Assembly: GCA_030390025.1 (NCBI GenBank)
Contig: CM059431.1
Location: forward strand, 123,134,001 to 123,198,000
Length of the DNA stretch: 64,000 nt
Reading direction: 5' to 3'
Origin: Squalus acanthias
Lineage: Eukaryota
Under the pieces are notes generated by a model that was not told where the DNA came from, made no database searches, and saw only the letters and a list, made by a program, of their open reading frames with translations. The translations under genes were made by a program, and so were the position numbers. Shown one piece after another: positions 1 to 64,000 of this stretch. Each line of letters starts with the position of its first letter. Positions within the stretch are counted from its first letter, which is position 1.

Positions 1-183
1 TCCCCTAATTGGGCTCTTGATTTCCAGCGTGTGGGAACCCCTGGCCCAATGATTATTTTGATGCTGAAACTCGCCTCTGATGACATCATCTATGCAGCTG
101 CATTTAAGGCCTGCAAGCAGCCTTGGTTCTTTTTCTGCCTTACAAGTTTTGCATTATACTACTGAGGGATTCGTGCTCCAACC

Positions 184-2191
184 ATGTCAAGCAGCAGACC
201 AAAGTGTGCACCCCGATTCAATGAGAACTCCCTCCAAGCTCTGGTGGATGGAGCAGGAGCGAATAAGGAAGTGCTGTTTCCTTCTTCAGGGAGGAAAAAG
301 CCTCCCCAACAGACCAAAGCTGTGTGGCTGCAAGTGGCCCAGGAGGTGAATGCCATATCAATGTGCAGCAGAACCTGGCTGCAGTGCCGAATGAGGTTTC
401 ATGACCTTCTCCGCACAGGAAAAGTGAGTATTCCATCCACATGACCCTCAATCTGATCCCCATCGCCTCTCATCACCAGCACTCTGCTTTGTCAACCTCC
501 TTCTCCACATCCCACTTGACCCTTACATCCCTGGACCCTTAACCATTCCCTCTCTCTGTATGTGCATAGTCACTTAACTATTTGACTATGCAGCCCTCAC
601 ACTCCCTATCACTGTGATGCAATGACAACAACTTGCAACACACAGGGAGGGCCCTTGGTATTGGCACCTCACTCCATCTTTGTGTCCTTCTAAGCATCTA
701 TGCTATGGAGTCTCTACACTCACTCCTTCATTCTCACTCAAACTCCACTTGTGTCCCTCATTGCAGGAAAAGTGAGCCCACAATAAGAGGGAGAGAGCGA
801 GGTTAGGAGGAGGGCCACCCTCAATAGCCCAGCTCACCACTGCAGAGGAGGCGGCCCTGAAAATCGTGGGAGTCGAGGAAGATGCGCAAGTGGGGGACGG
901 ACAGACGGGAGCATCACAGCAAGCTGGTGACAGAATAGTTTTTCATCTCTCTCATTGACATTGCATGAGTGACTGATATTGATGCTAAAGCTCTAACAGA
1001 TTGACTTATGATCATCTGCACAATTCAATGTGCATGCAACATTTATCTCACATATCTAACCCTTTCCTTTACTCCCCCACAGGACCATCGACAGCCCCCC
1101 TCCCCACTGTCCAGGAGGAGCAGCCTGAGCCCCCAGACTCCTCAGAGGAAGCTGCAACCTCTGAGGGCGCAGCATCAGCAGAATTAAGCGCACCCAGCAC
1201 CATCGCAGACACTCAAACCTCAGTGGGACCTTCGGGAGATAGAGTAGTGTTGTCACCTGGTGTATCACAACTCACAAGTGAGCATCAGCAGATGGTGGAG
1301 ACAGGGACAGCAGTGGAGAGTCCTCGTCAGAGGGCACAGGACTCTCCCAGCTCGGCTCATCTGCATGTCGACCCTGTGCCTCTGAGTCCATCCAGAAGGA
1401 GAGCGGTGCTGGAACTCCAGGAGCAGGTGCAGGAGTCTCTGGCAGGTTTTGTCTCCAGGGTTGCTGCCAGTGTGGAGCGAATGGAGGAGTCCATCGCTAA
1501 CATGAGCAGAGCCTTTGTGGAGGCATTGGCACATGAACGCATCACCACGGAAAGGATGGCAACCTCCATGGAAAGGATGGCTACCTCCATGCTAAGGCTG
1601 GCTACCATAGAGGAGAGGGTGGCTACGGTAGAGGAGAGGATGGCTACGGCCATGAAGGAGATTAGTCACCAGGGTCTTGAAAACATGGTCATTGTTCAGA
1701 ATAGACTGACATCTTTTGAGGAGCGATGGTCAGCTATTGAGCAGAGAAACCAGATCTTCATGGAAGTCCTCTGGAGTAGGACTTCCAGTGCAGAAACGGG
1801 TCCTCATGGCCCAACTGAAGTGCAGCAAGGTGCTGTCAAGCCACTTGCTAGCTCTGAACTGGGGCTCACCCATGAGAGGAATGTTGGTGGCAGACAACAA
1901 GGAAGTGGGGGCGCCTCTCCAAGCGCTCACATGACCATGCCACTGCAGAGCCCTCGGCCAGAGCCCCACCAGAGTCCTCACCCAACTGAGATCAGCGTCT
2001 CAGCCCTTGCACAGCCGCAGGAGCAGCTGACTGTTGCCGAGCCCTCACAGGCTCGCAACCCCAGAGAACGCCCACCAAAGGTGTCGAGGCAGGAGCAGCA
2101 AAAAAGTGAGCAAGGGGCCTCCACATCTGCTGAAGCCACAGGGGAAGCACCATGTAGGAGCACGCATAAGTGGAAGATAAAGCACAAGTAG
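184..2191 (+). pseudogene. Harbinger Myb/SANT-like (trihelix) DNA-binding partner protein, 3 exons (184-423, 767-926, 1083-2191), ~502 codons with one in-frame TGA at 773-775
   Basis: Exon 1 encodes APRFNENSLQALVDG...VLFP...WLQVAQEVNA...RTWLQCRMRFHDL (Myb_DNA-bind_5-like). Junctions AAA|GTGAGT, TTGCAG|GAA, G|GTGAC and CACAG|GA keep frame into the 1001-2191 ORF. Exon 2 carries the typical AHNKRER..GGGPP motif; the TGA is consistent with CGA>TGA decay. Confidence 0.85.
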
Positions 2192-2449
2192 TCACAAGGG
2201 TACTCACTTGGGTGTTCTGTTGTGTTTATTTTTGAAAAGCCATCCATGACTTAATGTGATAAAACAACTTGATGGCAAACTGTTGAAGTTGTGGGCTGTG
2301 TCATTTCGCAAATGGGACTTCCACATTGAGGGCTTAGGGCGACTTGCAATTGTCAGTATGGTGGTCAGACTGATAGGAATCTGTAGGTTCTTGGCCATTG
2401 TCGGTGCTCTGGTAAGAAGCTGCGAGGCAAAAGTGTTTGATTGGGCAGG

Positions 2450-3694
2450 CTAAACAAATCTGGCCAAGATGAGTGTGTCCTTTGCATCCCGGGCAGCAAT
2501 GTGCTCGCATGCTGCTGCCACTGGTTGATGCACCTCCGCAAGCTGTTCGTTGTCGCTCTCCTCCTCCTCCTCCTCCTCATCTGAGGAGGCTATGCGATGA
2601 GCCACTTGTACCTCAGGCAGTTGCAAGCAACGATGCTGTGCGATGTTGTGCAGTGCACAGCAGACCTCGATGATTCTGGAGACCCTGGCTGCTGAGTACT
2701 GCAGGGCTCCACCTGATCTATCAAGGCATCTGAATCGTATCTTCAGCAAGCCGATGGTTTGCTCGATTATGGATCTGGTGGAAATGTGGCTGGAGTTGTA
2801 GCGCTCCTCAGCTTCGTTGGATGGCCTCCTCAACGGCATCATTAGCCACGTCTTCAGGGGATAGCCCTTGTCTCCAAGTAGCCATCTGCAAAGTTGGTCT
2901 GGCGGACTGAAGAGCGGAGGCACACTAGACTGGCACAGGATGAAGGAGTCATGGCAACTGCCAGGGTACTTGGCGCAAACATGCAAAATTTCCTTCTTGT
3001 GGTCACACACCAGCTGCACATTGAGGGACTGGAAGTCCTTGCGGTTGACAAAAATACCTGGATTGCGATGGGGTGCCTTAAGGGCCACATGTGTGCAGTC
3101 AACGATGCCCTGCACCCTTGGAAAGCCTGCCAGATTAGCAAATCCAATCGCGCATGCGGTTACACTTGCTTGATCCTTGGAGAAGTTGATGTAATTGTGC
3201 GCGATGGCAAAGAGGGCATCGGTTACCTGTGTGATGCAAGTGTGTGCGGCCGCCTGGGAGATGCCGCTGATGTCTGCTGTTGATCCCTGGAATGAGCCTG
3301 AAGCAAAAAAGTTGAGTGCGGTGGTGACTTTGACGGCCACTGGTAAGGGGTGTCCACCTGCTCCTCTGGGCTCCAGGTCTTGCTGCAGCATTGCACAGAT
3401 GTCACCCACTACCTCTCGCGAAAGTCTGAGCCTCCTTTGGCACTGCTGCTCATTCATGTTGAGGTAGCTCATCCTCTGTCTGTAAACCCTGTTTTGTGGG
3501 TATCTCCTGCGGCGACGTGCTTCCATGCGCTGGCGCCTTCTGGCCTGTGCAGCTTCAGGTGGGTGAGCAGCAGCTTGGCGCTCCTGTTGTTGCTCCTGCT
3601 GTTGGTGCTGCTTTTGTTCAGGGTTTTGCTGCTACCGCGGCTGGTCTTTGTCCGAATCTGATGTCCAGGAGGAAAGGAAATAAATGGTTCCCAT
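2450..3694 (-). CDS. Harbinger DDE transposase (DDE_Tnp_4/HARBI1-like); open 358 aa from Met 3526, probable true start 3694 interrupted by one TAG
   Basis: Motifs [25 protein letters not shown] (D), [18 protein letters not shown] (D), [18 protein letters not shown] (E), CCALHN and an acidic tail. ATG at 3694 is in frame (56 codons upstream) with a single TAG near 3633. Confidence 0.93.
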
Positions 3695-4212
3695 GCTTCT
3701 GGTATATACCTCAGTTGAGGAAGTGTTCAGTCAAGGTGGGGAGAGGGGTTTCCCAGGAGGTCACACTGCAGATGGATCTCAGCCTCAAAACTTCCACAAT
3801 GAGTAGGCCTGCTAAAAGTTCTCCCAGATCTGAGAAAACAAACTTCTGCCACTTGAAAATGATCAGTGTTGAAAAGTCCTTTTTAATGGTGGAGCTGCAG
3901 CTGTTAGTAAGCCATCCACTTGTGAGGCCGCCAGGATTAACTGGCGTGTTCCAGAGGAGACGTGCAGTATGGGGGAAATGTGTTAAAGTTAGAAAGGCCT
4001 CTCAAAATGGTATTATAGAGGCATTTTCGGCCCCTTACAGGGCCTATAATGCCTCTTGGAGGCAGGATCGAAACGGGGTCTGAAAGGCCGCTTTTGGGAA
4101 AATTGATCAGAGGCGGGCTGGAGGCGGGATCTGAGCCGCCCACCATTTTTTGCGATTTTAACATCTCACATGCCTCCAAACCCGCCTCCTCGGGCCTGAC
4201 AAAATCCAGCCC

Positions 4213-4245
4213 AATGTTTCAGGTCGATGACCTTTCGTCAGAACT
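4213..4245 (-). ncRNA. Minimal type I hammerhead ribozyme core (Penelope-associated), degenerate and cut by the Harbinger end
   Basis: Minus strand reads AGTT-CTGACGA-A-AGGTC-ATC-GACCT-GAAACATT: CUGANGA/GAAA core with a perfect 5-bp stem II. Confidence 0.6.
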
Positions 4246-4630
4246 GGAAGAAGTTGGAGATTTAACAGTTTTTAAGCAAGTACAGAGGCAGTGAAAAAAG
4301 GTGGGGTGTGGGGGGGGGGACATGGAAAGAATAAAAGAGCAGGTCTGTGACAGGGTGGAGGACAGGAGTGATTAAATGACAAAAGGGATGTTAGTGCAAG
4401 GCAAAAGAGGGTGGTAATGGGACAAGCAAAGAAACCAAAGATGGGTCGAGAGAAGCTGTAAATGGCAAAAGCAGAAACATTACCAGCATCTCCTGTCTGA
4501 AAAAATGGGAGCACTGGTTATTATCTGAATTTATTGAAATCAGTTTTGAGTCCGGAAGGTTGTAAAGTGCCTGATCGAAAGATGAGGTGTTGTTCCTCGA
4601 ATTTCTGTTGAGCATCATTAGAACAATGTA
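4213..4630 (-). mobile_element. Penelope-like element 3' fragment (end of GIY-YIG endonuclease ORF plus pseudo-LTR)
   Basis: Minus strand near 4530-4630 resembles the PLE C-terminus (..EEQHLIFRxGTLQPSGL..); followed by the pyrimidine-rich segment and hammerhead core also seen at 19140-19920. Confidence 0.75.
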
Positions 4631-4988
4631 AAGTGGGAATTCCATTGGAGAAGTCCATTGTGCAGCCCTCAGATCCTAGCTTCGTAATTGTATTGAGAGA
4701 GAATACTTTCTAAGGGTAATGCAGAATGTAGGGGAAGGCTCCCGGAGTATGTGAAAATATTTTTGCGATTCCTGCAGACAGTCTGACGATATGACCAAAA
4801 GTCTCCACAAACAACCTCAGTTAAGCAGTGTCCCTTTAACCAAGTACATTTGTCCTGATCAATAGGTGCTATTAAATAGTGATATACACGCTCAAAGGAA
4901 GACAGAAGTCTCAGTATTTCGAGTGGGTGACATTATCCTGTGCTATCTCTGTCAATTGCATGTTGCTGTCACTGGGAAGCTGTGTGCT

Positions 4989-7205
4989 TTTTTAGCGCAC
5001 CCTGAAACTGAATGGAATTCATGCTCATGGATGAATTAAAAAAAGCTGAGTATGTAAATAAATAAGCCTGATAATTACTATCAGCGTTAAGTCAATGCCT
5101 GCAGTATTGGTGGGTTACTGAGCATTAATTTAACAGTCACTTGGACAACTGTGGACTAATTAAGGAAAGCCAGCAGAGATGTGTTAAAGGCAAATCGTGT
5201 TTAACTAACTTGATTGAGTTTTTTGATGAGGTAACAGAGAGGGTTAATAAGGGCAATGTGGTTGATGTGGTGTACATGGACTTCCAAAAGGCGTTTGATA
5301 AAATGCCATATAATAGGCTTGCCAGCAAAGTTGAAGCCCATGGAATAAAAGGGACAGTGGCAGCATTAATATGAAATTCGTTAAGTGACAGGAAACAGAG
5401 AGTAGTGGTGAACAGTTGTTTTTCAGACTGGAGGAAGGTACACAGTGATGTTCCCCAAGGGGTCAATACCAGGACCACTGCTTTTCTTGATATATATTAA
5501 TGACTTAGACTCGGGTGTACAGGGCACAATTTCAAAATTTTCAGACGACACAAAACTTGGAAGTATAGTGAACAGTGAGGAGGATAGTGATAGACTTCAA
5601 GAGGACATAGACAGGCTGGTGGAATGGGCGGACACATGACAGATGAAATTTAACGCAGAAAAGTGCAAAGTGATACATTTTGGCAGGAAGAACGAGGAGA
5701 GACAATATAAACTAAAGGGTACAATTCTCATGTGGTTGCATGAACAGAGAGACCTGGGAGTATATGTGCACAAATCGTTGAAGGTGGCAGGGCAGGTTGA
5801 GAAAGCAGTTAAAAAAGCATAAGGGATCCTGGGCTTCATAAATAGAGGCGTAGAGTACAAAAGCAAGGAATTTATGATGAACCTTTATAAATCACTGGTT
5901 CAACCTCAACTGGAGTATTGTGTCCAATTCTGGGCACCGCACTTTAGGAAGGATGTGAAGGCCTTAGAGAGGGTGCAGAAAAGATTTACAAAAATGGTTC
6001 CAGGGATGAGGGACCTCAGTTAAATGGATAGACTGGAGAAGCTGGAATTGTTCTCCTTAGAGCAGAGAAGTTTGAGAGGAGATTTGATAGAGATGTTCAA
6101 AATCATGAGGGGTCTAGATAGAGTAGATAGAGAGAAACTGTTCCCCTTGGCGGAAGGGTCGAGAACCAGAGGTCACAGATTTAAGGTGATTGGCAGAAGA
6201 ACGAAAGGCGACATGAGGAAAATCTTTATTACGCAGTGAGTGGTTAGGATCTGGAATGCAATGCCTGAAAGGGTGGTGGAGGCAGATTCAATTGTGGCTT
6301 TCAAAAGGGAATTGAATAAGTACCTGAAGGAAAAAAATTGCAGAGCTATGGGGAAAGGGCGGGGGATTGGGACCAGCTGAAGTGCTCTTGCAGAGAGCCG
6401 GCACAGGCTCGATGGGCCGAATGGCCTCCTTCTGTGCTGTAACCATTCTATGATTCTATTCTATGAATTTAGGGAGTGCACACTTCTTGACTGTTTTTCA
6501 CAAGATACCAAATTGCTATTGAGGGAAATTTTGCACAGATACAAAAAATTCATATCGATGATCCTGGTTGCTTAGCAATCTCCATTTGTGAGCAGGTTTG
6601 TGTGGTCTTAATCCCCACATACTGCAGCAGAGGTAGAAACTCCTTGCTATACCTCCAGCAAGTGGCTGTTTTTTGGCAGGTGCTACCACTTGATCCTCCA
6701 AATTATATACTATGACTCAGGCTTTTGTACCTCCTTAATCTTTCCCTCTGCATCCTGAAGGGTATGTGTAGTTTGATAGAGCAGGTATTAGTGATCTTCA
6801 GATGGTGATGTGCTAGCTTGCTCGTGGACACTGGCTGTGGCAGCAGTCTGTTCTTCAATTCTTAAGAAAGTAGTAGAGAATGAATTGTCAAAGTGCTTTC
6901 TCAAATCACCACCTTTAAGCACTACTTTCAATGTATGAAACTCTGTGTAATGCTACTGCAGTTGAGTGTACAGTGGTCTGAAAGTCGCTCAGTAGGACAA
7001 CATAACATGACATGAACATTATTCTCCAGCTTCACCATGCTGCACGCCCTGATGCTCACAAAGGCATTTCAAGAAAGCTGACTTAACGCTGAATGCTTAG
7101 ACTTAATACTGAAGGTAATTATCAGGCTTATTTATTTACATACTCAGATTTGTTTTAATTCATCTATGAGCATAAATTCCATTCAGTTTCAGGGTGCGCT
7201 AAAAA
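4989..7205. repeat. Inverted repeat pair of ~105-125 bp (4989-5094 and 7079-7205)
   Basis: TTTTTAGCGCACCCTGAAACTGAATGGAATT...TCAGCGTTAAGTCA recurs reverse-complemented with a few mismatches and a ~20-bp internal duplication. Confidence 0.8.
5130..6465 (+). mobile_element. 5'-truncated CR1-type LINE (decayed RT and 3' UTR)
   Basis: KSCLTNLIEFF, YMDFQKAFD, PLLFLIYINDL, KFSDDTKL fragments with stops; ends in an (ATTCT/ATTCTATG)n tail. Same subfamily as 51989-54120. Confidence 0.92.
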
Positions 7206-7254
7206 CGGAATCAATGGCTTATAATTGCTTTGGGCCATCCCCTGCACAAGTCTA

Positions 7255-7466
7255 AAAGCAAAATACTGCGGATGCTGAAAATTTGAAATAAAAGCAGGAA
7301 ATGCTGGAAACACTCAGCAGATCAGGCAGCATCTGTGGAGAGAGAAACGAAAATAACGTTCAGGTCTGACGAAAGGTCATCGACTTGAAACATTAACGCT
7401 GTTTCTCTCTCCACAGATGCTGCCTGGCCTGCTGAGTGTTTCCAGCATTTCTTGTTTTTATTTCTG
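7255..7466. mobile_element. Short palindromic Penelope-derived element (inverted pseudo-LTR ends) with central hammerhead core at 7366-7391
   Basis: AAATGCTGGAAACACTCAGCAGATCAGGCAGCATCTGTGGAGAGAGAAAC is mirrored by GTTTCTCTCTCCACAGATGCTGCCTGGCCTGCTGAGTGTTTCCAGCATTT; centre CTGACGAAAGGTCATCGACTTGAAAC. Confidence 0.75.
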
Positions 7467-7914
7467 ATACAAGTCTGTTTGCAGCAATTAACAGTAAACA
7501 GAAGAATACAACAGAGGAAATTACATAGAGTAGTGCTACAAACTGACGATGTGTATTCCTTGTGGGGAACTCCTTTAAGAATTGTGTGCACACAGGTTGC
7601 CATACATAATTCCAAAATGTAACTATAGTATACATCCTATGAGTCCTCATGTAAACATTCCTTACCCTATTCTATTATACCAGTGCTGCATCTAGATAAT
7701 CTCCTCTTACTGCTCTGCATCTCCAACATTAAAGGGTTGAACTGTTAGTGGAGAGGGCTTTCTTGCATGTATAGCTGGGGCAGTTGCTTGTCATGTGGAA
7801 CAGTATTGTTAGTTAGCCTTAGCTTTTTCTTGAAGTTTGACATATTCTTACTGATGTCTTTCTGCATTCATCCTCTCTACCATCTCCTCCCATACCTGTT
7901 TTACCAGGTGGCAG

Positions 7915-7985
7915 ACGGCCAAAAGCTTGGCCAAAGAGGTAGGTTTTAAGGAGCGTCTTAAAGGAGGAGAGTGAGGTAGAGATGC
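7915..7985 (-). mobile_element. Short LINE (probably L2-clade) 3' fragment
   Basis: CCAAAAGCTTGGCCAAAGAGGTAGGTTTTAAGGAGCGTCTTAAAGGAGG resembles a common shark LINE2 3' segment; recognised from memory only. Confidence 0.45.
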
Positions 7986-8063
7986 TCTTTCAATTATTTG
8001 AATCTGAAGTAAACTTCGACTAATCTCTCAATATAGAGTGCCAACTGCAATTTGGAGGCTGTA

Positions 8064-8215
8064 GGGCATGAAATTGGTCTTGGGTGGTAACGTAAAACAT
8101 GCAATAGCGAATTGGCAGACCAGTCCATGGAAAAGAAAATCAGGCAGCATGTAAAATGGGCTGCCGATTTACTATCACCCATTTTTGTATCACCACCCAA
8201 GACCAGTTTCACCCC
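8064..8215. mobile_element. Small Harbinger-type MITE
   Basis: Left GGGCATGAAATTGGTCTTGGGTGGT; right CACCACCCAAGACCAGTTTCACCCC is its imperfect reverse complement. Confidence 0.7.
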
Positions 8216-8669
8216 CATTATGTTTTCCTCACCCATTGCAGGTAGATAAGAGATGTCAAGGTTGATTTTGATTTTACAAATTCACGCTCCTGAGCTTCAG
8301 GCATTGTAAGGGCACATAGGGCATTTGGACATGTTATGAATAAACTAAATAAACTATGAAAATCAACCAGGGAAAATTGCGAGGGCCTGCTAACTTCCTT
8401 GCCAGAATTCCCGAATTGTAGTTCTGGAACATGAAGGCTGCCTGGAGCACAAATTCATGAAATATCAATATGCATTTCATGGACACAGCTTTGTATAGCA
8501 TTTAAAACATATTCAGTACTCTGCTGTTTCAAGTCTTTGAATGGAAGCAATTTCTGGAGTTTGGTCGGTGCGTCCCTTGATACTTTCTCGATAGCTCGAA
8601 GGATCACCTCGAGTGTTTGTGAAGCATTCTCTCCGAGCCTTTTTAAGTTGTTTGCTGTTGGATGATAAT

Positions 8670-8768
8670 CCTACATTACAATAGTGACTACGCTTCGAAA
8701 GTATTTCATCAGCTGTGAAGCACTTAAGGACATCCCGAAATTGTGAAAGGTGCTATATAATTGGAAGT
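8670..8768 (+). mobile_element. Deu-domain SINE 3' fragment
   Basis: CCTACATTACAATAGTGACTAC...GTGAAAGGTGCTATATAA matches the 3' part of the full SINEs at 17479 and 19250. Confidence 0.7.
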
Positions 8769-9019
8769 TTTTTTCACTTTCTTTCTGTTCAATGTTGTTA
8801 GCATGAGCCACCCCAGCCACCTTCTACATTTCTTCTTTCTCATCTTCATCATCCTAAAAAGGATAATGGGACCTTTTTCAAAGAACCAGTCATTAATTGA
8901 AATGTAGATGAACAGCCTGCATTAATTTGAAGGCATTATTTGTAACTTTCGATGTGTTTACGAACATTAAACATTTTAGCCTAGAGTTTCTGCGAGATTG
9001 CGCTGGTTCGCCTGAAAAA

Positions 9020-11080
9020 AAGAAAACGAAAGAAAGACTTGCATTTATGTAGCGCCTTTCATGACCACCGGACCTCCCAAAGTGCTTTACAGCCAATGAA
9101 GTACTTTTGAAGTGAAGTCACTGTTGTAATGTGGGAAACACAGCAGCCAAAATTGCGCACAGCAAGGCCCCACCATCAGCAATGTGATAATGTAGAATTC
9201 GCAAATTATCGCGATTTGAAAATAATGAGAAAGAGACATACAGTTTCGTAAAACGGCTTTATTTCAGCAAAATGCTGTCAGGTTTCAAAACGGACACAAG
9301 CAGCCTGTAAAATGGCCGCCACGCCTCGTGGCAGAAGGTTCTAGACTTTCAGTAGGCAGACAAGATGGCGTTTCAATAAACATTTCAGCAAGATCGGACA
9401 GGACTCAGCATATTGAGATAAGACAAGACGAGATTGTTTTGCATTTTAACACCCAAGCAAGGAATATAAGTGCTGGAATCGGGTTTTCCATGCATAAATG
9501 AGAGCTATTGTACTGGGCAATCAAGGGGCCCATCCAAAGACATTGATACACAAATTCCCCACGGCTCTACGATGAGAGAGCCGTTCGCGGGTACTCACAG
9601 CAAGAATTCGGAGGCCCCCAAAACCCCTCCAGGGAGACTCCTAGCCGGTTCCACAAGGGGAGAAATATTAACGGGTACTCAGACAGTTACAAGTATCACC
9701 GAAACACATTAATGACAAGTACCACCCCATACAAGAAGTTTGAGCGCCAAAACATGACAAAAGATGAACATTAAGATTGGGCGGGAGATAAAGAATTACA
9801 GTACTATAACTGTAGTAAACAAACGTCCATCTTTCTCTTGATTCGACCCCTGGCTCTCGTTTGCGGCCCACCGAGCTCTTGGTCCGCTGATCTTCCGGGA
9901 GTCAACCTCGTGGCTTGCCGCGAAGATCTGTGAAGAGCTGGGCTGCGAAGGCCGGTAAGCGGGTACACCATCCCGAGGGTCGGTAGACGGTGTAGGGACC
10001 CGAAGGCCCGACGAGACGAAACAAGACAAGAAGAAGAAGAAGACGACTGCACGTACCGCCGCGGTCAGTAAACCCCGACCGCGCCCGAACTATAAAGACC
10101 ATTTACAGGTTACCACACGAATTCTACCGCCAACTGGTGTCGGGCACAGGAAGATTCTTCTTTGAGTTTTATCAGAGTTCCGAGGTCAACACAGATCTTC
10201 ATGACAGCAGACGGTCCAGCCTGCTAGCCGGAGCAAAGCGAGTAAACAAGTGGGGTACAGAGACCCCTGATCAACACGTGAATAGTCAGGTGCTGTGGCG
10301 AAAACATCCGAGCAGCGTTTAGGAATTCTCCGAGTTATCACGAGTGGTGAGCATGAGACTCGATCCTACAGATCTAGATTAGGACAGGTATTGATAGGGG
10401 AGGGTTTTTGTTTTAAGGATAATTATAATGTGTGTCCCCTTTTACGATGTGTCATGCGCTCCTCGTTTCCCTAAACCTAGTTTCCTAAATGTATGTAAGC
10501 TTGTACTGTCATTAATCTGTGCTTATGACATGTATTTCATAATCTTGAACAATATGCAATAAAGATTTTCCATTTCGTACTATTCATCCGGGTCTACCTG
10601 AGTTTTCTCTGCATTACTGCTCTCGCACCTAAGTCCAGTGTCAGAACCGTAAGGGCGAGTGGGTCGAACCACTCACAGGTGTCTAGTGCTATCAGGCTGG
10701 CTGGAGACCAGAACAGGCAACAAGGCCTAACCCCGCACTAGCACCCAGGCTAAGCACAGAGCCATGCGAACCCCCTTACAATAATGACCAGATAATCTGT
10801 TTTTGTTATGTTGGCTGAGGGATAAATATTGGCCAGAACACCGGGGATAACTCCCCTGCTCTTCTTCGAAAAAGTGCCATTGGATCTTTTACGTCCATCT
10901 GAGAGAGCAGATGAGGCCTCGGTTTAACATTTCATTCAAAAGACAGCACCTCCGACAGTGCAGCACTCCCTCAAGTGTCAGCCTAGCTTTATGTGCTCAA
11001 GTCCCTGGAGTGGGATTATGAACTCACAACCTTCATGAGCTCAGAGGCAAGTGTGCTACCTACTGAGCCACAGCTGACAC
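9020..11080 (-). mobile_element. tRNA-derived Deu-domain SINE (SacSINE1-like), split by a solo LTR
   Basis: Reverse complement of 17479-17925; head TACTGAGCCACAGCTGACAC ends near 11080, tail GAAAGAAAGACTTGCATTTAT near 9030; halves rejoin across 9191-10780. Confidence 0.9.
9191..10780 (+). mobile_element. Solo LTR, 1590 bp
   Basis: TGTAGAATTCGCA...TGCGAACCCCCTTACA termini; exact 4-bp TSD ATAA (9187-9190, 10781-10784) inside a SINE; TATAAA at 10091 and AATAAA near 10558 give orientation. Confidence 0.9.
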
Positions 11081-12369
11081 CAAATCAACCAAACCAACAT
11101 AAAAGATAGAGGAAGTTTAAGCGTAAGTTAAGCAGAGTGTAAATCGAGTTTCTGCGACCTTTAACACTGCTTTAAACAACATTGCGCTGGAAGCCAGCCT
11201 TGCCCACAAAACTGGCCACGCCCCCAGATTAAAATAATGAGCACGGTGAGTTTCCGCCAATTGTGCCTGTTTGCGACTGTTTGAGAAGGCTCTTCAAATT
11301 AAGCTGTTTTTATCTAAGCATACAGGCATTAGTAAGTACCTTTTAAAAGTTTTTAAATATTAAAAAATATTTAATTCACTAAGAAACTGACTAGTGTACC
11401 AATGAAACTAGTAAACGGTTCAGTATAGTTTTTTTGAAGTCATTTCCAGTGATTTAAATCAAGTCGCTCACAGGTGGTGGACCAGACACTCCTATTAAAA
11501 ATGCTTATTTTTTGTGATAAACCCATTTTCAGTTGTAATAATAAAACTGCACCAGGTTACAACTCTTAAATATATCAATGAATATTTTTCAATGCAAGGA
11601 AAAAAATTCAATTACGTTCTATTACGCTGCCTGATTGCGCTGATTCATGGAAGATTTTCCGTTTGTGATTATGCAAATAAGTTTGAGCGGAAACTTGAAC
11701 CATAACTTTTTGAAAACCAGCTCAATTTCAAGTGCAATTTGCCGATTGCGCCCAAAGCGGAAACTCTGCCCCTTTCGAAAACATTATGGAACACTGGGCA
11801 GTGAACATTATTTTCATGTCACGCTAAGCAAGGGTGGATTTCAATGGACAGAAGATGCTGCAGGGCACGCTGACCTTTTTGCCTGAACTGCTGATGTGCT
11901 CTTCCTAATATTTTGTCATGGTTAATGAAATGATATAATTTATATAATATCAGAACAAATCTTATGATAAACTGAGGAATCAATGGGAGAGCTCTCATAA
12001 GATGGCAATATATGCCCACTCTTCTTTTGGCTACACAGGTCTGATCATTTTCTTGCTTTGCAGGCCTCTGTATGGGCACCTTCATCGTGCCACTCTATTG
12101 AGATCAGCAAGCCACTGCATTCTCTTGCTTTTTAAGATTTAATTCTTAACCTTTTTATGCAACAATTTGGGTGCTGATTTGTTGCAGGGAATTTAAATAT
12201 TTTATGTCTATAGGGTTTCATTTTGTAATTTAGCAGTCCTGGTAGGGAACCTCGCTCAATGAGACAGCAGAATGGGTAACTGAGGCTGGAGGACACTGCA
12301 TGCTCTTTGTGGCCCTCCCGATTTTTTCTACTTCAAAATTAATACAGGTACCTGGAAAATGGTGTTAGC

Positions 12370-12510
12370 TTTTCATCTGAAAGATAGCACCTGTTGACAA
12401 TTCAGCATTTCCTCAGCACTGCACTGATGTGTCAGCCTGAATTAGTTTCTGGTAGTATTTGAACCACAACCTTCTGATTCAGAAGTGAGAGTGCTACCAA
12501 CTGAACTAAA
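12370..12510 (-). mobile_element. Old SINE head fragment (SacSINE1-like)
   Basis: TCATCTGAAAGATAGCACC...TTGAACCACAACCTTCTGATTCAGAAGTGAGAGTGCTACCAACTGA resembles 10930-11070. Confidence 0.65.
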
Positions 12511-13120
12511 TGGAAGCCTGTGGGTGACACTGTAAGTAATATATTGGTGCCCAACTGTGGTGTCATCAGACAGCTCTGGTATCCCTACTTTTACAAATTC
12601 CGTGCAAGAACATACACCACCAGTAGGGAAACAGTTTAGGGATTTTAAGCACTGTGCTCAGCAGGCAGAAAGCGAGAGCATCAGAAAATCACAACTATTT
12701 GTTCCCTGCATGCTCAATTCCCACTGGCATAAGTACTGACAGGAATTTGCAGGCTACATTTTAAGACAAAGATGTAGGGATTACTTTGAATAGAAAGTGT
12801 TCCTCTCAGACATTCTTTCTCCTGTAAATTGCATTAAATCTTCCAGTGTTTTGAGTGTTTAATTTGCCGTTGGCAATACATTAACATTAGCAAAAAGCAA
12901 GAAATGTGTAAATGGGAGGAGAAAGTTACAAAGGGACATAGACAGATTAAGTGAGTGGGTAAAACTGTGGCAGATGGAGTTCAGAGTGGGGAAGTGTGAG
13001 GTCATCCACTGTGGATCCAAGAAAGGCAAATCAGAATATTTTCTAAATGGCGAGAGACTAGTCTAATGGAATGCTGGCCTTTTTCTCAAGGGGGCTGTAA
13101 TACAAATGGTAGGAAGTCAT

Positions 13121-15041
13121 GGCCGCGATTTTACTTACCTCAGCGGGTCCATGGCGGGTGACGTCAGTGGCAGGTCCCGACCCCGCTGCTGGCTCCATCC
13201 AGCTCTCTGGAAAGACTTTCTGTTGATTGGGCTTGTTAAGCCTGCCCAGCATGTTTCCCGGGTCAATTAGAGGAAGTGAGTCTGGTGACGTCATTTCATG
13301 ACGCGTCATCAGCCGGTTTCCTTAAAGGGACCATGGTCAACTTTCTTTTGATATTTGTGCTGTCAGTGTTCTATAGCATTGAGGTGCTGCAAACTCTGAC
13401 AAGCACTGCAGAGAGGTGCACGGCTACACCTAGGCTCTCCCATGACTCTCTCCATATGCTTATGGAGGGAGTCACAGCATGCAGGGAGGTTCTCTTCCCT
13501 TCCGATGGGCGGAAGAGACCTCCCCAGGACACCAACGCAGCCTGGTTGCACATTGCACAGGAGGGCACAAGCATTGATGTCATCAGGAGAACCTGGGTGC
13601 AGTGGCGCAAACCTTTCAATGATCTCAGTAGATCACAAAACGTTAGTACAAAGCCACACTCACCTTCATCCCGCTGTGCCTCTCATCTCATCCCCATCAC
13701 TCTGCCTTCCCTACCCTACTCCTGCACATCATTCAAGAAGCATTTAGATGAGCACTTGAAATGCCATAGCACACAAGGCTATGGACCAAGTGCTGGAAAA
13801 TGGGATTAGAATAGATAGGGCTTGATGGCTGGCACAGACACGGTGGGCCGAAGGGCCTCTTTCTGTGCTGTATAAATCTATGACTCTATTACTCTATCCT
13901 TACTCACACCAACTTACCTTGCAGCTCCACCCATCCCGCTCTCTCTATCTACATTGTCACATCCCCATCTCACTAACCACCCTTCACACTCACCCTCATC
14001 CTAGTCCAATCATACCAACTAACAACACACAAGGGTAGGCACTTGGGAATTTTATGCAATGTTCATGTAAAGTTTCTGTTAATGTGGTGTCAAACATTGA
14101 AACCTTTATTTTCAACACTCAGCGTTCTTGGACAGATTTGTGTACACCTTTGGAAGTGGCTTAGTGAGTTGCAGTGAATGGTGAGACATAACAGTATGCC
14201 CCCCCCCCCCCGCAATGGTGGTCAGTGTAAAAGGAATGGCTTGGACATTGTAGGGATGCTTTATGGTGTTGTTGTGGGGTGGTGCCAACCTGGCGCATCA
14301 TGTGGCAGCCAGGGTGTACAGCGTCAAGCGAAGTAAATCTGGCCATGGTGCGGCCATCCCTGGCCTCCCAGGCAGCAATGTGCTTGGGTGCTGATGCCCT
14401 CTGTCCTGTGCAGCATCAGGTGATTGCAGGGAATGTTGGGGGTGTTGTTGTTGCTGTACCTGGTGCTGCTGGTGTTGGGGCTGATTGTGGTCGGATTATG
14501 AGGACCAAGTTGAGACAGTATAAAGGGCACCCATGTTGATGGAATAGATGGCAGGTGAACTACAGATGACAGAAGCATTCTGTCAATGGTGAGAGAGTTC
14601 TTCCAAAGAGGTGATGTTGGATGGAGAGTGGAAAGTGGAAAGCCTGCAGAATCTTTGCTGGAAATGGACTGAAAAACAGCTTGTGGCTGAAGAAAGTGAA
14701 GATCTGTCAGGTGGGGGATTTTACTGTACAATTGAAGCCGTCAAGGAATCAGCTGGAGCAACAGCCACTGAACTCCTGCCTCAGGTTGACATCCGTGGTC
14801 CCCGAACAACGTGGTTAAAGTAAGTTAAAAAAGCCTGTTAATGATCTGTCAACAAGGCAATAATGAGCTTAATTGGGTCCCCCGCCACTGCGGGTCGGGT
14901 CTGCTCAGCGCTTACAGACCCGGCGTTGGGAAGGGCACGTGGCGGCGGGTTGACAATGGGGTCCCGACCTGCTGTCAAAAAAAAACACTTTCCCACCCGA
15001 CCTGCCACCGATCACGCCCACTGACCCCTGGAAATTCCCTC
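13121..15041. mobile_element. Internally deleted Harbinger (copy B) with decayed Myb exon 1 (~13405-13645, +)
   Basis: TSD CAT (13118-13120, 15042-15044) restores the host LINE; PRLSHDSLHMLMEG..EVLFPSDGRKRPP..AWLHIAQE..RTWVQWRKPFNDL; no transposase core. Confidence 0.82.
13728..13897 (+). mobile_element. CR1 3' tail inserted in Harbinger B
   Basis: CATTCAAGAAGCATTTAGATGAGCAC...GGGCCGAAGGGCCT...(ACTCTAT)n tail. Confidence 0.75.
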
Positions 15042-17215
15042 CATGTCTCAGTTGGACAGAGCCTTAGTCCTAGTCCATATGGAGTACTGCATTCAATTTT
15101 TTGCATCGCACCTCAGAGAGGATATACTGGCCTTGGAGAGTGTACAACGCAGTTTCACCAGAATGATACCAGTGTTTAAGAGTTAAATAATGAGGACAGG
15201 TTGGAGAAACTTGGCTTATATTCCCTGCAGTCTAGAAGGTTGAGGGGTGATCTAATTGAGATGTAATATGATAAAGGGTAGATACAGAGAAGTTATTTTC
15301 TCTGGTAAGGGAATCCAAAACAAGTGGGCACAATCTTAAAAATAGAGCTAGGCCATTCAGGAAGTGCTTTTTTACACAAAGGGTAGTGAAATCTGGACTT
15401 CTCTGTCCCTAAAGGCTGTGGATGCTGAGTGAATTAAAATTTTCAAGACTGAGATTGACAACTTTTTGCTAGGTAAGGGTATCAAGGGCTACGGATCAAA
15501 GGCAGATAAATAGAGTAGACGTACAGATCAGCCATGATCTAATTGAATGACGGAACAGGCTCGAGAGGCTGAATTGCCTACTAGTGCTTCTAAATGTTGG
15601 TTAGTAGCTATGTATATTTAGCATGCCCTTTCCAGCCAAACACTCACATGCAGAGTAATTTGTAAATATTAATTGATACTGCCAGGGTGATTAGCCTAAA
15701 TATCCATGATAATACTATTAGCATAATATATTGGGGTTATTTTTATCTGGGGGCGTGTTCGAGGCAGGTGGGAGCTGTGTGTTGGGAGAGAAATCCCCAC
15801 AGGGAGTTCAGCATGAGGTCCGGTCCATTTTAACTCCCAGGCCATATTTAAATACTCCAGGTCAGTCTCTCCACCAGAAACCAGCAGGACTGACATCAGG
15901 GCCAGCCCTCAAAGGAACGGTCTCCAACATAAAATTTGCACTGGGCTGGGGCTTTGGACGCTATTGCCAGTGCTGGGAGGAAGAAGCAAGGCTGAGGCTG
16001 GATAGGCCCACCAACTCTTGGGAGAGCATTCGTTCTGCTCCTCCTCGCCCACAAGGATTCCACAGAAATATATATTTTTTTAAAACTTAGCTTGGCCTGT
16101 TCTTGCTACTCCCGCCGTGGTTCTGCTCCTGGGGTTGGCCCCTTGAGATCCTCCCAAATACTGATGTTAAAATGTTGTTGCGGTACCAATGATATCATTG
16201 GGCCGCAACTTTTCTAGAGGTAAAATAGGCCCTCCCATGCCTGAAATAATGTAAGTAAAGGTGGTGGATGGGAGGGGGAAACGCATCAGAAACGTGACTC
16301 AACACCCCCACATCACCTTAATCCCCCCGTCAAGGCGAGAATGGGTTTACAATCTACTGTACTATGTGTGTAAGGAGGAAGATCATTGCTAAATGAAAGG
16401 ATTTTCAGAAGACCACAAGGTACTTATCGGTGAAAAGGGCATATGGCCCATCTTAATTCATTCATCCAGAATGGCACCTCATTGTCCCAATTAAATTTCT
16501 TAAATCATTCCAGGACTTTCACCTCCACCACTCTGCATAGCGTCATTTTGCAGTTTATCTTTGTCTTCTGCAATTTAAATTTTTTCATCGTCTTCCTCTG
16601 CCCCTCTGATCAACCATTTGATGTGTTCCTACATGCTCCTATATTCATCCTGGTGAAAATCATCCTCTTTTTCCTTGCAAAATTTGCAGAGGTAATTTTT
16701 CTTCTTTCTTTCACTTTTGTTTGTTAATCCATTTAGGGTCACCTTTGTTTTGTCTGAACTTCTAATCCTAGGTATATATTTGTCCTGCACACTCAGCGTT
16801 ATTATTTAAAGGTGTTCCATTTGAATTCTATTGAAATATTGATGGACATCCCGCTCCAATTCATTTGTTGTCATTTTTCCTGCATTTCATTGAATTTAGC
16901 CCGATCTAAGTTATAAACTGAGCTCCTGGTCCTTGGTATAACAGAATCCAAGATCATGTTCAATTTGATCATTCTGGAGTCACTGTCCCCAGAGGTACTA
17001 CAACTTCCATTTTCTGTACTTTGTTTCATTTACAAAACCATGTCAGGATGAGCACTGCCTTACAAAACTTCCCTTACACCCTGAGTCCTGAAGCAGTTAT
17101 GTATGACATTTAGCAATTCTGACTTTAACGTGCTTGGGTATTCCCAAGTTATACTTGATTGATTAACTCTTTTCTTCTCCCACACCCTTAAAATTATAGA
17201 TTTCTATACAGAGTA

Positions 17216-17390
17216 GGGATTGAATTTCTGTGGGGATTCTTCCAATCAGCCACCATAGCTTCGGCTAAACATCCATGAAAACTCCAGAGAAACAGGTAAA
17301 TGGCATTTACACAATTTTTCCACAGTTTCCGTGGATTTTCTGTCAAAGTTACAGAGGCCGATCAGTAGAATCCCTGCAGAAATTCAACCC
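17216..17390. mobile_element. Palindromic Harbinger-type MITE (175 bp)
   Basis: GGGATTGAATTTCTGTGGGGATTCT ... AGAATCCCTGCAGAAATTCAACCC; flanks GTA/TTA. Confidence 0.75.
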
Positions 17391-17478
17391 TTAATTCTTT
17401 ATGTAGCTCGCCCCCTTCCACAGGATCAACTTCATTTACTTCCCAGTTGTTAATAACAGACATCACCACCCTTTTTTC

Positions 17479-17925
17479 AGTGTCAGCTGTGGCTCAGTTG
17501 GTAGCACAGTTGCCTTCTAAGTGGGTTCAAATCCCACTGCAGGGACTTGAACATATAAAGCTAGACTAACACTCCAGTGCAGTGTTGAGGGAGTATTGCA
17601 CTGTCGGAGGTGCCGTCTTTCGGATGAGACGTTAAACTGAGGCCCCGTCTAGCTCTTTCAGGTAGACAATTTCATGGCACTATTTTGAAGAAGAGCATGG
17701 GAGTTATCCCCAGTGTCCTGGCCAATAATTACACATAACAAAAAAACAGATTAGCTGATCATTATCACATTGCTGTTTGTGGGAGCTTGCTGTGCGCAAA
17801 TTGGCTGCCGCGTTTCCCACATTACAATAGTGACTCCACTTCAAAAGTACTTCATTGGCTGTAAAGCACTTTGAGACATCCAGTGGTTGTGAAAGGCGTT
17901 ATATAAATGCAAGTCTCTCTTTCTG
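17479..17925 (+). mobile_element. Full-length Deu-domain SINE (SacSINE1-like)
   Basis: A box TGGCTCAGTTGG, B box GGTTCAAATCCC, Deu core CACATTGCTGTTTGTGGGAGCTTGCTGTGCGCAAATTGG, tail ATAAATGCAAGTCT. Confidence 0.9.
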
Positions 17926-19249
17926 TACACTCTATATCCCTACTTGTTGATTCATTTCCATATGTCTGATATGCCCACAGTATTGTATTATCTACTGCCA
18001 CAATAGCCTACAGTTCATTCTATTACTTCTAACATTCATATGTGAGCATCTTAATATAGATTTGCTTCAGATTGTTGCCTCGGTGTCTGCCATTTCCTCT
18101 GGGTTACTGTATCCATAATGACCTGTTGACTTCTACCCTAATAACCATCCTATTTGGGATCCAGTTTCCTGCCCCTCATCAATATGGTTTGAATGACTTT
18201 CAAATGCTGCCTCAATGTTCCTCACAAGTCTTATTTGACTTAGGCTGTCTCTCCTGTACCATTCCTTTTTTAATCTGAAAATGTAACCAATGTTTATGAA
18301 GGTTGCATTGTTGTTTTGACATTAGGTTGCCAGTCATTCATTCACATCCTTAGTTTTATTGCTGAGATCTCCTTTCCCATCTACTGGGAGTATACCAGAG
18401 AACACTAATTTATATCTCCTATCTTTGAGTTTTGAGGCAATCCTCTATATCCTTTCTCCCTGTGCCATTTACCCCTCTGTGGACTACCACCACAGAACCT
18501 GGTCCGTGCCCCTTCCAATCGTTCCTCATTGTTTCCTGCTCTAGCTCCAGGTAGGCCATTCTACCTGTGTGCCTTGTCTTTCTGGCTCATATGGTTGGCT
18601 ATCTATTTTTCTGAGCAAAAATCCCTAATAACCACTGCCTCTCTTTGACCCATAGGCTGCACCTTTGTGCAAGCTGTCCCCTCTGGTATTTTGGTCGTCT
18701 TTCTTTCAGAAACCTGTTAATTCTGCAATGTTGAACAATGTCTGAAATTTATAATCTCTTGGCTACCTTTGCAGGGTTTCTTATCAATCTTTTCTCAACT
18801 TTAATCAATCCAATATTCCAATTTCCTGGTTTTCCCTCTGTACTACTCTCCATATTATCACAGCCCCGTCCCAGGTTAGATTGGTTTCCAACTCCCTGAA
18901 GATTGACTCTCAAGGTCTAACATTAGTCTGGTTATCTCACTGAACTTTAATTGCTCATTTACTATCTAATACTATCCACTCGTCCTCAAAAATCCCCTCA
19001 CTTGTGTTTGCCCTTTTAAGTTTCATTCCTTTACTCTCTAACGCTAAACCCTTTCTTTAAACTGATTTGATCAACAGACAGTTTTGGAACTTGTCACTCT
19101 TTTAATATAAAGCAGCAGTTGAAGATTCTGCCATACCCACTTACACCTCTTCTGGACTCATCTTGTGTTTCTTTACTTGTACCATTACCATCTCCTTTTG
19201 CTTTGTACAATCATACCTTTTGTCATTTAATCTCTCTTGCCCTCCACAG

Positions 19250-19715
19250 GTTGTCAGCTGTGGCTCAGTTGGTAGCACATTCACTTCCAAGTCAGAAGGT
19301 TTGTGGGTTCATAATCCCACTCCAGGGACTTGAACACATAAAGCTAGGCTGACACTTCAGTGCAATACCTAGGGAGCACTGCACTGTCGGAGGTGCCGTC
19401 TTTCAGATGAGACATTAAACTGATGCCCTGTCTGCTCTCTCACGTGGACGTAAAAGATCCCATGACACTATTTCGAAGAAGAGCAGGGGAGTTATCACTG
19501 GTGTCCTGGCCAATATTTATCCCTCAATCAACATAACAAAAAAAAGATTATCTGGTCATTATCACATTGCTGTTTGTGGGACCTTGCTGTGTGCAAATTG
19601 GTTGCTGCGTTTCCCGCATTACAACAGTGACTCCACTTCAAAAGTACTTAATTGACTGTAAAACGCTTTGAGATGTCCGGTGGTCGTGAAAGGCACTATA
19701 TAAATGCAAGGTTTT
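19250..19715 (+). mobile_element. Full-length Deu-domain SINE (SacSINE1-like)
   Basis: Same head, core and tail as 17479-17925; flanked by CCTCCAC/CTTCCAC (probable TSD). Confidence 0.9.
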
Positions 19716-19816
19716 TCTTCCACCCTATCACAGACCTTCCCTTTTGTTCTTTCCTCCCCTCCCCCTTTCCCTGCCTCTGCACCTGCTTAAAATCTGTTAC
19801 ATCTCCAACTTTTTCC

Positions 19817-19853
19817 AGTTCTGACGAAAGGTCATCGACTTGAAAGGTTAACT
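19817..19853 (+). ncRNA. Minimal type I hammerhead ribozyme motif (Penelope-associated), degenerate
   Basis: AGTT-CTGACGA-A-AGGTC-ATC-GACTT-GAAAGGTT-AACT: stem I AGTT/AACT, stem II AGGTC/GACTT, core CUGACGA/GAAA; stem III mutated from the expected ACGT. Confidence 0.6.
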
Positions 19854-19984
19854 CTGTTTCTCTCTCCAGAGATGCTGCCTGACCTGCTGAGTATTTCCAG
19901 CATTTTCTGTTTTTATTTCACTCTTTCAATATATCTGGCTTTCTCATTTATAAACATTCCCCAGAAACAAAAACTCCACAGGAA

Positions 19985-22008
19985 AAGTGACCCATCCATG
20001 GCTAACTAAAGAAGTTAAGGATAGCATTAGATTGAAAGAAGAAGCTTATAATGTTGCAAAGAATAGTAATAAGCCTGAGGATTGGGAGAGTTTCAGAAAC
20101 CAGCAAAGGATGACCAAAAAATTGATAAAAAGGGAAAAAATTGAATATGAGAGAAAACTGGCAAGAAATATAAAAACAGATTGTAAGAGCTTCTACAATA
20201 TGTAAAATGTAAGAGAGTAGCAAAAGTAAATGTTGGTCCCTTAGAGGCTGCGACAGGAGAAATTATGATGGGGAATAAGGAAATGGTAGAAGCGTTAAAC
20301 AAATATTTTGTATCTGTCTTCACAGTAGAAGACACAAAAAGCATACCAATATTGGTGGGGAACCATGTGTCGAATGAGGGTGAGGAACTTAACATAATTA
20401 ATATAAGTAGAGAAAAATACTAGAGAAACTAATGGGACTAAAAGCCAACAAATCCCCTGGACCTGACGTTCTACATCCTAGAGTTCTAAAAGAGGTGGCT
20501 GCAGAGATAGTGGATGCATTGGTTTTGATCTTCCAAAATTCCCAAGATTCTAGAATGGTCCCAGTGGATTGGAAGGTAGCAAATGTAACACCACTATTCA
20601 AGAAAGGAGGGAGAGAGAAAGCAGGGAACTACAGACCAGTTAGCCTGACATCAGTCATCGGGAAAATGCTGGAATCCATTGTTAAGAACGTGGTATCAGG
20701 GCACTTACAAAATCATAACATGATTAGGCAGAGTCAACATGGTTTTATGAAAGTGAAATTGTGTTTGATAAATTTATTAGAGTTTTTTATGGATGTAACT
20801 AGCAGGGTAGATAAAGGGGAACCAGTGGATGTAGTATATTTGGATTTCCAAAAGGCATTCGATAAGGTGCTACATAAAAGGTTATTACACAAGATAAGGG
20901 TTCATGGGGTTGGGAGTAATTTAGTAGCATGGATAAAGGATTGGTTAACGGACAGAAAACAGAGAGTAGAAAATAAACGGGTCTTTTCCAGGTTGGCAGG
21001 CTGTAACTAGTGGGGTGCCGCAAGGATCAGTGCTGGGGCCCTCAGCTATTTATAATCTATATTAATGACCTAGATGAAGGGACCGAGTGTAATGTATCCA
21101 AGTTTGCTGATAATACAAAGCTAGGTGGGAGAGTAAGCTGTGAGGAGAACAAAAAGAGTCTGCAAAGGGATATAGATACACGAAGTGAGTGGGCAGTAAG
21201 TTGGAGTATAATGTAGGGAAATGTAAGGTTATTCACTTTGGTAGGAAGAATAGAAAAACAGAATATTTTTTAAATGGTGAGAAACTTTAAATGTTAATGT
21301 TCAGAGAGATTTGGGTGTCCTCGTGCAAGAAACACAGAAAGCTAGCATGCAGGTACAGCAAGCAATAAGGAAGGCAAATGGCATGTTGGCCTTTATTGCA
21401 AGGGAGTTGGAGTATAAGAGTAAGGAAGTCTTGCTGCAATTGCACAGGGCCTTGGTGAGACCACACCTGGAGTACTGTGCACAGTTTTGGTCTCCTTACC
21501 TAAGGATGGATATACTTGCCTTGGAGGCGGTGCAACGAAGGTTCACTAGATTGATTCCTGGGATGAGAGGGCTGTCCTATGATGAGGGATTGTGTAGAAT
21601 GAGTTTAGAAGAATGAGAGGTGATCTCATTGAAACATACACGATTCTGAAGGGGATTGACAGGGTAGACGCTGAGAGGTTGTTTCCCCTGGCTGGAGTGT
21701 CTAGAACTAGGGGGTATAGTCTCAGGATAAGGGGTATGCCAATTAAGACTGAGATGAGGAGGAATTTCTTCACTCAAGAGGGTTGTGAATCTTTGGAATT
21801 CTCTGCCCCAGAGGGCTGTGGATGTTGAGTCTTTGAATATATTCAAGGCTGAGATAGCTAGATTTTTGGATTCTAGGGGAATCAAGGGATATGGAGATCG
21901 GGCAGGAAAGCGGAGTTGAGGTCGACGATCAGCCAGGTTCTTATTGAATAGTGGAACAGGCACGAGGGGCTGTATGGCTTATTCCTGCTTCTATTTCTTA
22001 TGTTCTTA
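19985..22008 (+). mobile_element. 5'-truncated CR1-type LINE, decayed ORF2
   Basis: KSPGPDVLHPRVLKE, NYRPVSLTS, YLDFQKAFD, KFADNTKL, RPHLEYC with frameshifts; 3' UTR and TTCTTATGTTCTTA tail. Confidence 0.93.
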
Positions 22009-22131
22009 AAACAAATTTCACAGGGTCCATTTAATTTAACTTCTCTTGGGTACTGCCATTTAGCTTTTGTTACCCTTATTTGCTGTCTTTCAGTTTTACT
22101 TTATTAGCTTCCTGTTTGATTATGCTGCTTC

Positions 22132-25100
22132 CTCTGATTTTTTTTTGATTTTCTTCCTTTGGGTATTCTTTTTAACGTTGTCTTGCTATGGTAAACTTCT
22201 TTTATTAATTGTTAGACTCAAATGCTGTCGTACAGCTTAGCTCCTCCCCTCTTCACCCATTTAACATCATGGGGGAAAAATTTGGTTGCTTAGCGCCTCC
22301 CATTAGTGCCCTATAATGGGGCGCAACACAACTAGCGCCCGGGCGCGGCGATGTTTGCGCCGCTCGCGAAATTGACCAGAGTTTTTGCGGCGGCGCTAAA
22401 CTCTACCGCCCTGATCTCCTGCGCCCACAGATCATGATGTCAGTCGAGCGTGCGAAGCCCCGGTGGCGCCCCGGACCGGATATTGAGTGGCGCCCCTTTC
22501 CTTTCCGCCTGCCGCAATCAATAACAGGGAGAGTGGGACGTTTTCCAGTCGGTAAGTGATCCAATCTCAGAGCAGGAATACTGTCATCTTGAGAGAGGAC
22601 AGCACCTCCCTGCTCGACCGACACACTGGCACTCCCACGGGGCAGCACCTCAGCATCTGGAGCAATCTGCTCGAGCACAGATTGCTGGCCTGCTGCGGCG
22701 CCATGAGAGCCCCGGGGCAATGTGTCCGAACCAGCGACGATGGCAGCAGTCACTGCATGCGTGGCCTCAATCTGAGAGAGCAGTCTGAGATTGGATCACT
22801 GCAGCCAGTGACTGAATTGCAGCACAAAGCATTTGTGTGGCATCCGCCTGTGCTGCAGCGTACTCCTTGCTAGTGCATCAATGCTTTTGGGCACCCTTCC
22901 CACTGCACCCATGAGCTCAGTGTGCATGTCCACCGCCTGGGTGTTCATTTCAGCGATGAGCTGCTCCTCCTCTGCGTCCAGTGCAGCAGGACTCGCTGGC
23001 CTACTCTCCCTCTGGGGAGAAGGCCCCCGAGCTTCCCTACCCCCATGGCGTTGCTGCAGCCCGCTGGGTCCTGGAGCTTCACCCTCATCAGACTCTTCCC
23101 CCCTGCTCTCCTCCAGGGAAGACGTGGTCCCAGTGTGGGCATGGGCTTCCTCGGGAGACGCTGGCGCTGAGGCTCCGGCTTCCTCTTCCTCCTCGCCTGT
23201 GGCGTCGCTCCCACTGGCTGGTTGAGGGACAGGCTGGTCAGCTGGTGGTTCTCTATCTGAAAGCAGGGAGGTACAAGAGTGGCTTTAGCGGCAGGACAGG
23301 AGGGCAGTAAGGAAGTAAGGACTGGAGAGATTTAGTAAGTTGGATTGAAAGTGTCAAAGGCTGGTGTTGTGAGGGACAAGTGGAATGAGAGAGGAGAGAA
23401 AGCGGATGAACTTACCATTGCTGTCCCAAATGGGGTCGGCCTCTCCAGGGGCGATGGGGCCGATCACCTGGCTTGCCACAATCCTGGGGACGCGTGCCTC
23501 AAGATCGCTGAGGGGTTGCAGCTGAGGCAGTCCTCCACCCATCCATTGCTGCTGTCTCCTGTTGTGAGATAGCTTGACCTGCAAGAAAAAGGATGGCGTC
23601 TGAGTAAATATGCAGCCACGGTCTTGCCTGATTTGCCTCCCATAGTTGAATAGCCCTTAATGTATGCAAGGTGTGGAATGTGCGTGTGTGTTTTATGAGA
23701 TGGCCATAGGTCTTGGGCATTGGGGTTTTAAGACCATCTGGCCTTAGAGTGAGGTTGAGATGGAGGGATGGAGAGGTATTGAAAAAAAGCCACTCACCCT
23801 GACGATCGAGTGAGGTTGTTGAACTTTTTTCGACATTGTACATGGGCCCTGGGCACCATGCTCCTGGAGGAGATGTGCTGAGCCACCTCCCTCCACACTC
23901 TTCTGTAGTCGCGCAGCAAAGGCCTCCTGCCACTCTCAGGGTACAGTATAGCTCTTCGGCGCTCCACCGCGCCAACCAGAGCCTCCAAGGCCCGCTCGCT
24001 GAAGCGCTGAGCTCGCTCAGGTGATGTCAGTTAGCAATGGAACACAGACATACTGGCGCCGGCCAGTTCTTAAAGGGGAGGGTCGATCTTGCTCTCCAGC
24101 CACACCCTGCTCATTGCAGGCTTGAATCTCGTCGTGGAGAGACCTGTGCCTGAAATCTTCAGCCAAGGACTATGGAGAGGGTCAGAGAGTGATCTCAGCG
24201 CTTCAGCGATCGGGCCTTGGAGGCTCTGGTTGGTGCGGTGGAGCACCGAAGAGCTATACTGTACCCTGAGAGTGGCAGGAGGCCATTGCCACGCGACTAC
24301 AGAAGAGTGTGGAGGGAGGTGGCTCAGCACGTCTCCTCCAGGAGCATGGTGCTCAGGACCCATAAGCAATGTCGCAAAAAGTTCGACGACCTCACTTGGG
24401 TCGTCAGGGTGAGTGGCTGTTTTTCAATACCTCTCCATCCCTCCATCTCAACCTCACACTATGGCCAGATGGTCTTAAAACCCCAATGCCCAAGACTTAT
24501 GGCCATCTCATAAAACACACACGCACGTTCCACACCTTGCATACATTAAGGGCTATTCAACTATGGAAGACACATCAGGCAAGACCATGGCTGCATATTT
24601 ACTCAGACGCCGTCCTTTTTCTTGCAGGCCAAGCTATCTCACAACAGGAGACAGCAGCAACGGACGGGTGGAGGACTGCCTCAGCTGCAACCCCTCAGCG
24701 ATCTTGAGGCGCGCGTTCCCAGGATTGTGGAAAGCCAGGTGATCGGCCCCGTCGCCCCTGGAGAAGCCGACCCCATTTGGGACAGCAATGGTAAGTTCAT
24801 CAGCTTTCTCTCCTCTCTCATTCTACTTGTCCCTCACAACACCAGCCTTTGACACTTTCAATCCAACTTACTAAATCTCTCCAGTCCTTGCTTCCTTACT
24901 GCCCCCCTGTCCTGCCGCTAAAGCCACTCTTGTACCTCCCTGCTTTCAGATAGTGAACCACCAGCTGACCAGCCTGTCCCTCAACCAGCCAGTGGGAGCG
25001 ACGCCACAGGCGAGGAGGAAGAGGAAGCCGGAGCCTCAGCGCCAGCGTCTCCCGAGGAAGCCCATGCCCACACTGGGACCACGTCTTCCCTGGAGGGGAG

Positions 25101-26076
25101 CAGGGGGGAAGGGTCTGATGAGGGTGAAGCTCCAGGACCCAGCGGGCTGCAGCCACGCGATGGGGGTAGGGAAGCTCGGGGGCCTTCTCCCCAGAGGGAG
25201 AGTAGGCCAGCGAGTCCAGCTGCACTGGACGCAGAGGAGGAGCAGCTCATCGCTGAAATGAACACCCAGGCGGTGGACATGCACACTGAGCTCATGGGTG
25301 CAGTGGGAAGGGTGCCCGAAAGCATTGATGCACTGGCAAGGAGTACGCTGCAGCACAGGCGGATGCCACACAAATGCTTAGTGCTGCAATTCAGTCACTG
25401 GCTGCAGTGATCCAATCTCAGACTGCTCTCTCAGATTGAGGCCACGCATGCAGTGACTGCTGCCATCGTCGCTGGTTCGGACACATTGCCCCGGGGCTCT
25501 CATGGCGCCGCAGCAGGCCAGCAATCTGTGCTCGAGCAGATTGCTCCAGATGCTGAGGTGCTGCCCCGTGGGTGTGCCAGTGTGTCGGTCGAGCAGGGAG
25601 ATGCTGTCCTCTTTCAAGATGACAGTATTCTGCTCTGAGATTGGATCACTTACCGACTGGAAAACATCCCACTCTCCCTGTCATTGTTTGCGGCAGGCGG
25701 AATGGAAGGGGGTGCCACTCAATATCCGGTCCGGGGCGCCACCGGCGCTTCGCACGCTCGACTGACGTCATGATCTGCGGGCGCAGGAGATCAGGGCGGT
25801 AGAGTTTAGTGCCGCCGCAAAAACTGGTCAATTTCGTGAGCGGCGCAAACATCGCCGCGCCCGGGCAGCTAGTTGCGTTGCGCCCCATTATAGGGCGCTA
25901 ATGGGAGGCGCTAAGCAACCGAATTTTTCCCCCCATGATGTTAAATGGGGGAAGAGGAGAGGAGCTAAGGTGTACGACAGCATTTGAGTCTAACAATTAA
26001 TAAAAAATGTTTACCATAGCAAGACAACGTTAAAAAGAATACCCAGAGGAAGAAAATTAAAAAAAAAAAATCAGAG
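22132..26076. repeat. ~3.9 kb quasi-palindrome: arms 22132-24018 and 24187-26076, spacer 24019-24186
   Basis: Arms are reverse complements along their length (mirror ORFs 22833-23225+ / 24981-25373- and 23354-23584- / 24622-24852+) and include ~140 bp of non-transposon flank. Confidence 0.95.
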
Positions 26077-26264
26077 TTAGCTCCTCGCTCCTTGGCCTTT
26101 GCACCTTAAGACAGGTGTGTAGCGCCTGGTTTAGTGCTCCAATCACCTCCAGGGGCGATAAAAGCCAAGTTTGCAGTCGGAGGCGATAATTAGCGCCAGG
26201 CGCTAAACTTTGCGCACGGCCGATAATTGCGCCCCAAATGGGGCGATACCAGAATTTCTCCCCC
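22271..26264. mobile_element. Non-autonomous Myb-only Harbinger (copy C) containing the inverted duplication
   Basis: Termini GGGGGAAAAATTTGG (22271) and CCAGAATTTCTCCCCC (~26264), flanked by CAT/CAT; 26077-26264 matches the end of copy G (51800-51988); no transposase sequence. Confidence 0.88.
24172..25640 (+). pseudogene. Harbinger Myb/SANT gene, exons 24172-24408, 24628-24790, 24950-~25640 (mirror copy on - strand at ~22560-24018)
   Basis: LEALVGAVEHRRAILYPESGRRPLPRDYRRVWREVAQHVSSRSMVLRTHKQCRKKFDDL; junctions AGG|GTGAGT, TTGCAG|GCC, ATG|GTAAGT, TTTCAG|A; early TGA and exon 3 lesions. Confidence 0.85.
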
Positions 26265-26689
26265 CATATATTTCAATTGCTGTACCTTTAAAAGTAATTT
26301 TTGCCTATGCCTGTCCTTTTAGTAAAAAAAGTATGTTTGTTTAGCTGATCGTTGAATATACTGCAGTTTGTGAAACTTTACAGCGTGTAGTTCTTTCATG
26401 ATGAAGCATTTCACCATTTTGCTACCAATCTCACTGTAGTTTCACTCTGATATGGATCGCTCCCAATGTAGTCTATCAGGCCACCTTAGACTGATCAATT
26501 TTGGTCTATCTTCAAGCATACCAGCTCACTGGATGTGTTACATTTTATGCTTGCTAAAACCCTTTCCCATCACTTAATCTGCCTCAAGTGTAGAAGATAG
26601 TCGGAGTAACAACAAAGCAGTTTATTCAAACCTACGGAAGTATGATACTTTCTTAAATACTTCTATCCGTTGGTATATTATTTGCTAGT

Positions 26690-27050
26690 GCGTAGCTCAA
26701 TGATACACACCACGAATGTCCTAAGTTTGATCGCTGGTCTGTGCTGAGCTAACTCATCAGTAGGAGCATTATTAGCAGTGTCAGTGCTTTAGGGTTGGGA
26801 AGGGAAAAACTGTCCAGTTCACTCGGCAATAACACCTGTATTTGTGGATGTTGGAATGAGGATGGGATTAGGTGAGAACAGGCATGGATTTGGTTGCAAT
26901 GTCCCCATGATTGAATAGCTCATTGCGCAGGCTCCAAAATAACATCTGACTACTTAGCCAAGGCTCGAGAGGGCACCAGCTGCCTTTGGAACAGTACCCC
27001 AGCATCACAAGAAGGAGCCCATGCATTCAGGAGGGAAGGGGCAGAGGGGA
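26690..27050 (+). mobile_element. Old tRNA-derived SINE-like repeat (related fragment on - strand at ~41225-41400)
   Basis: TAGCTCAATG..AGTTTGATCGCTGGTCTGTGCTGAGCTAACT head resembles degenerate Pol III boxes; family recognised from memory only. Confidence 0.4.
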
Positions 27051-29802
27051 GAACACCAGCACACAGAAAGGAGAAAAAACACAGTTGGCTGCATGAATAG
27101 GAAGAGTGAAAGAGAAAAGAATTGTCGGACGTGTCTTCCTAAGATTGGGAGTACTCATTCCCTTTTCCCAGATGACCTGGTGCCAATGTAAATTGGATCC
27201 CATTGATTTCCACCTGAAACTAGTGAAGAATGTGAAGCTTCTCTCCTTGCCTTTAATTTGCCTGTCATGGTGTTAACGAGCTTAATAGAAGTCTCCTCGA
27301 CCACAGTTGAGATAACAGCCTCATCAGATATAGTAATTAATATACTTTTACCAGACTTAATTTAAACATCTCCCAAAATCTGACATTTCGAAATATTACA
27401 TTTTGTATTGTATTAAAATTCACATTTCATCCAAGACTTTAGTATTTCAGTAGAATGAAGACCTTTTCTGTTGCAGTAGATATTCACATTCTCAGCAGGC
27501 GCACAGAAGGCTACATAGATATTATTAATCGAACCCAAGAAGACATCAATGGCGCAGAATGCATCTGGTAATCAGTTAAAAAAATGTTGATACAGTTTCT
27601 TGACTGTCTGAGTGAGTTAAGAAAATTATTTGAAGATTGCCTTAGTTGCCACAGCAGGGGCTCTTGAAAGGTGTAGATGTTTCGAAGGTGAGTGCACTGA
27701 TCACTGTCACTCACAGTGGTGAGGTGTAACTCATGTGAGCCTCATACTCAAGGGACATTTTACAAAATTGTACTCCTGGTGCAGAACCTAGGCTGCCAGG
27801 AGCAAATAACAAAAAAATGGGCATGTGCTTGATTTCACAATAAGCACTGCCAGGCAGGCCAAGAGCCACACTAGGAGTGTGATATATAATAAAATTACCC
27901 CTATGGATTTTCTTTATGCTTATCTAAAATGCTCAATAGTATTTGCTATCTAATCTAAATTTCCAAGAACATCGGTATCGCCCATTTTGGGGCGCTAACA
28001 TCGGCAGGGCGCAACCTTTAGCGCCCGGCGAGAATTATAGCCAGACACCGCGATACTCGCCTCCAACGCCCCTGGAGGTGATTGCAGCGCTAAATCAAGC
28101 GCCACACACTCTCTTAGGGCGCTAACGTTGGGGAGCAGGGCGCTACCTCAGAGCGCTACTCAAGGCCAGGCGCTGTGAATCGCACCTAATCAAACATATT
28201 GGCGCCTTCCAGTTCTTAAAGGGGAGGTTCAAGCATCCTGCACAGCTGCACCCTTCTCATTGCTGCTTGTGACCTGGTCCTGGAGGAAGCCTCAAACATT
28301 GCACTGAGACAGTGATGGCATTGCAGAGGCCCAGGGAGAGAGCCCACTGCTTCAGTGAGCAGGCACTGGAGGTTCTGGTCATGGCAGTCGAACGGCGATG
28401 GGCACTGCCCTTCCCACACACTGGCAGGAGGCCATTGCCCCAGGAATTTTCAAGGCTGCGGAGGGAGGTGGCCCAGTATGTCTCCTCCAGAAGTGTGGTG
28501 GGAAGGACGCACACCCAGGTGTCGGAAGAGAAGTTCAACGACCTCACTCAGGTGGTCAAGGCGACTACATGCTTCAAAAACCTCTTCATTCCACCATCCC
28601 ACCAGCCCAACCCCACTGTGTGCACAGACTGTATACACTGCCACATCCCCAAAGCACATCTACCAACTATGCCCACCTACTAAATGTCACATCCACATCT
28701 CACACCACGCAGACATTAACTGCTATTCAACTATGGTAGGCACATCTTCCAAACACATGGCTGCAGAATCACTCACACACTGTCCTTTTTCTTGCAGGCC
28801 AAGCTGGCCCACAACAGGAGGGAGCAGCAGCGCACGGGAGGCGGGCAGATGGAGCTGTGGCCGCTCACACAGCTTGAGGAACGAGTGCGGCGTATCATTG
28901 CGAGCCATGTCGTGGGTGCTGTGGCGATTGGAGAGATCGACCCCCTTGGGGACAGCAACGGTATATTCATCACCTCTCCCTCTTCCCTCATACCATTTTC
29001 CCCTCACAACACAAGCCCTTCCCACTTTCCATCTAACTATACTGTCTCCTTTCCTTGCTCCCTCCTGCCCCCCTCCCCTCATGTTAAACCCACTCTTGTG
29101 CCTTCCTACTTTCAGACAGTGAGCCAGCATCTGACCAACCTGTCCCACAGCCTGCCAGTGTCAGCGAGGCCAGAGACGAGGAGGAAGACCAACCCAGAGC
29201 CTCAGTGCCTGCATCTCCCAAGCCCAAGCCATCAGACACCAGGGGAGCATGGGAATGGCCTCTGATGTGTTGGAAGCTCCGGTACCCAGTGGCCTGCAAC
29301 AACACCTTGGGGAAAGGGAAGCTCGGGGGAGATCTCCTCGGAGGGTGAGTACACGCACGAGTTCTGCTGCACAGGACTCGGATGAGGATCTCGACATCGC
29401 AGCCATGAATATGCAGGCGATGAGCATGCACACTGAGCTCATGGGTGCAATGGCAAGGGTGCCCGAGAGTATGGATGCACTGGCTAGGAGCGTGGAGGAA
29501 TCCCACGCCAGCACAGCTGTCATCTGTGCACAAACCCTTGAATCCATCCTTGCCTCATTGCCGAGGATGGTGGAATTGCTGGAGGACCGTGGGCACCCAG
29601 ACACTATGCCGCGTGCAATGGGTGAGATGGCACAGGCCGAGGCAACGCAACAGTTTAGTGCTGGAATCGAGACCTTGGCTGGTGCCATCCAATCTCAGAC
29701 TGCTCTGATGCAGTCTCAGATTGATGCCATGCAAGCGCTGACTGCTGCCATCATAGCTGGGTCAACCACTGTCCACCAGGGATCTGACGGTGCCACAACA
29801 GG

Positions 29803-31240
29803 TGTAAGATTCTAAACACGTAATAAAACCACTGCTACCGTGTGGAGATCGAAATTGCGAACGAATTGTGAGGAAGTCAGCATGTGTTCCTTTGTCTGTG
29901 AGGATTCAAAATGGAAGAAGTCAGCAGGCGGTCCTTTGTCTGTGAGGATTCAAAATGGAAGAAGTCAGCAGGCGGTCCTTTGTCTGTAAGAATTTACTAC
30001 GGAGGTCGTCAGCATGTGTTCCTTTGTTTGTGAGACCACATGGACAGGAAGGAGAAACACCGGATGAAGAGGAAATCCTGCCCCCCACACACATCATAGG
30101 AACATGAATGTGGCAGGCAGAAGGAACGCCAATCAGGGAAGGTTGGGAGTGAAACTGACTTATCAGAGGGAGGCAGATGAAGATATACGAGTGGGCCCAT
30201 GCCGGAGGGCGCTATAAAGGAATGACCCAGAAGTAGGAAAGTCAGAAAGGACAAAGGGGGCTATTTAAAATGGCAGTCGACGTTTGCAGCCTTTTCCAGA
30301 ATGATCACTCATGGAGGAGTGTATGTATGTATGCATGTATGTAAGTTGGACATAGAGATTATATATATATATATGAATTGTTGGGAAGTACTTTTATGTA
30401 CGGTTGACTTGGGATATGAATCGCCAGGGGTTAACATAGAAACATAGAATCTAGGAGCAGGAGTAGGCCATTCGGCCCGTCGAGCCTGCTCCGCCATTCA
30501 ATACGATCATGGCTGATCATCCAAATCCAGTACCCTGTCCCTGCTTTAATCCCCACAGTACACATATCCCACCCTACCCCCGTAACCCCACGTATTTAAT
30601 TCCCCCTAACATATCCCATCCTATCCCCATAACCCCACATATTTAATCCCCCCTAACACTAAGGGTCAATTTATCATAGCCAAATCAACCTAACCCACAC
30701 ATTTTTGGACTGTGGGAGGAAACCGGAGCACCCGGAGGAAACCCACGCAGACACGGGGAGAATGTGCAAACTCCACACAGACAGTCACCCGAGGTCAGAT
30801 TCGAACCCGGGTCTCTGGCGCTGTGAGGCACCAGTGCTAACCACTATGCCACCGTGGTTAGCATATGAATTTCTGGAAAGAACTTTTATGTACAAAACTG
30901 TGGGCATATGGATTGCCAAGGATTAGCATAGAAATTGCAGGAATACTTTTATGTACGTTTAGCTAAACTGTGTAGCATATAAATTGCTGGGGCAGTCATT
31001 TTATGTACGAAATTGTGAGCATATTTATTGCCAGGGCGAATTAATAAACTGTGGGCATATTTATTGCCAGAGTGAATTAATAAACTGTGGACACATACAT
31101 TGCCGCGAGTGCTTCTATGTACACTTGAATTTTAAACTGTAGTGTAATAAAGATAATTTTATTTATAACAAACTTATCTGTCATTGTTACGCTTATTTGT
31201 AATTCTCGAAGTCCAAGCTGTAGTTGGAGAAAGTCCTACA
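29803..31240 (+). mobile_element. Solo LTR (~1.0 kb excluding the nested SINE)
   Basis: TGTAAGATTC...GTCCTACA termini; 4-bp TSD CAGG/CAGC restores the Myb exon; TATAAA near 30213, AATAAA near 31146; internal tandem repeats. Confidence 0.85.
30434..30856 (-). mobile_element. HE1-like V-SINE, young, with CR1-derived tail
   Basis: tRNA-like head (GGTGGCATAGTGGTTAG, GGTTCGAATCT on - strand), V-domain (GGAAACCGGAGCACCCGGAGGAAACCCACGCAGACACGGGGAGAA on + strand), (TTTCTATG)n tail, TSD GTTA. Confidence 0.92.
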
Positions 31241-31944
31241 CAGCCCAGCAATCTGTGCTCCAGCAGATTGCTCCGGATGCTGTGGTTCTGCCCCATGGGA
31301 GTACCAGTGTGTTGGTCGAGCAAGAAGGTGCTGTCCTCTCTCAGGATGACAACATTCCTGCTCCCACCACTGCCACTCCGCCATTGCACTTGCCACAGCC
31401 TGTAACCCAGCCAGCCCAGACTGCTGCCGCCCATGCTGAGATGGTACAGTCTGCAGCCGGGCCCTCCAGGGCCAGAGCTGGTCGAGGGCGTCCTGCAAAG
31501 CCATCTGCAGTCTCTGTCTCGCAGATTCAGCAGCCTTCCATCAGCCTTGCTGCAGCCACTGGGGCCACATTACAGAGTAGCAGTAGGGTTGGTAGGTGTG
31601 AAGTGCGGAGGGGATGGAGATCACCGAGGAAGGCCCAATAACTGAAGTGTTTGCACTAAATGGGGGGAGTGTTTCCCAGACATTTGATTGTGTTTGTAAA
31701 TATGTTGTTCAATCTGTTACATCGTTCTCGCGAGTGCTAAGCACCAGTTCTGTTTGTAAATAAATTGGATTGTTTGTCTGTTACCAGTTGTGGTTAATAA
31801 GATACAGTTGTTCACATTAATAAGAGTGTTTGTCTCCATGTTACAAATCTGATCATCTTCGTCATTGCAACCTTGGCTGCTCATAAGGGCTCAGGCATGG
31901 CTGCGATGATGTAGCTGTGGAACCCCAGTGCCATGTGATGCCTC

Positions 31945-33130
31945 ACTCTTGAGAAGCGCTGTCTGATCAGGCGTTAACGGACGGCCCTTGCAGAGACAAC
32001 ATTGCGCAGCCCCCTCCCACGTTATTGCAGCTCCCCCCCCACACTTCCTCCTCCTCCTCCACCTCCTCATCCTCCTCCTTGCCCTCTTCCTCCTCCTGAG
32101 GAGGTCCAGCTATCCCTGGTGGCAATGGCTGGGTCCAAAGAATGGCGAGGTTGTGCAGCATGCTGCAGACAACTATGAACAGTGACACTCGATCAGGGGA
32201 GTACTGCAGGGCTCCTCCAGAGTGGTCAAGACACCGGAACCGTTGCTTCAGCAGGCCGATGGCCTGCTCGATGAGGCTCCTGGTGGCGTTATGGCTTTCA
32301 TTGTAGGCGAGCTCACCAGGAGTGTTGGGGTTCCGGAGCAGTGTCATCAGCCAGGTAAAGAGTAGATATCCCTTGTCGCTGAGGAGCCAGCCCCAAGCTT
32401 GATGCTGGGGTTCAAACAGTGCTGAGACACCAGTCTGGCGCAGGATGAAGGCATCGTGGCTGCTGCCAGGATAGCGGGCATTCACGGCGAGGAAACGCTG
32501 TCGATGATCGCACACCAACTGCACATTCAGGGAGTGGTAGCCCTTCCGGTTGCGGAACAACTCTGCATGTTCATGAGGTTCCCACAGTGCCACGTGGGTG
32601 CAGTCAATGGCGACATGAACCATGGGGAAGCCCGCTAACCTAGCAAAGCCACATGCGCATTCGTGCTGTTTCTTTCATCTCATGGGGAATGCGATGTACT
32701 CCCTTCTCCATCTGTACAGAGCATCAGTTACCTCCCGGATGCAGCAATGGACTGCAAACTGGGAGATGTTCACAATATCCCCTGTCAATGCCTGGAAGGA
32801 GCCGCTGGCATAGAAATTGAGGGCCACTGTCACTTTCACTGCCACCGACAGAGACGTCCTGGTCCTGAGCCGAGGCTCGAGCTCTGGCCGCAAGAGGTGG
32901 CAGAGCTCTGTGACTACCTCCTTGCTGAATCGCAGCCTTCTGATACACTCCTCCTCTGAGAGATGGATATATGAGAATTGTTCTCTGAATATCCTGGGAG
33001 GGTAAGTTCTTGTGTGGAGAGGTCTGTTGGTCCTCCTCCCTCTGCCCACGTTTTGCACTCTCTCTCTCCGCCTCCGCTGCCTCCGATGATGAGCTGGAGG
33101 TCGAGCCCCCCATGCCATTACAGCCCCCAT
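31945..33130 (-). pseudogene. Harbinger DDE transposase of copy D, with internal stop (~32675) and 3' frameshift
   Basis: YPPRIFRE..CIRRLRFSKEVVTELC..ALNFYASGSFQ; AIDCTHV, PGSSHDAFI, LLSDKGY, RSLIEQAIGLLKQRFRCL, CSMLHN. Confidence 0.92.
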
Positions 33131-33887
33131 TAAATCTTCAAAGTGTTGCTGCAGCAAAGGTAACAGAAATGGGAAGCTAATAAGTTTCTCTGCCGACCAA
33201 CAGTCCCTCAAGTGTGGAAGTGTGAAGTCCCCCCAAACGCGTCTCTCCCTCTCTGAGCGTGCATAGGCACAATAGTTTGCCGACGGGAGAACACAGGAAG
33301 TGCGCGCCTTTAAATAGCGTTCCCCTAGCTCCCAGCTTACAGTGCACCGTCCCCCTGTAGATGTTGTTTCTGTTGCCAGGCGCTGGAGCAGGGGGTGCGA
33401 CCCAATTTTGCATCCGGGGCACTGCGCGCATGCATGACATCACGATCTCCGGGCGCAGGAGATCGTGGCGCTACTGTTTAGCATCGCCCCTAACCAGCAG
33501 CTGAATATCGCGAGCGGCACTACAATCACTGTGCAGGGGGCGGTATGTGGTTAGCGCCCCACTAGCGCCCCCTGGAGGCGCTAAGAGGCAGCACTAAGCA
33601 ACCGAATTTCCCCTTCTGGGTATCAAAACAAAAGGAATTAACACCATATCCATAAATCCTGTGGATTGCCTCTTTTCTCAATTCTATAATAATAATGCTT
33701 CCATTTGCACACCACCTTATCATGTTGAAATGTCTCAGCACTTCCCACATCACAGCTATCATTGGGAATCCTAGGCACTAACCTGTATCCTACTACAGCA
33801 TCTGCAATATGTTGGAGCTCAATGTGCAAAACACCATGGAAACCCCAGACACCATTGCTGCATTGAATACAGACCAATGCAAATTCA

Positions 33888-36306
33888 AGGGTTAAAAATT
33901 CGATGGTTTAGCGCCGGCCGTTATCCCCCGATTCACAAAAAAAATGGCAGCCGCTGCACTTCTGTCCACTGCTGGTGGGTCCTGTGGCGGCCGCCGCCAT
34001 TTTCGACTGGGCAGCAGCGTTGCTGAGGCCTGCACTTATGAAACTGAAGGAGATTATGTAGAGCGTGACGTCAGTGAGTGTACAACGCTCACTTGATGCC
34101 CGATCTGCCATTTTCAACTCTGCTGCTCCACTTACCAGCATGCCTTAAGTACGACAAACTGAGCAAGCATTGACAAGCAGGAAGGAGGCTCCAGCAATGT
34201 TATTTAAAGGGATCATCAGCAACAACTTGCAGGTGACATGTTTCTGCAGTTTGACTGGCTCTGTGGAACTTTCTGCAACTCCAGAAGTTTTCTAAACTTC
34301 TTTCAAGGTTCTAAGGTAACAGAGAGTGTTGATGTAAGTGGAGAGCGCCTATATTATTATTTAAAGGCTTCTGCTCACAACACTTGCTCACAGTCATGGG
34401 GGCTCTACTGGCAGTCTCCCTCATGCTCGAGTATCTTTGGGAGAGGGAGCAGAGGCAGCGGAGAAGAGGAGAAGATGCGCGCAGAGGGAGGAGGAGGAGG
34501 GCTCGCAACAGGAGGCCATACCCACCTAGGATTTTCTGAGAACACTTCCCTTATATCCACTTAAGCGAGGAGCAGTGTATTAGGAGGCTCCGCTTCATCA
34601 AGGAGGTGGTCACAGAACTCTGCCACCTCCTGCAACCAGATCTGCAGCCTGAGAGCAGGGTGACCACAGCTCTCCCAGCAGTTCTCAAGGTCACTGTGGC
34701 CCTCAATTTCTTATATGGTGAGGGGCTGGCAAGGGGAAAGCAAGATATGCATGCATGCATTCGGCATCAGCAGCTTGTAAGTGAGAAGAGATTGTGAGAT
34801 GAGGGGGGAAGTGGGATGTGAGAAGAAGGATTAGGAATGAGCGTGCCGTTGTTGTCCCCAAGGGCTTCAACCTCGCCCGTTGCCATGGCCTCCATGACTT
34901 CCTGTCCAATGATGTCGAGCACTCGCTCCTCCAGTTGGCTGAGGTCCTAAACATAGAAACATAGAAACATAGAATCTAGGAGCAGGAGTAGGCCATTCGG
35001 CCCGTCGAGCCTGCTCCGCCATTCAATACGATCATGGCTGATCATCCAAATCCAGTACCCTGTCCCTGCTTTAATCCCCACAGTACACATATCCCACCCT
35101 ACCCCCGTAACCCCACGTATTTAATTCCCCCTAACATATCCCATCCTATCCCCATAACCCCACATATTTAATCCCCCCTAACACTAAGGGTCAATTTATC
35201 ATAGCCAAATCAACCTAACCCACACATTTTTGGACTGTGGGAGGAAACCGGAGCACCCGGAGGAAACCCACGCAGACACGGGGAGAATGTGCAAACTCCA
35301 CACAGACAGTCACCCGAGGTCAGATTCGAACCCGGGTCTCTGGCGCTGTGAGGCACCAGTGCTAACCACTATGCCACCGTGTTGCTCCTGGAAGGCAGCT
35401 TCCCCCCCACCCCACCCCCGCCTGTCTGCCGCTGCTCCTGGCGATTATGCACAACCTTGGTCTGCAAGAGAAAAGGACGTGTGTGAGTGAGTGTGGTGCA
35501 ACGTGTTTGGGTGATGTGCCTGCTATAGTTGAGCAGCTGTCAGTGTGTGCAAGGTGTGAGATATGGGTGTGAGTGTTACAGCAATGGTAAGGTTGTGGGA
35601 GTGAAGTGAAGTGAAGCTATGATTGTAAGGTCTGAGTGGTGATCGCTAGAGATTGTTGGTAGGTGAGTGCTGGGGGTCTGGTGCATTGGGCAGTGTGTGA
35701 GGCTTGTGGTGCAGAAGGTGGGATATGGCATTTGCTGAAGCCTTCATTCACCTTGACCTGAGATGGAAGGCCATTAAACTTCTTGCGGCACTGGATGGAC
35801 GACCTGGGGACCACACTGGCAGCCGTCACATAATCAGTATCTCCCACCATAGACTTCTGGATGTATGGGTCAATGGCTTCCTGCCAGCTTGCAGGAAGAG
35901 GACAGCCCACCTCCTCTCCATGGCCACCACCAGTTCCTCCAGAGCCGTGTCTAAGAAACTTCTTGCTCTCTCTCCCTGTGCTGAGGCTCAGCCATCTCTT
36001 TGTAGTTGGTTGTGCTTCCAAGTGGAATGACAATGAGGTGTTGTTGCATCAATGCACCTCCCCTTTAATACCGGATAAAGCCTAGGCGCATCATGACTGG
36101 GAATTAGACTGCTCCCGCTATTGGCCCACCTGTTAAGCGGTAAGCCAATGAGCAGCGGTTTTAGCGCTGAGATCAGCATTTTAATCATGCTAATGAGGAC
36201 TGAGCACATACTTTGCATGCTACTTCGACCAGTTTGACCCGGTGCAGCTTAATATTGTTGGGCCATGACACCACCTTTTTACGCGCCATATCCAATTTCT
36301 AGGCTC
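33888..36306. mobile_element. Internally deleted Harbinger (copy E): transposase 5' part (+, ~34396-34712) and Myb exons 1-2 (-, ~34840-35995)
   Basis: RRPYPPRIF..HLSEEQCIRRLRFIKEVVTELCHLLQPDL..LKVTVALNF; VVPRSSIQCRKKFN; ends GGGTTAAAAATTCG / CCAATTTCTAGGCTC. Confidence 0.8.
34951..35381 (-). mobile_element. HE1-like V-SINE, apparently identical to 30434-30856
   Basis: No difference seen by eye apart from one extra tail unit. Confidence 0.92.
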
Positions 36307-36601
36307 TTATGTTTCAGAATCAATTTTCTTGGTTTTTATTAGGCTAAGAGGAGATTTCCATCTGCAAGCAACAAAAACATGTTGACGCACTAAAGAGAGA
36401 AACATCAAACAATAGCACAAAAAAATAAAAATACATGGTGCAATACAAAATTGTCAAGGTACATTAGTATGAAATTAAGTCCTCTATATCGTTTTTATTT
36501 ACTCTATCCTTTACATGATGTTACTTTTTTTCTGGGCATGGTTTATTGAGATATATAACAGCACTCAGAAAAGCAATTGTCTGAAAATTAAGCTATCATT
36601 G

Positions 36602-36733
36602 AGAACATAAGAACATAAGAAATAGGAACAGGAGTAGGTCATTTGGCCCTTTGAGCCTGCTCTGCCATTCAATAAGATCATGGCTGATCTTTTACCTCAT
36701 CTCCACTTTCCTGCACTATCCCCATATCCCTTG
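36602..36733 (-). mobile_element. CR1 3' tail fragment
   Basis: (AACATAAG)n AAATAGGAACAGGAGTAGG..GATCATGGCTGATC..CCCATATCCC. Confidence 0.8.
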
Positions 36734-37795
36734 GTGTAGTGAAATTATGCTTTTTAATATACCACCACTTGTAGGAGAATGTGGGTGACTTTTGGTGTTG
36801 CTGATTTGATGATTACCACCCTATTTTTGGCTTACCCAAGAGTAGAAATGGCTTCTTTGCTTCTTTTAATATTTTATGTAAATTAAGAGTGCAATGATGT
36901 TAATTGGAATAGATTCTCAATTTTCTGATTTGGTTTGAAAAGGAGTATTAAAGATAACTCAAAACTCTCCCCAGTACTCTTCTACAGTCCTGTAGTAATG
37001 TTATGTTAAAATTTGACAAAACAAAATGCTCTTGTAAATAGTTGGAGCATTGTCCTTAAAGGGTTAAGTCTCCAGCTGCATCAAATAATGGCAACCAAGG
37101 AACTGTTGCCAACTATTATTTTGGTTTAGTGATTCAGGCCCATATGTTACTGCTGGGACAGATATTCCTCCACGAAGGTTGTGCCTTCAATATTTTTCTT
37201 TTTCAAAGGTTATATATGCTTGAATATTAAATAAAGGCCTTACTAAAGCCACTGACATGTTCCTTTTAACAGGGTTCATGCCCACCCCCTCAAATAAGTA
37301 TATCTTTATTCAATGTGTGTTGAGAGGCTCTTTATACACTGAATCATTTATGGATTATGCACCTAATATTATAATTTTCTGTGTGCCAAACTAAACTTTA
37401 ATATACAGAATGCCGATTGAAAGTAATTTGGACACTGAATTTTCCAGTGAAATGTGAATACTGAAATACACAACTCACTTTCAAAGCTGGAATTGAAAAC
37501 AACTGAATTTTTCAGCAAATGTACTTTTAAGCAGTATTTTTAAACTGTAAAGCTGAATCAAGGACCTAAAGGTTTCAACTGACTCAGTATCAAATTGTTG
37601 ATTTATTCGGATTTGGCTGAGATCTATTGCAATTCTCCAGGCTCTAGTTCCTCTGATTTTGTTAGCTTCGCTTGCTCCTTTAGGTTCCCCCACACACACA
37701 GGACAAGTGCTTGCTGCCAATACTGAGCCGTAGCCAGCTACAAGAAACTGCCTGAGAAGCTGAAGGCACCTTATTTCAACTTCAGCAAGGCTTAA

Positions 37796-38361
37796 TATAA
37801 GGCATGCAACTATCTCTCTAAACTACAAGATGTATATACATGACCAATACCTCTAACATATACCTCGACTTTGAGTATCCTCACTAAATTTAACAAAAAC
37901 GATCAATGTTTCGTAGGATTGTTAAGTTTTGGGTAATAGGACTGTTATGTATTTAGGATTGTTGACCTCAAATGCTTTAAGGTAAACACGGGGTGGAGGA
38001 GGACGTACTGTTACCAGACAAGGGCAGGAAAAGGGTTAAATGTATTTTAAATGTTTTTTCATCATACAACAGAAGTTGAACATAGAATCTTGTGCCTTCT
38101 GGAATACAAGCTGGGCCACAAGAAGAAGATAAGCACCTGCATGCTTATCTTGTCCAGTATGAAAGAACCCACACACTTTTCTGTGTGAGACTTAATGAAG
38201 TGAGCCCAGTGACCGCAAATGAGGAAGATAAGATGTAATGGGAAAGTGAAGGGAAAGCAATAAGAAATTAAGTCATCTCCCCCATGTCAATCAATAGTAC
38301 AGTATAACTTTACCCATGTATATACATCTTGTAGTTTAGAGAGATAGTTGCATGCCTTATA
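37796..38361. repeat. Perfect 47-bp inverted repeat pair (37796-37842 and 38315-38361)
   Basis: TATAAGGCATGCAACTATCTCTCTAAACTACAAGATGTATATACATG and its exact reverse complement enclose 472 bp. Confidence 0.9.
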
Positions 38362-38619
38362 ACAGCATTTATATCAGTGATTTGTAGCTCAGCAAGGTAT
38401 AAAAGGAGACAAATTGGAATAGGAATGTGGATGTGACCTGGGAAAGTTTGAGCTCAAAGGCTTTATACTTCATACATCTCATTTCCCAGAAATAAGTTTG
38501 CTTGGTTTTGTAAGTATTTTACCTTATTTGAAGGATTAGACTTTGAATAGTGACACTTTGCTTGTGTGCATATTGTCTTATCATCATTGAATGAAGCCAC
38601 CTAAAGCTACCTAACAAGG

Positions 38620-41190
38620 ATATAGGATTTCTGTATGTTTGGGTTATAGGATTTCTATATGTTTGGGCTGTAGGTTTTCTATATATTTGGGCTGTAGGAT
38701 TGCTATATGTTTGGGTTATGGGATTTCTATATGTTTGGGTTATAGGATTTCTATGTGTTTGGGTTGTAGGATTTCTATATGTTTGCGTTATAGGATTTAT
38801 ATATGTTTGGGTTATAGGATTTCTATGTGTTTGGGTTGTAGGATTTCTATATGTTTGGGTTATAGGATTTCTATGTGTTTGGGCTGTAGGATTTCTATAT
38901 GTTTGGGTTATAGGATTTCTATATGTTTGAGTTATAGGATTTCTATATGTTTGGGTTATAGGATTTCTATGTGTTTGGGTTATAGGATTTCTATGTGTTT
39001 GGGCTGTAGGATTTCTATATATTTGGGTTATAGGATTTCTATATGTTTGGGTTATAGGATTTCTATGGCCCAGAAATTGATCTCGCTCTGTTCCCGCGGG
39101 GGTAAGGCTTTCCCGCGATCTCTCACGTCGCTTGTGCTTTTTCAGATCCAGCTCGCACGAACTTCATGTTCTAGAGATCAGCTGGGCAGTGCTTGCGTAT
39201 CCCAGCGGCGTAGTGAATTTGTGCGAGCTGTGGGATCACGTGACTCAGTTAGAGCCAATGGCAGCACACCATCTTCCATTCATAAGTTTCACAGCACGGC
39301 TGTGAAATCTATGAATCTTACACCCCCCCAAAATAACAGCTAAACCTCAATTAAATTAAAAAAAAACCCCATCACATTAATAAAATCAGTATAGTTAATT
39401 AAATTAACCATTTTAAATAAAAAATTAAATTTTTGAAAAAATTTAAAATCTTTTAAAAAGTTATAAAAATAAACTTACCTGTCTTTAAAGTCTCTAAAAA
39501 AGATATACCTGTTAAAAAAAATTCAAAAAAATACTTAATTCACTACTTACCTTCTTAAAAGCGGGTCTTACTCCTCCTTTTTACATTTCCAAAATCTTCC
39601 GTACTTACTTGCGCGTCCAAAGCATGAAGTGCACAGCGTGCGCGCAGCCTGTAGCGCGCACGCGATGCACCGAGGACCCGCCCCCTTTTCAGAAGAGCAT
39701 TTGCCGGTTTTCAGCGCATGCGCAGGGCATGCAGAAAACCGGCAATTGGAGTGGGAATACGCGAGAGTACGCAGTGCGTACTCTCGCGTCCCGGGGTCAA
39801 TTTTCGGCCCAATGTGTTTGGGCTGTAGGATTTCTATATATTTGGGTTATAGGATTTCTATGTGTTTGGGCTATAGGATTTCTATATGTTTGGGTTATAG
39901 GATTTCTATGTGTTTGGGCTGTAGGATTTCTATATATTTGAGTTGTAGGTTTTCTATATGTTTGGGTTATAGGATTTCTATATGTTTGGGCTCTAGGATT
40001 TCTATGTGTTTGGGTTATAGGATTTCTATATGTTTGGGTTATAGGATTTCTATGTGTTTGGGTTATAGGATTTCTATATGTTTGGGTTATAGGATTTCTA
40101 TGTGTTTGGGTTATAGGATTTCTATATGTTTGGGTTATAGGATTTCTATATATTTGGGTTATAGGATTTCTATATGTTTGGGTTAAAGGATTTCTATGTG
40201 TTTGGGCTGTAGGATTTCTATATATTTGGTTTATAGGATTTATATGTGTTTGGGCTATAGGATTTCTATATGTTTGGGTTATAGGATTTCTATGTGTTTG
40301 GGTTATAGGATTTCTATATATTTGGGCTGTAGGATTTCTATATATTTGGGCTGTAGGATTTCTATATGTTTGGGTTATAGGATTTCTATATGTTTGGGTT
40401 ATAGGATTTCTATGTGTTTGGGTTATAGGATTTCTATATATTTGGGCTGTAGGATTTCTATGTGTTTGGGCTATAGGATTTCTATATGTTTGGGTTATAG
40501 GATTTCTATATGTTTGGGTTATAGGATTTCTATGTGTTTGGGTTATAGGATTTCTATATATTTGGGCTGTAGGATTTCTATATATTTGGGCTGTAGGATT
40601 TCTATATATTTGGGTTATAGGATTTCTATGTGTTTGGGCTGTAGGATTTCTATATATTTGGGTTATAGGATTTCTATGTGTTTGGGCTGTAGGATTTCTA
40701 TATGTTTGGGTTATAGGATTTCTATGTGTTTGGGCTGTAGGATTTCTATATATTTGGGTTATAGGATTTCTATGTGTTTGGGCTGTAGGATTTCTATATG
40801 TTTGCGTTATAGGATTTCTATATGTTTGGGTTATAGGATTTCTATGTGTTTGGGTTATAGGATTTCTATATGTTTGGGTTGTAGGATTTCTATATGTTTG
40901 GGTTATAGGATTTCTATATGTTTGGGTTGTAGGACTTCTATATGTTTGGGTTATAGGATTTCTATGTGTTTGGGATGTAGGATTTCTATATGTTTGGGCT
41001 ATAGGATTTCTATATGTTTGGGTTATAGGATTTCTATGTGTTTGGGTTATAGGATTTCTATATGTTTGGGTTGTAGGATTTCTATATGATTGGGTTATAG
41101 GATTTCTATGTGTTTGGGTTGTAGGATTTCTATATGTTTGGGTTGTAGGATTTCTATGTGTTTGGGCTGTAGGATTTCTATATATTTGGG
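38620..41190. repeat. 24-bp minisatellite, consensus GGGTTATAGGATTTCTATATGTTT, roughly 75 units, split by a MITE
   Basis: Direct reading; translates as (GYRISICL)n; variants TTA/CTG/TTG/CTA and ATG/GTG/ATA at two positions. Confidence 0.97.
39067..39810. mobile_element. Harbinger-type MITE (744 bp) inserted in the minisatellite
   Basis: GGCCCAGAAATTGA ... TCAATTTTCGGCCC; flanks TAT/AAT in satellite register; CpG-rich ends and AT-rich core. Confidence 0.85.
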
Positions 41191-42571
41191 AAGACTGATT
41201 TTTATTTTTCCCTACTGTTTCATCTTTTCTTCCCTCCTCCTCTCTTCAAGGCAGTGTCTCATGTTGGCTCAGCTGGTGCTGCCAGGCCTCCAGTACCGTG
41301 CTCAAATGGCTATTCTTCATGTATGTGCCCAGGCAGTGCCCACTAGTAAACTATTAGGTCAGTGCCACACCAAGCAAGTCACTTAACACTGAATCAACAG
41401 GAAAGTGGTGAACAGAGTAGTTTAAAAAAACTTTAAATGTGCTTTCTGCATAAGAGTTTGTGCCATTTTTTCCTGGCATTATTTAAGTTACATGTTGGCC
41501 CATGATTGACAGAATGGAATAATGTTTCTCTTTGCACTTTGCATAACTCTATTAAATGCTGTTTAATGCAAATGCAAATATGAAATAGAGACCAGCAACA
41601 ATTATTAGTACAGAATGCAAAAACTGTTTTAGTACTGCAGTGAACAATTAATCCTATGCATCATTTGAATAAATTAGCTGTGACAAATGATTCTGTTTTC
41701 ACTTCCTCCCTCACGATGCTTAATTATGTCTTCAAACAGCATTATTTCACTGGTAGGGTGGGGAAATAGGCCAAGGAATCCCCATGAGTACTGCTGACAC
41801 CAGTGGCACTCCATGCTCAGCTTACAGACAATGCAATCGACACAGCACCAGACTGTCAATGCTCGCTTAGCCATTTCCAAGGTGAACTCGATCATTCTCC
41901 AATGCTGGACCGTAAATTCCATTTTTTTTGTAACTCTCCAACTTTTGCAATTTGTCCTCTTCCATTACTTGCCAGGAGGATTTTTTTAACCATAGCTGTA
42001 AAATCATATGAGTATGCACATGTTATTTTCATAGTAAAATTAGGAGACCTACTTAGAAGATTTATTGAAATATAAACTGCTTTCACGTTTATAAGACTAC
42101 CAGTTTGCTGAATTTGCACTGCAGTTGCAGTTTTCTCATCATGCTTGCGGCAACAAAAACAAGAATTCTGCTTCACTATTGCATTACATATATTAAATGT
42201 GCATTATACGGCCATCACAAAGGCAGGAAACAAATTTTATTGATAACTAACACAGAGATTTTAAACCTGCCGGCAAGTGGCAGATCTGCTGTGCAAGACA
42301 ATTCACAACATTTGAAAATGTTAAACAAGGAGCCTGAGGCAAGACACTTGACCAGAGGGACCAATAAGTTTAGTTTATTTTGTTTCATTACAGAAAATAG
42401 ACCATCCATTTGAAATGCCTTGTAACACTCCACACATCATTCAGTCATCACACGGAGAACGTTGCAAAGCTTGGCATTACAGCTTGGTAGTGAAATCATA
42501 AGTGTGAGTATAAGGAACTAGTTGTATTCCAGGAGTGATTGGTTCAAAAACTAGCAGTAAAGAGAGAGTAT

Positions 42572-44685
42572 GGGTGAGAAATTCATGGCCTTAGCACCAC
42601 TCCTTAGCGCAATTAAATGGCACTAATATGGCGACCGCCACTCTTTCGGCAGCTGCTGGCGAGTCCTGCGGTGGCCGCCATTTTGGTCCCTACCTTTGCA
42701 CTGCCAGTAACTGGCAGCGCCATCTCCAACAAAATGGCGGTGTCACAAGCGCGAACTTTGATCCTAGCACAGAATTCAGTGCTCGGTCCTAAGCATGCAC
42801 CTCTTAAAGGGTCACACACATCGTTCAGGTAAGTTTGGATTTAAGGTTTTGGACAGTTTTTTTTTACTTTATTGAAGTGGTGGCTTGCTGCAATAGATGT
42901 GAAAAGTTTTTTAAGTGTCTAGGGAGTGCTTCTGGATGCTTGCAAGGCCTTGGATGGCAAATGAAGGCCTTTGAGAAGATCGAACATGTGGCAAATACTC
43001 AGTAGGTCACGCAACATCCATGGAGAGAAAAACAGAGTTCATATCTCAGGTTGAGATGCTGCCCGACCAGCTGAGTCTTTCCAGTATTTTATGCTGTCAT
43101 TTCACATTTACAGCATCAGCTTGAAGAAGGAGAAGAAGAAGCAGAAGAGGAGGAAGCAGAAGAGGAAGAATCAGAGAGAAGGATGCATCCCAGGCAGTCC
43201 CTTTGTGACCAGGATATCAGGGATGGAATCATCCGCCTGTGGTCCCAGTGACCACAGCCCCAATTCCCCTTTCAACATTAGTCCCACACCTTACCTTGCA
43301 TCTGTTACTGACCATCACAATGTCCTCTTGGCCATGATGCTGAAATAAAAGCCACCACAAAGCAAATTTTCCAATCCACCTATATACGTTTAGCCATACA
43401 ATGTGACATCAAGAAATCAACTCATCACCCGTATGCATTCTCTTAGTGATTGTCTTGTGTGTGCCTTTGCCTATCCTACTGATGTCACGCAGTGCTACCC
43501 CAGTGGCTGCAGCATCGCTGGTGGAAGGCTGCGGACCTTCAGTGGGGGACATTGCAATTGGCCTTGCTGGTCGACCTTGAGGAGCTGGTGGCTGGGAGTG
43601 TTAAATCAATCTTCTTCTTCTTCACTCTCCTCTTCCTCTTTTTGGTCACCCACTGGCTGGGCAGGCTGCATTTCTTAGGTGTGTGAAATGAGGAAGGCTA
43701 AAGGGTGGAGCTGTGGTGATGGCAGGGCAGGAAAGCATGAGGTGGCTGCCAGAAGGAGAATAACGTATGAAGATACCAGCATCTTGTATCCTTTCAGCCC
43801 TGCCACTGATCAATGCCTCAGCCATGCTCATGCCAAGAATGGCCTGCAATGTCTCCTCCAAGGAGATGAGGTGAGGCTAGGAATGGGAGATTAGTGATTG
43901 GTGCAGATTGTTGGGAGGTGAATGATTGGGGGTGGGGGTCATGCATTGAACAGTGTGTGAGGCTAGTGGTGCAGTTGGTAGGAGTCGACTTTTGAAGATG
44001 CATTCACTTGACCAGTGGTCTGAGGTCATGAAGCTCCTTTGGGCCCTGGAGCCAGATGGTGGGGGCGACACTGTTGGCAGTGACAACCTTGGTGATGTAC
44101 TCCCACATCGTTCTTTCTGGAGGGTCTCCTGGCCTTGTGGGTAGAGGGCCAGTCTTGCAGTGTTGACCCCCTGCACCAAGCTGGAGTGCTGCGTGCGAGA
44201 CCCTGAGTGCCCCTTCCCTGGCTTGCTGAGCCATTTGTGCTAGTGCTGAGGCAGTTTTCCTATTTGTTCAGGTTAGGAAGGTAATTCAGCTTTAAGAGCT
44301 AAATATTTATGCTTGGGACTTTTTAATGTTAAATAATTTCTTGAAAGACAGAAAGGACTGAAAACTGCATTGTTTCACTTTATTTTAATTTGCATTGCTT
44401 CAGTGTGCATGGCCCCTTTAATTCTCAGGCCTCTTTATTATCCATAGTTCCCTGTGAGCTCCACAGCCTTGCCTCCAGAGGCTGTGCGATGCTCAAACGC
44501 CGCACCTGCACACAAACTATGGGTTGGATTCCTCCAGCAACGTCACCAGGATGCCGTTGCACAGCAGCTAAGCGCTGCGCCAACAATCTCCATCCCCCAG
44601 ATGAATTTTGCTCCGTTAGCGTTGCGGCCATTTTCAGCGGCCGTTAACACAGTTAACTTTACTGGCTAACACGAATTTCTCCCCC
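42572..44685. mobile_element. Decayed non-autonomous Harbinger (copy F) with Myb remnants on - strand (~43490-44234) and a Penelope-derived bit at ~42990-43095
   Basis: TIRs GGGTGAGAAATTC / GAATTTCTCCCCC; MAQQAREGALRVSHAAL..TMWEYITKVV..WLQGPKELHDL. Confidence 0.8.
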
Positions 44686-45792
44686 AAAGAGACTACCAGA
44701 TCAGTAACTTTTTGTCTCTTTAAAGGCTGTTTGAATATATGGCTGGAGATTTATCTCATCCAGCTCTATGTGTGAAAATAAAAATTAGATAAAGTAATTC
44801 ATATCAGAGTCAACAACAACCTCTAATTGGCCCTATGCACTCCACCATATAACAAATTGGGAAATGCCTCTAAAGCTGCTGACTCAGCCCTGATTACTCG
44901 AGTCCTACCCTTGTGTCATAACTGACTAGTCACCATTTAGAAAATGGTAGCATATTGCTGCACTTTGAAGTATCCTTTATCAGCAAACAAACTTTTTTTT
45001 TCAAAAACTTTATCACCTAGAAGAAAGCTAAATGTGTGCATGCAATCCCATGTTCAGGAGCTTTTCTTAGTCCGACAAATACCTCAAGACAATTTTAGAT
45101 GAAACTTGTAAGCTGAGAATGATCTTGCAATGTGACAGTGTTTGAAAATCAATCCTTTGCTACCTTAAGAGCCACACTACCAAAGCTATTCAGCTGGAAC
45201 CTATTTTGTTACTTTTATAATAGTGACATGACTGAAAGGCTTCTGCTCTCAGAACTGTACGACTCTATAATTTACCTTTTTTTTCCGTTAAAACCAGAAT
45301 AAGTATGTCCTGTGAAAATCATGCTTGAAATAATTTTGTTATAATATTAAAGTGGAACATTTGATGAATTGAATTTTAAATCAATATTTTTTATTTCTGT
45401 GATATTTTGTTCTAATCTGTCAAATGAACATGACGTTTTTTATATTTTCTGTGATCTCTGGAAACAAGATAAAGTAACTATGAGGAACTTTCAAAAAACA
45501 AATAACATGTTATTGCAATCAATCTTTTAAAGGCAAAGATAGTTTCAGAGCTAATGATTATCTATGGAAAGTACTTATCACCTGGTCTGTCCCATCTACT
45601 CATTTAATCAACTATATTTTTAAATATCCCGATTTACTGTGCTCCTCCATGATTTCCTGTATATTTTTCAAACAGTTCAGCCGGCATAGTGGAGTGATGT
45701 AGACAGAAGGCAATCCTTGGAGTGAGTGCACTTTGCATCATTGCTGTCAGTGTTTTCCAGAGGTATTAGAGGCAATGCAGAGGAAAACAATT

Positions 45793-45970
45793 TGGGGCGA
45801 TTTTAACCCTACTCGCTCAGTAGAAACCTGGCAGGTGGACAGTTAAAATCACCCTGGTTCTTATCTGTCCAAAGCCGCCATGATCGCAACATCTGCAATT
45901 TTAACCTGCTCTCCTGAGCAGACAGCAAGAACATGTGCCCGGAGCCAACAGCTGTCGAACTGAAAAGGAG
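45793..45970. mobile_element. Probable Harbinger-type MITE end (other end possibly ~54120-54232)
   Basis: GGGGCGATTTTAAC...GTTAAAATCACCC; TTTAAAATCGGGATCC near 54225. Confidence 0.4.
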
Positions 45971-46110
45971 GAGTGGAGCCACAGTACCCAAGGACTCTAA
46001 GTTAATAGGCCCGAGAGCGGACTTGCGGGAGAGCAAGAGGAGTGGACAGAGATAAAGGTAGCCCCCAGAGCCCAGAGCGAGCATCAGGGAGTGAGGTAAA
46101 AAAAAACTAA

Positions 46111-48891
46111 AGCATCAGGAACAAGGTAGATGAATTAGCTGTGGAAATAGAGGTTAATAATTATGATCTAATTGGGATTACGGAAACATGGTTGCAGGGT
46201 GAGCAGGGCTGGGAGCTTAACATACAGGGGTATTCAGTATTTAGGAAGGATCGACAAAAAAGAAAGGGAGGAGGGGTAGCATTGCTGGTAAAAGAAGGGA
46301 TAAATGCAATTGAAAGGAAGGATATTAACTCAGTTAATACAGAATCTATATGGGTGGAGCTAAGAAATAGCGAGGGGCGAAAAACATTAATAGGAGTGGT
46401 ATATAGGCCTCCAAATAGTAAAATAGAGGTTGGGGAGGGCATCACGAGGGAAATTAGAGAAGCGTGCAATAAGAGCACAGCTGTCATCATAGGTGACTTT
46501 AACTTACATATAGATTGGAATAGCCTAATCAGTAAAAATAATGAGGAGGAGAAATTCCTTGAGTGTTTAAGGGATGGTTATCTGGATCAATATGTCGAGG
46601 AACCAACTCGGGAACAGGCTATATTGGACTGGGTACTGTGCAATGAGAAGGGACTAATTAGTAATCTTGTTGTACGGGGACCCTTGGGTCAGAGCGATCA
46701 TAACATGATCGATTTCTCACTCGAAATGGAGAGCGAAGAAATTGACTCAGAGACTAAGGTCCTGAATTTAAACAAGGGGAATTATGATGCCATTAGACGG
46801 GAACTGAGTAGGTCTGATTGGACAACGTTCCTGGGAGGACTGGAGGTAGATAAACAATGGCAAGCATTTAAAGATAGAATGACAAAATTGCAAAAATTGT
46901 TCATACCAATCTGGCATAAAAGGAAATCTAAAAAGGTGACTCAACCGTGGATAACAGGGGAAATTAGAGACAGCATAAAATCCAAAGATAGGGCGTATAA
47001 AATAGCCAAAAAAAGCGCCAGAGCGGAAGATTGGGAACAGTTTAAGATAGAGCAAAGGAGGACAAAGGGCTTAATCAAGAGGGGCAAAATAGCTTACGAA
47101 AGCAAGCTGGCGGAAAATATAAAAACTAACTCCAAAAGCTTTTATAAGTATATCAAGAGGAAAAGACTGGTGAAAACCAAAGTTGGCCCATTGCAGTCAG
47201 ATACGGGGGAATATATAACGGGAAATAAGGAAATGGCAGACCAACTAAATGCATACTTTGGGTCAGTCTTTACGAAGGAAGACACAAAAAACCTCCCTGG
47301 GATATCGGGAAAAATAGGGACATTTGCAAAGGAGGAACTGACGCAAATCAATATCTCTAAGGATATGGTGTTAAGGAAGCTAAAGGGATTGAAGGCGGAC
47401 AAATCCCCAGGGCCTGATAACATGCATCCTAGGGTGCTGAAGGAGGTGGCCCTAGAGATAGCGGATGCACTAAGTATGATTTTTCAGAATTCATTAGACT
47501 CGGGAACAGTGCCCATGGATTGGAGGGTAGCTAACGTTACCCCACTATTCAAAAAGGGGGGTAGGGAAAAAGCAGGTAATTACAGACCTGTAAGCCTTAC
47601 ATCAGTTGTGGGCAAAATGCTGGAGTCCATCATTAAGGATGAAATAGCGGAGCACTTAGCAAATGGGGACAGGATAGGACAGAGTCAACATGGATTTACA
47701 AAGGGTAAATCGTGCTTGACTAATCTATTGGAATTTTTTGAGGGAGTAACTGGTAAAATAGATGGGGGAGAGCCAGTAGATGTGGTGTACCTGGACTTCC
47801 AAAAGGCCTTCGATAAGGTCCCACATAAAAGATTAGCAGGGAAAATTGAAGCTCATGGGATAAAGGGGAAAGTATTGACGTGGATAGAGAACTGGCTGTC
47901 AGATAGAAAACAGAGAGTTGGAATAAACGGCTCATTTTCTGAATGGCAGGCAGTAACAAGTGGGGTACCGCAGGGATCTGTCCTGGGTCCCCAGCTGTTC
48001 ACAATTTACATTAATGACCTGGATCAGGGAGTCGGATGCAGCATTTCCAAATTTGCAGACGACACTAAACTAGGAGGGGGGGTGGGCTCAGAGGAGGAGA
48101 CCAGGAAGCTCCAGAGCGATTTGGACAGACTGGGTGATTGGGCGGATAAATGGCAGATGCACTATAATGTGGACAAGTGCGAAGTTATCCACCTTGGGTG
48201 CAGGAACGGGAGGGCAAATTATTATTTAAATGGCAATAAATTGGGAGAGGGGGAAGTACAGAGAGACCTGGGTGTTCTTGTACACCAGTCACTGAAGGCG
48301 AGCATGCAGGTGCAACAGGCGGTCAAGAAGGCAAACGGTATGCTGGCCTTCATAGCAAAAGGGTTGGAATACAGGAACAGGGATACCTTGCTGCAGCTGT
48401 ACAGGGCACTGGTGAGACCACACCTCGAGTACTGTGTACAGTTTTGGTCGCCTCATCTGAGGAAAGATGTTCTTGCCATGGAGGGGGTGCAGCGGCGATT
48501 CACCAGGCTGATACCAGGAATGGCGGGATTGACCTATGAGGAGAGACTATGTAGTTTAGGGATGTACACACTGGAGTTTAGAAGATTGAGAGGGGACCTC
48601 ATAGAAGTGTATAAAATTCTGACAGGTCTAGACAGACTAGATGCAGAAGGAATGTTTCCCTTGGCGGGTGAGAACAGAACTAGAGGACATAATTTAAGGA
48701 TAAGGGCTAAACCATTTAGGACAGAAATGAGGGGGAATTTCTTCACTCAGAGGGTGGTGAACCTGTGGAACTCATTGCCACAGAGGGCAGTGTACGCCAG
48801 CTCATTAAATATATTTAAGAGGGAATTAGATATATTTCTACAGGCAAAAGGGGTTAAGGGTTACGGAGAGAAGGCGGGGACGGGATACTGA
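46111..48891 (+). CDS. CR1 ORF2 (APE endonuclease plus reverse transcriptase), open but missing the extreme N-terminus
   Basis: SIRNK..GITETW, GVVYRPP, IIGDFN, LDWVL, SDH; NYRPVSLTS, YLDFQKAFD, GVPQGSVLGP, KFADDTKL, RPHLEYC. Confidence 0.93.
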   Translation, partial: SIRNKVDELAVEIEVNNYDLIGITETWLQGEQGWELNIQGYSVFRKDRQKRKGGGVALLVKEGINAIERKDINSVNTESIWVELRNSEGRKTLIGVVYRPPNSKIEVGEGITREIREACNKSTAVIIGDFNLHIDWNSLISKNNEEEKFLECLRDGYLDQYVEEPTREQAILDWVLCNEKGLISNLVVRGPLGQSDHNMIDFSLEMESEEIDSETKVLNLNKGNYDAIRRELSRSDWTTFLGGLEVDKQWQAFKDRMTKLQKLFIPIWHKRKSKKVTQPWITGEIRDSIKSKDRAYKIAKKSARAEDWEQFKIEQRRTKGLIKRGKIAYESKLAENIKTNSKSFYKYIKRKRLVKTKVGPLQSDTGEYITGNKEMADQLNAYFGSVFTKEDTKNLPGISGKIGTFAKEELTQINISKDMVLRKLKGLKADKSPGPDNMHPRVLKEVALEIADALSMIFQNSLDSGTVPMDWRVANVTPLFKKGGREKAGNYRPVSLTSVVGKMLESIIKDEIAEHLANGDRIGQSQHGFTKGKSCLTNLLEFFEGVTGKIDGGEPVDVVYLDFQKAFDKVPHKRLAGKIEAHGIKGKVLTWIENWLSDRKQRVGINGSFSEWQAVTSGVPQGSVLGPQLFTIYINDLDQGVGCSISKFADDTKLGGGVGSEEETRKLQSDLDRLGDWADKWQMHYNVDKCEVIHLGCRNGRANYYLNGNKLGEGEVQRDLGVLVHQSLKASMQVQQAVKKANGMLAFIAKGLEYRNRDTLLQLYRALVRPHLEYCVQFWSPHLRKDVLAMEGVQRRFTRLIPGMAGLTYEERLCSLGMYTLEFRRLRGDLIEVYKILTGLDRLDAEGMFPLAGENRTRGHNLRIRAKPFRTEMRGNFFTQRVVNLWNSLPQRAVYASSLNIFKRELDIFLQAKGVKGYGEKAGTGY

Positions 48892-48990
48892 ATTGGAGGA
48901 TCAGCCATGATCTCATTAAATGGCGGAGCAGGCTCGAAGGGCCGGATGGCCTACTCCTGCTCCTATCTTCTATGTATCTATGTATCTATG
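46111..48990 (+). mobile_element. Young CR1-type LINE, 5'-truncated at the start of ORF2
   Basis: Stop-free ORF2, 3' UTR and (TATCTATG)n tail; begins AGCATCAGGAACAAG; TAA on both flanks. Confidence 0.95.
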
Positions 48991-49739
48991 TAATCACAAG
49001 GGGAGGAGCTGATTGGTGAGTAGCAGGTGATTTTTTTTAAAGTCTTGATTTTATTTCTGTTAAGTTATTTAATAGTCTATTAAATAGAGGCTTGGCAGGG
49101 CACCTCAGTCCCGTGGAATGCACATCTTGTGCCATGTGGTAACTCCAGAATGCTTCCCGTGTCCTGGACCACCACGTGTGCAGGAAGTGTCATCAGCTGG
49201 AGCAGCTTAAGCTCTGGGGAATACAGCAGAGCCAAGTGAACGGCACCACGGCTGGCTCAGCTGTACAGGGGGCGAGGAGGAAGATCGGCAAAGCAATAGT
49301 GATAAGGGATTCAATAGTTAGGGGAACAGACAGGCGGTTCTGCGGCTGCAGACGTGATTCCAGGATTGTATGTTGCCTCCATGGTGCCAGCGTCAAGGAT
49401 GTCACAGCGGCTGCAGAACATTCTGAGGGGAGAGGGTTAACAGCCAGAAGTTGTGGTCCATATTGGTACCAACAACATAGGTAGAAAGAGAGATGAGGTC
49501 CTGCAGGCAGATTTTAGGGAGCTAGAAAATAGATTAAAAAGCAGGACCTCAAAGGCAGTAGTCTCCAGATTACACCCAGTGCCATGAGCTAGTGAGTATA
49601 GAAATAGAAGGAGAGAGCAGATGAATGCATGGCTGGAGAGATGGTGCAAGAGGGAGGGCTTTAGATTCCTGGGACATTGGGGGAGGTGGGACCTGTACAG
49701 GCCGGATGGGTTGCACCTCAACAGAGCTGGGACCGCATC

Positions 49740-51988
49740 AGCCAAGTAGTTCTCACAACCTGGAGATAATGTCCAAAACACTAAACCAAAGTTTGAACAC
49801 AAACCTCGGCCTTTAATAAAAAATTGACAAACATTTCGTCACACCTCCTACTTTTTGCCCTTCGAGGGTGATCTTCTTCCCTTGCGAACTTCCCCCCTGT
49901 CCCACCCTACTACTCCTCCGTAATGGGGCCCCAGTGGCTGCAGCAAGGCTGGTGGAAGGCTGCTGATTGTCAGAACCTGGGACTGCAGATGCCCTTGAAG
50001 GACGGCCTCGACCAGCTCTGGGCCTGGAGGGCCCGGCTGCAGACTGCACCAACTCTGCATGGGTGGCAGCAGTCTGGGCTACAGGCGGTGGCAAGTGCAA
50101 ATGGGGAAACGACAGTGGTGGCAGCAGGAATGCTGTCATTTTGAGAGAGGACAGCAACTCCCTGCTCGACCGACACACTGGCACTCCCACGGCGCAGCAC
50201 CTCAGCATCCGGAGCAACCTGCTCAAGCACAGATTGCTGGCCTGCTGCGGCGCGGTGAGAGCCCCGGGCAAATGTGTCCGAACCAGCGAGAATGGCAGCA
50301 GTCATGCTTGCGTGGCCTCAATCTGAGTCTGCATGAGAGCAGTCTGAGATGGGTTCACGGCAGCCAGTGACTGAATTGCAGCACTAAGCTTTAGCGTGGC
50401 ATTCGCCTGTGGTACAGCGTAGTGCTCCACACTCCTTGCCAGTGCATCAGTGCATTCGGGCACCCTTCCCACTGCACCCATGAGCTCAGTGTGCATGTTC
50501 ACCGCCTGGGTGTTCATTTCAGCGATGAGCCGCTCCTCCTCTGCGTCCAGTGCAGCAGGACTCGCTGGCCTACTCTCCCTCTGGGGAGAAGGCCCCCGAG
50601 CTTCCCTACCCCCATCGCGTTGCTGCAGCCCGCTGGGTCCTGGAGCTTCACCCTCATCAGACCCTTCCCCCCATCTCCACTCCAGGGAAGACGTGTTCCC
50701 AGTGTGGGCATGGGCTCCCTCGGGAGAGGGTGGCGCTGAGGCTCCGGCTTCCTCTTCCTCCTCGCCTGCAGCTTCACTCCCACTGGCACCTTCAGGGCCC
50801 GTCTCCTCAGCTGGTGAATCACCATCTGAAAGCAGGGAGGTACAAGAGTGGCTTTAGCGTGAGGACAGGGTGGCAGTAAGGGAGGAATGAGTGCAGCAAT
50901 TTAGTAAGTTGGATTGAAAGTGTCAAAGGCTGGTGTTGTGAGGGACAAGTGGAATGAGAGAGGACAAAAAGGTGATGACCTTACCATTGTTGTCCAAAAC
51001 AGGGTCGGCCTCTCCAGGGGCGACAGGACTGATCACCTGGCTTGCCACAATCCTGTGGACGCGCGCCTCAAGATCGCTGAGGGGTTGCAGCTGAGGCCGC
51101 CCTCCACCCGTCCGTTGCTGCTGTCTCCTATTATGAGATAGCTTGGCCTGCAAGAAAAAGGATGGCATCTGAGTAGATATACAACCATGGTCTTGCCTGA
51201 TGTGCCTCTCATAATTGAATAGCCCTTAATGTATGCAGCCATGGTCTTGCCTGATGTGCCTCCCATAGTTGAATAGCCCTTACTGTATGCAAAGTGTGGA
51301 ATGCGCATGTGTGTTTCATGAGAGGACCATAGGTGTTGATGAGTGTTGGGCATTGGGGTTTTAAGACCCTCTGGCCATAGAGTGAGGTTGAGATGGAGGG
51401 ATGGAGAGGTATTGAAAAAAAGCCACTCACCCTGATGACCCGAGTGAGGTCGTTGAACTTTTTGCGACATTGAGTATGGGTCCTGGGCACCATGCTCCTG
51501 GAGGAGACGTGCTGAGCCACCTCCCTCCACACTCTTCTGTAGTCGCGCAGGCAAAGGCCTCCTGCCACTCTCAGGGTAGAGTATAGATCTTCTGCGCTCC
51601 ACCGCGCCAATCTCTCACCCTCTCCATAGTCCTTGGCTGGAAAATGTAGTCACAGGTCTCTCCAGGCCGAGATTCAAGGCTCCAATGAGCAGGGTGTGGC
51701 TGGAGAGCAAGATCGACCCTCCCCTTTAAGAACTGTCCGGCGCCAGTGTGTCTGTGTTCCATCGCTAACTGACATCACCTGCACTGTGCCCGCGCTCTGA
51801 GTTAGCGCCTCGCTCCTCGGCCTTTGCACCTTAAGACATGTGTAGAGTGCCTGATTTAGCGCTCCAATCACCTCCAGGGGCGATAAAAGCCAAGTATGCA
51901 GTCGGAGGCGATAATTAGCGCCAGGCGCTAAACTTTGCGCCCGGCCGATAATCGCACCCCAAACAGGGCGATACTGAATTTCTCCCCC
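49740..51988 (-). mobile_element. Harbinger copy G: Myb gene (ATG 51627, 3 exons, to ~49830) with one intact end; same subfamily as copy C
   Basis: High similarity to 22580-24010; terminus ACTGAATTTCTCCCCC at 51988; other end missing. Confidence 0.88.
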
Positions 51989-54120
51989 AAAATATTTAAT
52001 TGGAGGAAGGCCAATTTCAGTGGGATGAGAATAGATCTGGCCAGGGTAAATTGGAATCAAAGATTGGCAGGCAAAACTGTAATCGAACAAAGGGCTGCCT
52101 TTAAAGAGGAGATGGTTCGGGTACAGTCGAAGTACATTCCCACGAGGGTAGGCTGAAGCAGAAAAAGGGGGCGTATGACAGATGTCAGGTTGAGAATACA
52201 AGTGAGAATCAAGCTGAATATAGAAAGTTCAGGGGGAAGTGAAAAAGAAAATAAGAGGGGCAAAGAGAGAGTATGAGAATAGATTGACAGCTAACATAAA
52301 AGGGAATCCAAAAGTCTTCTATAGGCATATAAATAGTAAATGGTTAGTTAGAGGAGGGGTGCGGTCAATTAGGAACTAAAAAGGAGACCTACGCATGGAG
52401 GCAGAGGGCATGGCTGAGGTACTAAGTGAATACTTAGCAAGGAAGAAGGTGCTGTCAAAGTCATAGTGGAAGTGGAGTTCGTTGAGATACTGGATGGGTT
52501 AAAAATTGATAAGAGGAGGTACTAGAAAGGTTGGCTGTACTTAAAGTAGATAAGTCACCAGGACTGGATGGGTTGCATCCTAGGATGCTGAGGGAAGTAA
52601 AAGTTGAAATTGCGGAGTTACTGGCCATAATCTTCCATACTCCTTCGATACGGATGCCAGAGGACTGTCGTATTGTAAATTTTACACTGCTGTTCAAAAA
52701 AGGGGGTAGAGATAAACCCAGCAACTACAGGCCAGTCAGTTTAAATTCAGTAGTGGGGAAGCTTTCAGAAAAAATAATCCAGAACAAAATTAACAGTCAC
52801 TTAGACAAGTGTGGATTAATTAAGGAAAGCCAGCACGGATTTGTTAAAGGGGAATCATGTTTAACTAACTTGATTGTGTTTTTTGATGAGGTAACAGAAA
52901 GGGTTGATGAGGGCAATGTGGTTGACGTGGTGTACATGGACTTACAAAAGGCGTTTGATAAAGTGCCACATAATAGGCTTGCCAGCAAAGTTGAAGCCCA
53001 TGGAATAAAAGGGACAGTGGCAGCATGGATACGAAATTGGCTAAGTGACAGGAAACAGAGTGTAGTGGTGAACGGTTGTTTTTCGGACTGGAGGAAGGTA
53101 TACAGTGTTGTTCCCCAGGTGTCGGTACTAGGACTACTGCTTTTCTTGATATATATTAATGACTTGGACTTGGGTGTACAGGGCACAATTTCAAAATTTT
53201 CAGATGACACAAAACTTGGAAGTATAGCGAACAATGAGGAGGATAGTGATAGACTTCAAAAGGACATAGACAGGCTGGTGGAATGGACAGACATGTGGCA
53301 GATGAAGTTTAACGCAGAAAAGTGTGAAGTGATACATTTTGGTAGGAAGAACGAGGAGAAGCAATATAAACTAATAGGTACAATTCTAAAGGGGGTGCAG
53401 GAACAGAGAGAACTGCGGGTATATGTGCACAAATCGTTGAAGGTGGCAGGGCAGGTTGAGAAAGCGGTTAAAAAAGCATACGGGATCCTGGGCTTCATAA
53501 ATAGAGGCATAAAGTACAAAAGCAAGGAAGTTATGATGAACCTTTATAAAACACTGGTTCGGCCTCAACTGGAGTATTGTGTTCAATTCTGGGCACCACA
53601 CTTTAGGAAGAATGTGAAGGCCTTAGAGAGGATGCAGAAAAGATTGACAAGAATGGTTCCAAAGATGAGGGACTTCAGTTACGTGGATAGACTGGAGAAG
53701 CTGGGGTTGTTCTCCTTAGAACAGAGAAGTTTGAGAGGAGTTCAAAAAAGATAGAGGTGTTCAAAATCATGAGGGGTCTAGACAGAGTAGATAGAGAGAA
53801 TCTGTTCCCATTGGCAGAAGGGTCAGGAATCAGAGGACACAGAGTTAAGGTGATTGGCAAAAGAACCAAAAGCGACATGAGGAAAAACTTTTTACGCAAC
53901 AGGTGGTTAGGATCTGGAATGCACTCCCTGAGAGGGTGGTGGAGGCAGTTTCAATTGTGGCTTTCAAAAGGGAGTTGGATAAGTACCTGAAGGAAAAAAA
54001 ATGCAGGGCTACGGGGAAAAGGCGGGGTAGTGGAACTAGCTGAACTGCTCTTGCAGAGAGCCGGCACGGGCTCGACGGACTCAATGGCCTCCTTCTGTGC
54101 TGTAACCGTTCTATGATTCT
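51989..54120 (+). mobile_element. CR1-type LINE ORF2 3' two-thirds, decayed, with 3' tail
   Basis: IFNWRKANF, KSPGLDGLHPRML, NYRPVSL, KFSDDTKL, RPQLEYC; TTCTATGATTCT tail. Confidence 0.93.
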
Positions 54121-54933
54121 AACGGTCCTTCTTTACATGTGCATGTTATGGCCCGATGACATCTTTGAGCCCTGACTGCAATTTTAACTCAGGCCTGAGC
54201 AGGGAATCCACCTTGATTTAAAATCGGGATCCTTGGTATTAGAGCAATGAGCTTTGAGGAACAACTTGGTAAGCTCGGGCTTTTCAACTTTGAAAAGAGA
54301 TGTCTCATAGGGGACCTTATTGAGGCATATAATATACTTACTGGGATAGAGAAAGTAAACCAGGAAACTAGAATTAAACTTTCCAGGTAAGAAGCAGCAA
54401 CTACAGAGCATCACTTCATTACATCACCATCACTTCTGTGTGTGATACTGTGTCACAGATCTTTACACAGTTTTCTTGGACTAGTGTCTGCTAATTTGTG
54501 GAGAATCTCTTGGATCAATATTTGTTCAGATGGGGAATTGAGACTTATAAAGACATTAATGCTACTGCTTGACTTTTTTCAGTAAAGATAGGAAAAGGAT
54601 TGTGGTGTTAATGGAAAATCCATAATAAAATAAGAATGCACAGTCTCTGGATGTGATAGGCTGGATGGACGCAATAAGCTTTTCTCACTCTCGACTTTCT
54701 TACGTTATTATGCAATAATGCTGTCACACATGCAGCATAGTTTTAAAGTTGTGAAGGGAAAGTCTAAGAACTATTTCTTTACACAGAGTGTCATCAACAG
54801 CTGAATTCAGTTCAGGATAGATGTGTGAGGCTAGGATACTGGACTCATTTAAGACACAGTTAGATCTTGAAATGGACAGATGATAGGGCTATTAACAATG
54901 AGACCGAATAGGGTTCTTCATCTGAACTTATCT

Positions 54934-54934
<1 letters not shown>

Positions 54935-54968
<34 letters not shown>
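54935..54968. repeat. (TG)n(TA)n microsatellite
   Basis: Direct reading. Confidence 0.9.
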
Positions 54969-57603
54969 TTCTCAGTCAATGATGAGTACTTATTAAAACT
55001 CCATTGTGGGCTGGTGGACCGATAGTCTGGTCACGATCTTCCAGAGAACTGATTGATTACTAGTACCAGTAATAGAAATTGGACCCACTTTGTTTACATC
55101 AAGGCAACAAAGCCTGTTTCACTGTTTTCCTGATAAAATGGAGCATACCATAAGATGTTAGTTGGGAACCCTGGAAATGGACAATTTTGGAAATCAATTG
55201 TTAGGATGAAAATCTTAACTCACTGGTGCACATATACCGAAGTACTTATTATTCATAAGGGTAATGATTTGAGAGGTCCCATGTTACAAGTGAGGCCTTC
55301 CACAGAACAAGCACACATTGGCAATCTTCTGATATGTGTTGGCTGTGTGAAAAGCCACATAAATGGCATCATGGGATCCCACAAAATTTACCCTAAGGTT
55401 TTTTGCCACTAGAGTAATGTTCCTCCTTAAAAACTTTTATGTTTACTTCATTCAGCTGATTAGAATATTTACGATGGGTCAGTAGCCGCTCCCAACCAAT
55501 TTGACATCAGCTGGCAATAAGCAAACAGGAGTCTGGGACATAAGTCTTCATCCAGTGAATATTCTGCTTCCACGTTAATTCTCCTTTCATTTTGTTATAA
55601 AGTAGATATAAAAAAAAATTCAAAGACATTTGGAGGCACTTGTCTCTCTGTTGACTGTGCCCTTCTGTTGACTTGCCACCATACATCAGAGCTACTCAGT
55701 TAATGTCTTGTAGTGCAGGAAGTAGTTGGAAGCACTTATAGTGCAGTTGAAAGTGCCTGAGTGCCATTAATGGTGTGCAGAAACACGATGTGGGAATGAG
55801 AAAGTTAATTTAATCATGGCTAAGGTTGTGCTGAAGGGTTACTCCTGAAACTTTAATCTATCTTTATCGGATACTGATTGATCCACTGTGATTTTAGTCA
55901 TGCAATTTATAGCAAAGCCACATTGTAAATGGAAAAAAAAATTATTCAATTAAAATTGCACAGTGCTTTGAGGTATTTGAAATTAAAAACTGCTCTACTT
56001 TACCTCAAATATTGCATGCTATTGTGCATAATTCAGTTTATAGCATCTTTTTTGTCTAAAGCCGAGACTTTTGAGGACTGCGGTCACTTTTCTGTATCCC
56101 CCTAAAAAAACAAATATTTTACATCTTATTTTAAATATCTTTGCTGGGAATTTGCTCAGGGATTCTTCCGATTGACTGCCGAAGGTCATTAGAAACCCCA
56201 GATACACGGTGTAAGAATATTTTAAAGTGGTTTAAATAGTCAAGTATCCCAACAGGCTTTGCATTAACATTTTAGCCAGACAGCAATGTGGAGGAAAAGG
56301 GTGGGATTGAATCTTGTTCTTAGTGCTTGTGAACAAAGGAAGCTTAGAGACAGTGAATGCTGAAGTTCCCTTTAGCTGTAACTCCCAGGTCAAGAGGTGA
56401 CCCTTACCTAGATAAGAAAGCTTGTTGCTAGGAGACCCACATTCCCAACATGGGAAACTGCTTTCGCTTGTAGCATTTTGACGGCCTTAAATAACTCGTA
56501 CTTTGATAGCCTAGTCTTACGCCTAAGCCAGCTGAATAGTACAAAGAGAGAGCGTTCTCCCTTTGAAAGCGAAAGCTGATAAAGCTGCCATGGTTACTGT
56601 CACAACAAAAGGGTTGTTAGTCCTTCAACAATAACTTGCGTGTGATTCAGGCTCAAGTGGTTTATTCAACACAAGTTTTAATATATATATTGACTAATAA
56701 CTGTATTGTACTTATACAACTGTTCTACAGTATTAAATGCCAAGCAAAAAAATGACATGCAAGTAATCGAACCTGGTTCCTATACTCCAGAGTGAGCAGT
56801 TCCGACTCTCGAGGCTGTCGGTTTGGCTCTGGACTCCAACTGTCCCGAGAATTCTAACTCTCAAAAGGTGCAAGCTCTATCTTTATACTATTCAGTTGCC
56901 TTAGGCTGCCCAAACTCATCCCCTGTTTTTATCTTCTCGTCATAATTTTTCACATCATTCTAACTCTGCTTTAGCGGACTATGGGATGGTGGTGGCTTCA
57001 TTCTCTTATCTTAGCTGGAGACACAGGGGGGGGCGATTTTCCCTGGATACTTTAGATGCTAAAGCGCATCTGAGGTGGCCAAGATGAGGTCTTGAACTGC
57101 AACGCCGGTTTAGCCTGCTTTTAGCGCAAGACACCATCTTTGTAAAGGAGTTGAAGCGTGCACTAGGTACAGCCGCTCCAAGGATCGTTAAGGCTCCAAT
57201 TGACAAATAAATTGCCTGCTAGCGTTCACTAACAAGGCTGCAAGCTATTTTGCTGGCTACTGCTGCAATTAACAACCTCTCCTAACAGCAACTGGTTGAA
57301 CAGGAGTAAATAAATCGTTGCTGAGGATTTTGAGCGCTACTTAAATGCACGCTCAGCTTTCACTGTTCACTTGCTGCTGGAGATGGACTGACTACACTGC
57401 ATTTGAAGAGGACTTTTGAGACACATCGGGACACTTTTTGGGACACTTTGTCAAGAGTTTACCAACACTCAACATTTTCCCAGAAACTCTCTGAGGATTT
57501 TACCTAAAGAGAGTGAGTGCTGCACTACTCTACCTTATTGGAGACCTTATAGAGGTCACCAGGAGAACAGGAGTGCTTGGTGATGGGGATCTTGCTTGGG
57601 GTC

Positions 57604-60600
57604 TGTAATATACGTGGGTAGAACAAATGAAGGACAGAGACACGATGAGTTGCTTGTCCATGTGCTTGCTTTATTAGGCCAGAGCAAACTGAGCATGCTC
57701 ATACCAAACCATGTGATAATATATTACACTGCTTTCCCCCTTAAAAAAAAACGATGTATTCCCCTCTCAAATACAACAAAACTATGGTCCCACCTTTCCC
57801 AGCATTACATGTAACACATAACAAAACTCTTGGCTTTTTTTCTTTTAAATGAACTACAAATCCAGTTTAATAACAGGTTTGCAGAGCCTTCCTGATCTCT
57901 TTACAGAAGGTTTTGGTGTTGAACCAATTTTCGGGCTGTTTTGTTTTGGTTCTGAACTCAAAGATGATCCTGTTTCTATCTCTGACTTGTTTGAACCCAT
58001 GTGTTTCACTTCAATCCACTTTGAGTGACTATCTACAAGTACCAGGAAATAATCATTTGCTTTCTCACTGAAGTCTACATGTACTCTCCGAAAAGGTCTA
58101 CTTGGCCATGACCAGGGTTGTAGTGGAGTTTTGGGTGGTTTGTTTCTGCAATTTTGGCAAATGCTGCATTTGCTGACAAGTGACTCAAGATCACTGTCCA
58201 ATCCAGGCCAGTAAACAAAGCTTCTTGCAATTGATTTCATACTGAAGATCCCTGGATGTTCAGTATGAAGTTCAGCCTGAATTCTATCTCTCAAAGAAGT
58301 AGGTACCACCAATCTTTTTCCCCACTTGATACAACCTTGCACACAAGACAATTCAGTATGACGGTTATGGAATGGTTTCAATTCTATGTCCCTACACTGA
58401 TCAGTCCATCCAGTCAAGGTCTTTTCATACACTCTTTTCAGTACTGAGTCCTTTTGAGTCTTATCTGCAATCTCAGTTGCATTCACGGGAAAGTCTTTGT
58501 CAACTGCACCTAGCGTGAAAATCTCACCTTCCCTCCCAACACACGAGTCTTCATGTGGCAACCTGGACAAGGCATCTGCGATTGTGTTTTGCTATGAAGT
58601 GTGATATTTAATCGTGTAGTCATATTCTGACAACAACACTGCCCAACATTGTATTCTTGATGCAGCCATTGCAGGAATGGCAGATTTGGGCCCCAATATT
58701 TTTAGGAGCTGTTTGTGAACGGTTATCAGGGTAAACTTTCTGTCGATCAGAAACTGTTGGAATTTCTTGATTCCAAACACTATGGCAAGTGCTTCCTTTT
58801 CAATTTGCGTGTAGTTTCTTTCACTCTTTGTGAGGGTTCACGATGCAAACGCGATTGGTTTCTCTTGGCCATCATCCATTACGTGGCTTATGACAGCTCC
58901 CACAACATAGCTGGAAGCATCACACACTAACTTAAGCTCACGCTCTGTGTCGTAGTGCACAAGTACAGCATTGCTAGAGAGACTTCTCTTACAAGTGTCG
59001 TAAGTTTCCTCTGGCACTTTCATCCACTTCCACTGGACAGCCTTCTTGAGGAGCTCGTGCAATAGAGCTAACATGGTCACTAACTCAGGTAAGAAACGTG
59101 CGTCGTACTGGACCATTCCAAGGAAAGATCTTAACTCAGACACGTTCTGTGGCTTTAGGGCATTGATGACAGCATCAACCTTATCCTTCACTGGTTGCAA
59201 GCCATTTGCATGAACTTTCAGACCAAAGTACACAACCTCAGGCTGCACAAAGCATATTTGCTCCTTTTCAATTTGACATTGTGGGCATTCAACCTTTGAA
59301 GCACTATATCTAACTTTTCTAGATTTTCTTCCTCGTTGATTGTTGCGATCCACACATCTTCTTGATTGCAGCTTGGTGTATGAGTACAGTCCCTTGTGTG
59401 TGTTGATGGTGAGATACTGTTGACTCTCTTTTCAACATTCAGCTGAGCCTAAGCGTGCGACAGGTCAAGCTTCGAGGAAACCTTTGATCCAGAGAGTGCT
59501 GCATATAAATCTTGCAATGTAAGTAACGGGTACTGCTCATTTTCAACTGCTTGTTTGATAGTAACTTTGTAGTCACCGCACAAGCGTACAGTTTTGTCTG
59601 CTTTGGGCACTACCACAATTGGGGTAGCCCATTCACTTTTGTCAGTTTTTACTAGCACTCTGTTCTCTCTGAGCTGCGCTAGCTCTTCCTCCACCTGACT
59701 TTTCAATGCATAGGGAACCGGCCTTGCCTTACAACAGACAGACTTTGCATTGGACTTGATATGGATATGCGCATCATACCCAGTGATGCCCTCATAACTG
59801 TCTGAGAACATGCTTTTATACTTGTTCAGCATTGTGTCGAGTCACTTCTTTGAAGCATCTACACTGAAGATGTTTTTCCAGTCTAGTTTTAACTTTCTCA
59901 ACCAATCTTTGTCCATGAGGGTTGGCCTGTTGTTGTAGCTCGCTACAATAATAGGCAGCTTTACTGACTGGCCATTGTGTTGAACTGTATGTTCCATTTG
60001 TCCACATGTCTCTATGATGTCTCGGGAGTAGGTTTTTAACTCTGCGGTACTCTTTGTAAGCGGTACTTGATTAAACTTACTCTCATATGTGTCCTTACTC
60101 ATGATAGAGCAGTCCGCCGCCATGTCGATAAACATATCAATATATTGCTAGATGATCGAAAGTTTTGTACAGAAGTCATTCTCACGACTGCTAGTATTGC
60201 CACTAGTGGCATAGATATTGTAGATGCCTAGTTCTTCAACATCAGGTGTGTTCACTTCAATATTGTGAACTCCTCCCTTTTGTTGTCGCTGCTTTGCATC
60301 GCCACTAGAATGGTTCTTACTTCCTGCTTTCGATCTAGCTCTGCAAGCCGTTGAAATATGGCCTTGCTTCTGGCAGTGAAAACACTTCACATTTCTGTAT
60401 TGGCTGGACTGTGATGAGTGATTTCCATTGCAGTGATAACAATTCACTGAACTGCTCTCACCGACATGCTTTTGACTCGGTGTCACAGCTTTAGGATTCG
60501 CGGTGGCTTTGTGACTGTAGACCTCAGCTGCATGAGTCACTTGAGTTGGACGGAGCTCCCTAGCATTCTTAGACGCCATCTCCATAGATAGGGCAATTTT

Positions 60601-61487
60601 GCATGCTATGTCAAACATTAGGTTGAAAGAGTTCAGTAACTTGGACTGTGTGCGCTCATACATCAGTCCACAAACAAACTTATCTCCCAACGCACGATCC
60701 AAAAATGTGCCGAAGTTACAATGCAAAGACAGGTTCTTAAGAGCTGCAATATACTCACTGATGGTTTCACTTTGTTTTTGGTTTTTGATACAAAACCTAT
60801 AGCTCTCTGCTGTTCCTAATGGTCTTGGGGCGAAATGGTCCTCGAGTGTCTTCAAATGATGCATCCTTCGCTTTCCCTGGCGCGAGTAGGTTTGTCAATA
60901 TTCCGTAGCCATCTGGCCCAATCTCCGTTAGAAAAATTGCTTTCTTCCGTTCATGAATTACTTTATTTTGAGCTTGAACATTCTCATCTGCACCTTCGGT
61001 CTCAATAATGTTATTGGCCCTAAAAAAAATCTCCATCCGCTCAATGTAAGAACTGAATTGTTCGTGAGCTCGGTTGAGGCCGAGGTTTATGATCAATCCC
61101 GTAGGCGCGGCCATGATTGTCCCAATCCCGTCGAACAGTGACTCAGCACACTACCTGTGTACATGTGAGAATCAGCGCTGCTGTTGCTGTGTGTACATAC
61201 ACACGAAGGCGAAGCACAAATGATTTGGCATGAGCATTAACTGTAAAAATTTTCAAGAATTCAGTTTAGGTGTCACAAATTCACCTTAAACTTGTCCCCT
61301 CGAAGGTTGAACACTTCATGATCCCTAAAAATGGCGTTGGGTTCTCATCCCTGTCGCCAAAATGTAATATATGTGGATAGAACAAATGAAGGACAGTGAC
61401 ACGATGAGTTGCTAGTCTATGTGCTTGCTTTATTAGGCCAGAGCAAACTGAGCATGCTCATACCAAGCCATGTGAAAATACATTACA
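57604..61487 (-). mobile_element. Ty3/Gypsy LTR retrotransposon (probably Mag-like), both LTRs present, decayed
   Basis: 125-bp LTRs 57604-57728 and 61363-61487 (TGTAAT..ATTACA), 5-bp TSD GGGTC, PBS TGGCGACAGGGATG (tRNA-Ser-like) and PPT AGGGGGAAAGCAG on - strand. Confidence 0.95.
57854..61114 (-). pseudogene. Gypsy gag-pol, frameshifted, with truncated integrase
   Basis: Gag with CFHCQKQGHISTAC knuckle; protease FIDMAADCS; RT WATPIVVVPK..RLCGDYK..KLDLSHA; RNase H LVCDASSY; integrase ELHTEHPG..CSIC, RVHVDF..VDSHSKW then deletion. Confidence 0.92.
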
Positions 61488-62199
61488 GGGTCTCCTTTGG
61501 TCTGGAGGAGGAATGTGAGGAGGGGAGGAGGAATGTGAGGAGGAGATGAGGCCAGGCAGTGCAGCACCAAATACTGCAGGAGAGAATGACAGGAGGGCGA
61601 TGTGGGCTCCTCCCCCACTGCGGTACAGGACCACCAGTGCCGCGTCCGAGAACTTGTGCGCCATCTCCCTCAGTCATTGAGTCATCCTGAAATGTGCCAT
61701 TGTCTGTCAGCCAGCGCTCTCCACACCTTCAGTGGAAGTGGGTGCGTGGCGATTGCATATACTCCATGAAAATTACTCCTAACCAGCGCTTGAGTGCTAA
61801 ACCTACAGGTCTCCGTTTTAGCACTTGCAGGCATGTTTAAATCATAGTAATCACCAACTAGTCCCAAAATTGCGGGCTAAAACAAGACTTTTAAACAGGT
61901 GTGTCTTATTAGCTTAGCACCCACTTGGAGCCTGTTTTCACTCTTTCCCCAAAATATCCCCTCCAGTCTGTACCTCTCAGGAATGCGTAAGACTGTGCTA
62001 TCAAAGTATTAAAAAATTCTAACATTCCCTCCTTCTGAGCCTGAGTGGAACCTCTCTGGGTCAATTTTCACATGGGAATTTTCACTTACCTCTTAACTTT
62101 CTTTCTGGCTCGCCTTACATCATCTTGGATTATCCAATCGGTTAATATTAGATTTACATAAACATACATAGCATATACGTATTGCTCCAATGATTCCTT

Positions 62200-63830
62200 T
62201 TGGTCTTATATCATTTGTTGATAATTATCCATGAGCTCCCCTGTATGCCACACTTGGGAGAGCTCTCTGCTGACCCGATCCCTTTGTTTTCTCTTTAATT
62301 TTGTAAGGGCTCACTTAAGCAATACGTACTTGATAATCACCAGCACCAATATGCAGCATCAAAAAATAACTAATAGTTGTGAGATAATTTCTTTCCATGG
62401 GTGTAGTGAGATGTTATTTATGTGCTCCCACCAAGATTTCCTCCCTAGCCCCTCAATCTCTGTTGCCAAAATTTGATTTTCCTGATGTAGCTAGTGCAGC
62501 TCTTTTACTGAGATCATGGTTCATCTATAATCACTTTTATTTTAATGTTGGGGGGAATTAGATATCCATATTGAATCAACAATTTGTCAGTGGCTGAGGA
62601 CATACCAACGTCCACTGTGATGTTAGTGACATCATGCTTGATCACTGGTATCAGGACCTGATGATCAATCTTGGTAACCTGGGTAGGTTCAAAGCAGAAT
62701 GAGAAATGGGTAACAGGGCAGCTGAAGGGTCCATACTCAAAAGAGGCCACAGCCGTAGTGACACAATAGTGTCCCTGTCCGATTAGTTTAATTTGTCTTG
62801 GGTGCAACGTTGTTGTAGACATGGTACAGTTTGAAGTTTCCTTATTCCAAGCAAACCCACATGCCGGTTTAATAATTTCTCCTCGATCATATCAACACAT
62901 CCATGTATCTTTGACCAATGAACATCCTGCCATGTCTGGCAGTGTCCATGTTTCATTTATTTGTACCACATACGACAGGAAGGGGGTGATATTCCTTATG
63001 CATTTGCTCCTCCAATACCCAAATTGATTCTACCACCCATACTTTTACGGCCACATGGGTCTCTAGGATTGGCAGGGCAAGAATTATCCCTACCAGAGCC
63101 TTGGTCTTATCATGGCATGGGTGAGATGAAGCCCTGCCCAACCTCCTTAGTTCAACAGTGGAAAATTTGGAAGAAGTGACCTTCCATTGTGTGAGCTGTT
63201 TTTCTGACACAGGTGTGGGGATTAAGTTGTTCTGATTATCGTCCAGTCCCTGTTGTATTTAGGAGAGAAGGAATGCCCCATACATGCTACAAGCAACCCC
63301 CTTTGAGGCATTACTTGAAGTCTGAGTATCCTCTTGGATAAGTGTGTTAATTTTGTTCTGGATTCTTTGGTCATTTGATACTAGATCTGTCACTGAAAAC
63401 AACACCTGTCTAACCTCCCATCCTTGGTCATCTAGCATGTGGTTCTCCGTTAGCAGCATTTCTTTAAGCTGGCGTTGCAGCTTCTCATCACGTTCAGCTA
63501 AGGACTCAATGTCCGTCCTATTCCACCTTGCAGTGCTCCCCACAGCTCTAATACCTAACCATTCGGCCACTCCCCACTTTTTATGGTGTCGGGAGGAAGG
63601 TGGAGCAGAGGACTGGTTAACCTCGCTTGTGGTGGCAGGGGCCGGAGGTGAAACTCGAACTCGGAGGTTTTGGAGCTAACGTCTTATCAGCTGTTGTAAA
63701 AAGTTACATATGCCAGGTTGCAAAGTTTTTCTGGTATGGACACACTGCTAAAGTTAAACATCACTGGAAATATTTCATATTGTACATCATTATGTAGAAT
63801 TTGTCCTGTATCTCAAGCTATTAGTCCATT
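62200..63830 (-). pseudogene. env: Envelope glycoprotein pseudogene with class I, F-type layout
   Basis: Across stops and frameshifts: GLIA*DTGQILHNDVQYEIFPVMFNF..., basic site RHHKK(W, likely R)|GVAEWLGI fusion peptide, heptad region IESLAERDEKLQRQLKEML, Cys-rich region, SWWEHINNISLHPW, hydrophobic IISQLLVIF*CCILVLVII and basic tail; directly upstream of PPT and LTR. Confidence 0.78.
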
Positions 63831-63832
63831 AT

Positions 63833-64000
63833 ATAGAATTACATAGAAAAAAACAGCACAGAAACAGGCCATTCAGCCCAACCAGTCCATGCTGGCATTA
63901 ATGCTCCACTTGAGCCTCCTCCCATCCTTCCTCATCTCACCCTATCAGCATAACCCTCTATTCCCTTCTCCCTCATATGCTTATCTAGCTTCCCCTTAAA
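63833..64000 (-). mobile_element. CR1 3' end inserted in the env 5' region
   Basis: CATAGAA..ACAGCACAGAAACAGGCCATTCAGCCC..ATCTAGCTTCCCCTTAAA. Confidence 0.8.

Follow-up and report, generated by a model that had tools for sequence, protein, structure and literature searches.

An inverted duplication in a Harbinger element: the probable trace of an ordinary DNA-copying accident, with a family-silencing role unsupported

The fold-back at positions 22132-26076 of the window (the whole stretch of DNA that was analysed, 64 kb in length) looks like the result of an ordinary DNA-copying accident rather than a demonstrated silencer of its transposon family. It is a real and old palindrome, probably fixed, and it lies within a dead Harbinger copy of a non-autonomous and very abundant family. 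We hold the template-switch origin of the palindrome with high confidence, and the explanation as a whole, an accident followed by neutral decay, is likely. Loci of this kind are already known; the new observation is a homogenised tract of 667 bp within the arms.

The first-pass annotation had described two inverted arms of about 1.9 kb around a 168-bp spacer, with a duplication that covers most of a Myb gene, one terminal inverted repeat (TIR) and about 140 bp of host flank, and this description holds. Arm L (22132-24018, segment A) consists of host flank, the left end of the element and the body of a minus-strand Myb gene without its first five codons, while arm R (24187-26076, segment A inverted) contains the plus-strand Myb gene, with a stop at codon 7 (24190-24192), the inverted left TIR to 25933/25934 and the inverted flank at 25935-26076. 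The two arms are inverted relative to each other and are 95.6% identical over 1893 columns in blastn; in a global alignment of 1884 positions there are 9 gap columns and 74 substitutions between them, of which 51 are transitions (24 at CpG), giving a K2P distance of 4.05%. The duplicated host flank (22132-22270, plus strand) is 139 bp of single-copy DNA, as judged from contig depth and from a contig running outward, and it ends in the left target-site copy CAT at 22268-22270. The spacer (segment B inverted, 24019-24186, plus strand) is, as had been claimed, the inverted promoter/ATG segment: over its 168 bp it is the reverse complement of that segment of copy G, with 156 of 167 aligned letters matching. 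It carries the Myb core promoter region, with the motif TTAAAG at 24070-24075, labelled TATA-like by eye (an identical motif lies upstream of the Myb gene near 28217), and an ATG at 24172, both pointing into arm R only.

Copy G (50123-51988, minus strand) belongs to the family of the arms, is unrearranged across the promoter and has a frameshifted Myb exon 1; no left TIR was found in it, and it is used here as both reference and outgroup. Relative to copy G the order of segments at the locus is A, then reverse-complemented B and reverse-complemented A, then D. In blastn the spacer and arm R together correspond to a single native stretch of copy G reversed, from G 51781 down to 50123, and 26071-26279 aligns with G 51796-52002 as the continuation. 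At the first junction (24018/24019), compared with G 51780-51781, arm L continues on the opposite strand, at the distal end of the promoter segment, with 1-bp microhomology (the C at 24018). At the second junction (26074-26077) the inverted flank passes to the right end of the element, with GAG common to both at 26074-26076 and five of six letters alike at 26071-26076. The element's other end resumes at 26077, in agreement with the earlier claim: from there the native right end matches copy G at 159 of 173 letters, and this segment D (26077-26267, plus strand) includes the TIR to 26264 and the right CAT target-site copy at 26265-26267. The earlier estimate of about 18 bp lost relative to copy G, with GAG at the return junction, becomes a loss of 17 bp (G 51782-51798). 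The inverted copied piece is thus the 2,058 bp of 24019-26076, and of the breakpoints one falls 139 bp beyond the TIRs and the others 1.75 kb and about 190 bp within them.

The double template switch that had been proposed fits these junctions, which show the order 3-1-2-4, microhomology of 1 and 3 bp, and no breakpoint at a transposon end. The start state would be a non-autonomous Harbinger of 2.1 kb, its transposase already deleted and its Myb gene truncated. In a single replication or break-repair accident, synthesis would halt at 24018 and switch strand about 170 bp ahead, copying 2,058 bp backwards, from the promoter across the Myb gene and the left TIR into 139 bp of host DNA, until the right end was rejoined through the GAG microhomology with 17 bp lost. 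Note that the identical product would result if a simple fold-back had formed first and its spacer had been inverted afterwards, a course of events indistinguishable from the double switch. Afterwards the 168-bp spacer may have allowed the palindrome to survive. A 52-bp spacer abolished frequent fork stalling in eukaryotic cells, and repeats of 6 kb with a 280-bp spacer were stable in wild-type yeast, according to the available text of PMC7999016; since spacers of 52-280 bp stabilise eukaryotic inverted repeats, selection is not required for the survival of the palindrome. The locus would then have decayed as methylated DNA, probably with one arm-to-arm conversion of about 670 bp and with no selected function. 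Of this account the geometry, the junctions and the decay pattern are observed, while the polymerase switch, the conversion and the neutrality are inferred.

The assignment of the element to the non-autonomous PIF/Harbinger type follows its features: a Myb/SANT gene, short TIRs with a 3-bp target duplication, and DDE_Tnp_4 in a neighbour that is 70% identical. The TIRs begin at 22271 and end at 26264, are alike at 11 of 12 letters and have CAT on each outer side; the insertion flanks, ACAT-[CAT]-ATAT, conform to A-N-N-Y/R-N-N-T, and the native length is about 2.1 kb. Myb_DNA-bind_5 (PF13873) scores above the cut-off in both arms (E=1.1e-08 at 23809-24018 on the minus strand and E=6.2e-08 at 24193-24408), and deletions of 8 and 10 bp relative to copy G are common to both arms. 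The left TIR (GGGGGAAAAATT) and its CpG-rich subterminal region (22271-22554, plus strand, CpG o/e 1.12) are homologous to the transposase-upstream end of the element at 27970-33613, the alignment ending about 30 bp before the TATA-like motif (labelled by eye) of that transposase-side end. The left end is joined to the Myb 3' region by an inverted filler at 22555-22571, 17 bp that are the reverse complement of 22784-22800 and that mark an older internal deletion. Because both arms carry this filler, the loss of the transposase predates the fold-back.

The neighbour at 27970-33613 is a decayed two-gene Harbinger, with Myb on the plus strand and a DDE transposase on the minus strand split over two frames (DDE_Tnp_4 with E=4.6e-33 at 31970-32674). 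It had been named, together with 49740-51988, as a member of the same family. The second of these stands as copy G, with its match to the arms beginning at 50123; the first does not, being about 70% identical to the arms and a different Harbinger family. In terms of 21-mers common with the arms, there are 447 of 2229 in copy G, 9 of 5624 in the element at 27970-33613 and 0 of 4180 in the Harbinger at 1-4200, which has an open transposase frame. No transposase match from the arms to 31967-33140 was found by blastn, no autonomous member of the arms' own family was found in a weak search for Myb exon 1 homologues among longer proteins (374 candidates, 0 at E<=0.001), and the 64-kb window gave 0 Rfam matches.

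The earlier view that the palindrome has persisted is supported by its 74 arm substitutions, which are biased to CpG. Between the arms, transitions affect 24 of 196 CpG positions and 27 of 1688 others. In the left-end region (22271-22554) 9 of 66 CpG positions differ between the arms by transition, compared with 2 of 216 others (p=5e-5; about 15-fold), and from this excess it is concluded that the inward-facing ends have been methylated in the germ line. The private changes are balanced between the arms (L 23, R 24, over 1406 columns), and the transitions do not favour G-U pairs whichever strand is considered (31:20, p=0.16), so that they give no sign of selection on pairing. These signatures in the sequence make it likely that the fold-back has been neutral.

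The homogenised tract lies at 22634-23300, with its partner at about 24906-25572 in arm R. Only 9 differences occur in its 666 bp, compared with 38 in the 678 bp of 23301-23978 (1.4% vs 5.6%, p=2e-5); a scan test gives P of 0.055, 0.007, 0/5000 and 0.0004 for windows of 300, 500, 667 and 800 bp, respectively, the tract borders and the 667-bp window having been picked after inspection of the data. Gene conversion, which had been suggested as something to be judged from arm-arm divergence against that to the consensus, is probable here: the arms are alike in the tract, and their distance to copy G is unchanged (8.4 and 7.7% in the tract vs 8.7 and 9.1% in the adjoining sequence; p=0.92 and 0.38). 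This is the pattern of arm-to-arm conversion given in the available text of PMC1803023, namely arms closer than their age predicts with the distance to the outgroup unchanged. Shared CpG decay, taken as a further test of conversion, is seen at 3 sites in the tract vs 1 outside, where the direction fits and the counts are too few. Coding constraint on the tract, which covers Myb exon 3, was rejected, as the open exon-3 frame has 7 nonsynonymous vs 2 synonymous arm differences. Duplex selection or polishing could alternatively underlie the tract, since the arm-to-G distances, taken from a single outgroup, are too coarse to show the 2-point difference that is predicted.

Because the tract is homogenised, the event is older than the arm divergence of about 4% suggests. 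Its age can be compared with differences in the unique flank, which number 60 of 1315 (4.6%) for organism B, 6 of 1630 for run X1 and 8 of 1553 for run X2. The non-CpG arm divergence outside the homogenised tract, 40 of 1079 (3.7%), is indistinguishable from the distance between organisms A and B (p=0.31), and the fold-back would therefore date from about the time of the A-B split and greatly predate present polymorphism. A contig of organism B (run X6) aligns from 26252 onward, within the right TIR, and its own first letter comes 15 letters before that, where the contigs of X1 and X2 also begin (26236 and 26237). Organism B thus probably has the element insertion at this site; X6 has no cover at 26006-26008, so that this concerns the insertion and not the fold-back itself.

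Among the alternatives to a neutral accident, the one that survives best is that of a passive duplex: the locus would be part of a non-coding transcript or of a long intron of a host gene, and would fold co-transcriptionally and undergo A-to-I editing or degradation, leaving the family unaffected. Any read-through RNA would indeed fold, and the window holds only repeats and mobile-element open reading frames, which is compatible with a large intron. However, no host exon was recognised by eye in the stretches inspected, where small ones could be missed, and a host transcript is thus not indicated. We consider this alternative unlikely.

The first-pass annotation had proposed a silencing role like that of maize Mu killer, which our analysis leaves unsupported rather than refuted and which we regard as quite improbable. 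In the form considered here, a transcript that starts in a host gene, or at a left end facing inward, would cross both arms and form a 1.9-kb duplex, and the resulting siRNA or piRNA would silence the Myb helper in trans. Several features are in line with it. The predicted RNA folds, with -1084 kcal/mol for the 1206-nt centre and 29 perfect runs of at least 21 bp (1357 bp in total); the transposase-side end is the source of both outer ends, as it is of the two TIRA of Mu killer (PMC3440606, available text); the 21-mers shared with copy G and the homogenised tract are both present. In addition, the Myb protein is needed for Harbinger transposition, as stated in the part of PMC9179366 that bears on it, and is still a possible target, and a transcribed inverted pair of two LTRs gives 21-23-nt RNAs in mouse ovary, as described in the accessible part of PMC6944382.

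The weight of the evidence is nevertheless on the other side. The arms hold a broken Myb gene and no transposase sequence. The anatomy of the locus revealed no promoter in a position to drive transcription across the two arms: by alignment and by eye, the Myb TATA-like motif and ATG in the spacer fire into arm R alone, which would give a sense RNA without a hairpin, and the corresponding motif of the promoter on the transposase side appears to be deleted. The ends have decayed as DNA methylated in the germ line, as described above, and the pairing shows no G-U bias. As for targets, the Harbingers of the window that bear a transposase share almost none or none of the 21-mers of the arms, one of the two that had been named being a different family, and copy G, the sole copy of the same family in the window, is a dead fragment. 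In a family this abundant inverted neighbours are commonplace, and arm R and copy G are already one such case, an inverted pair 25 kb apart and 92% alike over 807 bp; one extra inverted pair would probably add little. Moreover, efficient RNAi in mouse oocytes depends on a truncated Dicer of rodent origin (PMC6944382, accessible part), the helicase of Dicer is believed to have lacked activity in the ancestors of vertebrates (PMC10328071, available text), and the Mu killer paper itself, in its available text, rejects a read-through hairpin and favours short antisense RNAs from an internal promoter (PMC3440606). A full vertebrate counterpart of Mu killer, in which two CpG-rich transposase-side ends would read across the 1.9-kb Myb duplex, germline small RNAs would shut down a family of thousands and the exon-3 tract would be kept paired, has a correspondingly slim chance. 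If it were true that the fold-back seeds small-RNA silencing, the maize killer mechanism would extend to vertebrates, here to a non-mammalian one.

It is also very improbable that the structure was made by the transposase, through alternative or aborted transposition as in the maize Ac killers. The whole event lies within 140 bp of a single element, and the older deletion in the same element has its 17-bp templated filler. Templated filler is the kind of scar that is left by gap repair. However, alternative transposition acts on element termini (10.1101/2020.01.07.897926, in the portion available), whereas here neither junction is at a TIR, no breakpoint falls at a transposon terminus, and the outer TIRs with their CAT target copies are in place.

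The sequencing runs bear on the reality of the locus and on the abundance of the family, through contigs from four of 20 runs (8 studies) that were aligned to 23955-27950 only. The contig depth at 26008, in the duplicated flank, is 14.5 and 9.64 in X1 and X2, where the unique right flank has 20.1 and 8.42, and from this similar scale it follows that the duplicated flank is single-copy host DNA. A contig of X1 covering 25908-26000 (depth 15.9) has the arm-R letters at four of four substitution sites that differ between the arms, plus one gap, while another covering 25971-26069 (depth 14.5), with 154 further letters lying elsewhere, has four letters that are not those of arm R where the arms differ at four sites, the two that are named being of the arm-L type. 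The two overlap by 30 bases, which we read as a graph branch at the diagnostic site 25970; the X2 contig starts at 25959, adjoining the diagnostic site 25958. The pattern points to a single-copy flank that is present in two versions, in two samples of two studies, with heterozygosity at one copy less likely; one of the two runs may be the source of the assembly. Contigs of X1 and X2 also cross the right end of the element into the unique flank; these right-end contigs each have one unplaced gap, and the length of the C-run lacks independent confirmation. Over the element bins the summed contig depth is about 1e5-1e6 in X1, X2 and X6, where the unique flank has 20.1, 8.42 and about 7.4; this sum is no copy number and is usable only as a sign of a very abundant family, probably of thousands of copies. 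Run X17, which is RNA only by guess, covers the element and its introns with contigs about 92-96% alike to arm R (8 pieces listed), and lacks cover of the unique flank and of 26006-26008, where the uncovered part proves nothing. A joint in X6 between 23962 and 24249 on opposite strands was rejected as junction evidence, these positions being equivalent in the two arms. That the fold-back is an assembly artefact from chimeric fold-back reads is barely credible: no contig crosses either junction among the 32 matches listed (with 65,210 further), and the homogenised tract could partly come from polishing, but the 74 substitutions with their 8-fold CpG excess are a biological signature not expected of read chimeras, and the single-copy contigs of X1 carry separate arm-R and non-arm-R letters at the diagnostic sites of the flank.

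We thus return to a template-switch accident followed by neutral decay. The value of the locus is limited to being a clean, datable palindrome of kilobase scale that survived, decayed and underwent what is probably one conversion. Its 74 arm-private letters and two unique junctions allow reads to be told apart from those of the thousands of other copies, which makes it usable as a test locus.

Compared with known systems, the locus is, as killer loci are, an inverted duplication of part of a DNA transposon. With Mu killer (PMC3440606, in its available text) it shares an internally deleted DNA transposon, an inverted duplication of about 4 kb and two transposase-side TIRs. By contrast, the arms of Mu killer carry the transposase gene mudrA and those here a Myb gene, and Mu killer lies between two host genes, is transcribed and has been shown genetically to silence the active element; the present locus also includes a third TIR and host flank, and its arms have diverged by 4-5%. 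The Ac killers p1-ww-id1 and id4 are likewise inverted duplications, in which one end of a DNA transposon is repeated over about 2 kb, but as described in the accessible text of 10.1101/2020.01.07.897926 they arise by alternative transposition, retain the promoter, are located within annotated genes, in introns, and give rise to dsRNA and siRNA, whereas the breakpoints here are away from the termini. In contrast to both, our locus is known from sequence alone. No killer-type locus for an animal DNA transposon was found among the titles and abstract openings listed in the literature searches, subscription papers being mostly outside their reach.

The element itself resembles the zebrafish Harbinger3_DR group, as presented in the available text of PMC9179366 and PMC3016246, in its Myb/SANT gene, short TIRs and 3-bp target duplication, and in the convergent DDE transposase of a full-length relative, here the next-door element. 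It differs in that the present copy has no transposase and is mostly mirror-duplicated, and in that the target triplet is CAT here and CWG for Harbinger3_DR (PMC3016246). The homogenised tract is like the inverted-repeat gene conversion described in the available text of PMC1803023 in its excess arm similarity with a steady outgroup distance, differing from it in that here there is one 670-bp tract only and no intact genes are kept.

Finally, we note the comparison with the four-point model of Loytynoja and Goldman (PMC5453318), where type 3-1-2-4 gives an inverted repeat with an inverted spacer. In how its switch points are ordered, in the product and in having little or no homology at the switches, the locus is like this type, and relative to copy G it shows the inverted repeat, the inverted spacer and the small loss between points 2 and 4. 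The paper, in its available text, treats short events within one fork and states that long-range ones are not modelled, which the 2,058-bp copied piece exceeds; a piece of this length falls within the scale of FoSTeS/MMBIR.

In the fold-back element, the non-autonomous Harbinger that carries the inverted duplication, the internal deletion, with loss of the transposase, is marked by a 17-bp inverted templated filler at 22555-22571. It is noted that the fold-back also created a unit, 22271-25933, having a left-type TIR at both ends, and it is possible that this unit is a seed for a palindromic element. Its flanks consist of the duplicated host DNA, so the unit as a whole has not transposed here.

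Other copies and ends bearing on the Myb gene are present in the window. In copy G, a minus-strand copy of the same family (50123-51988), intron 1 of the Myb gene contains a 54-bp tandem duplication (51178-51292). The sequencing run X6, from organism B, has a 54-base step back at 24594-24541, a place equivalent to that of this duplication, implying that the duplication variant is present in other copies. The TIR sequence GAATTTCTCCCCC recurs at 44620-44690, in a further end that closes a decayed Myb-bearing element. Note also that a Harbinger of an unrelated family, at 184-3631, has a DDE transposase, with an open 393-aa frame on the minus strand (2450-3631), and a convergent Myb gene, with PF13873 at 184-423 and a 400-aa open frame at 989-2191. 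Of the two-gene elements in the window, this one is possibly the youngest.

A SINE-like insert of 424 bp occurs twice (30433-30856 and 34958-35381), each time within a separate decayed Harbinger; the two copies are 100% identical, which suggests very recent activity or conversion. A SINE-like repeat is interrupted by a 1.5-kb insert (9200-10780), possibly a solo LTR, where TATA-like and polyadenylation-like motifs are seen by eye. An array of 24-bp tandem units (38621-41190; 18.6 and 57.3 copies) is broken by an insert (about 39067-39814) which is rich in CpG and resembles a non-autonomous DNA transposon.

Minus-strand frames at 62500-63700 are broken and by eye envelope-like, with no match in a Pfam search of these frames. 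RNase H and integrase zinc-binding domains are present in a decayed minus-strand LTR retroelement (57600-61430), and short repeats near 57620 and 61370 resemble each other. The LINE at 46111-48891, whose open frame of 926 aa encodes an endonuclease domain and a reverse-transcriptase domain, we take to be a CR1.
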